From: an uncultured Bacteroidales bacterium
Lineage (GTDB): Bacteria > Bacteroidota > Bacteroidia > Bacteroidales > CAYFUP01
Reading direction: 5' to 3'
Assembly (NCBI GenBank): GCA_964346235.1
Contig: CAYFUP010000002.1
Location: 1-48,257 of the forward strand
DNA: 48,257 nucleotides
Notes under the pieces: model-generated
What the model was told of the DNA's origin: nothing
Databases searched by the model: none
Seen by the model: the letters and a program-made list of their open reading frames with translations, nothing else
Position numbers and translations under genes: made by a program
Part shown: piece by piece, positions 1 through 48,257 of the stretch
Position numbering within the stretch: position 1 is the first letter of the stretch
Layout: each line of letters begins with the position of its first letter

Positions 1-125
1 GTAAGCAGTAGGCAGTAGGCAGTAGGCAGTAGGAAGGAAGCAATAAGCAGTAAGGCAGTAGGCAGTAAGTCAGTAAGCAGTAGGCAGTAGGCAGTAGGAA
101 GGAAGCAGTAAGCAGCAAAACAGCA
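1..125. repeat. Heptanucleotide tandem tract (AGGCAGT / AAGCAGT / AGGAAGG variants, about 16 units) with a two-block higher-order duplication; truncated by the window edge
   Basis: Direct reading shows gtaagcagt followed by aggcagt x3, aggaagg, aagcaat and so on. Block 1-~50 is repeated at 73-~117 with one unit fewer. The tract ends ~40 nt before the tgt ATG at 161. A period of 7 is not a multiple of 3. Confidence 0.9.
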
Positions 126-160
126 ATGTGGCGAGTTTCTAAATTCATTGATACATATAT

Positions 161-1291
161 ATGCATTTTAATTTGGTTCATTCACAAAGCAGCTCAAAGG
201 CAAGGGCGGGATGGATGAAGACCGGTAAGGGTTTCATTGAAACACCTGTGTTTATGCCTGTGGGAACGGCCGGTTCAGTGAAAGGGATCCATCAATCCGA
301 TTTGTCTGACGATATTCACGCTCAAATTATTCTGGGAAATACCTACCACCTGTTCCTGAGGCCGGGCAATGATATTATCCGGCAGGCAGGCGGACTGCAT
401 CATTTCATCAACTGGCAAAAACCTGTTCTGACCGACAGCGGAGGATACCAGGTTTTTTCCCTTTCTGAAATCCGGAAGATCAAAGAAGAAGGGGTGGAGT
501 TTCAATCCCATATCGATGGATCAAAACATTTTTTCACCCCCGAAAACGTGGTGGACACCCAAAGGATCATCGGGGCAGATATCATTATGGCCCTGGATGA
601 ATGCACACCGTATCCCTGCGATTATAAAGAGGCCAGAAAATCGATGGAATTAACCCACCGCTGGTTATCGCGCGGAATCAAGCACTTTAATCATACCAAA
701 CCGCTTTATGGATATGATCAGGTGATCTTTCCCATAGTTCAGGGAAGCGTTTACGCCGATTTAAGAAAAGAATCGGCAAAATTCATCGCTGAATCAAATT
801 GCCATGGAAATGCAATCGGGGGATTATCGGTCGGTGAACCGGAAGAAGAAATGTATGCCATGATTGAAATTGTGAACGATATACTACCGGAAGAGAAACC
901 ACGTTATTTGATGGGAGTGGGTACGCCGGCCAATATCCTGGAAGCCATTGACAGGGGAGTGGATATGTTCGATTGTGTAATGCCCACCCGGAACGGGCGA
1001 AATGGAATGCTATTTACCAGGGAAGGAATCATCAACATTCGGAATGCAAAATGGAAAAATGATTTTTCGGTCATCGATCCTCATGGCACTTCTTTTGTGG
1101 ATGGCTATTATTCTAAAGCCTACTTAAGGCACCTGATGTATTCCAATGAAATGCTGGGTGCCATGATTGCATCACAGCATAATCTGGCTTTTTATATATG
1201 GCTTGTGGAGAAAGCCAGGGAAAACATTATGAATAATACATTCAGGCAATGGAAACAAAACATGACTGAAAACATAACAAAAAGGATTTAG
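161..1291 (+). CDS. tgt: tRNA-guanine transglycosylase (queuine tRNA-ribosyltransferase)
   Basis: 376-aa ORF with family hallmarks ETPVFMPVGT, LTDSGGYQVFSL, YLMGVGTPANILEAI and DCVMPTRNGRNG. Confidence 0.95.
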   Translation: MHFNLVHSQSSSKARAGWMKTGKGFIETPVFMPVGTAGSVKGIHQSDLSDDIHAQIILGNTYHLFLRPGNDIIRQAGGLHHFINWQKPVLTDSGGYQVFSLSEIRKIKEEGVEFQSHIDGSKHFFTPENVVDTQRIIGADIIMALDECTPYPCDYKEARKSMELTHRWLSRGIKHFNHTKPLYGYDQVIFPIVQGSVYADLRKESAKFIAESNCHGNAIGGLSVGEPEEEMYAMIEIVNDILPEEKPRYLMGVGTPANILEAIDRGVDMFDCVMPTRNGRNGMLFTREGIINIRNAKWKNDFSVIDPHGTSFVDGYYSKAYLRHLMYSNEMLGAMIASQHNLAFYIWLVEKARENIMNNTFRQWKQNMTENITKRI

Positions 1292-1381
1292 CTCAAGTTC
1301 TTGTTGATAAAAAGCGGATGATGGCTGGATGGATTAAATGAAACAACATGTTCAATAAAAACTGATTGCACCATACCTGAA

Positions 1382-2464
1382 ATGAAGCCGAAGATCATAG
1401 ACTTATATATTATTAAAAAATTCCTGGGAACCTTTTTCTTTTCCCTGCTCTTGATCCTGGCCATTACCATAATATTCGATTTTTCGGAAAAGATTGACGA
1501 TTTCATTGAAGAGGAAGTTCCCCTCAATGAAATTGTATTTGACTATTACCTTAACTGGATTCCATATTTTGCTAACCTGTTCAGTTCATTGTTTATTTTT
1601 ATCACCGTCATATTTTTTACTTCCAAAATGGCCACGCATACTGAAATCGTTGCCATTTTAAGCAACGGGGTGAGCTTCAGGCGTATGCTTAGACCTTACA
1701 TCATTTCTTCCCTTTTTATTGCCATTCTGTCCTTTTTTATGGGAACCTATATCATCCCCCCGGCTAATAAAACCAGGATAGAATTCGATAATAAATATTT
1801 GAGAAATCCGTACCGGGATGTCAGCGGTAATATTCACAAACAGGTCAGACCGGGGATTTTTATTTATATCCAGCACTATAGCGCTTTTTCGGATGTCGGA
1901 CATAAATTCACCATGGAACATTTTGAAGATGGCAAGCTGAAATCAAAACTCACTGCCGATTTTGTGAAATGGGATACCACGAAAAATAAATGGAACATCC
2001 GGCGATACTATATCCGGAATATCAATGGAATGGAAGAAGAAATTGTTCGTGGCGACAGAACAGATACCACCCTCAATGTGAAACCCGAGGATTTTAAAAG
2101 CCGGCTGGATTTCGTAGAAGCCATGAACCTCACGGAACTGAATAAATATATTGAAAAGGTGAAAATGCAGGGTACAGAGAATATCGTTTCTTACCAGTTC
2201 GATAAGCATAGCCGCTTTTCATATCCTTTTTCCATCATCATCCTCACCATTATTGGGTTTTCCTTGTCTTCCCGTAAAACAAGGGGAGGTATCGGCATGC
2301 ATATCGGATTGGGGATTTTGCTCAGCTTCACCTATATCTTGTTTATGCGTTTTTCGGAAATGTTTGCCATAGGAGGATTAATACCGGCAGTGGCAGCCGT
2401 TTGGATACCGAATACCCTTTATGGCATCATTGCTTTTATTCTTTTCCGGCAGGCTCCAAAATAA
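1382..2464 (+). CDS. LptF/LptG (YjgP/YjgQ) family LPS export permease
   Basis: 360 aa. The N-terminus IIDLYIIKKFLGTFFFSLLLIL is typical of the family. There are three N-terminal and three C-terminal TM segments around a periplasmic beta-jellyroll-sized insert. Confidence 0.85.
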   Translation: MKPKIIDLYIIKKFLGTFFFSLLLILAITIIFDFSEKIDDFIEEEVPLNEIVFDYYLNWIPYFANLFSSLFIFITVIFFTSKMATHTEIVAILSNGVSFRRMLRPYIISSLFIAILSFFMGTYIIPPANKTRIEFDNKYLRNPYRDVSGNIHKQVRPGIFIYIQHYSAFSDVGHKFTMEHFEDGKLKSKLTADFVKWDTTKNKWNIRRYYIRNINGMEEEIVRGDRTDTTLNVKPEDFKSRLDFVEAMNLTELNKYIEKVKMQGTENIVSYQFDKHSRFSYPFSIIILTIIGFSLSSRKTRGGIGMHIGLGILLSFTYILFMRFSEMFAIGGLIPAVAAVWIPNTLYGIIAFILFRQAPK

Positions 2465-2575
2465 CTATTTAGCGGGTCTAAGGCATTTTTTTGCGATCTG
2501 ATCTTGCACAAAACAGTATTTTTATTATCTTTAACCTGCAATTTTTTTATTGGTAAACTTTTTTACTTTCTTATA

Positions 2576-3100
2576 ATGAAGTTTTTAAAGCGATATCAAC
2601 ATCTGTTTATTGTACTTACCGGATTGGTTTTTATGAGCATTTATTATCAGCCTGAAGAATATACGGCTTATAAACCGGTCTTGATGGAACGTGAAGAACT
2701 GGAAAAATCCATTGCTTTCCTCTCATCTCAGCCCTTACTCAACACCGGTAAAATATATTATAAAGATGAATTTGTTTTCATTTCTGAAAAATATAAAGGC
2801 ATTCATGTGATTGACAATTCCGATTCCCTGGCACCGGAAAAAACCGGTTTTATCAGAATTCCCGGATGCATTGATATGGCCATCAAAAAGAATATCCTGT
2901 ATGCCGATAATGCGGTGGACTTAATTGCCCTGGAATTAGTTAATAATGAATCGGTTCGTGTAACAAAGCGTATCAAAAATGTATTTCCCGAACTTACACC
3001 ACCGGGATATGATTATGTGCCCTGGAATTATGATGACGACCATCGTCCCGAAGGAACCATTATTGTAGAATGGAAGAAAAACAGGGAGGATATACGGTGA
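2576..3100 (+). CDS. Hypothetical membrane-anchored protein with an LVIVD-like beta-propeller blade motif
   Basis: The ORF track starts at a TTG (2504). The ATG at 2576 gives MKFLKRYQHLFIVLTGLVFMSIYY, an N-terminal TM anchor. KGIHVIDNSDSLAPEK resembles an LVIVD-type blade. The stop overlaps the next gene's GTG (GTGA at 3097-3100). Confidence 0.5.
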   Translation: MKFLKRYQHLFIVLTGLVFMSIYYQPEEYTAYKPVLMEREELEKSIAFLSSQPLLNTGKIYYKDEFVFISEKYKGIHVIDNSDSLAPEKTGFIRIPGCIDMAIKKNILYADNAVDLIALELVNNESVRVTKRIKNVFPELTPPGYDYVPWNYDDDHRPEGTIIVEWKKNREDIR

Positions 3101-3840
3101 AAACAGACAAATTCCTTGCGATAATCGTTTTGTTCCTGATGGCCATGGTGTTCATGCATTGCGAAGGAGATTCCAGTAGCAGTTCGGACTCCGGACAGGG
3201 GGGGTCGCTGGCCAGGTTTACCATTAAAGACAATTATCTATATACCGTTGATCAAAGTCAGCTCAAAGCCTTTGATATCACCGAGCCTGCCAGACCGGAA
3301 TTCAAAAGCAATATCCATGTGGGTTTCGGGGTGGAAACCATTTTTCCGTATGACAGCCTGTTGTTTCTTGGTACCAATACCGGGATGTATATTTACGGAA
3401 CTTCAAATCCCGGTAACCCTGCGGAACTCTCATTCTTTGAGCATATTACCAGTTGTGATCCGGTGGTTACCGATGGGAAATATGCTTATGTGACCCTCAA
3501 CTCGCTGAATGACTGGTGTGGCAGAAATACCAATGAACTCCAGATAGTGGACGTTTCCAATCCATACAAACCTTCCCTTTTGAAAACCTATGACATGATT
3601 CAGCCCAGGGGACTGGGGGTTCAGGATAGTCTGCTGTTTATTTGCGACGATTACCTGAAGGTGTATGATGTTTCCAATCCGCTGGAGATGCAATTATTGC
3701 AGGAGTTTAACATCGTCTCCAAGGATGTTATACCATTGGAAAACATCTTGCTGGTGGTCGGGGAAGGTGGATTTTTCCAATATTTATACAAAGATGGAGG
3801 TTTGCAGTTGCTCAGCCGGATTAACATTGATGCCAACTGA
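3097..3840 (+). CDS. Lipoprotein with LVIVD-like beta-propeller repeats
   Basis: The GTG at 3097 (or ATG at 3070) gives KTDKFLAIIVLFLMAMVFMHC|EGDSSSSSD, a signal peptide with a lipobox Cys and an acidic or Ser-rich tail. Repeated blade motifs are LKAFDITEPARPE, ELQIVDVSNPYKPSLL and LKVYDVSNPLEMQLL. Confidence 0.65.
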   Translation: MKTDKFLAIIVLFLMAMVFMHCEGDSSSSSDSGQGGSLARFTIKDNYLYTVDQSQLKAFDITEPARPEFKSNIHVGFGVETIFPYDSLLFLGTNTGMYIYGTSNPGNPAELSFFEHITSCDPVVTDGKYAYVTLNSLNDWCGRNTNELQIVDVSNPYKPSLLKTYDMIQPRGLGVQDSLLFICDDYLKVYDVSNPLEMQLLQEFNIVSKDVIPLENILLVVGEGGFFQYLYKDGGLQLLSRINIDAN

Positions 3841-3877
3841 TCATCATTAGGTATGGTAAATAAAAACAAATTGAGCC

Positions 3878-4504
3878 ATGAAACCAATTAAAATGATTTT
3901 TATCCTCTTATTGATGGGTTTGTTTTACAATCTTTCCGCCTTCGGACAATCGAAAGATACTGTGGTGGATTATACCCTGTCCTTCGTCCCGCAATACCTG
4001 ATAATCAGCGGAGCACGAATCGATCTGGACATCCGGCTGAATGAACAAAACTATTTAAATGCCGGTCCGCAACTGTATGCCAGGTATGGAGAAGAAGAAC
4101 CTTATAAAGGCGCCGGACTGGACCTGATGGTCAAACGTTTCTTTGAACCTGTTTCCCGGCCGGTTGGTTTGTATATCGCCTATGGCGGGATGATACAGTA
4201 TTTCAAGATTACTTATGAGAAGCAGGGATGGCATTCATATGAAGTGGACGGGATCACCTATATGGAGGACGGGATATATGATAAAACGGAAAGAATTTAT
4301 AAGACCGGTTTTAATTTCGTTATCGGTTACCAGGATAAATTTGTGGATGCCTTATTTATGGATGTTTATTTCGGACTGGGATACCGCTATAGTTTCTTTC
4401 CGGACGAAAGCTATGAAGATTCAGAATTTACCAATAACATAGTGGATTTTGGTTTCAGGGGAATAATGCCTGTGGGAGGGTTGAAACTGATGGTGTTCCT
4501 GTAA
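3878..4504 (+). CDS. Hypothetical secreted, beta-rich (outer-membrane-like) protein
   Basis: 208 aa. The signal peptide is MKPIKMIFILLLMGLFYNLSAFGQ. The rest has alternating aromatic and Gly-rich strands (GFNFVIGYQ, YFGLGYRYSF). I recognise no named family. Confidence 0.55.
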   Translation: MKPIKMIFILLLMGLFYNLSAFGQSKDTVVDYTLSFVPQYLIISGARIDLDIRLNEQNYLNAGPQLYARYGEEEPYKGAGLDLMVKRFFEPVSRPVGLYIAYGGMIQYFKITYEKQGWHSYEVDGITYMEDGIYDKTERIYKTGFNFVIGYQDKFVDALFMDVYFGLGYRYSFFPDESYEDSEFTNNIVDFGFRGIMPVGGLKLMVFL

Positions 4505-4635
4505 AGCCCAAAAAAAATGACCATAATTCCGCCTAAGCGGTCAGCCATTTCCTTCTTTTTTTATCTTAATTTTGTTTTGGATGAATGCATTCTTGAATGG
4601 GTTTAAGTAGCTGTAATACTGATTATTAATGATTC

Positions 4636-6585
4636 ATGATTGATCAAAATACCATACAGAACATCGTAGAAACCGCCGATATTGTTGAGGTGGTGGGGGA
4701 ATTTGTTAGATTGAAAAAACGGGGCGTCAATTTTACCGGTCTGTGTCCCTTTCATAACGAAAAAACCCCTTCCTTTTCGGTTTCACCCGCCAGGGGCATC
4801 TATAAATGTTTTGGTTGCGGTAAAGGCGGAAATGTGGTGAATTTCATCATGGATCATGAAAACCTTTCCTACCCGGAAGCCTTAAAATATCTGGCCCGGA
4901 AATATCATATCGAGATTGAAGACAAGGAACCCACCCCCGAAGAAATCGAACAAAAAAATGAACGGGAATCCCTGATGGTGGTCACGGAGTTTGCTCAAAA
5001 ATATTTTACAAACCTGCTTCATGAACACGCCCAGGGTAAGGCCATCGGTCTGAGCTACCTGAGGGAAAGGGGATTCCGGGATGAAATCATTGAAAAATTC
5101 CAGCTCGGGTATTGCCTTGATTCCTGGGATGCATTTACCGGGTATGCCAAAAGTCAGGGATACAAAACAAAATACCTGGTCGGGACAGGATTGACCATAG
5201 AAAAGAACAACAAATATTTTGACAGGTTTTCTGGTCGTATCATGTTTCCCATACATGCCGTTTCCGGAAAAATTATTGGTTTTGGGGGCAGAACCCTCAA
5301 AGCCGATAAAAAGACGGCCAAGTATCTGAATTCCCCTGAATCGGAGATTTATCATAAAAGTCAGGTGCTGTACGGACTGTATTTTGCCAAACGGTCCATC
5401 ATGAAAGAGGAAAAGTGCTACCTGGTAGAGGGTTATACGGATGTGATTGCCTTTCATCAGGCCGGAATTGAAAATGTGCTGGCTTCTTCCGGTACTTCGC
5501 TTACGGAAGGACAAATAAGGCTGATTAAAAGGTTTACTGAAAATGTAACCGTTATCTATGACGGGGATGAGGCAGGAATCAAAGCATCTTTGCGGGGCAT
5601 TGACCTGATTCTGAAAGAAGGGCTCAACATAAAAGTGTTGGCCCTGCCTGAAGAGGAGGATCCGGACTCTTTTGCCAAAAAACATGATATGGATTCCTTA
5701 AACGCATATATTGCTGAAAATGAAACTGATTTTATCCATTTCAAAACAAAGCTTTTGCTGGAGGATGCCAGGAAAGACCCGATTCGCCGGGCCAACCTGG
5801 TATCCGATATTGTTCGCTCCATTGCCGTTATTCCCAATACCATAACACGCTCTGTTTATATCAAAGAATGCAGTTCTCTGCTCAATATGGATGAAAAGGT
5901 ATTGTATTATGAATCCAATAAAATCAGAAGGCAGCAATTTGAAAAAGAAAGAAAATGGCAAAAAAATGCACCGTCTTCAGAAAAAAATGAAGCAGCAAAA
6001 AATCAACAGAATGCATTCGAGATAAGGGAAGGATACGACCAGGAAAAAGAATTAATCAGGGTATTACTGACTTATGGCCATAAAAATGTCTCAACACAGA
6101 ATGAAGATACAGGGGAAGAATCCGAGATTACCGTAGCGGATTATATTAAAGATGAAATCCACGGAGATGATCTTGATTTTGAATATGAAATTTTTAAGAA
6201 AATTTTTAAGGCCTATTTTGAGGTGGTTTCTCAAAACGGCTCATTTGACGAAAAAATGCTGATAAACCATTCCGACGAGCAGATTGTCAAATTTATCATT
6301 GATATTTTGAGTCCGAAATACCACCAAAGCAGATTCTGGAAAAGAGGGGGCAATTTTTATGAAACGGAAGAGGACCGTTTTAAGCAGGTGGTTAAGGATA
6401 TCTTGCTGGCATTTAAGCAGGTTAAAATCCAGCACATGCTTCAGGACACCGAAAAGAAGTTGGGAAAAGCCCAGGAGAGCGAACTGGAAGAAGAGATAAA
6501 ACAGTATTTTCACCAATTCAACGCCTTAACCCATCTTAAAATGGAACTTGCAAAGAATCTGGGCTTTCGGACGATACTGAAGTAG
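4636..6585 (+). CDS. dnaG: DNA primase
   Basis: 649 aa. CHC2 zinc finger CPFHNEKTPSFSVSPARGIYKCFGCGKGG. RNA polymerase core. TOPRIM motifs LVEGYTDVIAFHQAG and VIYDGDEAG. Confidence 0.95.
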   Translation: MIDQNTIQNIVETADIVEVVGEFVRLKKRGVNFTGLCPFHNEKTPSFSVSPARGIYKCFGCGKGGNVVNFIMDHENLSYPEALKYLARKYHIEIEDKEPTPEEIEQKNERESLMVVTEFAQKYFTNLLHEHAQGKAIGLSYLRERGFRDEIIEKFQLGYCLDSWDAFTGYAKSQGYKTKYLVGTGLTIEKNNKYFDRFSGRIMFPIHAVSGKIIGFGGRTLKADKKTAKYLNSPESEIYHKSQVLYGLYFAKRSIMKEEKCYLVEGYTDVIAFHQAGIENVLASSGTSLTEGQIRLIKRFTENVTVIYDGDEAGIKASLRGIDLILKEGLNIKVLALPEEEDPDSFAKKHDMDSLNAYIAENETDFIHFKTKLLLEDARKDPIRRANLVSDIVRSIAVIPNTITRSVYIKECSSLLNMDEKVLYYESNKIRRQQFEKERKWQKNAPSSEKNEAAKNQQNAFEIREGYDQEKELIRVLLTYGHKNVSTQNEDTGEESEITVADYIKDEIHGDDLDFEYEIFKKIFKAYFEVVSQNGSFDEKMLINHSDEQIVKFIIDILSPKYHQSRFWKRGGNFYETEEDRFKQVVKDILLAFKQVKIQHMLQDTEKKLGKAQESELEEEIKQYFHQFNALTHLKMELAKNLGFRTILK

Positions 6586-8314
6586 TATCCGAGGCAAGGT
6601 TCCAGGTCTGTTCCAGATCCCAGTTAGCCCGTATCTCCAGTTCCTGCGGATAAAAAATCACCTTTTCCGGTTGAATGCCTTTTATATAATGACCGGTGTC
6701 CCATTTTCCGTTTCCATTTCGGTCAAAAATGGCTTTGAGCCGGTAAGATGCCGCATTCAGATAGGGAAATGATACCTCCCCGTTGCTGGAAATCATATGT
6801 TTTCTTTTTACATTGCTGTTATTGTCTAACAGCTGGATGACCATCGGGCCGGTCACCGACTCGAGTGTTAAAATCAGGTGGCCATAAAAGCTTTCTTCCC
6901 TTACCCTGATTTGAGCGTCGAGGGTATCAGTGGTTTGTCCGTAAATATCAGTGATGGCATTGGGAAAAACATCCAAGCGGTAAGTTTTTTCAGGTTCCCA
7001 TTCATAATCCACCTTCGCCCTTTTTAATTGATCCTCGCGTTTGATCATGCCAAAAGGGACCAGGTAAAACAGGGTATCATCTTTCTCATAAAGCCTCATG
7101 TAAGTGGTATCAATATGTCCGATGGGATGTTCCGACTCAATCATTACCGAGTCCCCCAAATCAAGAAAACTTCCACTGCCGGTGCGCAGGTTCACAGGAA
7201 GCAGTGTCTGTTCTTTTTTACCTGCTTTATCTTCCTGCACGCTGTATGAACGCATCATGAGGGTATCGGCACGGGTTTGCAGACTGTCATATTTGTCCAG
7301 ATACGTATATTCCATCCTGAGGGAGAAGGTATCACTTTTGATAAGCGTTGAATCGGTGATCCAATAGGTTAAGGAATCATTGCGGTGACTGACTTCCCTG
7401 ATAGCCCAATCTTTTTCATGGTCGATGTGGAGCGGCTCCACGAGAAGCGGCCGAACGAGCGGTTCATTGAACGCAAAGGATAGCAAATGCCTTTCTAACC
7501 TGTCGGATGTTTTGATATATTGATTGATTTCTTCTTCATTAAATAAATAGTAATTGAGTTCAGGGGCTTTGTAAACCATGTTGATTTTTTTTAAAGAAGG
7601 CCCTGAAGCTGCAGTATCTTCGGTCACGCTCGAATCCAGACGGAAAGTAATAAGCGTATCAGCAAAAGCAATCCGCTCATTGGGCATGTCATACATATAA
7701 TTCCTGTTCTTGTCATCCAGCAGAAATACTTTAAAGGTATCATGCCTTATATTGTTGATGGCAAAATGCCCTTCATCGTTGGTGCGTGAAAGGTAATAAG
7801 GTACCTGTTTATAAGGAATTGAATCTTCCAGCTCTTCATAAAGCATGGCATAGACGTTTTCCAGCGGTTTATTGTCAAAAGCATTGAGCACCTTTCCTTC
7901 AAAGCTCAGGGAGTCGATATAGGGACCCGTGGAGAAGACGAATTCAAAGTTCTCCATCGGATTTCCCTCATTGTTGTCCACTATGGCATCACTGAAATTA
8001 AATGAATAAGTGGTGTTTTCCCGGAGGGTATCTATAATTTTGAGCTCAATTTCTTTTCCTTTGTTAACGATCCTGGGCTGATTTTCCATGGGGGGTGAAA
8101 TGAGCAGTTTATTGTTGACGTCCTGTAACTGAATGAATTCGTCAAATTCAATTTCTATTTCATCGCCTTCAAAATTTCTGGCATAGTTAGCCGGTTCGCT
8201 TTCAACCACCCTGGGAGGCACCTCATCCACCGGCCCCCCGCTTGGCGGGACAATCTTTGCACAGCCGGTTAACATAATGAGTGTTAATAGAATCAGGAAG
8301 GTAGAACGGTACAT
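6536..8314 (-). CDS. Ig-like (Big_5/SbsA-type) domain lipoprotein, conserved hypothetical
   Basis: 592 aa. The lipoprotein signal is LTLIMLTGC|AK. It is followed by PPSGGPVDEVPPRVVESEPANYARNFEGDEIEIEFDEFI, the usual N-terminus of this Bacteroidota lipoprotein family. The 3' end overlaps dnaG convergently by 50 nt. Confidence 0.7.
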   Translation of the reverse strand: MYRSTFLILLTLIMLTGCAKIVPPSGGPVDEVPPRVVESEPANYARNFEGDEIEIEFDEFIQLQDVNNKLLISPPMENQPRIVNKGKEIELKIIDTLRENTTYSFNFSDAIVDNNEGNPMENFEFVFSTGPYIDSLSFEGKVLNAFDNKPLENVYAMLYEELEDSIPYKQVPYYLSRTNDEGHFAINNIRHDTFKVFLLDDKNRNYMYDMPNERIAFADTLITFRLDSSVTEDTAASGPSLKKINMVYKAPELNYYLFNEEEINQYIKTSDRLERHLLSFAFNEPLVRPLLVEPLHIDHEKDWAIREVSHRNDSLTYWITDSTLIKSDTFSLRMEYTYLDKYDSLQTRADTLMMRSYSVQEDKAGKKEQTLLPVNLRTGSGSFLDLGDSVMIESEHPIGHIDTTYMRLYEKDDTLFYLVPFGMIKREDQLKRAKVDYEWEPEKTYRLDVFPNAITDIYGQTTDTLDAQIRVREESFYGHLILTLESVTGPMVIQLLDNNSNVKRKHMISSNGEVSFPYLNAASYRLKAIFDRNGNGKWDTGHYIKGIQPEKVIFYPQELEIRANWDLEQTWNLASDTTSVSSESPDSLQVPF

Positions 8315-8342
8315 TTGGTTTTATTAATGAGTTTGATAGTTA

Positions 8343-8495
8343 GTGGTTCTGAGAAAACGTCAATAACTGCGTGATGCTCACCTTAAGCACCAGTCATTTA
8401 CGACCAGTAAACTCCGGGCACTTAAGGCTTGCATGCCTTCTTATTGACGCCTTCTTAGAACCACTTTAGCATAATTTGTTGGTTTTCTTAGTGAC
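8343..8495 (-). repeat. Structured intergenic repeat, copy 1 (122-nt hairpin 8343-8464 plus ~30-nt conserved tail)
   Basis: 111/122 identical to 48023-48144, and the tail is also conserved. It has a 24-bp basal stem, a 12-bp middle stem and a 6-bp apical stem. Pairing is near-perfect only for the minus-strand transcript (G.U pairs). Confidence 0.85.
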
Positions 8496-8595
8496 AATAA
8501 TTAGAGAACGCATATTAGCTGTGAATATTATCTGTCCATTGGGGATTTGGGAGTTCGCCTGATTTCATTATAAACCCCTTATCAGCCATTGCCGG

Positions 8596-8725
8596 CAACA
8601 AAGCTGTGAAATGAGCTACGAGTTCGCTGCAGGCAAAAGAGCTTGTGAGTTCGCTGAAGGAAAACGAGCATGCAGATTCACTGAAGTCATACGAATTCAG
8701 GACTTCGCTGCAGGACAATAAGTCT
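8596..8725 (+). repeat. Array of four 27-nt purine-rich units (GAGTTCGCTGNAGGNAAAAGAGC-like), copy A
   Basis: TTCGCTGCAGG, TTCGCTGAAGG, TTCACTGAAGT and TTCGCTGCAGG occur at 8623, 8650, 8677 and 8704, an exact 27-nt period. It is homologous to 34976-35140. Confidence 0.8.
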
Positions 8726-8848
8726 CCCGTGTCACTCCATGACACTAAAGGCATCATGAACAAATTAATTTTCGAATTAATTCAAAAAGCATTATAATAA
8801 TATTCATATCTTTTATAGTTTTGGCCATAAAAATAATCAATAAATATT

Positions 8849-9646
8849 ATGCTTATAAATTATATTACCTGGAATGTTGATCCGGAAATCGTCAATATAT
8901 TTGGTTTGCTTTCCATTCGTTGGTATGGGCTATTATTCGCCATGTCTTTTTTAGCCGGTTATTACATTTTTACCAAATTCTTTAAAAAGGAAGGGGTTCC
9001 CATGGAAGTGCTTGACAAGCTTACCTTGTATATGTTTCTGGGGACTTTGATAGGTGCGAGATTGGGACACTGCCTGTTTTACGAACCGGACTATTACCTG
9101 AGTAATCCCATCGAAATCCTGAAGGTTTGGCGGGGCGGACTTGCCAGTCATGGTGCAGCCATCGGGATTCTCATTGCTTTATATCTTTTTTCCAGGAAAA
9201 CGAAATACCACATGGTTTGGATATTTGACCGGATTTCCATTGTGGTGGCCCTGGCTGGATTTTTTATTCGGACGGGAAACCTGTTTAATTCGGAAATTTA
9301 TGGGTTACAGACAGAACTGCCATGGGGCTTCATCTTTATCAGGGCTGGAGAGACCGTGCCGAAACATCCGACGCAGATTTATGAAGCATTGGCTTACCTG
9401 ATTATTTTTCTCATCCTGATATGGATATATTATCGTAACCAGGGTAAGTTTTATGCCGGGTTTACTTTTGCGTTGTTTATGATCATGATATTTACCGCCC
9501 GGTTCTTTATTGAATTTATCAAAGAAAACCAGGTTTCTTTTGAGGAAACCATGTCCTTGAATATGGGACAATTGTTGAGCATTCCTTTCGTTTTACTGGG
9601 TGTGGTCAGCTTGATCTTTTCACTTCGCGTGAAAAAGATTCGATGA
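8849..9646 (+). CDS. lgt: Prolipoprotein diacylglyceryl transferase
   Basis: 265 aa and polytopic. Motifs are IRWYGLLFAMSFLAGY, GARLGHCLFYEP, WRGGLASHGAAIG and HPTQIYEAL. Confidence 0.93.
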   Translation: MLINYITWNVDPEIVNIFGLLSIRWYGLLFAMSFLAGYYIFTKFFKKEGVPMEVLDKLTLYMFLGTLIGARLGHCLFYEPDYYLSNPIEILKVWRGGLASHGAAIGILIALYLFSRKTKYHMVWIFDRISIVVALAGFFIRTGNLFNSEIYGLQTELPWGFIFIRAGETVPKHPTQIYEALAYLIIFLILIWIYYRNQGKFYAGFTFALFMIMIFTARFFIEFIKENQVSFEETMSLNMGQLLSIPFVLLGVVSLIFSLRVKKIR

Positions 9647-9704
9647 TTCATGCATTGGTGAAAACATCATACAAGGCATTTACCTCATAAAATATTACAA
9701 TACT

Positions 9705-10628
9705 ATGTCAATGATTGTTCAGGATGTGACCAAGGAATACGGCGATCAGAAAGCACTGAACGGAATATCGTTCAGCATCGGGAGCGGGGAAATTGTGGGA
9801 TTCTTAGGGCCCAATGGAGCCGGAAAAACCACCCTGATGAAGATTCTAACCGGTTACATTGCCCCTACCAGCGGAAATGCCTGGATTAACAATATCAGCG
9901 TTACCCGTGATTCCATTAAGGCCAAAAGACGAATTGGCTACCTGCCTGAAACCAATCCCCTGTATTATGAAATGTATGTATGGGAATACCTGGAATTTGT
10001 GGCGGGCATCTATAAGATAAAAAATAAAAAAGAACGGATAGGTCAATTAATTGAAATTACCGGACTCACACCGGAACAGAAAAAGAAGATCGGAGCATTG
10101 TCGAAAGGATTCCGTCAACGGGTTGGCCTGGCACAGGCCCTAATCCATGATCCGGATGTGCTGATACTGGATGAACCGACTTCCGGACTGGATCCCAATC
10201 AAATTGTTGAAATCAGGGATCTTATCTCAACCATGGGAAAACAAAAACTGGTATTGCTTTCCACCCACATTATGCAGGAAGTTGAATCCATCTGCAACAG
10301 GGTAATGATTATTCATAAAGGGGATATTATTGCAGACGATGATATCCACCGAATCAGAAACCTGACGGCTGATCATACAGAAATTCTGGTGGAGTTTAAT
10401 CAGGTTGTGGAGCCTTCAAAGCTGAAGCAGATTGACGGAATCACCAAAGTGTTCGGTGATGGAGATAAGCGTTACCGGGTCCTCGGATCGGAGGAAAAAG
10501 ACCTCCGGGAAGAATTGTTTCAGTTTGCCGTGGACAATGGACTGAAAGTGTTGTCCCTGCAAAAGAAAGAAAAGAAACTGGAACATGTTTTTCAGCAACT
10601 GACCGGGAAAGGGGATACGGAATATTAA
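9705..10628 (+). CDS. gldA: ABC transporter ATP-binding protein, GldA-like
   Basis: Walker A is GPNGAGKTT, the signature is LSKGFRQRVGLA, and Walker B is VLILDEPTSGLDPNQ. Size and sequence resemble gliding-associated GldA, but no gldF or gldG lies adjacent, so the symbol is tentative. Confidence 0.6.
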   Translation: MSMIVQDVTKEYGDQKALNGISFSIGSGEIVGFLGPNGAGKTTLMKILTGYIAPTSGNAWINNISVTRDSIKAKRRIGYLPETNPLYYEMYVWEYLEFVAGIYKIKNKKERIGQLIEITGLTPEQKKKIGALSKGFRQRVGLAQALIHDPDVLILDEPTSGLDPNQIVEIRDLISTMGKQKLVLLSTHIMQEVESICNRVMIIHKGDIIADDDIHRIRNLTADHTEILVEFNQVVEPSKLKQIDGITKVFGDGDKRYRVLGSEEKDLREELFQFAVDNGLKVLSLQKKEKKLEHVFQQLTGKGDTEY

Positions 10629-10789
10629 GATGCATACATTGCTTCACGATTATCCGACCTAATGAAGGATGAATGGCTGATCGGGAATCATCAGGATTTC
10701 ATCATATGACCACAAAGAACTTGATCGTTATTTCAGGAAGGTTGAACAAGGTTCAGTCAGAATTTCATCAATGGCTGACCGGTGCTCGG

Positions 10790-12832
10790 TTAGGGTTCCA
10801 CCCAGTCTCCGTGGGCTTTGATCAGTTTTACCAGTTCGTCCACCGCTTCTTCTTCCGGAATATTTTGCCTCACCAACTCCTTGTTTTTATACAGACTGAT
10901 CTTACCGGGACCGGCACCGACATATCCATAATCTGCATCAGCCATTTCACCGGGCCCATTAACAATACAACCCATTATGCCGATTTTTAGTCCTTTCAAA
11001 TGACCCGTCTTTTCGCGAATTCTGGCGGCAGTTTCCTGTAAGTTAAACAAAGTGCGGCCGCAACCCGGACAGGAAATGAACTCTGTTTTGGTGATCCTGG
11101 CCCGGCTTGCCTGAAGGATGGAATAGGCGGTCTTTAATATGGTTTGGAGATCGAATGCATCCGAATTGGAAATCCAGAGTCCGTCGCCAAACGCGTCCAC
11201 AAAAAAGGAACCATTATCAATGGCACTGATGATTTGGAATTTTTCCGTATCCGGTTCCTGGTATGTGGTATAAGAAATGACCGGATAATTGATTTCCTGA
11301 GGGATTAAATAATTCATTAGGTAGCGGAATTCCCGGTAAACCGAACGGGATCTACTTTTAAAAACCAATACAATATTATCGCAGTTTTTAATCTCTTCTA
11401 TCAGTCCGTTGTCTATATCATCCAGGGTGATGATGATGAAGTTTATTTTATCAGAATCTTCTTCTGACATTAAATATTCAGAAAGGGTAAACAAAGGGTA
11501 AACAAACTGATAGTCTGGTTGCCAGTTCCTGAAATCGGTGATGTAATAGTAATGATCCGGCAGATAACGAATAATCCGGGGATTATTGATATAAAAGATT
11601 TCAGGGGCCAATCCTTTTTCATTCAAATTGGCATTAAAAGAATGAATACTTTGCCGAATGGATTCTGGGTCAGGTTTAGCTTCATGGGGCCAAATGCCTG
11701 CATTTCCGTGCATAGAGGTTTGTTCTTCTGCGGTTAACTCCTTTCCGGCCATTATTCCTTCTTCTTCGTGATGCATCATTCCTGATAAACCTTCATCAGC
11801 CAGAAAATCACCAGAATTGGGAAAGTCGGCAATCAAGACTGGGGTATTATTTCCACCGATGAAATTCAAAGGTTTTGATAAATGTTTCTTAAATTGAAAA
11901 GGATGAAATTGAATGGAATGTTTTTTAACATGAATGGGTTGATGATAATGTTGATGAATGTGATTGATGATAATCTTTGCGGCTGGCATTTCGTTTTCAG
12001 GCTTTTCAGTAAGGGAAACCCTGATGGTGTCCCCAATGCCGTCGGACAGAAGGCTTCCGATGCCAATGGCTGATTTTATTCTGCCATCTTCACCTTCCCC
12101 GGCTTCGGTGACACCAAGATGCACCGGATAATTCATTTCCTCGCTTTTCATTTTTTCGACCAGCAGCCGGTTGGCATGGATCATGACCCGTGTGTTACTG
12201 GCTTTCATGGAAAGGACGATATGATGAAAACCTTCCGAATGAAAAATCCTGAGAAATTCCATGGCCGATTCAACCATGCCCTCCGGGGTATTTCCATACC
12301 TGCTCATCATCCGGTCAGAAAGCGACCCGTGATTGACCCCAAGCCGCAAAGCAGTTTTATGTTTTTTACATGTTTCAATGAGCGGGAGCAGCCTTTGGCG
12401 AATTCTTTCGGTTTCCTGACGGTATTCTTCGTCAGAAAATTCAATTTTTTCAAATTTTGCCCTTTTATCTATATAGTTTCCGGGATTGATTCTTACTTTA
12501 TCAACATATTTTGCAGCCAGCTCTGCTGCTTTGGGATTAAAATGAACATCCGCTATGACCGGTGCCGAATATCCCAGCTCCAACAGACGGGCTTTGATTT
12601 TCCGGATGCTATCCACTTCCCGGGTGCCCTGGGTGGTTAACCTTACCATTTCTGCCCCTGCGTTGATCATTCTTATGCACTGTGCAATCGAAGCTTCTAT
12701 GTCATTGGTATCCCTGTCGGTCATGGATTGCAGTCGGATGGGATACTGACCGCCCAGATATAGTTTGCCTATTTTAACCGGATTAGTATTAAAGCGTTGA
12801 TAATGATTTGTGTTATGCTCTATTTGCAACAT
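10790..12832 (-). CDS. ispG: 4-hydroxy-3-methylbut-2-enyl diphosphate synthase, long form with insertion domain
   Basis: 680 aa. N-terminal TIM-barrel motifs are VRLTTQGTREV, VIADVHFNP and RINPGNY. The C-terminal 4Fe-4S motifs are ISCPGCGRT and GCIVNGPGE. A ~270-aa central insert is present, as in the plant, chlamydial and Bacteroidota type. Confidence 0.95.
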   Translation of the reverse strand: MLQIEHNTNHYQRFNTNPVKIGKLYLGGQYPIRLQSMTDRDTNDIEASIAQCIRMINAGAEMVRLTTQGTREVDSIRKIKARLLELGYSAPVIADVHFNPKAAELAAKYVDKVRINPGNYIDKRAKFEKIEFSDEEYRQETERIRQRLLPLIETCKKHKTALRLGVNHGSLSDRMMSRYGNTPEGMVESAMEFLRIFHSEGFHHIVLSMKASNTRVMIHANRLLVEKMKSEEMNYPVHLGVTEAGEGEDGRIKSAIGIGSLLSDGIGDTIRVSLTEKPENEMPAAKIIINHIHQHYHQPIHVKKHSIQFHPFQFKKHLSKPLNFIGGNNTPVLIADFPNSGDFLADEGLSGMMHHEEEGIMAGKELTAEEQTSMHGNAGIWPHEAKPDPESIRQSIHSFNANLNEKGLAPEIFYINNPRIIRYLPDHYYYITDFRNWQPDYQFVYPLFTLSEYLMSEEDSDKINFIIITLDDIDNGLIEEIKNCDNIVLVFKSRSRSVYREFRYLMNYLIPQEINYPVISYTTYQEPDTEKFQIISAIDNGSFFVDAFGDGLWISNSDAFDLQTILKTAYSILQASRARITKTEFISCPGCGRTLFNLQETAARIREKTGHLKGLKIGIMGCIVNGPGEMADADYGYVGAGPGKISLYKNKELVRQNIPEEEAVDELVKLIKAHGDWVEP

Positions 12833-12967
12833 GATCTTTGCGAAATCTCTTCAAATTTAATTTATTCTTTTATACTTTTAAAACTTAACTGCACTATTTA
12901 AAATTTAGAACACTTTGAATGTATAGATTGTTATATCAAAAGCAAACCAACAAAAAACAAAAATATT

Positions 12968-13717
12968 ATGATAAAACTGGTATTATTGCGGCACGGTGAA
13001 AGCATATGGAACAAAGAAAACAAGTTTACCGGCTGGACTGATGTGGAGTTAACTGAGAAAGGCCGGCAGGAAGCGAGAGAAGCAGGAAAGGTGTTACAAG
13101 AAAAAGGTTTCGTATTTGACCTGGCCTTTACCTCTGTCCTGGAGAGGGCTACGGAAACCCTTGATATTGCTTTAAAAGAAATGGGATTAACCGGCATCCC
13201 CATACATCATTCCTGGAGGTTAAATGAAAGGCATTACGGTGCATTGCAGGGACTCAATAAATCGGAGATGGCTTCAAAGTATGGAGAAGATCAGGTGCTG
13301 CAGTGGAGAAGAAGCTATGACATTCAGCCCCCTGCCCTGGAAAAATCTGATGAGCGGTTTCCGGGAAATGATCCACTTTACAAAGATGTTGGTCCGGATC
13401 TATTGCCTCAGGCCGAATGTTTAAAAGATACCGTGGAACGTTTTTTGCCCTATTGGCATGATGAGATCGTACCGGTGCTCCGGGAAGGAAAAAGGGTTAT
13501 CATCGCAGCACACGGCAATAGCCTGCGGGCCCTCGTGAAGTACCTCGATGACATAGATGATGAAACCATTGTAAAGGTGAATATCCCAACGGGATTGCCT
13601 TTGGTTTATGAATTGGATGATAACCTGAAACCTTTAAAAAATTATTACCTGGGAGATCCGGAAAGGGTTCAGAAAGCGATGGATGCGGTGGCTAATCAGG
13701 GAAAGGCCAGGAAGTAA
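12968..13717 (+). CDS. gpmA: 2,3-bisphosphoglycerate-dependent phosphoglycerate mutase
   Basis: [23 protein letters not shown] (RHGE motif), ERHYGALQG and [14 protein letters not shown]. Confidence 0.95.
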
Positions 13718-13779
13718 GTCGCTTGCAGCAATGCAATAAACCCCTCTTAACGTTTTCTTAGAATCACGAAACAATTTTC

Positions 13780-14772
13780 TTAATAAAAAGTCTTGATCCC
13801 GATGATTTCCCGGACATCTTTGACCGTTTGTGAAGCGCTGGCGCGGGCCTTTTCCATGCCCATTTTAACTACTTTTTTCAGGTAGGCCTCATCTTCCTTG
13901 ATGGCCATGATTTTTTCCCGGACGGGTTCGGTAATGCTTGCGATGTCCTCCGCCAACTGCTTTTTTAGGTCACCATAACGGATGGTACATTCATTATATT
14001 GTTTTTTAAAATACTCGTAAGTATCAGGAGCGGAAACTACTTCAAGGATGGTGAAAAGGTTTTTGATGGGTTCGGGCATCTTCTGGTTGGGTTCGGCAGG
14101 ACCGGCATCGGTCACCGCTTTCATCACCTTCTTTTTAATGGTTTTGGGGTCATCATACAGAAAAATGCCGTTTCCTTCTGATTTACCCATTTTACCGGAA
14201 CCATCCAGTCCGGGAATTTTTATCAGGGTATCGCCGAAATTAAAAGGAAAAGGTTCGGGAAAGTATTCTACCCCATACATGCTGTTGAAACGCTTGGCAA
14301 ATTTTCTTGACATCTCCACATGCTGCTCCTGGTCTTTACCTACCGGCACCTTGGTGGCTTTGTGAATGATAATATCTGCTGCCTGCAATACCGGATATGT
14401 CAGGAGACCGGCATTCACATTATCGGGCTGTGTCCGCACTTTTTCTTTGAAAGTAACGGTGCGTTCCAGTTCCCCTTTATAGGCATTCATGTTCAATAAC
14501 AAATACAGTTCAGGGATCTCCGGCACATCACTTTGAATGTATAAGGTGGCGACTTCAGGGTCAATGCCGACAGCCAGGTATTCCGCCAAAACCTGCCTGA
14601 CACTCTCATGCAGATTCCCGGGGGTGGGATGGGTGGTCAGACTGTGGTAGTCGGCAATAAAAAAATAACACCGGTACTCGTGCTGCATCCTCACAAAGTT
14701 TCTCAACGCCCCGTAGTAATTGCCCAGGTGCAAATTTCCGGTAGGCCGGATACCGCTTAAAACTGTTTCCAT
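13780..14772 (-). CDS. trpS: Tryptophan--tRNA ligase
   Basis: 330 aa. The HIGH-type motif is PTGNLHLGNYYGA. The KMSKS-type motif is KMGKSEGN. GLLTYPVLQAADI is also present. Confidence 0.95.
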   Translation of the reverse strand: METVLSGIRPTGNLHLGNYYGALRNFVRMQHEYRCYFFIADYHSLTTHPTPGNLHESVRQVLAEYLAVGIDPEVATLYIQSDVPEIPELYLLLNMNAYKGELERTVTFKEKVRTQPDNVNAGLLTYPVLQAADIIIHKATKVPVGKDQEQHVEMSRKFAKRFNSMYGVEYFPEPFPFNFGDTLIKIPGLDGSGKMGKSEGNGIFLYDDPKTIKKKVMKAVTDAGPAEPNQKMPEPIKNLFTILEVVSAPDTYEYFKKQYNECTIRYGDLKKQLAEDIASITEPVREKIMAIKEDEAYLKKVVKMGMEKARASASQTVKDVREIIGIKTFY

Positions 14773-15039
14773 TTATTGCTGTGTTAAATTAGATGCCTGC
14801 AAAGCTAAAAAAATGTTCCTCAAAATTAGTAATTTTGTTCATTTATTGATGTGAACCATCAAAGTAAGATAAAGCATAGGGAGAAACCGGCAAATGGTTT
14901 TCAAAGGAAAGCCTTTTGTGATTGCATGAGACAGCTTTTTGTGATTGCATGATGCGTCGGCGTGAATGGCAAAATTTCAATGAAAGGTTTATAGCGGTAA
15001 ACCTGAAGAACAACATATAAACGAAGAGGAGGGAGCGTT

Positions 15040-15393
15040 ATGGAATATATGGAAGGACCAACAACAAGACAAAACAAAGTATCAAGGATGATACAAAAAG
15101 ACATGGGAGAGATCTTTCAGCGGGAAACCAATACCTTGCTGGAAGGCAAAATGGTGACCGTCACCGTGGTGAGGGTCGCAGCAGACTTCAGCCTGGCCAA
15201 GGTGTATGTGAGTATTTTTCCGTCCCATGCCAAAGATGATATCATAGACATCATCAATGAAAACAAAAAACATTTCAGGCATCAACTATCGATGAGAATA
15301 AAAAATCAATTGAAGAAAATGCCTGAACTGGCCTTTTTCATTGACGATTCACTGGATTATATAGAACATATTGAAAACCTGATTAAAAAATAA
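15040..15393 (+). CDS. rbfA: Ribosome-binding factor A
   Basis: 117 aa. RQNKVSRMIQKDMGEIFQRE and LAKVYVSIFP are typical of RbfA. The start may instead be the ATG at 15049. Confidence 0.9.
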   Translation: MEYMEGPTTRQNKVSRMIQKDMGEIFQRETNTLLEGKMVTVTVVRVAADFSLAKVYVSIFPSHAKDDIIDIINENKKHFRHQLSMRIKNQLKKMPELAFFIDDSLDYIEHIENLIKK

Positions 15394-15397
15394 GCCC

Positions 15398-16207
15398 ATG
15401 CAATACGACCCCATTAAACAAAAACTGGGTGCTTTCTTCAATAAAGCACCGTTTTTACGCATTCTCTTTTATAAATTATTGGATTTACTTTTGTTAAGGA
15501 CCTGGCATGTTAAAAAGGAACTGAAGAAATGGAAAAAACAATATCATTTTGAAAAACCGGATATACTGGATGCAGGTTCCGGCTTTGGACAATATACTTA
15601 TTATGTGTCCACCATGTTTGATGATTATTCCATTAAAGCCATTGATGTAAAAGAAGAACAAATTGAGGATTGCAATCGCTTCTTTCGGAAAATCAACAAA
15701 CCTGAGGTGGTATTCGAACTGGGTGATCTTACGACATATAAGGAGGACAATGCTTATGACCTGGTATTGTGTGTAGATGTACTGGAACACATCGAAGAAG
15801 ATGTAAAAGTGATGTCCAATTTTTATCAATCCCTGAAGGAAAACGGGACATTGATCATTTCCACTCCTTCCGATCAGGGGGGGTCGGATGTGCACCACGA
15901 GCACGAAGCGTCGTTTATTGATGAGCATGTCAGGGACGGATACGGCATCCGGGAAATTGAGGATAAACTGAAGCAGGCAGGATTTTCAAAAGTATATCCG
16001 CGTTATACCTATGGATGCCCTGGTAAAATATCCTGGAAGCTTTCCATGAAATATCCCATTACCTTGCTGAATACAAGTAAATTATTTTATATTTTATTGC
16101 CTTTTTATTATTTGGTCGCCTACCCCGTTTCATTTATATTCAATAAGTTTGATGTGATGTTACATCACAAAACAGGGACCGGCTTAATGGTGAAAGCAGT
16201 GAAATAA
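15398..16207 (+). CDS. Class I SAM-dependent methyltransferase with a hydrophobic C-terminal tail
   Basis: Motif I is ILDAGSGFGQY. Post-I is KAIDV. VLCVDVLEHIEED is also present. The C-terminal LFYILLPFYYLVAYPVSFIF is TM-like. Confidence 0.8.
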   Translation: MQYDPIKQKLGAFFNKAPFLRILFYKLLDLLLLRTWHVKKELKKWKKQYHFEKPDILDAGSGFGQYTYYVSTMFDDYSIKAIDVKEEQIEDCNRFFRKINKPEVVFELGDLTTYKEDNAYDLVLCVDVLEHIEEDVKVMSNFYQSLKENGTLIISTPSDQGGSDVHHEHEASFIDEHVRDGYGIREIEDKLKQAGFSKVYPRYTYGCPGKISWKLSMKYPITLLNTSKLFYILLPFYYLVAYPVSFIFNKFDVMLHHKTGTGLMVKAVK

Positions 16208-16246
16208 TATATAATATACGTTGAAAGCATATAAGTCAATTAGCTT

Positions 16247-17464
16247 TTGAATTTACCGTTTTTCATATCAAGAAGATACCTGGTGGCCAAGAAATCGCGA
16301 AATGCCATCAATGTGATTTCCGCCATTGCTGTGGGTGGGGTGAGTGTCGGAGCCATGGCCCTGATCGTGGTATTGTCCGTATTTAATGGTTTCGATGTGG
16401 TGTTGCAGCAGTTATTCAATGCTTTTGAGCCGGATTTGGAAATTACCCCGGCCACCGGCAAGACTTTTTCTCCGGATAGTGTATATCTTACTGCCCTCTC
16501 AGAGCATCCCGGTGTACTTCATTATGCCGAAGTGGTGGAAGAAAATGCATTGATACGATATGATGATAAGCAATACATTGCCAGAATCAAAGGGGTGAGT
16601 GAATCATACGCGGATGTCACGGGTGTGGACACCATGCTGGTGGAAGGGGAGTTTAGCCTGGAAGAAAACGGTCAGCCCCGTGCAGTGGTCGGACAGGGTG
16701 TGGCGTATTTTCTTTCCATTGGCCTTGCCTTTACCGATCCCCTGGTCATTTATATGCCTGAACGCCGGCAACAAATCGGAATCATTCCTCAAAAGGCCTT
16801 CAAGCAAAACTATGTTTTTCCCTCAGGCGTTTTTTCCATTCAGCAGGAATATGATAAGGAATATGTGATTTTGCCATTGGACTTTGTCAGGGTTCTGCTG
16901 GATTACCATAACGAAATCACTGCCCTGGAATTAAAACTTGCTCCCGATGTGCGCGCAGAGCAGGTGAAAAGGGATTTGGCCACCATGCTGCCTGAAAACT
17001 TTGAAATAAAAGACAGGTATGAGCAGAATGAATTGTTTTATAAAATTATGAAATCAGAAAAGTGGGCCATCTATCTGATTCTTTCCTTTATCCTGGCCAT
17101 CGCCTCTTTTAATGTCATTGCCTCACTCACCATGCTGATCATTGAAAAGAAAGATGATATTTTTACTTTAAGAAGCATGGGAGCCAGTACCAGGACCATC
17201 CAGAAAATCTTCTTTCTGGAAGGATCCATGATCTCACTGAGTGGAGCCATGGCAGGATTGGTGCTGGGAATTGCGATTTGTTGGGCTCAGATAAAGTACG
17301 GACTGGTCAGGCTGAAGGGCAGCGGTGCGTTTATTATTGATGCGTATCCGGTGAAAATGGCCTGGAATGATGTGGTGATGGTTTTACTGATTGTGATAGT
17401 CATTGGACTGATAGCTGCTTATGTTCCGGTAAGGTACCTGACCAAGAGATATCTTGCGATATGA
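16247..17464 (+). CDS. FtsX-like ABC permease (LolC/E-like)
   Basis: 405 aa with a TTG start. FISRRYLVAKKSRNAINVISAIAVGGVSVGAMALIVVLSVFNGF is typical of LolC/E. The C-terminal FtsX 3-TM module contains LRSMGAS. Confidence 0.85.
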   Translation: MNLPFFISRRYLVAKKSRNAINVISAIAVGGVSVGAMALIVVLSVFNGFDVVLQQLFNAFEPDLEITPATGKTFSPDSVYLTALSEHPGVLHYAEVVEENALIRYDDKQYIARIKGVSESYADVTGVDTMLVEGEFSLEENGQPRAVVGQGVAYFLSIGLAFTDPLVIYMPERRQQIGIIPQKAFKQNYVFPSGVFSIQQEYDKEYVILPLDFVRVLLDYHNEITALELKLAPDVRAEQVKRDLATMLPENFEIKDRYEQNELFYKIMKSEKWAIYLILSFILAIASFNVIASLTMLIIEKKDDIFTLRSMGASTRTIQKIFFLEGSMISLSGAMAGLVLGIAICWAQIKYGLVRLKGSGAFIIDAYPVKMAWNDVVMVLLIVIVIGLIAAYVPVRYLTKRYLAI

Positions 17465-17881
17465 TTGACGGAGAACTTGATGCGCCAGCCAATAATAAAT
17501 GAAGGGGGATGATAAAGGGGGATTCTAAATAATGCCCGGCATGTAATTTGCTTTATTTATCAATACTTTTAAAAGATTCATAAAGAAAATACGTGATTTT
17601 ACGTAAAATTAATATTCCCGTAAACACTTTATAGTCAGGAGGCAGGCATTTTATTGTATTGTAAATCATTGTTTTATAGGGCTTTACAAGAACATTTAAT
17701 ATTTTACTATAAATGATTAAAATTAACTTCTTGATTTTTTGAGGTTTCTAATTTTTTTATAAATTAGCGTTCTTAAAACAAAGCCTGAAACAAACTTTCA
17801 GATACCACGTAGAAGTTCTTAACATTGATTAAAAAGCATTTACCTACTATTTAAATAGTTTGATATATAAACAAATAATTA

Positions 17882-18217
17882 ATGAAAAAAAAATTTATAT
17901 TTGGTTTCCTGCTATCAGGACTCATCCTGGCGATTATTTCCAATAGTGCTTATTCCCGGGAGATTGAGATGGAAATTCAGGTAGATACAATTGATAATAA
18001 TGCTTTCGAAATGAATATAACTATCAGCAATGCCGAGCTGCCTGTTGACTGGTTTCTTTTTACAAAAGACGGTTTGAATGATAATAATCCGGTAAGTACA
18101 CACTTATCGATTCAGTCAAGGGAACAAAAATTTGTAGTCTATGAAAAAAAACAATATATTATCATGGTAAAAGACAGTCAAGACCGAATGTATTCCAAAT
18201 CAATTGATATTAAATAA
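17882..18217 (+). CDS. Small secreted protein, a single cysteine-free SprB-repeat-like module
   Basis: 111 aa with signal peptide MKKKFIFGFLLSGLILAIISNSAYS. The mature part follows the module pattern of the downstream giant protein (FEMNITISNAELPVDWFLF...KKQYIIMVKDSQDRMYSKSIDI). Its stop is 6 nt before the giant ORF ATG. Confidence 0.6.
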   Translation: MKKKFIFGFLLSGLILAIISNSAYSREIEMEIQVDTIDNNAFEMNITISNAELPVDWFLFTKDGLNDNNPVSTHLSIQSREQKFVVYEKKQYIIMVKDSQDRMYSKSIDIK

Positions 18218-18223
18218 TTTTGA

Positions 18224-21200
18224 ATGCCATCAAATTATAAGTCATATATACTGTTAATCATTGGGTTCTTCAGCTCACTGGCCCTGCATGCCATCGATGT
18301 ATCACTCGATACCACCAGTGTTACCTGTAACGGAAGCAATGACGGAATCGTTCATACGATGGTCACCAATGACAACAATCCTCCCTATGATTATTACCTG
18401 TATGATGTATTTCCAGGCGGCAATCCGGTAGATTCCATTAAGTCCACCCCTTCCAAAGACACTGCGTTTCATGACTTATCGGGGGACAAATACACGGTTT
18501 TGGTAAGTAATTCAAATGATGACATTGCGGCCAGGAGCATTCAGCTGAGGGAGCCTGACCCGTTATCCATTGACAGTTTGCCATGTATTCAGCGACTTAC
18601 GTGTTTTTATGGCAGTGATGCCAAACTTCAGGCAAATGTCTCAGGTGGTAATGGGGGCAACACTTATCGTTGGTACAAAGATACCCTGGGTTCCTACCAA
18701 CTCATCAACCAGGACAGTGCGGTACTGACCAATGTTCATCAATCCAATTATGTTGTGGCGGTTGAAGATAAGAATGGTTGCACGGATTCCAGCGAAGTAA
18801 TCAATTTCATCAGTTTTTTTCCGGATTATGCCGACAGCATTCCGGATGCACAAATCCAGCAGGATTCGGTGAATTCCACCGATGCCTGCCAGGGTCAGAA
18901 CAACGGGGAAATCCGAATCTATTTCAGCGGGGGAACCGGCAGTCTGGAATACGCCGTGGTGCGAGACGGAAGCGGAGATACCACCAACTGGGGATCCAGC
19001 AATACCATATCCGGTTTGCAACCGGGTACCTACCGGGTATATGTAAGGGATGCCTTTGGTTGTATTAAAAAAAAAGACGATGGGGATGTGGTTATTGGAG
19101 AAATACCGGCACCGGCTGTTGATGCGGGAAGTGATGAAGAAACCTGTGAAGATACCCAATTTGATTTATCGGGTTCAGCCACCGTACCCACTGCTTCCAA
19201 TTACAGTTCATTGAGCTGGAATGACGGGGGAACCGGTGGTTCCTTTGATGACAACACAAGCCTGACTCCCGTTTATACTCCGCCTGCTGATTTTTCCGGC
19301 AGCATCACGCTTACCTTGACCGCTACCGGCAATGCGAATTGCAATCCGGTCAGCGATAACATGGAATTGACCGTTACTGCGAGACCTGCTGCTGATGCAG
19401 GAAGTGACGAACAAACCTGCAAAAATACTGATTTCGATTTATCCAATGCTTCAACCGAACCCACTGCCTCGGATTATAGCAGTTTAAGCTGGGATGACGG
19501 GGGTGCCGGAGGAAGTTTTGATGACAACACCTTATTAACGCCCGTATATACCCCGCCAAACGGATTTACCGGGGACATCACCCTGACGCTTACCGCTGAT
19601 GGCAGCGGAAGTTGCAGTCAGGTAAACGACATCATGACACTCACCGTGGTAGAAAGTCCCATAGCCAATGCTGGCAGCAATGAAGAAACCTGTGAGGACA
19701 CCCCGTTTGATTTGTCTGCTTCAACGACTGTTCCTTCTGCTTCCAATTACAGTTCTTTGTCATGGGATGACGGGGGTGCCGGGGGATCCTTTGATGATGC
19801 GACAAGCTTAACTCCGGTATATACGCCACCCACTGGATTTACCGGAACCATCACCTTAACCCTTACTGCCAATGGCAATGCCAATTGCAGTCCGGATACG
19901 GATGACATGGATTTAACCGTGACAGCCAAACCTTCGGTTGATGCGGGAAGTGATGAACAAACCTGTCAGGATGCTTCCCTGAACCTGGCCGGGTCCAGTT
20001 CCATACCCACCGCTTCCAATTATAGTTCTTTAACATGGAGTGACGGAGGAGCGGGTGGTTCATTCGATGATGAAACATTATTAAGACCTGTTTATACACC
20101 TCCCAACGGGTTCACCGGCGATATTGCCTTAACATTGACTGCCGATGGCAACGGCTCGTGTGATCCGGTGAATGATGATATGACCCTCGCAGTACTGGAA
20201 GGTCCGGCTGCAAATGCAGGTTCCGATGAAGAAACCTGTCGCGACATTGCCGTTGATTTGGGCAATTCAGCCGTGGTGCCCACTGCTTCGAACTATAACA
20301 GTCTCAGCTGGGATGATGATGGAACCGGAGGAACATTTGATGACAATACCAATTTAACACCTGTTTATACGCCACCCAATGGTTTTTCCGGTACCATCAC
20401 CTTGATCTTAACTGCCAATGGCGGGGCAAATTGCGATCCGGCAAAAGATACCATGGAACTGACAGTGCATGCTTCTCCGATTGCCAATGCAGGGAGCAAT
20501 GAAGAAACATGTGAAGACCTCCCTTTTGATTTATCGGGTTCTACCTCCGTGCCCACAGCTTCTAATTACAGTTCATTGAGCTGGAGTGACGGAGGAGCCG
20601 GAGGTTCATTCGATGACAACACCGGTATTACTCCCGTTTATACTCCTCCTGCCGGGGTTTCCGGAAATATTACGCTGACATTAACAGCCTTTGGAAATGC
20701 CAGTTGCAATTCCACGAGTGATGATATGGAGCTGACGGTCACCGCACAACCTGCTGCAGACGCCGGCAGCAATGAGCAAACCTGCATCAACAGCGGTTTT
20801 GACCTGACCACCTCCGGAACCCTTCCCTCAGCATCCAATTATAGTTCACTAAGCTGGAGTGACGGTGGAGCGGGTGGTACATTTGATGATGAAACCACTT
20901 TAAGGCCGGTATATACCCCTCCCAATGGTTTTACCGGGAATATTACACTAACACTGACTGCCAGTGGAAATGGTTCCTGCAGTCCGGTGACAGATAACAT
21001 GACTTTAAACGTAGTACAGGGTCCGACTGCCAATGCCGGCAGCGATGAAGAAACCTGCCAGGATGTTGCCATGGACCTGTCCACTTCCTTTACCGTTCCA
21101 ACGGCTTCTAATTACAGTTCTTTGTATTGGAGCGACGGAGGGACAGGAGGTTCTTTTGATGACAGTACCCGTCTGACTCCGGTCTATACCCCACCTGCCG

Positions 21201-24200
21201 GCTTCTCTGGTACCCTTACATTAACATTGACCGTTAATGGGAATGCCAACTGCAGTCCGGCTACCGATGCGATGGACCTGGCTGTTACCGCCAAGCCTTC
21301 CGTTGATGCGGGTAGCGATGAACAGACCTGTCAGGGGGTGGCTTTTGATCTGTCCGGTTCAGGCACCGTTCCGACCGCATCCGATTATGGCTCTCTATCA
21401 TGGGATGACGGTGGAATCGGAGGTTCCTTTGATGACAATACCGCATTGACCCCTACCTATACCCCACCAGCTGCTTATACCGGAAATATTACATTGTCAT
21501 TGACTGCCAGCGGAAATGGTTCCTGTGCTGCAGTGAATGATGATATGACCCTGAATGTATTAGCGGGTCCGACTGCCAATGCCGGCAGTGACGAGCAAAC
21601 CTGTCAGGATATAAGCTTTGATTTATCTGCATCCTCTGTTGTGCCTTCGGCTTCCAATTACAGTTCTTTAGTCTGGACTGACGGAGGGGCAGGCGGTTCA
21701 TTCAGCGATGAGACAACCTTAACACCAGTCTATACCCCACCCATTGGGTTTTCCGGAAATATAACCCTTACCCTGACCGCCAATGGAAACGCCAATTGCG
21801 GTCCGGTTTCAGATGATATGATTTTATCTGTTGAAGCAGCTCCTTCAGCCAATGCCGGTAGCGATGAAGAAACCTGCCAGGATGCCTCCTTTGATTTATC
21901 AGGTTCCGCAACGGTACCGACCGCTTCAAATTACAGTTCATTAAGCTGGAGTGACGAAGGGGCAGGTGGCTCATTTGATGATAACAGCACCCTGACTCCG
22001 GTCTATACTCCTCCGGCAGGCTTTACCGGAACCCTTACACTCACACTGACAGCCAACGGCAATGCCAGTTGCAATCCGGTTACTGACGCGATGGAGCTTA
22101 CCGTTACACCTCAACCGCAAGCCGATGCCGGTAGCGATGAAGAAACCTGTAAAGACACTCCATTTGACATATCTGCATCAGCATCAGTTCCGACTGCATC
22201 AGAATATAGCTCTTTAAGCTGGAATGATGACGGAACCGGCGGGGCTTTCGATGACAACACCCTGTTAACGCCAACTTATACTCCTCCGGCAGGCTTTACC
22301 GGCAGCATTGAACTGATCCTCGTCGCCAATGGAAACGGTTCCTGTGCCCCGGTAAGCGATACCATGACCCTGACTGTTTTGGAAGAACCTGCAGCCAATG
22401 CCGGCAGCGATGAAGAAACCTGCCAGGCTGCTTCATTTGATCTTTCAGCTTCCGCTACCAATCCAACAGCATCAGACTACAGCGCTTTAACCTGGAGTGA
22501 TGATGGTGCCGGCGGTTCATTTACGGGGGGAACAACGCTGACCCCGGTTTACACTCCGCCTGCAGGTTTCAGCGGAACCATAAACCTTATTCTCACGGCC
22601 ACTGGCAATGCCAACTGCAGTCCGGCCCGTGATACCATGGATTTGACAGTAACCGCTCAACCCATTGCTGACGCCGGCAGTGATGAGCAAACCTGCCAAA
22701 ATAATGATTTTGATTTGGCAAATTCAGCAAGCGTTCCATCAGCATCCAATTATAGCAGCCTGAGTTGGAGTGATGATGGCGCCGGCGGTTCATTTGTCAA
22801 TGGATCAACACTTACACCGGTTTATACGCCACCTGTGGGTTTTACCGGTGAAATCGATCTCATCCTGACGGCCAATGGCAATGGATCTTGTGGTCCTGTG
22901 AATGACACCATGAATCTGACCATATTGGAAGGGCCTTCAGCCAATGCCGGCAGCGATGAAGAAACTTGTCAGGATGTATCCTTTGACCTGTCAGCATCCG
23001 CCACGGTTCCCGCGGCTTCGAATTATAGTGGCCTGATATGGGATGATGATGGCGCCGGTGGTTCCTTTAATGATAATACCAGTCTCACCCCAACCTACAC
23101 CCCACCTGTAGGTTTTACAGGAAATATTTCCCTGATCATTATGGCCAATGGCAATGCCAACTGCAGTCCTGCGACGGATACGATGTTGCTGACGGTCAAT
23201 GCGGCACCGACAGCAGATGCCGGAAGTAATGAAGCGACCTGTCAGAATGTGCCGTTTGACCTGTCAACCGGTGCCACTGTTCCCAGCGCTTCGAATTATA
23301 GCGCTTTATCATGGAATGATGGAGGTGAAGGAGGTTCTTTTGACGATAATACAGCAATACATCCTGTATATACACCACCGGTTGATTATACAGGCACCAT
23401 TATCCTGACCCTTACAGCAGATGGCAATGCCAATTGCAACCCGGTGAGTGATAACATGCAGCTGACGGTCAATGCATCCCCCATTTCCGAGGCAGGCAAT
23501 GACACCAGCATTTGTTACGGGGACAGTGTACAGATACTAACCGCCGACAGTGTCAATGCAAGTACCATCGGATGGACCAGCTCAGGGGACGGAACTTTTA
23601 ATGATTCATCATTGATAAACCCATACTATAATCCAGGCATCAACGATCTGAACAGCGGCAGTGTTAAATTATATTTGCATGTCAACGGAAGGGGAACATG
23701 TTCAGGGATTGAAGTCATCGACTCCATGAACCTTGCCATCCCTGCTCAGTTAAAGGCCTCCGTCGGAGCACCCAGTCCCTTCGCCAACAATATTTCTGCC
23801 AATACCCGGATTTCGGTATCCTTTAATGTGGAAGGACATCACTACATCCAGGATGTAAGCTATTACCTGGTTGCGCCGGATGGCACTAAAATTAAAATGA
23901 AAGAACAACCGGCCGATCCAAATTGCGGCATAGATCCGTTTTTTGGATTCAGACTTCCCTGTAACACCGCCAAGAATGCAGATATTACCTTCACTACGGA
24001 AGCCAATCCCAATGATACGCTCACTGTATGCGACTGCTCCGGAGGGTATAACGAAGATCTTTCCGGCACGTTTGCCATCACGGGGGACTGGACGCCGCTT
24101 TACGGGCAGGATCCCGCAAACGGTAGCTGGGGGATAGAAATAGTGGATAAACAAAACAATGCCCTTGGTCCTGTGGAAGAACTGACCGGTTCCATCATCT

Positions 24201-27200
24201 TCAGAGATACAACGGAAGCAGGGGATACGGTTTCACTGGTGTATGAAAGTTACGGACCAAGAGATATCAATGAAGCCGGCATCACGACTTATACCCTGAG
24301 CCGGGGACTCCGGGTAAGCTGCAACGGTGCCTGTGATGCCGAAGCCATCGTGCAGGCCAGCGGCGGAACGCCTCCTTATGATTTTACCTGGAGTGGCTCG
24401 GAAACCATCAATAATAACGGAGATACCTTATATTTGTGCGCCGGAAATTATACCCTCACCGTCACCGATGCTCTGGGTTGTACCGACATGATTCCGGTGG
24501 AAGTCACCGAACCTGAAGCCCTTATCTTTAAAGGCATCAGCTATACCGATTCCATCTGTGAGTTTTCAAGTGCAGGTGAGATAACGGTTGACAGCGCCGG
24601 CGGCGGAACCGGTAACGTGACCGTATCCATCAACGGGACTGATTTTTATCCGTTACCCCATACATTCAGTAACCTGGGCATTGGGGATCATAGGATTTCA
24701 TTATCGGATGACAATAAATGTATTGAAGACACCATCATCACCATTCACCGTATTGATTCCATGCGGTTCGACCTGGAGGTTACACCGCTTACCTGTGCGG
24801 AAGATTTGGGAAGCATCCTCATCAAAAATATCAGGGGAGGAACCCCTTCCTTGTTCAGCATAGACGATACCCTGCATTTTGAGCCGGACGATGGGTTTGG
24901 TGGTTATACCTTCCAGCAGTTCGGCAATGACAGTGCGCTGTTCTCGGGACTTCCCGGCGACAGCAACTATATTACTGCGATAAAATCAAGCATCGGATGT
25001 GTCACCTACGGGGATACCATTTCGCTCGTAAAACCGGACACCTTGGTATTTGATTCTTTATATTATGATGACAGCATCAAAGTTGAAAACGGCGATACGA
25101 TCAACTTACTCGTGGCCGGTGATAGTGCACAAATAGAAATCTTTGCCCATGGCGGGGCAGGGGAATTGTCCTATTTCCTTGCTGATACCGGGACAGCCAT
25201 CCACGATAGCCTGTTCACAGCGGATTCTGTATTCAACCTGCATGCAGGGGTTTACTACACGGCGGTGTCCGACTCCAATGGTTGTCAGAAACTGGGTGAC
25301 ACCCTCCTGGTGACCCAACCCGACTCCATCCTGATTGATACGGTCATCACTGAAAATATCCTTTGCCATGGCGATTCGTCCGGAGTAATTCAGATTAGTG
25401 CCAGTGGGGGTACCCTGCCTTTAAGGTATTGGTTGACGGCGGAAGACACAATTTACCGGGGACCGCAATCCGATACGGTTTTCACGGATTTGCCGGCTGA
25501 TACTTTCACAGTCGTGGCGGCTGATACCAATGGATTCACCAATGTCAACGAGACGGTGGTCATCATTTCGCAACCGGATGAGTTGCTCACGGATGATGCT
25601 TTGTTCAACATTACCTGTTTTGGGGCCGGCAATGGACGCATTGAAATAGAACCATCAGGGGGTGCAGCACCCTATGATTATTCCATTGACAGCGCCAATT
25701 CCTATTTTGCGCTGAATCAGACCGGCAGACTGGATACCACCGGTTTACTGCCTGGTACTTATCCGGTGGCGGTCAGGGATACCAATGGCTGTATCAGCTA
25801 TGGAAACAGATTTACCCTTGCTGAACCGGATTCCATTGCCATTGATTCGGTTTATCACAACATGACCAAATATCAGTCCGGCGATACCATTGCCTTTGCC
25901 TGTGCGGGTGAAACTACTGACATGACTATCTTTGCACGAGGTGGTTCCGGAACGTTGGAATACTTCCTCCAGGATACCTCAGTGGCTGTCCAGGATGGAT
26001 TGTTCGCTGAAGATTCTGTGTTTACCGTCGGGGCAGGGGTTTATTACCTGGTGGTCAGGGATTCCAGCAATTGTGAACGATACGGCGATACCATCCCGGT
26101 TGTTGAGCTTTCCGATTCCATCATGGTTCATGATATTTCTGTGAATACCATCCTTTGTCATGGCGACAGCTCGGGAATAATATCCGTTGACTCGGTCACC
26201 GGTGGATGGGGTGGTTATCAGTATTCCCTGGATGGAGTGGATTACCAGGATGATAGCTTGTTTACCGGTCTGCTTGCAGGAAAGCATTATGTGTATGTAA
26301 GGGACAGCATGGGTTGTCTGGCGGTGGACTCCGTGGAAATAAACCAACCCCCCGAACTTGAAATCGATACCATTATTAAAGAAGATATCCGCCTGGATAC
26401 CCTGGGCACCATCATCATAGGCGCAAGTGGCGGCATCAGGCCTTTTGAATATGCTTTGGACGGACCGACTGATTTTGATTTCGGTGCGGATTCTGCATAC
26501 ATCGACACCCTGCTTCCTGGCAAATATGATGTCTTTGTCCGCGATGCCAATGGCTGCCTGGATTCTGCCATCGTACTGATAGTGGGTGATTCCCTGAACG
26601 GGGAAGTCAACATATTGAGCCATGCATTGTGCAACGGAAGCAATGAAGGTTCCCTGGAGATCAACATATTCAATGGGACAGGAATTATTAACTACGCCAT
26701 AGAGGGCATCACCGGTGGGACTGAATACCTGCATGAGGGGACCACGGATGCCAGCTGGCAGCAGGATGGACTGATGGCTGACAGCTATGTGATCACGGTG
26801 GTGGATCAGGAAAACAAGTTATTTACAGATACCGTTGAAATTACCGAACCATCTGCCATTCGGTTCGACAGTGTTGTCACCACCCCGGCAAGCGGTGGAA
26901 ACGGTGGTTCCATCACCATATTTGCCGATGGAGGAACCAAACCATATCAATATTCCATTTATGGCGACACGACTGATAACTACCAGCAGGATTCGTCGAT
27001 GACCGGTTTAAAACCGGGCATCTATTCCGTATTCGTCATGGATACCAATGGCTGTAAGATCGATACATCCGTTACCATCATCAGTGATGACATCCTGGAC
27101 CATAGCATCATAGTAAAGCAGGTGACTTGCTTCGGGGATGAAGACGGGGAGATAGCCATTACACCGGTTAACAATCAGGGAGAAGTGGAATACCGGTTAA

Positions 27201-30200
27201 GCTTTGATTCCAGGAACATCATTTCCTACAGTGAAAATCAAATGGTATTTAACAACCTGGCCCCGAACACTTATGATTTGTTCATGGTCGATACTGCTTA
27301 TAAATATTTTGATACCACCCTAGTCATCAGTCAGCCTTCCGCTCCGGTAACCATCGATTCTGTTCAAAAACAGAATGTGGTAGCGGCCAATCCTGGCGCC
27401 ATCGAGATCTTTGCGCACGGTGGAAGAGGATCCCTGGAATACTCCGTATATGGTGATGTGGACACCGCATACCATTCCGGTTCTCAATTTAATGGGCTTT
27501 CCAGCGGACTGTATGAGGTGTTTGTCAGGGACAGCAATTTATGTTCGGATGATACCCTGGTAACCATCCTCAGCGAGGATACCCTGGATATCAACATAAC
27601 TGTAACTCCGGCACTATGCCATGGCTCAGGCACCGGTACAATTAACCTTGAACCGGTGGATAATGCGGGTGAAGTGACTTATATTTTCTCCGGAGCCATT
27701 CAGGATACCGTCGCCAGTGATACTACGGTGGCCATAACGAACCTTCTTGCCGGGGACTATGGACTGTTTGCCAGGGATACGGCGGGACAGACTTTTGATA
27801 CCTTGATCAGGGTACAGGAACCGGATCAGTTGAATATTGACAACCTGGTGACCGAAGATATGCGCGGCGATACCCTGGGGTCCATTTTTATTGGCGCTTC
27901 AGGGGGAACCAAACCATACCAGTATAAGATTTACAGCGATTCTGCCTATACCTCAGATTCTGCATATGTGGATACCCTGAGACCCGGAATTTATGAAGTA
28001 TTTGTCATGGATGCCAATGGATGCATGGATTCCGTCAAAACCTACATCAGCGGAAGCCGGCAGCTGGATGTAAAAGACACCATCATGAGTCATGTAGCTT
28101 GCCATGGCAGCAATGAGGGATCCATTTTAATGGAGGTGTTTAACGGAATGGGACCTATCGAGTATGCCATTGATGGAACAGATACCCGGTATGAATTTGA
28201 ATCCACCGACAGCACCTGGCAAAAAGATGATCTGTATGCGGATACCTATGTCGTCACCGTTCGGGATGACAGCAATCAGTCATTTATAGATACCCTTATA
28301 ATCACTGAACCGGCTGCCCTGAAGTTTGACAGCATTACAACCATAGCTGCCGATTCGGTCAACAACGGTTCCATGAACCTGTTTGCCGGAGGAGGGATAC
28401 CACCTTATGAATACGCCATCGGCAGGGATTCCCTGTTGCCGTTTGTGGATACTTCCGGGTTTGATAACCTGAAACCCGGCAGGTACAGCGTAATGCTGAG
28501 GGATTCAAACCTTTGCACGAAAGATACCCTGGTCGTCATCCGGGGAGAAGATACCATCCGCACCACCATCTCTGTCAAACATGTCACCTGTTATGCTGAT
28601 GAGGATGGGGCGATTACGGTGATTCCACTAAACAGCAGCGGTGAAGTGGAATACCAGTTGCAGTACGGAAACACCAACATCATTGCATTTGAATCGGATA
28701 CCCAAAGGTTCGAAGCATTGGGGCCTGATGAGTACTATCTGTCCATGGTGGATACGGCCAATAAGTTTTTCGACACCACGCTGACCGTTGGTCGTCCGGA
28801 TGACCCCGTAAGCATAGATTCAGTGGTTCAAAATCAGATAAGCATGGGCATCCTGGATACCATGATGGTGTATGCCCATGGCGGCAGGGGAGATCTGGAT
28901 TACCGGATTGAGAGCGATACATTATCCCGCTCACAAGAAGACTCTGTCTTTACGGGTCTGCCCATCAACATTTATAAAGTATTTGCGGCGGACAGCAATG
29001 GTTGTATGGATTCCGCCCTGGTAAAAGTCAAGACGGATTCTTTGCTGGACATGAACGTGGTTCGCTCGAATGTTACCTGTGCCGGTGGCATGAATGGTGC
29101 TTTCGAATTCACACCTCTGGATAATAACGGTCCTGTTACTTATCGCGTGGTGGCTCAGGTGTTGCCTTTTGATACCACGTATAGCTCAGCGCAACCTTTT
29201 GTACTGGATTCACTGATGGCGGACACTTATGTAATACTGGCATGGGACACCAGCATAGTTCCGAAGATGCTGGATACCACCCTTGTCATTTCTGAACCTG
29301 ATCCCATCAATTACAGCATAACCAAACAAAATGAGTCGAATATAAATCCGGGCAGCGTCACCATTCACGCTACCGGAGGATTGGGCGATCTGGAATATTC
29401 GCTGGACAGCGGAACCGTATTCCGGGATACCAATTATTTTGACGGATTAGCAGCAGGTACTTATCACATGGTCATACGCTCCTCCCTGGATACTTTGTGT
29501 TCTGTCAGGGACAGCATCAACATACTGCAACAACTGGATGTCAATGTGGCCACCCAGCCGGTTGCCTGCCACGAAGCAGGAAACGGTTCGGTAGCAATTA
29601 CCATCACTGACAGCGAAGCCTTGTTGCCCATCCGGTATGTGATCAACGGGGATACCACCGTTTCGAATGCCATGTCTCACAGCACGGATACCCTGGAAGG
29701 GGGAATCTATCAGATAAATATACTGGACAGCATCAACAGGCGGTTTGATACCTCGATAACGGTCATAGAACCCGACCCGGTCAATATTTCCAGCTTTGAA
29801 GTCAACGATGTATTATGTCATGGGGATACCACAGGCAGCGTTTCGGTGACTGCCATTTCCGGTGGTTGGTTTGTATATGAGTATTCCCTGAATGGCATGA
29901 ATTACCAGGATTCTTCGGCTTTCTACGGACTGCCGGCAGGGGAATATACTTTATTTGCCAGGGATTCTGCCGGATGTGTTGCAAATCCCAGGGATTTTGA
30001 AATTCAGGAACCCGCTGAAATTGAATTAAACATCACCACCAGGGATGCCATGGGTCCTGATTCATTAGGCGTTATCGACATCGCTTCCACCGGAGGCACC
30101 GGTTCTCATCAGACCAGGATACATGAAGATTCGGCTTTCACGGACAGTAATCTTTATGAAGGGCTGCAACCGGGATACTACGATGTGGGAGTGTTGGATG

Positions 30201-33103
30201 AGAACGGCTGTATCAAAGATACGGTGGTCATTATAGGCGGTTCAGATCTGCTTGAAATTCAGGTGGAAGTCCTCTCAGATGTGCTTTGCCATGGAGATAA
30301 TACCGGCAGGCTTTCCATTCAGACGTTTAATGCAGAAGGTGCTATCAATTACCGGATCGAGGGCGTTCAGACGGACAGCATTTATCTGTTCGAGACGGAT
30401 TCGACCAGCATTGCCGTCAGTGAACTGTTTGCTGATGAATACCGCATTACAGTGAGGGACTCAGCCTATAAAGCATCCAGTCAGACGATAACCGTTAACC
30501 AACCCGAACGCTTAAGATTTGACAGCATTCATTCCATAGCTGTTCGACATGAAGACACCCTCGGCAGCCTTGAAATATTTGCCGGCGGGGGAACACAACC
30601 ATATTCTTATTACCTGAGCGGTACCGGTCAGCCTTTTGAACCTACGGTTAATCCGTTCATCGATAGTCTCCTTCCGGGCTATTACGGAATCGGTTTAACA
30701 GATGACAATGGCTGCCGCATCGATACCGCTGCGATTGTCAGGGGCATTGACACCATCGACACGGATGTTGATGTGCAAAACATCCTTTGTCATGGCAACA
30801 GCTCAGGGATCATCACCATAGCCCCGCGTGACTCCGGATTATTTGAATATACCATAGCCAGCGTGTCGGCTATATACGACACCATCCTGGATACTGCCTG
30901 GGTAAAAGACAGGTTGCTGGCTGACACGTACAGGATATTTGTGGAAGATACCAACCTGAATACCTTCGATACCTTGGTGATCATTTCTCAGCCGGTTGCT
31001 CCTGTGACGGTTGACAGCATCGTGACCACGCCGTTTGTCAGCGCTGACAGTCTCGGAACCATCACCGTCTTTGCCCATGGTGGCACAGGGGATTTATCAT
31101 ATGCCTTGCAGGACGAAGACAGGTATCAGGATGATTCGGTGTTTGCAGACTTAAGACCCGGAATTTACGAGGTGTATGTGAGGGATTCCAATGAATGTAC
31201 GGTCATGCGTACCGTCAAAATCACCGGGGAAGATACCCTGGATGCCAATATCGCATCAGTAAAACCTGTTTCCTGTGAAGCGGCAAATAACGGAGGCTTT
31301 GTCATTGCCATCACCGATTCCCTAAAAAGTGACAGTGTGAGTTATTGGGTGAATGGCGTTTCCTTATATATCAATGACACCACCGTTCAGGACACCATAC
31401 GGATAGATTCCCTTTCGATGGGCACCTATGAGTTCCTGGCTGTGGATTCATCAGGAAAGTCCTTTGAAGCCACCGTTGAAGTCCGGGGACCGGAAACACC
31501 CATTCGGATAGATACCATCCTGGCAGAACATGCCAGCAATTTATTTGATCAATTCCCGGGTGCGCTTACCATCCATGCTTCCGGAGGAATGGAAGGAGAA
31601 TTGCGCCAGGTAGAAGTTTACAAACAGGGGGGGTTAGTAAAGGATACCATTGTACAAAGCGACACCATAATTATAGATAGCCTGAGCGCCGGCAATTACG
31701 AAGTTTATCTGAGGGCCGGTGAATCACCGGAGAATTGCTATGTGACGGATAGTGCGGAAATCCTGCCTCCTTTGAATGTCATCATCACCCATAAAGACAT
31801 TACCTGTAACGGGGATGAGGACGGAGAAATGCGCATCGCCATTGAAGATACCTCAGCCCTGCCTTTGTTTGATTTTAAGATATATGATAATGAGGACTTT
31901 TATGCCGGCCAGGATACTACGGTAGTAGAGATTATCATCAAAGAAGGGGGCCAGGTTCCGATAAGCATAACCGACAGCCTTTCCAGAAGGTTCGATACCA
32001 CGGTGTTTGTCTTTGAGCCGGATTCCATCGGGGTTGTCAACACCGTCATCGATAAACCGTTTTGCAACAAGTATGCAGTAGGTGCACCCGAAGGGGTCAT
32101 CACCCTCGATAGTGTAAAAGGGGGACGGTCGCCTTATACTTATGAATGGTATAAATACAACGAAACGGCACAGGACTTTCAGTTGCTGAGTATCGACTCG
32201 GTGGCTTCGAAGGACAGCCTTTCCAGGGGATTGTATGAGGTGAGCATCATTGATACCATGGGCTGTATGCATACCAGGCGCTATGATCTTCAACCGGTGA
32301 CCGACGCTTCCAATGAGGTATTCATTGACAGTGTGTATGCCGGCGAAAACATGGAGATTTGTCCGGATAAGCCAATAACCCTGGATGGCTATATCGATCC
32401 GCTTTCATTGGGAAGGGATATCAACACCATCCAATGGATAAGAGAGTCAGATGAAAGCATCATTGCCAACAGGCCCGATCCGGAAAATGAAGTGTATCCT
32501 TTAAGGAACGGATACACAGAAACCTATACCCTGATGGTCAGCAATGATAAGTGTTATGATTCATCTTCTTTCAATGTGAAGGTGTATGAACAGATCGGCA
32601 TCGACCTGGCAGCAGAGGATACTGTGGTATTCAGGGGCGATTCGGTGAAACTGTATTCCAATCCGTGGTTCAATGTTTATCAATGGGAGCCGGTTGAATA
32701 CCTGAGCGATACCAACATATCCAATCCTTATGCCAAACCCATGGTGGATACCGTATGGTACGAGTTAACTGCCTATACGGTGAATGAATGTATGGAGCAT
32801 GACTCCATCCGGATTCTGATGGTTACCAATGATAATTATGAGCCCGCCAATGCATTCACACCGAATGGAGATGGCATTCATGACAAATGGGAACTGCCAC
32901 ATCCCGAAGATGTGGATGAGGTGGAAATATATAACCGGTGGGGGGAACGAATTTTCTATTCAAAAGAATATGACAGTGATAAGGCGTTTGATGGAAATGC
33001 TGCAAATGGAAAACCATTGCCTACCGGAACCTATTATTATATCATTAAATTTAAATATGGGGATGTAAAACCGGAAACAGGAACCATAACGATAGTGAGG
33101 TAG
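18224..33103 (+). CDS. Giant (4959 aa) SprB-like cell-surface repeat adhesin with a T9SS type-B C-terminal domain
   Basis: One uninterrupted ORF. The parts in order are: signal peptide MPSNYKSYILLIIGFFSSLALHA; 3 SprB repeats; 16 exact 91-aa repeats plus 1 degenerate; a proprotein-convertase P-domain-like segment; ~32 SprB-type modules (CxGxxxGxI...GGxxPYxY...DxNGC); and the C-terminus NAFTPNGDGIHDKW...IYNRWGERIF...GTYYYII...GTITIVR, the gliding-motility CTD (TIGR04131/CHU_C type). Confidence 0.9.
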   Translation: MPSNYKSYILLIIGFFSSLALHAIDVSLDTTSVTCNGSNDGIVHTMVTNDNNPPYDYYLYDVFPGGNPVDSIKSTPSKDTAFHDLSGDKYTVLVSNSNDDIAARSIQLREPDPLSIDSLPCIQRLTCFYGSDAKLQANVSGGNGGNTYRWYKDTLGSYQLINQDSAVLTNVHQSNYVVAVEDKNGCTDSSEVINFISFFPDYADSIPDAQIQQDSVNSTDACQGQNNGEIRIYFSGGTGSLEYAVVRDGSGDTTNWGSSNTISGLQPGTYRVYVRDAFGCIKKKDDGDVVIGEIPAPAVDAGSDEETCEDTQFDLSGSATVPTASNYSSLSWNDGGTGGSFDDNTSLTPVYTPPADFSGSITLTLTATGNANCNPVSDNMELTVTARPAADAGSDEQTCKNTDFDLSNASTEPTASDYSSLSWDDGGAGGSFDDNTLLTPVYTPPNGFTGDITLTLTADGSGSCSQVNDIMTLTVVESPIANAGSNEETCEDTPFDLSASTTVPSASNYSSLSWDDGGAGGSFDDATSLTPVYTPPTGFTGTITLTLTANGNANCSPDTDDMDLTVTAKPSVDAGSDEQTCQDASLNLAGSSSIPTASNYSSLTWSDGGAGGSFDDETLLRPVYTPPNGFTGDIALTLTADGNGSCDPVNDDMTLAVLEGPAANAGSDEETCRDIAVDLGNSAVVPTASNYNSLSWDDDGTGGTFDDNTNLTPVYTPPNGFSGTITLILTANGGANCDPAKDTMELTVHASPIANAGSNEETCEDLPFDLSGSTSVPTASNYSSLSWSDGGAGGSFDDNTGITPVYTPPAGVSGNITLTLTAFGNASCNSTSDDMELTVTAQPAADAGSNEQTCINSGFDLTTSGTLPSASNYSSLSWSDGGAGGTFDDETTLRPVYTPPNGFTGNITLTLTASGNGSCSPVTDNMTLNVVQGPTANAGSDEETCQDVAMDLSTSFTVPTASNYSSLYWSDGGTGGSFDDSTRLTPVYTPPAGFSGTLTLTLTVNGNANCSPATDAMDLAVTAKPSVDAGSDEQTCQGVAFDLSGSGTVPTASDYGSLSWDDGGIGGSFDDNTALTPTYTPPAAYTGNITLSLTASGNGSCAAVNDDMTLNVLAGPTANAGSDEQTCQDISFDLSASSVVPSASNYSSLVWTDGGAGGSFSDETTLTPVYTPPIGFSGNITLTLTANGNANCGPVSDDMILSVEAAPSANAGSDEETCQDASFDLSGSATVPTASNYSSLSWSDEGAGGSFDDNSTLTPVYTPPAGFTGTLTLTLTANGNASCNPVTDAMELTVTPQPQADAGSDEETCKDTPFDISASASVPTASEYSSLSWNDDGTGGAFDDNTLLTPTYTPPAGFTGSIELILVANGNGSCAPVSDTMTLTVLEEPAANAGSDEETCQAASFDLSASATNPTASDYSALTWSDDGAGGSFTGGTTLTPVYTPPAGFSGTINLILTATGNANCSPARDTMDLTVTAQPIADAGSDEQTCQNNDFDLANSASVPSASNYSSLSWSDDGAGGSFVNGSTLTPVYTPPVGFTGEIDLILTANGNGSCGPVNDTMNLTILEGPSANAGSDEETCQDVSFDLSASATVPAASNYSGLIWDDDGAGGSFNDNTSLTPTYTPPVGFTGNISLIIMANGNANCSPATDTMLLTVNAAPTADAGSNEATCQNVPFDLSTGATVPSASNYSALSWNDGGEGGSFDDNTAIHPVYTPPVDYTGTIILTLTADGNANCNPVSDNMQLTVNASPISEAGNDTSICYGDSVQILTADSVNASTIGWTSSGDGTFNDSSLINPYYNPGINDLNSGSVKLYLHVNGRGTCSGIEVIDSMNLAIPAQLKASVGAPSPFANNISANTRISVSFNVEGHHYIQDVSYYLVAPDGTKIKMKEQPADPNCGIDPFFGFRLPCNTAKNADITFTTEANPNDTLTVCDCSGGYNEDLSGTFAITGDWTPLYGQDPANGSWGIEIVDKQNNALGPVEELTGSIIFRDTTEAGDTVSLVYESYGPRDINEAGITTYTLSRGLRVSCNGACDAEAIVQASGGTPPYDFTWSGSETINNNGDTLYLCAGNYTLTVTDALGCTDMIPVEVTEPEALIFKGISYTDSICEFSSAGEITVDSAGGGTGNVTVSINGTDFYPLPHTFSNLGIGDHRISLSDDNKCIEDTIITIHRIDSMRFDLEVTPLTCAEDLGSILIKNIRGGTPSLFSIDDTLHFEPDDGFGGYTFQQFGNDSALFSGLPGDSNYITAIKSSIGCVTYGDTISLVKPDTLVFDSLYYDDSIKVENGDTINLLVAGDSAQIEIFAHGGAGELSYFLADTGTAIHDSLFTADSVFNLHAGVYYTAVSDSNGCQKLGDTLLVTQPDSILIDTVITENILCHGDSSGVIQISASGGTLPLRYWLTAEDTIYRGPQSDTVFTDLPADTFTVVAADTNGFTNVNETVVIISQPDELLTDDALFNITCFGAGNGRIEIEPSGGAAPYDYSIDSANSYFALNQTGRLDTTGLLPGTYPVAVRDTNGCISYGNRFTLAEPDSIAIDSVYHNMTKYQSGDTIAFACAGETTDMTIFARGGSGTLEYFLQDTSVAVQDGLFAEDSVFTVGAGVYYLVVRDSSNCERYGDTIPVVELSDSIMVHDISVNTILCHGDSSGIISVDSVTGGWGGYQYSLDGVDYQDDSLFTGLLAGKHYVYVRDSMGCLAVDSVEINQPPELEIDTIIKEDIRLDTLGTIIIGASGGIRPFEYALDGPTDFDFGADSAYIDTLLPGKYDVFVRDANGCLDSAIVLIVGDSLNGEVNILSHALCNGSNEGSLEINIFNGTGIINYAIEGITGGTEYLHEGTTDASWQQDGLMADSYVITVVDQENKLFTDTVEITEPSAIRFDSVVTTPASGGNGGSITIFADGGTKPYQYSIYGDTTDNYQQDSSMTGLKPGIYSVFVMDTNGCKIDTSVTIISDDILDHSIIVKQVTCFGDEDGEIAITPVNNQGEVEYRLSFDSRNIISYSENQMVFNNLAPNTYDLFMVDTAYKYFDTTLVISQPSAPVTIDSVQKQNVVAANPGAIEIFAHGGRGSLEYSVYGDVDTAYHSGSQFNGLSSGLYEVFVRDSNLCSDDTLVTILSEDTLDINITVTPALCHGSGTGTINLEPVDNAGEVTYIFSGAIQDTVASDTTVAITNLLAGDYGLFARDTAGQTFDTLIRVQEPDQLNIDNLVTEDMRGDTLGSIFIGASGGTKPYQYKIYSDSAYTSDSAYVDTLRPGIYEVFVMDANGCMDSVKTYISGSRQLDVKDTIMSHVACHGSNEGSILMEVFNGMGPIEYAIDGTDTRYEFESTDSTWQKDDLYADTYVVTVRDDSNQSFIDTLIITEPAALKFDSITTIAADSVNNGSMNLFAGGGIPPYEYAIGRDSLLPFVDTSGFDNLKPGRYSVMLRDSNLCTKDTLVVIRGEDTIRTTISVKHVTCYADEDGAITVIPLNSSGEVEYQLQYGNTNIIAFESDTQRFEALGPDEYYLSMVDTANKFFDTTLTVGRPDDPVSIDSVVQNQISMGILDTMMVYAHGGRGDLDYRIESDTLSRSQEDSVFTGLPINIYKVFAADSNGCMDSALVKVKTDSLLDMNVVRSNVTCAGGMNGAFEFTPLDNNGPVTYRVVAQVLPFDTTYSSAQPFVLDSLMADTYVILAWDTSIVPKMLDTTLVISEPDPINYSITKQNESNINPGSVTIHATGGLGDLEYSLDSGTVFRDTNYFDGLAAGTYHMVIRSSLDTLCSVRDSINILQQLDVNVATQPVACHEAGNGSVAITITDSEALLPIRYVINGDTTVSNAMSHSTDTLEGGIYQINILDSINRRFDTSITVIEPDPVNISSFEVNDVLCHGDTTGSVSVTAISGGWFVYEYSLNGMNYQDSSAFYGLPAGEYTLFARDSAGCVANPRDFEIQEPAEIELNITTRDAMGPDSLGVIDIASTGGTGSHQTRIHEDSAFTDSNLYEGLQPGYYDVGVLDENGCIKDTVVIIGGSDLLEIQVEVLSDVLCHGDNTGRLSIQTFNAEGAINYRIEGVQTDSIYLFETDSTSIAVSELFADEYRITVRDSAYKASSQTITVNQPERLRFDSIHSIAVRHEDTLGSLEIFAGGGTQPYSYYLSGTGQPFEPTVNPFIDSLLPGYYGIGLTDDNGCRIDTAAIVRGIDTIDTDVDVQNILCHGNSSGIITIAPRDSGLFEYTIASVSAIYDTILDTAWVKDRLLADTYRIFVEDTNLNTFDTLVIISQPVAPVTVDSIVTTPFVSADSLGTITVFAHGGTGDLSYALQDEDRYQDDSVFADLRPGIYEVYVRDSNECTVMRTVKITGEDTLDANIASVKPVSCEAANNGGFVIAITDSLKSDSVSYWVNGVSLYINDTTVQDTIRIDSLSMGTYEFLAVDSSGKSFEATVEVRGPETPIRIDTILAEHASNLFDQFPGALTIHASGGMEGELRQVEVYKQGGLVKDTIVQSDTIIIDSLSAGNYEVYLRAGESPENCYVTDSAEILPPLNVIITHKDITCNGDEDGEMRIAIEDTSALPLFDFKIYDNEDFYAGQDTTVVEIIIKEGGQVPISITDSLSRRFDTTVFVFEPDSIGVVNTVIDKPFCNKYAVGAPEGVITLDSVKGGRSPYTYEWYKYNETAQDFQLLSIDSVASKDSLSRGLYEVSIIDTMGCMHTRRYDLQPVTDASNEVFIDSVYAGENMEICPDKPITLDGYIDPLSLGRDINTIQWIRESDESIIANRPDPENEVYPLRNGYTETYTLMVSNDKCYDSSSFNVKVYEQIGIDLAAEDTVVFRGDSVKLYSNPWFNVYQWEPVEYLSDTNISNPYAKPMVDTVWYELTAYTVNECMEHDSIRILMVTNDNYEPANAFTPNGDGIHDKWELPHPEDVDEVEIYNRWGERIFYSKEYDSDKAFDGNAANGKPLPTGTYYYIIKFKYGDVKPETGTITIVR
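19121..23488 (+). repeat. Intragenic tandem array: 16 units of exactly 273 nt (91 aa); a 17th degenerate unit follows at 23489-~23750
   Basis: Unit starts ((D/N)AGS(D/N)E.TC) are at 19121, 19394, 19667, 19940, 20213, 20486, 20759, 21032, 21305, 21578, 21851, 22124, 22397, 22670, 22943 and 23216. Every spacing is 273 nt. Confidence 0.95.
26402..31555 (+). repeat. Intragenic super-repeats: three six-module SprB-type blocks (26402-27874, 27875-29347, 30065-31555) with a 3-module spacer
   Basis: Landmarks are LGTIIIGASGG at 26402, LGSIFIGASGG at 27875 and LGVIDIASTGG at 30065. Blocks I and II are each exactly 1473 nt and block III is 1491 nt. The order of module types is conserved. Confidence 0.8.
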
Positions 33104-33106
33104 AAC

Positions 33107-34027
33107 ATGAAGCAGGTTAGAATTTACATATCAGCATGTGTGATATTGTTAACCGGAATGATGGGGGCCAGGGCACAACAAATGCCGCAGTTTACCCAAT
33201 ACATGATGAACAGCTATGTCATCAATCCCGCCGTGGCCGGAACATACAATCACTACAAGATTAAGCTGAACGGCAGGTACCAGTGGCTGGGATTTCCCGA
33301 ATCAGCGCCGCAGGATTTATTTTTCAGTGTATATGGTCCTTCTGAAACCCAGGATATGGGGTGGGGGGGACTGGTTTATTCCGATGTGACCGGTCCGACC
33401 AGCAGGCTTGGTATGCTCGGGTCCTATGCCTACAATGTGAGTCTCCATGAAGATATGAGACTCTCTATGGGGGCTTCCCTTGGCGTGAACCAATATAAGA
33501 TAAGCTTTTCACAGTTAAATTCCGGAACTAATATTTATGATCCGAAGTTGCCCAGTGTCGATCAGGCTGCCTGGGTTCCGGATGCCAACATAGGATTATA
33601 TTTGTGGTCTACTTCCTATTATGCGGGTTTCTCAGCGCATCAGCTTATCAGGAACAAACTCGACCTGGTGGAGGACATCGACTCGGATACCATTTCGGGA
33701 ATCAACCGGTTGAAAGTGCATTTTTACCTGACCGGGGGATATGCGTTTATTTTGAGTGACGAATATATTCTAGAAACCTTTGCCATGGTCAAAGGACTCA
33801 CTCCTGTGCCCATACAATGGGAGCTGAGTGCCAAGATGACTTATAACAGAATGTTTTGGGGAGGAATATCTTACAGACACAAAGATGCTTTATCTTTTCT
33901 TACCGGCATATCATATGAGAAATACGGACTGGGAATATCTTATGATTTCTTGTTATCGGAAATAAGAAAATGGGGGACCGGATCGGTCGAAATCATGATA
34001 AGCTACCGCTTTGATGATATTAAATAA
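33107..34027 (+). CDS. PorP/SprF family type IX secretion system membrane protein
   Basis: 306 aa. A signal peptide is followed by AQQMPQFTQYMMNSYVINPAVAGT, the family hallmark. The sequence looks like a beta-barrel throughout. It starts 3 nt after the giant ORF stop. Confidence 0.9.
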   Translation: MKQVRIYISACVILLTGMMGARAQQMPQFTQYMMNSYVINPAVAGTYNHYKIKLNGRYQWLGFPESAPQDLFFSVYGPSETQDMGWGGLVYSDVTGPTSRLGMLGSYAYNVSLHEDMRLSMGASLGVNQYKISFSQLNSGTNIYDPKLPSVDQAAWVPDANIGLYLWSTSYYAGFSAHQLIRNKLDLVEDIDSDTISGINRLKVHFYLTGGYAFILSDEYILETFAMVKGLTPVPIQWELSAKMTYNRMFWGGISYRHKDALSFLTGISYEKYGLGISYDFLLSEIRKWGTGSVEIMISYRFDDIK

Positions 34028-34127
34028 AGCATGGTTGTGTTGGTTGAATGTCATTGCATGTTAGGGATAAACACCATCATGTAAGCATCATATTTATAGG
34101 ATATATATAAATGATATTTTAAGATCA

Positions 34128-34838
34128 ATGAATAAAACGAGACATCTGGTGGTCCTTTCAGGCTCAGGTATCAGTGCGGAATCGGGATTAAAGACTTTCC
34201 GGGATATGGGGGGATTGTGGGAACAATACAGTGTATATGAAGTGGCTACCCCGGAAGCATTTGAACGAAATCCTGAATTGGTATTGTCGTTTTATAATGA
34301 GCGCCGGAAACAATTGGATTATACCGAACCCAACCATGCGCATATGGCATTGGCCCGGCTGGAAGAAAGGCTGCCTGTAAGCATTATTACACAAAATGTA
34401 GATGATTTGCACGAGCGTGCCGGCAGCTCCAGGGTTATTCATTTGCATGGGGAACTAAAAAAAGCCAGGAGCACCGGTGATTCCTCCCTGATTTATGATA
34501 TTGACAGTAAAGACATAACATTGGGAGATACCTGCGAGAAAGGATTTCAATTAAGGCCCCATGTGGTATGGTTTGGTGAGCCTGTGCCCATGATGGATAA
34601 AGCCATGGAAGAGGTTTCGAAAGCGGATATATTCCTGGTTGTCGGCACCTCCCTGAATGTTTACCCTGCCGCTGGTTTACTGCATTTTGTCAGTCATGAT
34701 ACTCCCATCTTTCTTGTTGATCCGGCTGAAGTGGATAATCCCCTCAACCGGAAAGTGATTTTTATAAAAGAAAAAGCCACCACGGGAATTCTTAAGTTTA
34801 ACCAGTTGGTTGATGAGCTTTTGGCCCATTGGTCCTAA
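34128..34838 (+). CDS. cobB: Sir2-family NAD-dependent protein deacylase
   Basis: 236 aa. Motifs are LSGSGISAESGLKTFRD..GLW, ITQNVDDLHERAGS, HLHGEL and VVGTSLNVYPAAGL. The canonical four zinc-ribbon cysteines are absent. Confidence 0.8.
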   Translation: MNKTRHLVVLSGSGISAESGLKTFRDMGGLWEQYSVYEVATPEAFERNPELVLSFYNERRKQLDYTEPNHAHMALARLEERLPVSIITQNVDDLHERAGSSRVIHLHGELKKARSTGDSSLIYDIDSKDITLGDTCEKGFQLRPHVVWFGEPVPMMDKAMEEVSKADIFLVVGTSLNVYPAAGLLHFVSHDTPIFLVDPAEVDNPLNRKVIFIKEKATTGILKFNQLVDELLAHWS

Positions 34839-34975
34839 ACACTTTGAAAAACACTGGTCCTATGTACCTGGAAAAACAAAAAGCCCCATTACAAAAGCTC
34901 AGAAAAAACAAGATATGATGCTCCACTTTTTAAAAACTTTTCTGATGCCATGGAACACTCATCAAACATCATGCA

Positions 34976-35140
34976 CAACAAAGATATGAACCAAGCTTGT
35001 GAGCTAGCCGGAGGAAAAAGAGCTTACGGGCTAAGCCAAAGGCAAAAGAGTATAGAAATTCGCCGGAGGCAAATGAGCCAGCGAATTAGTCGAGGCAAAA
35101 GAACGTATAAAGTTGCCAAAGGTAAAGAAACATCAGGGAC
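34976..35140 (+). repeat. Array of five ~27-nt purine-rich units, copy B (homologous to 8596-8725)
   Basis: AGG cores are at 35012, 35040, 35067, 35093 and 35120, with spacings of 28, 27, 26 and 27. 34994-35023 matches 8640-8669 at 25/30. The lead-in CAACAAAG..TGAA is shared. Confidence 0.8.
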
Positions 35141-35290
35141 TGCATACGAATGGAAACCCGGAAGTTAATGTTAAAACCAGAAATATCATTGAAATACAAC
35201 AGATTCATTAAGCGTTTATGTCGTATTAAGGGAGTAGAAAGCAGATGCCAGCCCTTCCCACCGGTTTTTCTGAGAAAACTCTCAAAAATC

Positions 35291-35971
35291 ATGATCCCAT
35301 GCATCATGATCCATCTCATGTCTTGCTCTTCCCTTCATTCTCAGGGATTCAAGGGAGGATTATTGGCTGGTATCACCACCTCGCAAGTGGATGGGGACAA
35401 CATGAGCGGATACAACAAATTTGGCTTTCAGGGCGGCGTGTTTGTAAAAACCTATTTCAATCCCGGGAACTTATCTGCATTTACGTTTCAATATACCGGG
35501 AAAGCAGGGGATACCACGGATGTTGTTTTGAAACCCAGATGGGCTTTACAGTTGGGATTAAAATATGCCGGTAAGGGAGCTGCCAACCGCTTTGATCCGG
35601 ATAATCCGGTAATCAGGCAAAACATTCTTCATTATGTTGAATTTCCTGTATTGATGAATTATTATTATCATGACAAATGGTTCTTTGAAGGAGGCTTGAT
35701 ACCGGGTTATTTAAACAAATCTATCAGCAAAGTGCTTGGAAACACTTCAACAAACAGCCGTGATTACAATAAGTTTGATTTGGCCGGGGCATTGGGTGTA
35801 AACTATCTCTTCAGTCCGCAAATTTGGCTGAACATGCGTTTTTCTTATTCGCTTTTCCCATTTTATAAGACGCAGGCCTTTTCTAATTGCAGACCTGCAT
35901 ATGCCAGCGGTTGCTTTTTTAACAATGTCATTCGCTTTGGGTTATATTACCAGTTCAGATATAAAAGATAA
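35291..35971 (+). CDS. Outer-membrane beta-barrel (porin-family, OMP_b-brl_2-like) protein
   Basis: The ATG at 35291 gives the short signal MIPCIMIHLMSCSSLHSQ, then GFKGGLLAGITTSQVDGD and alternating strands ending FGLYYQFRYKR. The ORF-track start at 35150 would add a non-signal-like 47 aa. Confidence 0.6.
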   Translation: MIPCIMIHLMSCSSLHSQGFKGGLLAGITTSQVDGDNMSGYNKFGFQGGVFVKTYFNPGNLSAFTFQYTGKAGDTTDVVLKPRWALQLGLKYAGKGAANRFDPDNPVIRQNILHYVEFPVLMNYYYHDKWFFEGGLIPGYLNKSISKVLGNTSTNSRDYNKFDLAGALGVNYLFSPQIWLNMRFSYSLFPFYKTQAFSNCRPAYASGCFFNNVIRFGLYYQFRYKR

Positions 35972-36181
35972 TGAAAGGCACTTCTTAACAATTTATTGAT
36001 ACAAAATTGATATTTAATTATGAATTAAATACTCTGCTTAATCAATAATTTTTGTAAGTTTGAACTAACATTGTGAACATTTACATGTTTATACCGTATA
36101 ACGAAAAAGAAGAGGCTTGAGGCAGATAGTTGAATAATAGTATTTTATAATAGAGGATCTAAATTTTCAAAACATCACCCA

Positions 36182-37723
36182 TTGAAGAAGAATATCAGAC
36201 TGGCCATGGCGGATGCCATATTGATTGTACTTGTTTCCTTGTTTACCATTTGGATTAAACCCGGCAATACCGGTTATTATATAGATTCGTATGAATATGG
36301 GTTTGCACTATTCATTGGTGTTTGGATCATGGTGTCCATCATATTCAATAAGTTTAAGGTGAAGAAAAGCACCAAACTTAAGAAGCTCAATAAACAAATT
36401 ATATTCAGTAACTTTATCATCCTGTCGTTGATCACCATTCTGATGTATACTTTCAGATCCCTCAATTATTCCAGGTTCATTGTGCTGGGAACAGTCGGTT
36501 TGGCCACCCTTGCTGAACTGTTGTTTATCAACCTGGTCTATTATTTCAGGAAAACAAGACCAATCAACGGATTTTCCACTACTCCGGAGGGGAAATACTA
36601 TAATAATCAATTAATCATGGAGCCTCCGCGGAAAATTAACGGAAACGAGGTATTGGTTGATCTTGATGAAGTCCCTGAGAACAAAGGCCTGGATGATACA
36701 CTGGTCAATGAGTTCGGAGAGGATATTTATTCTTTTATCATCAAGCATATTGATCTGGAAAATCCGCATAATTTGCTCATAGCGACAACCACCCGTTTTA
36801 ATATTGCCAAACAAGCTGATCATTTTTATAAATCCATTATCAATCTCAAGCGCATCAATGATATCCGGTATCTGAATAAGTTTTTTGAAGCGGTCAACTA
36901 TAAATTGCCCAACGGGGGACTGTTCATCGATTATGTGGAAACCAAGGAACAGCGCAAGCAACGGTTACTGAAAAAATATTTTCCCGGTTTTAACTACCTC
37001 TTTTATGTATTCGATTTCATTCTCAAAAGAGTATTCCCGAAGTTTTCGCTGACAAAAGGCATTTATTTTTTTCTGACCCGGGGTCAAAACAGGGTGCTGA
37101 CTAAGGCAGAAACATACGGCAGATTGTATTCTTGTGGATTTGAGCTGGTGGGAGAGCAGGTCATTAACCGCAACCTGTACTTTATAGCAAGAAAAGTAAA
37201 AGCGCCGGTATATGATGCCAATCCCACATACGGACCAATTGTTAAGTTGAAACGAATTGGAAAAGAAGGAAAAATCATACAAGTTTACAAGCTGAGGACC
37301 ATGCACCCCTATGCCGAATATTTGCAGGAATATGTCTATAATAATAACCGCCTGAAAGAGGGGGGTAAGTTTCAGGAAGATTTCAGGATTTCCAATCTTG
37401 GAAAGATATTCCGGAAACTTTGGCTGGATGAGTTTCCCATGATCATTAATCTGCTAAAAGGTGATATTAAACTGGTTGGTGTCAGGCCACTGAGTAAACA
37501 CTATTTCAGTCTGTATGATGATGAATTGCAACAAAAAAGAATACATTTTAAACCGGGACTTGTGCCTCCGTTTTATGCTGACATGCCGAAAACCCTGGAG
37601 GAGATTATGGAGTCAGAAAAGAATTACCTGAAAGCATACGAAAAGAAACCCTTTGCGACGGACGTAAAATACTTCAGCAAAGCATTTTATAATATACTTT
37701 TCAGGCAGGCAAGAAGCAGCTGA
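36182..37723 (+). CDS. Polyprenyl-phosphate sugar phosphotransferase (Bac_transf family) with a long N-terminal membrane and linker region
   Basis: 513 aa with a TTG start (alternative ATG at 36206) and 4-5 N-terminal TM segments. The C-terminal catalytic motifs are VYKLRTMHPYAE, ISNLGKIFRKLWLDEFPMIINLLKGDIKLVGVRPL. Confidence 0.85.
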   Translation: MKKNIRLAMADAILIVLVSLFTIWIKPGNTGYYIDSYEYGFALFIGVWIMVSIIFNKFKVKKSTKLKKLNKQIIFSNFIILSLITILMYTFRSLNYSRFIVLGTVGLATLAELLFINLVYYFRKTRPINGFSTTPEGKYYNNQLIMEPPRKINGNEVLVDLDEVPENKGLDDTLVNEFGEDIYSFIIKHIDLENPHNLLIATTTRFNIAKQADHFYKSIINLKRINDIRYLNKFFEAVNYKLPNGGLFIDYVETKEQRKQRLLKKYFPGFNYLFYVFDFILKRVFPKFSLTKGIYFFLTRGQNRVLTKAETYGRLYSCGFELVGEQVINRNLYFIARKVKAPVYDANPTYGPIVKLKRIGKEGKIIQVYKLRTMHPYAEYLQEYVYNNNRLKEGGKFQEDFRISNLGKIFRKLWLDEFPMIINLLKGDIKLVGVRPLSKHYFSLYDDELQQKRIHFKPGLVPPFYADMPKTLEEIMESEKNYLKAYEKKPFATDVKYFSKAFYNILFRQARSS

Positions 37724-37852
37724 TAAGGTTCAGAGGGAAACAATTTTTGGTGCAATGAGATGGGATTAAAATAATAATTCAGCTTTAGATGGCGTTATTA
37801 TTTTGAAAACAAATTATTAATTTTTATTTTTATCGTTCCAAAAAATAAGATT

Positions 37853-38536
37853 ATGGATGTAAAGAAAAATGAAAATGCAAACCTTGAAACCAAACGCGGT
37901 TTATTTCTGCAGCTTGGTTTTGTGGTAGCCCTTGCGATCATTTTAATCGCTTTTGAATGGACAAGTTCCGCGGGCGCGTTGGATGAAATGACGCAGCTGG
38001 AAGAAGCTGATTTTGAAGAGGAAGTGATACCGGTTACCAGGCAGGAAGAACAGAAACCACCTCCACCTCCGCCACCTCCAAAGGTAACGGAAGTGCTTAA
38101 CGTGGTGGAAGACGATGTGGAAATTGAAGATGAGTTAATCATCGAAGACATGGATGCTGACCAAAGCACGGAGATGGAAATTTTTGAATTTGATGAAGAA
38201 GAACAGGAAGAAGAGGTTTTTTTCATTGTGGAAGACATGCCGCAATTCCGTGGTGGCGGATTGGCTGAGTTCAGAAAATATGTTCAGGGTAACCTGGAGT
38301 ATCCTCAGATTGCCGCTGAAAACGGCATTAGCGGAAGGGTTTTCGTTCAGTTTGTGGTTGACGAAAAAGGAGCTGTTACCGATGCTAAAGTAGTAAGGGG
38401 TGTTGACCCATCCCTCGACAAAGAAGCGGTAAGGGTGGTAAAAAATACACCAGACGGCATGTGGTCCCCCGGAAAACAGAGAGGAAAACCTGTGAGGGTA
38501 GCATTTACCTTACCCATCGTATTTGTACTGCAATAA
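37853..38536 (+). CDS. tonB: Energy transducer TonB
   Basis: 227 aa. It has an N-terminal TM (LFLQLGFVVALAIILIAF), a Pro-rich spacer (KPPPPPPPPK), an acidic linker and a TonB C-terminal domain (EDMPQFRGG...YPQIAAENGISGRVFVQFVVDEKG...PGKQRGKPVRV). Confidence 0.85.
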   Translation: MDVKKNENANLETKRGLFLQLGFVVALAIILIAFEWTSSAGALDEMTQLEEADFEEEVIPVTRQEEQKPPPPPPPPKVTEVLNVVEDDVEIEDELIIEDMDADQSTEMEIFEFDEEEQEEEVFFIVEDMPQFRGGGLAEFRKYVQGNLEYPQIAAENGISGRVFVQFVVDEKGAVTDAKVVRGVDPSLDKEAVRVVKNTPDGMWSPGKQRGKPVRVAFTLPIVFVLQ

Positions 38537-38559
38537 TTAATCAAAGGAAATTATAACTG

Positions 38560-38600
38560 GAAACCCTGGTGAACTGTTTCAGCAGGGTTTTTTATTTTTT
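38560..38600 (+). terminator. Rho-independent terminator after tonB
   Basis: The stem is GAAACCCTG (38560-38568) / CAGGGTTTT (38583-38591) with a 14-nt loop, followed by TTTTTTATTTTTT. Confidence 0.6.
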
Positions 38601-38690
38601 GCTAATCCTTGTAATAACTCATCCAGATAAGGCGGGATAGTTATCCGTACCTATTAAATATATATCTTTGCACAATTTTAACGATAAGGC

Positions 38691-40484
38691 ATGAAGGATA
38701 ATATCAGGAATTTTTGCGTCATAGCGCATATTGATCATGGCAAGAGTACATTATCTGACAGGATGTTGCAAAAGACCAAATCGCTTAGCGACAGGGAGTT
38801 TAAGGATCAGGTGTTGGATAGCATGGATTTGGAACGGGAGCGCGGAATCACCATTAAGAGTCATGCCATCCAGATGAATTATGAGCGGAAAGACCAAAAG
38901 TACATTCTGAATTTGATTGATACACCCGGTCACGTTGATTTTTCTTATGAAGTGTCCCGTTCAATATATGCTTGCGAAGGGGCCCTGCTAATCATAGATG
39001 CCAGTCAGGGCATACAGGCACAAACCATTTCCAACCTCTATATGGCCATTGAACACGATTTGGAGATTATTCCCATCATGAACAAGATGGACCTGCCCAA
39101 TGCCATGCCTGAAGAAGTGTCCGATCAAATAATAGACCTGATTGGATGCAGTCGTGAGGATATCATTGAAGCAAGCGGGAAAACCGGCGATGGGGTGGAT
39201 GAAGTACTTGAACAGATAGTCACAAAAATACCGCCGCCCAAAGGAGACAACAATGAAAAACTTCAGGCCCTGGTTTTTGATTCCATCTATAATGCCTACA
39301 GGGGGGTAATCACCTATGTGAGAATTATGAATGGCACCTTGAATAAAGGAGATCAGCTAAAATTCTACAATAGTGGAAATTTATGTGCTGCTGATGAAAT
39401 AGGGGTTTTAAAGCTGAAGATGGAAGAAAGGGATTCCCTGGAGGCTGGCAATGTGGGCTATATTATCTCCGGTATAAAGACCTCATCGGAGGTTCAGGTA
39501 GGAGATACCATCACGCACCAGCAGAAGCCTTGCGAGGCCGGTATAGAAGGATTTAAAGAAGTAAAACCCATGGTATATGCCGGAATATATCCTGCAGATG
39601 CCGATGATTATGAGGAATTAAGAAATTCCATCGAAAAGCTTCATTTGAATGATGCTGCCTTCTCCTTTGAGCCTGAGTCATCTGCTGCATTGGGATTTGG
39701 TTTCCGTTGCGGTTTTCTGGGACTTTTGCATATGGAAATAATTCAGGAAAGACTCGACCGGGAATTTGACATGGATGTGATCACTACTGTACCCAATGTC
39801 TCATATGATGTTTATACCTCCGGGGATGAAAAGGTTGAAGTCCATAATCCCTCGGGACTGCCTGCCACCAATGCCATTGATTATATCGAAGAACCGATAA
39901 TTACCGCACAGATTATTTCTAAAGCTGATTTTATCGGTCCCATCATTGAGTTGTGTGTAGAAAAAAGAGGGACATTGCAGAATCAGGTTTATCTGACCAG
40001 TGACCGGGTAGAGCTTACCTTCGAAATGCCTTTGAGTGAAATTGTTTTCGACTTCTACGATAAGCTGAAAAGCATTTCTAAAGGATATGCCTCTTTTGAT
40101 TATCATACCACAGGTAGCAGGAAGGCCAACCTGGTAAGACTGGATATTCTGTTAAACGCGGAAATGGTAGATGCCCTCTCCACCCTCATTCACCGGGATA
40201 ATGCCTATGATCTGGGAAGAAAGATGTGTGTGAAGCTCAAGGAGCTAATTCCCAGACAACAATTTGATATTCCCATACAGGCTGCCATCGGTTCTAAAAT
40301 CATTGCACGGGAAACCGTCAAAGCGTTGAGAAAAGATGTTACCGCAAAATGCTATGGGGGTGACATCACCAGGAAAAGAAAACTGCTGGAGAAACAGAAA
40401 AAAGGCAAAAAACGAATGAGACAGGTGGGTAAGGTGGAGGTGCCGCAACAAGCTTTTCTGGCTGTATTGAAGCTGGAAGACTAA
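38691..40484 (+). CDS. lepA: Translation elongation factor 4
   Basis: 597 aa. [27 protein letters not shown] and NKMDL form the GTPase domain. The LepA-specific C-terminal domain contains [16 protein letters not shown]. Confidence 0.97.
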
Positions 40485-40563
40485 ACCATGAGATAAAAAA
40501 AACACTTCAATTCGAAAATACAAAAAGACCTCAACCCGGAAGCCAGAGACCTATTCCATGAGG

Positions 40564-41268
40564 TTACAATAAAGTCTTCAACTCGCTCAGGCAATGCACT
40601 TCATAGGTTACTTCTTCATGATGAGGAACCTTGTGATAATTGAAAAAAACCTGATCAATGCCGAATTCCCTGGCTCCAAGGATATCGATATACAGTTCAT
40701 CCCCAATCATCAGGCTTTCCTTTTTGCCGGCATTGACTGCCGACAAGGCACTTCTGTAAACCAGGGTATCCGGTTTCTGTGAACCCAGCTCATCGGAGGT
40801 GAATATTTTATCGAAAAATGGCATTAAACCGGATTGACGGAGTTTAATATACTGAACTTCCCGGAAGCCATTGGTGATGATGTGCAACCGGTAATCTTTG
40901 CTCAGGTACTCCAATATTTCCAGGGTGAATGGCAAAAGACCGGTTTTTCTGGAATTCGTATAAATATATTCCTGATCAATCTTTTCTGCCAGCGCCTGGT
41001 CTTTTACGCCAAAGGATTTCAGGGTATTGTAAAACCGAATCACACGCAGTTCATTTTTGCTGATCTGCTTATGGCGGAATGCATGCCACAATACATCATT
41101 GTTTTTTTTGTACTCATCGAGATAAGCATCAAAGTCCGGAATGAATTTATTTAACTCGTACTTCATGAATATGTCGCGAAGGGCATTCGTGGAATTGGTT
41201 TCAAAATCCCAAAGGGTACGGTCTAAATCAAAAAAAATATGCTTGTATTTTCTCTTTGAAAACTGCAT
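40564..41268 (-). CDS. HAD-superfamily hydrolase (YjjG-like nucleotidase)
   Basis: DxDxT motif HIFFDLDRTLWDF, then ITNG, then MIGDEL..DILGA. The ATG at 41268 leaves a 4-nt gap to the rsmI stop. The ORF-track start at 41313 is a TTG that overlaps rsmI. Confidence 0.8.
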   Translation of the reverse strand: MQFSKRKYKHIFFDLDRTLWDFETNSTNALRDIFMKYELNKFIPDFDAYLDEYKKNNDVLWHAFRHKQISKNELRVIRFYNTLKSFGVKDQALAEKIDQEYIYTNSRKTGLLPFTLEILEYLSKDYRLHIITNGFREVQYIKLRQSGLMPFFDKIFTSDELGSQKPDTLVYRSALSAVNAGKKESLMIGDELYIDILGAREFGIDQVFFNYHKVPHHEEVTYEVHCLSELKTLL

Positions 41269-41272
41269 CTGT

Positions 41273-41956
41273 TCAAAGTCTTGGTTTTCTGTTGCCTTCC
41301 AGAACAATGACAAATTCTCCTTTTACATTGGTTTCATTAAGCTGTTCGGAGACTTCTCCCAGTTTTCCGCGGATGGTGGTTTCATGAATTTTACTGATTT
41401 CTTTGGAAATTGAAACAGACCGGTCATGACCAAAGTTTTCGGTGAGCTCCTTCAGTGTTTTTACCAATTTATAAGGAGATTCATAAAAAACCAATGTCCT
41501 TTCTTCTTCAGCCAACTGGCGGATGCGTTTTTTCCTGCCTTTCTTTTGTGGCAGGAAGCCTTCGAATACAAACCGTTCGCATGGAAGCCCCGAGTTTATC
41601 AGCGCCGGTATAAAAGCCACCGCACCAGGCAATGTTTCTACGGTTATGTCATGGCGAATGCATTCCCTGACCAGCAGAAAGCCGGGATCGGATATGCCCG
41701 GAGTGCCGGCATCCGATATCAGGGCGCAGTGATCATTTTCCCGGATTTGTTCCATAGCCCGCTGAAGGGTTTTATGTTCATTGTCTTTGTGAAAAGAGAC
41801 AATGGGCTTTTGAATCTCATAATGATGGAGCAAGATCTTTGATTTCCTGGTGTCCTCTGCAAAAATCAAATCCACCATCTTAAGCGTACTGATGGCCCTG
41901 AGGGTAATATCTTCAAGGTTACCGACCGGGGTGGGTACAATGAACAGTTTTCCCAT
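41273..41956 (-). CDS. rsmI: 16S rRNA (cytidine1402-2'-O)-methyltransferase
   Basis: 227 aa. MGKLFIVPTPVGNLEDITLRAISTL..IFAEDTR and SDAGTPGISDPG are tetrapyrrole-methylase-fold RsmI hallmarks. Confidence 0.93.
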   Translation of the reverse strand: MGKLFIVPTPVGNLEDITLRAISTLKMVDLIFAEDTRKSKILLHHYEIQKPIVSFHKDNEHKTLQRAMEQIRENDHCALISDAGTPGISDPGFLLVRECIRHDITVETLPGAVAFIPALINSGLPCERFVFEGFLPQKKGRKKRIRQLAEEERTLVFYESPYKLVKTLKELTENFGHDRSVSISKEISKIHETTIRGKLGEVSEQLNETNVKGEFVIVLEGNRKPRL

Positions 41957-41969
41957 GAGGTGAATGCTA

Positions 41970-42923
41970 TTATTCAGGAAATTTTCTTTGTATGATGGCT
42001 AAAAACCTGCTGGCCGGGTCTTCATCAAAATTCCAGTCAAAGTTTTCATTCAAATAGGACAATGCGTGCTCATAAGAGGCTTTGTCATTTAAATCATTGA
42101 TAGTCAGCTCATATTGCTTGCTGCTGCCATGAAACAGTTCTTTGATGAAATAGAATTTGTCATTGATTCCAATGGCTTTCTTAATATCTGAGATAGGCCG
42201 TTTCTGAAGTTTTTGAGAAATATCCCCGGTGCTCTTTGCCATGGACTCATTCCTGGCTTCCGTTTGCTGAAATTTGTCTGCCAGGATTTCTTTTTTCTCT
42301 TCCTGTCTTTCTTTACCTGCTGCCGTTTCCTTTCTTTGTCCGGGGGATTGATCGCCGGATTCCGGCTTTTTTGCGGCATCACTTTCCTCTTCCTGAACGA
42401 AGCTTCCGGCAGTGTCTCCTTCGACATTGAGTTCCTGTTTCCGGCCTGTGTCCTCAGAAACGTTTTCTTCGACATGCGTTTCCCGCTTCCGGTCTTCGCT
42501 CTCACGTGTGCTATCCATAACATGGATTTCTTCTTTCTGAACCATGCTTTTTCCGGTTTCTTTTTCTCGACCAGGCATGTCCCCTTCTTTTACAACCGAT
42601 GCTTCCCCAGGTTCATTATGTGCCTCTTTTGAATCCATCCCGGTGCTTTCGGCGGGGGCATTCTTTGGAAAACCAGATCCCTGGGTGTGTTTTTCTGAAT
42701 AATCCGCCTGAGTGGTGACAGGCTCCTGGGAATGCGGCCACTCAGTGGGAACGTCCTTTTCCTGCTGAAGCATTAAAAGTAATTCATAAATGCTTCTGAA
42801 TTTTGACAGGGCGATGTCCATCTCAATGGAAGGAATACTTTCCAGGTTTTTAAACCTTTCGACCAATTGCTTTGCTTCGTTGATATCATTTAAAATGGCT
42901 TCGAAGGTATTTTTATATGACAT
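41970..42923 (-). CDS. Hypothetical protein with structured termini and a ~170-aa acidic, low-complexity centre
   Basis: 317 aa. The N-terminus is helical (MSYKNTFEAILNDINEAKQLVERF). The E/K/D/S-rich middle looks disordered. The C-terminal domain is IGINDKFYFIKELFHGSSKQYELTINDLN. I recognise no named family. Confidence 0.55.
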   Translation of the reverse strand: MSYKNTFEAILNDINEAKQLVERFKNLESIPSIEMDIALSKFRSIYELLLMLQQEKDVPTEWPHSQEPVTTQADYSEKHTQGSGFPKNAPAESTGMDSKEAHNEPGEASVVKEGDMPGREKETGKSMVQKEEIHVMDSTRESEDRKRETHVEENVSEDTGRKQELNVEGDTAGSFVQEEESDAAKKPESGDQSPGQRKETAAGKERQEEKKEILADKFQQTEARNESMAKSTGDISQKLQKRPISDIKKAIGINDKFYFIKELFHGSSKQYELTINDLNDKASYEHALSYLNENFDWNFDEDPASRFLAIIQRKFPE

Positions 42924-43032
42924 TATGAAAAGGTTTTTCTAATTTTGATGAATGTATTATATGGATAAAATAAACATAATTTTGCCACAATAATATGTAA
43001 AGTAACTATAAATATTTTGATTTTATTTTATA

Positions 43033-43617
43033 ATGTTTACAGAAAATTCCCCGGTCAGCTTTAAAGATAAAGGGTGGATTGAGGTCATCACCGGCTCGAT
43101 GTTTTCCGGGAAAACCGAAGAGTTGATACGCAGACTGAATCGGGCCATGATTGCCAATCTGAAGGTCATCACCTTTAAACCGGCTATGGATGACCGGTAT
43201 GCGAGGCAAAAGGTGGTATCACATGATCAAAGGTTTATGGAAACTTACCCGGTATCAGCTTCTTCAGAAATCTTAAGCCTGAAGGACGATGCGGATGTGA
43301 TTGGCATTGATGAAGCCCAGTTCTTTGACGATGGCCTGCCGGATGTCTGCAATGCGTTGGCAAATCAAAATCTAAGGGTCATTGTAGCCGGACTGGATTT
43401 GGATTTTATAGGAAAACCATTTGGCCCGTTGCCCAGGTTGCTTGCCATGGCCGAATATATAACCAAGGTACATGCCATTTGCATTCGATGTGGTGATTTG
43501 GCCTACCTTTCCCGCCGCAAAACCAAGGATGAGGAACTTGTTAGGGTGGGAAAAAAAGAAACCTATGAGCCATTATGCAGAAAATGCTTTAATATTGTCC
43601 ATGAAACCAAATCATAA
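43033..43617 (+). CDS. tdk: Thymidine kinase
   Basis: 194 aa. The P-loop is GSMFSGKTEELIRR. IGIDEAQFF is present. The zinc motif is C..CG...CRKC. Confidence 0.95.
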   Translation: MFTENSPVSFKDKGWIEVITGSMFSGKTEELIRRLNRAMIANLKVITFKPAMDDRYARQKVVSHDQRFMETYPVSASSEILSLKDDADVIGIDEAQFFDDGLPDVCNALANQNLRVIVAGLDLDFIGKPFGPLPRLLAMAEYITKVHAICIRCGDLAYLSRRKTKDEELVRVGKKETYEPLCRKCFNIVHETKS

Positions 43618-43629
43618 ATATTATACCGG

Positions 43630-46095
43630 ATGGTTAGCTATAATACAGGATCACTTGTCAGAATAATTGATGCCAGACTGTATGGTGATGAAAACAAGGA
43701 AATCGATAATATTTCTATTGACAGCCGCAAGATAATCAATCCTGGCTCTGCTTTGTTTTTTGCCATTCGTGGGCCAAACCGGGATGGACACCGGTTCATT
43801 CATGAAAGTCACCAGCTGGGCGTCAGGGCATTCGTGGTGGATACACTGCCTGAGGACCATCAGCGATATGCAGAAACCACTTTCCTGGTGGTGGATGATG
43901 CCATCAAAGCCGTTCAACAGCTGGCAGCTTACCACCGGAAACAATTCAGATATCCTGTAATCGCTATCACCGGGAGCAACGGAAAGACAATAGTGAAGGA
44001 GTGGTTAAATCAACTGCTGGAGCCGGAAAAAAGCATTGTGAGAAGCCCGAAAAGCTATAATTCACAGATAGGCGTGCCATTGAGCCTGTTCCTGATGCAT
44101 GAATCGGCTGATATGGCAATCATAGAGGCCGGCATTTCTTTGAAGGGTGAAATGGAAAAACTGGAGCAAATGATTAAACCTGATACCGGCATCATCACCA
44201 ATATTGGGGAAGCACATCAGGAAAATTTCTCCGGATATGATGAAAAAACTCACGAAAAGATCAAGCTGTTTTCAGGGGTAGAAACCATTCTTTATTGCAG
44301 GGATTATGATGCCATTCACCAGGCCATCAAAAGGAAGTACCCGGACAAGCATGTTTTTAGCTGGTCAACCGAAAGAAATGCAGATGTCATCATTAAAAAG
44401 ATTGAAAAAGCCGCGGGCAGTGCGAAGATAAAATATGCTTTTCACAATAAGAAAGCCTCCATTGTTATCCCTTTCTCTGACAGGGCTTCGGTTGAAAATG
44501 CCATTCATTGCCTGGTTTATATGCTGTATTCGAGATACGACCCTTCCACCATCAAAAAAAGAATGAAAGTCCTTGGCCCTGTAGCCATGCGCCTGGAAAT
44601 AAAACAGGGCATCAACGATTCTGTCATCATCAATGACAGTTATAACTCGGATCTGAATTCATTGTCCATCGCCATTGATTTTCTGAACCAGCAATCCAGG
44701 CTTGAGAAGAAGACCCTTATATTGTCCGATATCCTGCAAAGCGGAATGGATGAGCCTCATCTGTACAGAAAGGTCAGTGAAATCGTGCAGCAAAAAAAAG
44801 TACACCGGATCATTGGCATAGGCAGCGCCTTAAAGAAGAATGCGGCTCTCTTCACCGGAGATGCCAGGTTTTATGAGTCCACCGATGCATTCATTCAGCA
44901 TTATAATTTTGAGCAAATCGGTGGTGAAGCCATTTTATTGAAAGGGGCCAGGCCATTCAGGTTTGAGCGGATATCCAGAAGGCTTGAGAACCTGGCCCAC
45001 AGGACATTGCTGGAGGTAAACCTCAATGCCCTTTTGTACAACCTGAATTATTTTCGTTCCGGCCTGAATCCCGGTACCCGCATTATGGTCATGGTGAAAG
45101 CATTCTCTTATGGAAGCGGATTATATGAGGTGGCCTCCTTTTTGCAATACCACAGGGTAGATTATCTTGGAGTGGCTTTTGTGGATGAAGGAGTGACCCT
45201 GAGAAAATCCGGCATCAAACTGCCTGTCATGGTCATGCAGCCCGAAGAAGGAAGCTTCGATGTCATGATTGAGCATGGAATGGAACCTGAAATTTACAGT
45301 TTCATCATCCTTGAACAGTTTATTAATGCATTGAAGCATAAAAAAATACAGGAATACCCGGTTCATATCAAGGTGGATACCGGCATGCACCGTTTGGGTT
45401 TTATGAATCATCAGGTGGATGAATTAATAAGAAGACTCAGGGAAGTCCCGCAGATAAAAGTCCAATCTGTCTTCTCCCACCTGGCTGCGAGCGATGAAGA
45501 AGTGCATGACCAATTTACCGGAAGTCAGTTTGAGGCATTTGAGAAAATCAAAAAGGTGTTTCGAGCATCATTTGATCATAAGATCATGTATCACATTCTT
45601 AATTCGGCCGGCACTGAACGTTTTCCTGAATATCAACATGATATGGTGCGACTGGGAATCGGCCTATACGGGGTGAGCTGTCTGCACGATATCTCTCTCA
45701 AAAACATAAGCACACTGAAAAGCCGGATAATACAGATTAAGACGGTACATGCAGGGGAGACTGTGGGTTATGGAAGAAAAGGATTGGCCGGTTCGGAAAA
45801 GCAGATTGCCGTCGTTCCCATTGGCTATGCAGATGGGTTGAACCGCCACCTGAGCAATGGCAAAGGATATTTCATGGTCAGAAACCAAAAAGCCCCCATT
45901 TTTGGGAACATCTGTATGGATGTGACGATGATTGATGTGACCGGATTGAACGCTCTTGCAGGAGAAGAAGTGATCATCTTCGGGGCGGGTTTTTCCATTG
46001 AAGAAATGGCGAAGAAACTGAATACCATCCCATATGAGATTCTTACCGGCATATCCCAACGGGTGAAACGCGTATATTACCAGGATGAGCAATAA
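43630..46095 (+). CDS. Bifunctional Mur-ligase (MurF-like) / alanine racemase fusion
   Basis: 821 aa. The N-terminal Mur ligase part has AITGSNGKT and ITNIGEAH. The C-terminal Alr part has the PLP-lysine motif MVMVKAFSYGSG, DTGMHRLGF and GYADG. This fusion is common in Bacteroidota. Confidence 0.9.
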   Translation: MVSYNTGSLVRIIDARLYGDENKEIDNISIDSRKIINPGSALFFAIRGPNRDGHRFIHESHQLGVRAFVVDTLPEDHQRYAETTFLVVDDAIKAVQQLAAYHRKQFRYPVIAITGSNGKTIVKEWLNQLLEPEKSIVRSPKSYNSQIGVPLSLFLMHESADMAIIEAGISLKGEMEKLEQMIKPDTGIITNIGEAHQENFSGYDEKTHEKIKLFSGVETILYCRDYDAIHQAIKRKYPDKHVFSWSTERNADVIIKKIEKAAGSAKIKYAFHNKKASIVIPFSDRASVENAIHCLVYMLYSRYDPSTIKKRMKVLGPVAMRLEIKQGINDSVIINDSYNSDLNSLSIAIDFLNQQSRLEKKTLILSDILQSGMDEPHLYRKVSEIVQQKKVHRIIGIGSALKKNAALFTGDARFYESTDAFIQHYNFEQIGGEAILLKGARPFRFERISRRLENLAHRTLLEVNLNALLYNLNYFRSGLNPGTRIMVMVKAFSYGSGLYEVASFLQYHRVDYLGVAFVDEGVTLRKSGIKLPVMVMQPEEGSFDVMIEHGMEPEIYSFIILEQFINALKHKKIQEYPVHIKVDTGMHRLGFMNHQVDELIRRLREVPQIKVQSVFSHLAASDEEVHDQFTGSQFEAFEKIKKVFRASFDHKIMYHILNSAGTERFPEYQHDMVRLGIGLYGVSCLHDISLKNISTLKSRIIQIKTVHAGETVGYGRKGLAGSEKQIAVVPIGYADGLNRHLSNGKGYFMVRNQKAPIFGNICMDVTMIDVTGLNALAGEEVIIFGAGFSIEEMAKKLNTIPYEILTGISQRVKRVYYQDEQ

Positions 46096-46103
46096 AATAT
46101 TGG

Positions 46104-46126
46104 GAAAATGCATGAACGCATTTTTC
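46104..46126 (+). terminator. Possible weak intrinsic terminator after murF-alr
   Basis: The stem is GAAAATGC / GCATTTTT with a 6-nt loop, 9 nt after the stop codon. The stem is AT-rich and the T-run is part of it. Confidence 0.3.
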
Positions 46127-46264
46127 TATGTGCTGATGAAAAGGGGGCATTACCACGATGAACAGCAAAATGGCCAGGTAAAGTCAGTGGACAGGTTCGG
46201 CTACACCAAAGTAAAGCATGAATTTAACCATAACGTTGTAAGGAAGGTCAGCGGGGAGGTTCAG

Positions 46265-47119
46265 CTACACCGGATTGTTTTTCCTGGCATAAGTCATGCA
46301 CCTCTCCCAGTCTTCCTGGTACATTTCCCTGATTTCCTCCATGGCATCTTCGGGGATTAATGGTTCCTTTCCGAAGACAGATTCGGGCAACAGGGCAGCA
46401 ACATATAAGGTGGTGTACCGGATAAAAGCCACATATAAATGACGCAGCTTATCAGGTACTTTATATTTAAACCGGATGTGCGGCTGGATGTTTATTCTTT
46501 TTCCTATGGCCAGCGTGGCTTTCATCTGTTTTTCACTGTAGGAAGTGTGCTTTCGGGACAAAGATATCCTGTCCGCGTCATAGGAGGCATTCATGTATCT
46601 TGCCAACCGGTCGATAAAAGCAAGCGGATCTTTTTTCATGTCCTCATAAAACAATACCAGGGGCTTGTGAGAAAAATATTTTTCAAGGATTTTGATTTTG
46701 TCGTGGTACACCAACTCCTTCTTTTTCCATTTGCCGGTGTCATGGATATGATCAAAGAAATCAGAAAAATGCCAGGGATATCCGTTTTTGGCATAGCGCC
46801 TGTATTGGGAGGCGATCCAACTGTCATGCCTCCGGAGCAACAGGATGGGTTTTGCGTTGGGAAAATGGCCGGAAATGAATTGGGATTCCCTTTCCAGGTA
46901 TTCATGTTTATCAAATTCCCGGGATATTAAAAATCTTTCCTCATGGCGCTTGCTGATGATAAGGGGTGTCCTTTTATATTGGGTTCGCTGAATATAATGA
47001 ATGTTCCTGAAATGAGGAAACACCTTGTACTGCAGATAAGTGGATGCCACTTTTCCTAAGCCGGGATGAAAAAATACCGTTTTTTCCTGTTTCGACATGT
47101 CTTTGTTATTAGAACCCAT
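46265..47119 (-). CDS. Putative sulfotransferase-fold protein
   Basis: 284 aa. FFHPGLGKVASTYLQ resembles the 5'-PSB loop. LLLRRHDSWIASQYRRY resembles the 3'-PB motif (R..D...S). Assigned from motifs only. Confidence 0.45.
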   Translation of the reverse strand: MGSNNKDMSKQEKTVFFHPGLGKVASTYLQYKVFPHFRNIHYIQRTQYKRTPLIISKRHEERFLISREFDKHEYLERESQFISGHFPNAKPILLLRRHDSWIASQYRRYAKNGYPWHFSDFFDHIHDTGKWKKKELVYHDKIKILEKYFSHKPLVLFYEDMKKDPLAFIDRLARYMNASYDADRISLSRKHTSYSEKQMKATLAIGKRINIQPHIRFKYKVPDKLRHLYVAFIRYTTLYVAALLPESVFGKEPLIPEDAMEEIREMYQEDWERCMTYARKNNPV

Positions 47120-47162
47120 AAGCGACTTATATGCACATTAATAGAACATGGATGCTTCGATT

Positions 47163-48011
47163 TTATTTTAATTCAGCAATGGCACATGATAAATAAAACT
47201 TGATTTCCTTAAGAAAAGCTTTTATTTTAAATACTGTGCTTTTTTGGTTATGAGGAGGCAGCAGGATGCGATGCATCACATGACTTTTCAGTCTGATCCA
47301 GCGCCTCGTTCTTTTGCCTGAAACCGTATCTACGATGGAACCCAAATCAATGCTGTGAACTTCTTTGTCAAGTTTCCACAATCTTTTATTAATGACCCTG
47401 GTTGACATACCCGCAGCAGGGATCACCACTTCCACCTTGTCCACGGCTTCCATGACTTTTTGCCACCAATGATCAATTTCCCAGTAAGAATTCCGTGATG
47501 GCACCTCCACGTAGTAATCCACCGGACCGATTAATTTTTCAATGTCATGTTTTGGTATGCATCCGATAAAGAGCTTTTTTTTAGGACGGATAAAATTATC
47601 CAGGAAACTGATCATATCCATGTATTTGTAAATGGAATAATAATGGGTAAACCAGGCGCTTTCAAATACCATTTTGTCTTCATACCCAAAACGGTCTAAC
47701 AAAAAATTTAACATGCGGTCGTTTTTCCGGTAAGGTTTCATAAAACCTTTATACATGCCTTTTTCAGCAGGATAGTTAACGGCAAGTCCTTTTAAGTAAG
47801 CCGCATCACTGATTTCAAAAGATTCAACCATTTCTTTTTGCAGTTCAGGATGAAAGTCATGGTTTTGCTGACTTAATCCCATCATAATATATATATCACC
47901 ATCTCCAAACCGGGAATAGAATACTTTCTTTTCTTTTTCAAGAAGCCTGCATAAAGTATCAAAGGTTTCTCCGGTGGATTTTGTTGCTATTTTTCCCTGT
48001 GTATTGTTCAT
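47163..48011 (-). CDS. Hypothetical protein, possibly a GT-D / DUF1792-like glycosyltransferase
   Basis: 282 aa. YSRFGDGDIYIMMG resembles the RFGDGE motif of DUF1792-type enzymes. Nothing else is recognisable. The ATG lies 11 nt from hairpin repeat copy 2. Confidence 0.35.
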   Translation of the reverse strand: MNNTQGKIATKSTGETFDTLCRLLEKEKKVFYSRFGDGDIYIMMGLSQQNHDFHPELQKEMVESFEISDAAYLKGLAVNYPAEKGMYKGFMKPYRKNDRMLNFLLDRFGYEDKMVFESAWFTHYYSIYKYMDMISFLDNFIRPKKKLFIGCIPKHDIEKLIGPVDYYVEVPSRNSYWEIDHWWQKVMEAVDKVEVVIPAAGMSTRVINKRLWKLDKEVHSIDLGSIVDTVSGKRTRRWIRLKSHVMHRILLPPHNQKSTVFKIKAFLKEIKFYLSCAIAELK

Positions 48012-48022
48012 GATGCCTAATT

Positions 48023-48177
48023 GGTGGCTCTAAGAAAACGTCAATAACTGCGTTGTGCTCACCTTAAGCACCAGTCATTTACGATCAGTAAACTCCTGGC
48101 ACTTAAGGCTCGCATGCCTTGTTCTTGACGCCTTCCCAGAACCACTTTAGAATAATATGTTCGTTTTCTTAATGTCA
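48023..48177 (-). repeat. Structured intergenic repeat, copy 2 (hairpin 48023-48144 plus conserved tail)
   Basis: It has the same length and architecture as 8343-8495, with 11 substitutions in the 122-nt hairpin. The basal stem pairs as minus-strand RNA with 18 Watson-Crick pairs, 5 G.U and 1 mismatch. Confidence 0.85.
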
Positions 48178-48257
48178 CTATTTATCAGTTAAACCATTTG
48201 ATTTTCATCTGTGATAAATTTTATGTTAAACCATTGTATTTCAAATAAATAATAAAT

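Follow-up and report, generated by a model that had tools for sequence, protein, structure and literature searches.

Bacterial MITEs, defined by a shared set of features (Delihas, 2008; PMC2229807; for general properties see also Snyder et al., 2009; PMC2649163), include several families of short intergenic repeats with long inverted repeats. The Correia elements of Neisseria (CREE/NEMIS), for example, are non-coding, measure ~105-155 bp and carry terminal inverted repeats of ~24-26 bp; they are inserted beside genes and co-transcribed, their long RNA stem-loop is reported to be an RNase III substrate, and promoter-like hexamers are found at their ends (PMC2229807, PMC2649163). The ERIC/IRU repeats of enterobacteria are imperfect palindromes of ~127 bp in transcribed intergenic regions, whose RNA stem-loop has an orientation-dependent effect on the stability of the flanking mRNA (PMC2229807). 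YPAL/RU-2 of Yersinia, a mobile repeat of ~168 bp, makes target duplications and has inverted repeats that lie inside the element rather than strictly at its ends; a comparison of empty and filled sites led to the inference that it moved recently (PMC2229807). Within the Bacteroidota, non-autonomous intergenic repeats have been described as BrickBuilt/MITE-PgRS of Porphyromonas gingivalis and as a MITE of Cardinium (PMC4596501, PMC9769881).

Here, we describe a folded repeat in a 48,257-nt stretch of DNA from an uncultured Bacteroidales bacterium (contig CAYFUP010000002.1 of assembly GCA_964346235.1), referred to as the window. A previous sequence-only reading had noted two copies of a ~155-nt element, whose hairpin folds properly only as minus-strand RNA, and had compared it to Correia- and ERIC-type MITEs. 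The repeat is non-coding and smaller than ~200 bp, has terminal inverted repeats and a target-site duplication, occurs in dispersed copies at sites that are filled in one lineage and empty in another, and is predicted to form a long stem-loop, which places it among the bacterial MITEs (PMC2229807). The best explanation as a whole is therefore a MITE-type mobile element that is moved in trans and carries a hairpin favouring one strand; we assign this reading a probability of roughly 0.78.

The regions 8337-8503 and 48018-48184 are 88% identical across 167 nt, and the two occurrences indeed represent the same element. Its extent had been given as 8343-8495 and 48023-48177, and needs a small correction: between flanking 7-nt repeats, the unit proper comprises 154 bp (8344-8497 in copy 1 and 48025-48178 in copy 2). 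A third full copy from a sister lineage, R4, likewise measures exactly 154 bp inside its 7-nt repeats. The features relevant for the following are:

2466-2472, unstranded: empty target TATTTAG in the window, in the context AAC TATTTAG CGGG; the site of R4 in the sister lineage
6536-8314, minus strand: gene for a Big_5-domain lipoprotein of 592 aa with lipobox LTGC; its ATG lies 28 nt from the copy 1 hairpin
8337-8343, unstranded: left flank of copy 1, TAGTTAG, the target-site duplication on the hairpin side; the empty site of the sister lineage has a single 7-mer
8343-8464, minus strand: copy 1 hairpin, 122 nt
8344-8497, minus strand: 154-bp unit proper of copy 1, in which a tail of 33 nt follows the hairpin
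8465-8497, minus strand: copy 1 tail, the outer part of which, GTTTTCTTAGTGACAA (plus strand), is the second terminal inverted repeat
8498-8504, unstranded: right flank of copy 1, TAATTAG, a 6/7 match to 8337-8343
8444-8472 (plus strand) and 8497-8468 (minus strand): sigma-70-like hexamer pairs of copy 1
12889-12901, unstranded: probable last remnant of an old copy, CTGCAC + TATTTAA, in the GcpE/His_Phos spacer
47163-48011, minus strand: GT-D-fold-like gene of 282 aa (weak Pfam match); its ATG lies 12 nt from the copy 2 hairpin
48018-48024, unstranded: left flank of copy 2, TAATTGG, 7-nt repeat
48025-48178, minus strand: copy 2 element proper, 154 bp (hairpin 48024-48145, tail 48146-48178)
48125-48153 (plus strand) and 48178-48149 (minus strand): sigma-70-like hexamer pairs of copy 2
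48179-48185, unstranded: right flank of copy 2, TATTTAT, a 4/7 match to 48018-48024
Sister-lineage contig L033, 8288-8441 (also in L034): R4, full copy with flanks TATTTAG/TATTTAG, a perfect duplication; its hairpin spans L033 8287-8408
Sister-lineage contig L033, ~8385-8415: sigma-70-like hexamer pairs of R4

The flanks of the three full copies start with TA and yield a target-duplication consensus of 7 AT-rich bp, TAWTTAG, while the element proper starts with TGG and ends with CAA, CAC or CTC. The terminal inverted repeats, of the KTGKYWCTRAGAAAAC type and ~16-23 nt long, are imperfect, including their very tips; in copy 2, the arms 48018-48040 and 48162-48184 are 78% complementary over 23 nt. 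The motif GTTTTCTYAGNNNCAC is present at both ends of both window copies (7 matches versus 0.1 expected), which implies that what had been called a conserved tail consists of a second terminal repeat and a linker of 16-17 nt. With a GC content of 42%, the element is about equal to the window. It is non-coding: stop codons occur in most frames, and its open frames had no protein match among 5.8 billion sequences. A search for further copies via spurious ORFs, i.e., with a concatenated six-frame peptide query in protein space, returned one chance-level match.

Most of the element body is a 122-nt imperfect palindrome, in which the mismatches between the arms are almost all transitions that give G.U pairs on one strand. 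The hairpins of copies 1 and 2 are identical at 111 of 122 positions, and their predicted stems agree with the three-stem architecture proposed before, with 23-24 bp in the basal stem, 12-14 bp in the middle stem around CCUUAAG, and 6 bp (GUUUAC/GUAAAU) in the apical stem, which carries a 5-nt loop. Recounting also reproduced the pairing reported for copy 1, which as minus-strand RNA forms 41 Watson-Crick and 6 G.U pairs with a single A.C mismatch (positions 9/114); copy 2 forms 39 Watson-Crick and 9 G.U pairs. In plus-strand RNA, the wobble positions of both copies become mismatches. The RNA minimum free energy (MFE) is accordingly lower for the minus strand than for the plus strand, at -63.7 versus -48.8 kcal/mol in copy 1 and -68.4 versus -41.0 kcal/mol in copy 2, with z-scores of -5.8 to -10.9 against dinucleotide shuffles for both strands of both copies. 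The claim of better folding on one strand extends to R4, which reaches -54.9 kcal/mol on the well-folding strand and -35.2 kcal/mol on the complement, and which has 7 G.U pairs on the former and 0 on the latter. Across the three full copies, the well-folding strand thus has a predicted MFE of -55 to -68 kcal/mol (z around -10). The CTTAAG contained in both arms was considered as a restriction or methylation site, an idea that was rejected because CTTAAG is not depleted in the window (12 observed, 14 expected).

Judged by its protein homologues, the organism of the window belongs to the Bacteroidales/Bacteroidota. It is represented in independent assemblies, namely JGI 3300012002 (99.9% identity over 18 kb), the ENA microbial-mat assemblies ERZ922771 and ERZ922774, and Logan ERR1878606. 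Copy 2 is identical across three independently assembled contigs (L009, L011, L031), and the element is therefore no assembly artefact. Through cluster members of the window proteins, a sister lineage was identified in ENA samples of the ERZ107597xx series (ERZ10759729/38/44/92/99) and Logan samples of the ERR62907xx series (ERR6290775-82); its genes share ~93% nucleotide identity with the window. At the spacer between Lgt and the lipoprotein gene (site 1), the window has copy 1, while in the sister lineage the spacer measures 150 nt and the site is cleanly empty in four assemblies (contigs L012, L026, L027, L028). The lipoprotein of the sister lineage is 91% identical at the protein level, with the next-nearest homologues at only ~42%. 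Conversely, the window has an empty target 1 nt past the LptF/LptG stop (site 4), where the sister lineage carries R4, 3 nt past that stop. Upstream of the GT-D-like gene (site 2), opposite copy 2, the sister lineage retains the tail together with 16 nt from the beginning of the hairpin, and the remainder of the hairpin is deleted between two AGGC microhomologies. In the GcpE/His_Phos spacer (site 3), it retains the tail and half of the hairpin, and only ~13 nt are left in the window. These comparisons demonstrate that the element has moved since the two sister lineages split, and that it decays by internal deletion. Since a remnant is found at site 2 of the sister lineage, the insertion of copy 2 is older than the split; the match of its flanks at only four of seven positions likewise marks copy 2, by its sequence, as an older insertion.

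Besides copies 1 and 2, the family comprises R4 and two or three decayed copies in the sister lineage and the window. Three full and two or three decayed copies were thus found in ~125 kb from two lineages. Scaled up, a whole genome would hold roughly a hundred, but this number, like any statement on orientation across the genome or on the preferred target, is extrapolated from this amount of sequence. An additional 19 kb of related sequence held no copy. Several assembly contigs end inside the element (L010, L011, L035, L037), as expected of a multi-copy repeat. Searches in other collections revealed no relatives: the pattern CCTTAAGYRCC-N20-30-GGYRCTTAAGG matched 8 unrelated palindromes in GTDB species genomes (Halomonas and others) and would miss R4-like copies, a fully conserved 3'-arm pattern gave 6 chance matches in JGI metagenome contigs, a collection that evidently does not include samples holding this organism, scans of IMG/VR viral contigs yielded no related sequence, and BLAST against plasmids and phages returned nothing related. 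Given the strictness of the genome pattern and the composition of the metagenome collection, the family may be wider than seen here. In line with the sequence-only reading, which had recognised no named RNA family in it, the element corresponds to none: Rfam produced 0 hits at gathering thresholds for the entire window, and only chance-level hits in permissive searches with all three full copies.

Some further matches in the window were considered as parts of the family. Two 16-mers resembling the terminal inverted repeats (35264-35279 and 45193-45208) look like chance rather than element ends. A solo terminal-repeat motif, GTTTTCTTAGAATCAC, lies at 13752-13767 on the plus strand between the convergent His_Phos and TrpS genes, at a spot where the sister lineage has 72 nt extra, in which similar words recur in scrambled form; the motif is at best what is left of an old copy, or else a chance match.

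The region also contains other repeats. A second dispersed family with a period of 27 nt occurs at 8535-8775 (repeats at 8604-8732), at 34985-35140 and at ~8630-8822 of L019; its first occurrence, of minisatellite type, adjoins copy 1 within an insertion of ~240 nt that is absent from the sister lineage. Another copy of the 27-nt repeat has been called as a 'gene' in the sister lineage, with a length that varies between 106 and 70 aa among samples, which looks like copy-number variation of the minisatellite. A third dispersed family of short repeats, termed X (~85-100 nt, with copies 73-86% identical to each other), is found at 1-85 and 18983-19067 of L041, and hence at both ends of this 19-kb contig, as well as at 1189-1288 of L033, 2203-2302 of L034 and 14989-15036 of L020. 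Repeat X is probably the reason why the assemblies of the window, L009 and L031 all stop at the same place, ~128 nt upstream of copy 2. At the opposite end, where the contig starts, positions 1-123 of the window form a tandem array of 7-nt CAGTAGG-type units. Finally, a giant gene for an SprB/CHU_C-type adhesin (~4959 aa in the sister lineage) spans ~18500-34000 and contains 16 tandem 273-nt repeats (19122-23516), with a GC content of 0.48-0.50, above that of the remaining window.

The position of copy 1 directly before a lipoprotein gene, with 28 nt between hairpin and ATG (8314), is as described earlier, and in both window copies the strand that folds well is also the one that is sense for the downstream gene. 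The more general proposal that this strand coincides with the coding strand of the adjacent gene holds for copies 1 and 2, but not for R4, which is antisense to both neighbouring genes; a rule of sense-strand leader position can therefore not be derived. At site 3, the well-folding strand is directed toward GcpE, yet the element lies upstream of the TAnnTTTG box of this gene. This -7 box of the Bacteroidota precedes Lgt, DnaG, GcpE and TrpS in this genome, and was found neither on either strand of the element nor between the element and the next gene upstream; a search of the element for terminators was negative as well. A perfect TAnnTTTG box, TACATTTG, is located at 8310-8317 on the plus strand, over the start codon of the lipoprotein gene and directed into the element. 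The sister lineage has TACACTTG at this place, and the box is probably due to chance.

How the strand asymmetry of the hairpin is to be understood is the main point on which explanations diverge. The RNA folds of the two strands differ by 15-27 kcal/mol in all three full copies, and 96.5% of the cells over the three copies pair on the well-folding strand, compared to 81.9% on the other. The hairpin of R4 differs from those of copies 1 and 2 at 14-15 of 122 positions, and as R4 is an independent insertion, its asymmetry implies a family trait; the G.U bias noted in the first two copies thus has a wider reach. One interpretation is that the fold of this strand is kept by selection as a single-stranded nucleic acid, most likely RNA, which we rate just short of an even chance. 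The other regards the MITE as neutral and its hairpin as no more than a palindrome in DNA, with selection on no single-stranded form and with a G.U bias that results from chance and shared descent or from a strand-specific mutation bias; this, too, is a serious contender, at rather less than even odds. Single transitions that read as G.U number ~11 for the well-folding strand, compared to 1-4 for its complement, and the helix-only count of 11:1 corresponds to a binomial p = 0.006, provided that the events are independent. However, six of the 11 are shared by descent, and the five copy-specific ones alone amount to 5:1 (p = 0.22). The ratios also weaken to 6:2, 9:3 and 7:0 in an unbiased arm-versus-arm alignment that includes the poorly palindromic internal loops, and covariation, a test proposed in the sequence-only reading, did not reach significance in an alignment of three sequences. 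In two of five copies the hairpin is gone with no visible consequence, and the antisense position of R4 means that selection on host-gene transcripts cannot explain its asymmetry, unless the changes arose in a source copy. Neutral decay, on the other hand, does not predict that the 3' arm (in the well-folding sense) is much better conserved than the 5' arm (5/59 versus 13/58 variable sites, p ~0.03 with three copies), nor does it readily account for the recurrence of the asymmetry in an independently inserted copy or for the compensatory change from C-G to U-A at pair 7/116 of R4. Moreover, the plus strand of the window has a positive GC skew in 11 of 12 4-kb bins, so that a replication-linked C-to-T bias of leading and lagging strands would predict an asymmetry in the opposite direction.

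Three further explanations assign the key role to something other than a MITE hairpin, the first of them to single-stranded DNA. In a mobile element of the IS200/IS605-type PATE or REP/RAYT-like kind, recognition of the hairpin would be confined to one of the two DNA strands, and the strand asymmetry as well as a uniform chromosomal orientation would follow from this. The well-folding strand is indeed the minus strand of the window at all four loci (2466, 8344-8497, 12889-12901 and 48025-48178) regardless of gene direction, in line with an asymmetry intrinsic to the element, although four out of four corresponds only to p = 0.125. DNA energy parameters favour the same strand, but only by 2.7-7.8 kcal/mol; the far larger difference under RNA parameters makes RNA a better candidate than single-stranded DNA for the form that matters. 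To our knowledge, HUH single-strand transposition in the IS200/IS605 family involves neither target duplication nor terminal inverted repeats, both of which are clearly present here and contradict membership among PATE or REP/RAYT elements, which have subterminal hairpins and insert 3' of a fixed tetra- or pentanucleotide; a TnpA/RAYT gene was not seen in the loci either, and this explanation is very unlikely. The very stable predicted fold, the sense-strand placement 28 and 12 nt before two start codons, and the retention of tail and start of the 5' arm in both decayed copies would fit an RNA that belongs to the genes it precedes, either a conserved cis-regulatory leader (riboswitch, thermometer or attenuator) or a small RNA with a gene of its own. 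Yet the orthologous position is empty in the sister lineage in spite of a 91% identical lipoprotein, the neighbours are unrelated (lipoprotein, GT-D-like gene, LptF/LptG 3' end, GcpE/His_Phos spacer), and the target duplications, the inverted repeats, the lack of an Rfam match and the search results for promoter box and terminator all speak against it, making it the least probable of the readings weighed here. Empty sites, unrelated neighbour genes, target duplication and inverted repeats contradict an attC-like site in the same way. In a mobile promoter, finally, the outward-reading promoter would matter and the hairpin would be incidental. Sigma-70-like hexamer pairs occur in every copy (plus strand TTGAC(G/A)-17-TAG(A/C)AT, minus strand TTGTCA-18-TATKCT or TATGCT), those of R4 (TTGACA-17-TAGAAT) are directed outward through the tail, genes lie downstream in the plus sense at three of four sites, and the tail is kept in decayed copies. 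On the other side stand the TAnnTTTG boxes that this genome uses, the frequency of promoter-like matches by chance in such AT-rich DNA, and the fact that the hexamers are no better conserved than the remainder of the element. As far as we know, primary sigma factors of the Bacteroidota do not use the TTGACA/TATAAT consensus. The hexamers, which resemble the promoter-like ends of Correia elements, are thus probably irrelevant in this host, and we regard a mobile promoter as decidedly unlikely.

For the preferred reading, a MITE moved in trans, the fixed 7-bp duplication points to a DDE-type transposase, which would act on the element in trans and make 7-bp staggered cuts. The GGTTCT/GGCTCT ends and an AT-rich duplication of 7-8 bp presumably resemble those of the ISL3 family; no transposase gene, with matching ends or otherwise, was found in the window or in the sister-lineage loci examined. 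Insertion would occur into AT-rich spacers, in this genome often directly before start codons. Transcripts that start upstream of copies 1 and 2 would then include a long, near-perfect hairpin at a distance of 28 or 12 nt from the AUG. Such a 5' hairpin might be an RNase III-type substrate or a stabilising stem-loop in the 5' UTRs of these two genes, as the Correia and ERIC elements suggest by analogy (PMC2229807, PMC2649163). A function of the hairpin at the RNA level is in general reasonable but unproven. The wobble pattern, the compensatory pair and the much better conserved 3' arm recur in the antisense copy and belong to the element as it propagates, rather than to the places where it inserts. 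This leads to the idea of a single-stranded product, specific to one strand, that the element either makes or requires. A double-strand-specific RNase might cut an element-encoded, pre-miRNA-like hairpin RNA into a small RNA from the conserved arm, or an RNA or single-stranded DNA intermediate might take part in the element's own mobilisation. Such a product is unlikely.

These results add a documented, recently active MITE family of an uncultured Bacteroidales lineage from microbial-mat metagenomes, with defined boundaries, target site and path of decay, and the presence of the element accounts for the breaks that assemblies of this organism show at its insertion points. A very stable predicted hairpin 12-28 nt before two start codons could alter the expression of a surface lipoprotein and of a polysaccharide-locus gene between close lineages. 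With its strand-specific wobble, the family offers a clean, testable case on the question of whether selection on RNA maintains MITE hairpins; should the pattern hold genome-wide, it would be a useful example, without introducing a new principle.

Compared with the known systems, the likeness to Correia and ERIC noted at the outset stands as far as a MITE-like mobile repeat with empty and filled sites, target duplication and inverted repeats is concerned, and is a likeness of kind, not of membership. The target duplication here comprises 7 bp (TAWTTAG), while that of Correia elements is TA; the host belongs to the Bacteroidales, and its promoters differ. An internal 122-nt palindrome with a one-sided tail takes the place of the simple end-to-end pairing of Correia, and no sequence relationship was seen, the separation from the Correia (CREE/NEMIS) family being based on duplication and host and not on a consensus alignment. 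ERIC differs in sequence, host and target, and its terminal repeats are short, with ~7 bp of contiguous pairing, whereas the element described here has its recent mobility documented by empty and filled sites. The duplications of YPAL vary from 3 to 26 bp, and YPAL is not AT-rich, in contrast to the fixed 7 bp with a consensus found here. Among the MITEs of the same phylum, BrickBuilt, compared here by its description, contains a minisatellite, which is absent from this element. The element is thus new, and the kind of repeat to which it belongs is well known.

Follow-up and report, generated by a model that had tools for sequence, protein, structure and literature searches.

The repeat unit and its neighbours

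The window analysed here is a 48,257-nt contig (C2) of a 2.92-Mb metagenome-assembled genome (MAG) that comprises 232 contigs and belongs to an uncultured Bacteroidales bacterium; the same locus is present in a microbial-mat metagenome. A repeat search of the window revealed that positions 8337-8503 (copy 1) pair with 48018-48184 (copy 2) over 167 nt, without gaps and at 88% identity. The unit of copy 2 consists of a 122-nt hairpin, a 33-nt 5′ module (48146-48178) and a 6-mer on either side. Close to its 3′ end begins a minus-strand gene that had been described as GT-D-like, a description that survives only as a weak, sub-threshold match (PF08759, 25.1 bits vs a cut-off of 27). The features discussed below are as follows.

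48179..48184, minus strand: left (5′) flanking 6-mer of copy 2, TAAATA, read from the sequence as a target-site duplication (family-wide TAWWTA at both ends)
48146..48178, minus strand: 5′ module of copy 2, outer terminal inverted repeat GTGACATTAAGAAAAC plus linker GAACATATTATTCTAAA (consensus of 79 copies)
48024..48145, minus strand: 122-nt hairpin of copy 2, its foot being the inner, right terminal repeat (folds; cmsearch)
48074..48096, minus strand: apical motif GGAGTTTACTGATCGTAAATGAC, a 6-bp stem GUUUAC/GUAAAU with closing G·U and a tandem GA/GA loop beside it (exact-pattern scan; alignments A3 and A4)
48018..48023, minus strand: right (3′) flanking 6-mer of copy 2, CAATTA, read from the sequence as a diverged target-site duplication, 4/6 identical to the left one
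47163..48011, minus strand: gene for a 282-aa protein, not part of the element, ATG 12 nt past the hairpin foot (ORF; PF08759)
46265-47119: sulfotransferase-like gene, next after the GT-D-like gene
8337..8503, minus strand: copy 1, whole element (repeat search, alignment, fold, cmsearch with covariance model R1)
8337-8342, 8343-8464, 8465-8497 and 8498-8503, minus strand: right 6-mer TAACTA, hairpin, 5′ module and left 6-mer TAATTA of copy 1
13746..13768, plus strand: solo fragment like the element's 3′ end (AACGTTTTCTTAGAATCAC), in the gap between convergent genes

In the 5′ module of copy 2, the outer repeat corresponds to the 3′ end GTTTTCTTAGAGCCAC read as its reverse complement, and no part of the family is better conserved than the apical motif. 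Identity to the family consensus is 94.8% for copy 2, and the flanking pair of copy 1 (TAATTA/TAACTA) is identical at five of six positions. The element is ~155 nt in size, and no ORF of 60 aa or more is listed inside either window copy. Dozens of solo ends like that at 13746-13768 occur elsewhere in the genome, below the profile-search threshold.

The original prediction held that eleven substitutions separate the two hairpins and that these fold better as minus-strand RNA. Aligning 48024-48145 with 8343-8464 recovered all 11 at the positions claimed, among them the UGGUC to UGAUC change in the apical loop and the single basal-stem position that is altered on both arms (A·C in copy 1, G·U in copy 2). 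RNA folding favoured the minus strand in both copies, with -71.4 kcal/mol (z -8.7) against -48.9 (z -4.6) for copy 2 and -66.4 against -57.6 kcal/mol for copy 1. Folding with DNA parameters kept this asymmetry at a smaller size (-29.0 vs -21.2 for copy 2, -27.9 vs -25.2 for copy 1), and a covariance model (R1) matched both hairpins on the minus strand only, at 101.5 bits for copy 2 and 81.0 bits for copy 1. The predicted adjacency of the copy 2 hairpin to the ATG at 48011 holds as well, at a measured distance of 12 nt from the foot (which ends at 48024) instead of the 11 nt claimed; the foot of copy 1 lies 28 nt before the ATG at 8314, as had been stated, and its flanking 6-mer ends 22 nt before that ATG.

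Two occurrences of the 11-mer AATGGTTTAAC, spaced 37 nt apart, lie directly upstream of copy 2 on the minus strand (48185-48257), within an imperfect direct repeat whose units, 48173-48204 and 48210-48241, are 72% identical. This region could be an operator or promoter of the GT-D-like operon, shifted 161 nt from the gene by the insertion. Convergent with the GT-D-like/sulfotransferase pair is an 821-aa ORF (43630-46095) in which a Mur ligase (MurF-like) is joined to a complete alanine racemase (Ala_racemase_N, Ala_racemase_C).

Ends, copy number and decay of the family

The ends of the element were defined from 79 copies aligned with their flanks, in which conservation drops abruptly outside GTG...CAC. 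Read on the minus strand of the window, the unit consists of a 6-mer, GTGACACTAAGAAAAC-TAACAAATTATTCTAAA, the hairpin GTGGTTCTAAGAAGGCGTCAA...TTGACGTTTTCTTAGAACCAC and a second 6-mer. Its terminal inverted repeats (GTG...AAGAAAAC) span 16-19 nt, the 5′ GTGACACTAAGAAAAC corresponding to the reverse complement of the 3′ end GTGGTTCTAAGAAAAC. The outer 16 nt repeat the 3′ end in inverted form, which gives the element its terminal inverted repeats; a second, inner copy makes up the hairpin foot. The ends that a cognate insertion sequence (IS) would have to match are GTGnnnnTAAGAAAAC or GTGTCTGTCCATAAAG, with a TAWWTA duplication.

The flanking 6-mer TAWWTA is found at both ends and is identical left and right in 27 of the 79 copies, as compared to 8.0 expected from shuffling; its central dinucleotide agrees in 44/79 (15.6 expected). 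Because the centres pair as AA/AA (18 copies) or TT/TT (10 copies) and never as AA/TT (0), the 6-mer is a direct repeat and no part of the inverted repeat, and on the same grounds we rejected a TA duplication of the IS630/Tc1-like kind with the WW inside the repeat. Rare 6-mers are duplicated too (TAGATA, TAGTTA, TATCTR and AAAATA here, TAACTA and TAATTC in other genomes). The internal sequence distance between copies is 0.157 within a 6-mer class and 0.156 between classes (p = 0.55), so that the 6-mer marks the insertion site and can be rejected as a subfamily marker. These data point to target-site duplications of 6 bp, preferentially at TAWWTA, and thus to a MITE-like non-autonomous element. 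Deletion derivatives of ~55 nt (the 5′ module plus GTGGTTCTNAGAACCAC) and ~23 nt retain both ends and the duplicated 6-mer. The same short forms were found in G023, a genome that belongs to a different family within the order, is better assembled and carries ~45 elements. The hairpin-less forms have varied duplicated 6-mers; if they transposed as such, the core would be dispensable for transposition.

Searching the genome with copy 2 by blastn returned 210 matches, and nhmmer delineated at least 227 non-overlapping loci, 84 of them full length, which make up 0.86% of the genome. Copies are 77-96% identical to the consensus (median 91.6%) and mainly intergenic, with 2/88 full copies overlapping a called ORF. 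With many of its matches at contig ends, the family has a large share in the splitting of the MAG into 232 contigs. A second repeat module, AAAAACAATTGTTTACACTTTTGTAGTGTATGTGAGAAAAC, was seen at C10:6497-6803, C61:5792-6098, C159:3971-4277, C44:4935 and C91:46; in ~10 copies it takes the place of one end or lengthens it, and it is also found in tandem with short forms. In this respect the family is built as a mosaic from modules and includes a variant terminal repeat, GTGTATGTGAGAAAAC.

We counted stem substitutions in 83 copies at 44 Watson-Crick pairs taken from the folded consensus. The departures comprised 165 G·U, 112 A·C, 286 other mismatches and 23 compensatory changes, and G·U stood against A·C at 104 vs 97 once three subfamily-like columns were left out. 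Stem substitutions within the genome thus look like neutral decay with a transition bias near 2, and the contention that substitutions between the copies preserve pairing fails on these counts. The consensus hairpin itself contains 6 G·U and 0 A·C pairs, and the minus (sense) strand folds better in 80/83 genome copies; because this advantage stems from the consensus, the pairing pattern between the two window copies is inherited and not selected.

IS elements are often missing from MAGs. In this MAG we found no autonomous element with the same ends, no multi-copy IS by self-megablast, only ordinary genes in the intervals between solo 5′ and 3′ ends, no rve or DDE_Tnp_1 domain and no genuine Y1_Tnp, the lone match to the latter (20.4 bits) being a membrane protein. 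G023 yielded no autonomous element either: its terminal-repeat pattern gave end pairs ~130 nt or ~40 nt apart and never 1-3 kb, and glycogen genes adjoin a doubled left end there. Clustering of 606 ORFs from 118 loci in many taxa revealed no recurring transposase or other protein family beside the element. Because the searches of the MAG, of G023 and of these loci gave none, the transposase is putative; a 6-bp stagger would suit enzymes of the IS481, IS21, IS982 or IS1634 type, given the typical duplication lengths of these families.

Orthologous loci had been proposed as a check, through empty sites and any target-site duplication. The duplicated 6-mers are indeed present at the flanks. The search for an empty site gave none: the identical insertion is present in two further assemblies of the copy 2 locus, one of which adds 55 nt of upstream flank; exact-protein look-ups led to the same filled locus for the GT-D-like gene and to nothing for the other gene; and neither an empty-site DNA pattern nor a protein-anchored scan of metagenome contigs found one. 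The genus is represented by a single genome, with none congeneric to compare. Since no empty site was recovered, we infer mobility from anatomy.

We consider it highly probable that 48018-48184 is a decaying copy of a non-autonomous, MITE-like DNA transposon of ~155 nt that has spread through this genome. It is small and non-coding, with terminal inverted repeats and a 6-bp direct flanking repeat, and the family occupies 227 dispersed loci; the original prediction had offered a mobile element as one of two explanations, and this half of it is borne out. Insertion would proceed at TAWWTA through a staggered 6-bp cut, fill-in of which would leave the 6-mer duplicated, and a transposase supplied in trans would recognise the GTG...AAGAAAAC terminal repeats. 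The site 12 nt upstream of the GT-D-like gene would be an outcome of AT-rich intergenic target choice, with no dedicated regulatory role.

A hairpin core shared across phyla

In other families of the order, diverged relatives have retained the TAWWTA flanks, the GTG...CAC ends, a 5′ foot-copy module and, most notably, the apex. Three motifs mark the core: GGAGUUUACU-loop-GUAAAUGAC at the apex, the tandem GA/GA loop, and the loop CAAGGC/UAACGCAG. Scanning species-representative genomes with the apex pattern GGAGTTTACT-N3-4-GTAAATGAC returned at least 118 contigs. Among the matches listed, most are from Bacteroidota (Bacteroidales, Marinilabiliales, Saprospiraceae, Chitinophagales, Vicingaceae, Rikenellaceae and others), ~20 from Clostridia, Christensenella or Eubacteriales, several from Campylobacterota (Sulfurimonas, Arcobacter, Helicobacter) and one each from Cloacimonadota, Chlorobiota and Enterobacterales. 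By contrast, the exact 19-base apex pattern had 0 matches in 2.9 million viral contigs (IMG/VR), and blastn searches of phages, plasmids and E. coli genomes, with the copy as well as with a cross-taxon consensus, returned nothing. Judged from the apex matches, the inner hairpin is, unexpectedly, conserved in at least six bacterial phyla.

All apex-bearing loci fold into one architecture. From the apex outward, a 6-bp GUUUAC/GUAAAU stem closed by G·U is followed by the tandem GA/GA loop and a long variable helix; on the foot side there come, in order, a small purine loop, a 3-4-bp helix, the asymmetric CAAGGC / UAACGCAG loop, a 3-bp helix and the foot. Three different end types carry this same core. 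In carriers elsewhere, the place 5′ of the core is taken by another module, a small GC-rich hairpin, which can be inverted or missing; the core hairpin, not the 5′ module, is therefore the constant unit.

The covariance model that matched both window copies, built from 38 diverse sequences, gave 112 matches in 100 loci. In the resulting alignment, whose fitting to the model favours pairing and G·U, 87.3% of cells are paired, as compared to 64.1% in shuffled sequences and 38-44% when partners are slid, and compensatory changes fall at 33/37 pairs (868 cells). With the apex excluded, since its invariance follows from choosing loci by apex, G·U outnumbers A·C by 232 to 87 (2.7 to 1) in this same model-fitted alignment. 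Across taxa the helices vary while the loop sequences stay invariant, and the sense strand folds better in 68/73 sequences. Strong as it is, covariation alone cannot tell a DNA palindrome from an RNA; a palindromic DNA element covaries alike on both strands.

Outside Bacteroidota, the gene 3′ of the hairpin lies on the opposite strand in 17/20 loci, the hairpin foot often abuts or overlaps the stop codon of that gene, and co-directional placements are antisense in 8 cases and sense in 1. Local GC skew agrees with hairpin orientation in 18/20 of these loci, although gene strand confounds this figure. Bacteroidota show no skew bias (41 vs 42 and 37 vs 47), and the 46 copies along a 2.68-Mb single-contig chromosome are mixed locally in orientation.

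Two variants were seen among the cross-taxon loci. In some core-hairpin copies of other Bacteroidota genomes (L063, L068, L073, L081 and L086), the 3′ arm has an extra stem-loop just past UAAC, e.g. AACAGGGCAAGCACCCTGTGGGTG, which may be an additional helix of variable occurrence or an insertion nested in the hairpin. In Clostridia/Christensenella MAGs (L061, L079, L103, L123, L069, L140), the hairpin often occurs in 2-3 tandem copies with a period of 170-200 nt; Clostridia hairpins are also found within ribosomal-protein operons, e.g. between rpsL and rpsG, and always antisense to the operon.

Competing readings and related elements

That both window copies directly precede a minus-strand ORF and point the same way had suggested a shared structured leader, that is, a cis-regulatory or processing module selected to control envelope and glycan genes. 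Placement across the genome, in neighbourhoods drawn from a crude ORF-based gene set (87% coding density), tells against it: the 227 loci lie beside unrelated genes (e.g. polyphosphate kinase, glycoside hydrolases, radical-SAM methylthiotransferase-like), full copies between co-directional genes are sense in 21 cases and antisense in 21, with 17 in divergent and 13 in convergent gaps, and 43 sense and 41 antisense copies lie 5′ of gene starts, with 36-41 copies 3′ of genes. Orientation of the element relative to genes in this genome is random, so two window copies that both lie 5′ of a same-strand gene are expected by chance in about one case in four. The stems show no compensatory maintenance inside the genome, and Rfam 15 held no leader or other family that matched the window or 15 related loci at gathering or permissive thresholds, the best match (WsnRNA46, 18.8 bits vs a threshold of 65.3) being at chance level. 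What is left of the leader idea is a trend: sense copies sit nearer to start codons than antisense copies (median 56 vs 128 nt; 16 vs 6 within 40 nt; Mann-Whitney p = 0.003), and the start codons near them look credible. A leader as a selected function is largely refuted, we give that reading very little credence, and the position before the GT-D-like gene is incidental. Inspection of both strands of the element by eye revealed no Bacteroidetes promoter (TTTG...TAnnTTTG); genes 12-30 nt past an element, including the GT-D-like gene, leave no room for a promoter and must therefore be transcribed through or out of it.

A strand-asymmetric structure with G·T pairs, in a high-copy intergenic hairpin whose orientation tracks local GC skew outside Bacteroidota, would also be expected of a REP/BIME-type or IS200/IS605-derived palindromic element (PATE) moved as single-stranded DNA by a Y1 HUH transposase (RAYT/TnpA). 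We regard this origin as most improbable. Y1 transposition makes no target-site duplication, whereas a clear 6-bp one is seen here; the only Y1_Tnp match is the membrane protein mentioned above; and the 122-nt hairpin far exceeds a REP and lacks a GTAG or CGTC head. The locally mixed orientation and the lack of skew bias in Bacteroidota argue against replication-coupled single-strand transposition of the IS200/IS605 kind, and we rejected replication-strand coupling on these grounds.

A DDE transposase normally constrains the terminal repeats only, which leaves an internal hairpin conserved across phyla with strand-specific G·U pairs unaccounted for. The core may be functional in its own right, as a small RNA, a cis-acting RNA motif or a single-stranded DNA recognition hairpin, a proposal we hold tentatively; equally tentative is the thought that it binds a widely conserved protein on the G·U strand, the MITE ends being a mere vehicle in Bacteroidota. 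Such a function would fit the occurrence of the exact apex in at least 118 contigs and at least six phyla (and in none of the viral contigs), the excess of pairing over shuffled sequences and the compensatory changes, the invariant loops within variable helices, the prevalence of G·U over A·C outside the ascertained apex, the better fold of the sense strand both across taxa and in this genome, the presence of one core under three end types and the biased orientation to the adjacent gene outside Bacteroidota. Weighing against it are the fit of the alignment to a model that favours pairing and G·U, the ascertainment of the apex, the capacity of a palindromic DNA element to covary alike on both strands, and the lack of any partner protein encoded nearby among the ORFs clustered; moreover, copies in this genome decay neutrally, so most of them are not under selection here. 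Conservation on this scale is unusual for a MITE and sets the element apart, as ~95% of clustered bacterial MITEs fall in genus-specific clusters in one survey (PMC11602168).

We keep the MITE-like transposon as the reading of the window copies themselves, with the one-strand fold advantage as a property of the founder sequence that would trace to a much older cross-phylum hairpin module. That module most likely persists since lineages that lose it would stop propagating, which would amount to a cis-requirement on one strand. In its broadest form, the proposal is that a ~125-nt rod-like hairpin with the apex GGAGUUUACU-N3-5-GUAAAUGAC may be an undescribed strand-specific module of at least six phyla that acts as RNA or single-stranded DNA via a conserved factor and rides on, or constitutes, small mobile elements, the window MITE being one vehicle; we put this forward as a possibility that is somewhat doubtful.

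Correia elements have a TA duplication, a specific 26-bp repeat, an IHF site and outward promoters, and they are known only from Neisseria. The element described here differs from them in its 6-bp TAWWTA duplication, its unrelated ends, the lack of a recognisable promoter and its cross-phylum core, and we saw no sequence relationship between the two, with neither the Neisseria 26-bp repeat nor the TA duplication encountered. Correia (CREE/NEMIS), bcr1 and ERIC are the closest described elements (PMC3184786). The likeness to Correia lies in a 100-160-nt non-coding MITE with terminal inverted repeats, the whole unit forming one long hairpin, that is high-copy and intergenic, often abuts gene starts and is able to enter transcripts (PMC3184786). 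The bcr1 element of the Bacillus cereus group is ~155 nt long and mobile, with 5-bp AT-rich direct repeats, and its compensatory changes keep an RNA-level structure that is eroded in many copies (PMC3184786). It thus resembles our element in size, mobility, short AT-rich flanking direct repeats and eroded structure; unlike the single rod-like hairpin with a 6-bp duplication seen here, bcr1 is a cruciform of two stem-loops, is limited to a single species group, and its transcription is established.

The enterobacterial ERIC/IRU and YPAL elements are likewise imperfect palindromes (127-168 nt) in transcribed intergenic regions, family-wide and with orientation-dependent effects on mRNA, but ERIC has TA flanks, is known only from Enterobacteriaceae and Vibrio, and is dissimilar in sequence and loop motifs. 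REP/BIME elements with their RAYT share the high-copy intergenic palindromes for which orientation and strand matter; by contrast, REPs are 20-40 nt long, with a GTAG/CGTC head, no target-site duplication and a cognate Y1 gene, none of which holds here.

For the window, these results are deflationary: the supposed shared leader is in all likelihood a transposon copy, and 48018-48184 and 8337-8503 should be annotated as repeats. As a cis-requirement for mobilisation, the core would point to a machinery of transposition that has gone unrecognised and that reads one strand of a long hairpin; as an RNA, it would be a widespread, multi-copy structured RNA so far undescribed. Either reading is testable in cultivable carriers, candidates being Marinilabilia rubra WTE16, Cerina litoralis F89, Geofilum sp. 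and Arcobacter sp. 15-2, and the covariance model can flag these repeats in Bacteroidota MAGs.

Three further features of the genome were recorded. On contig C72, a 7.5-kb unit is assembled twice head to tail (1-7508 and 7542-15051, 99.85% identity), which probably reflects a tandem duplication or else a small circular replicon, either plasmid or phage. In the window, a 4959-aa ORF (18224-33103) contains 16 exact-period 273-nt repeats (19122-23516) and many more diverged ones, its product being a giant surface or adhesin-like protein. At the start of the contig, positions 6-123 hold a run of the heptamer CAGTAGG and its variants that overlaps a short, open-ended minus-strand ORF.
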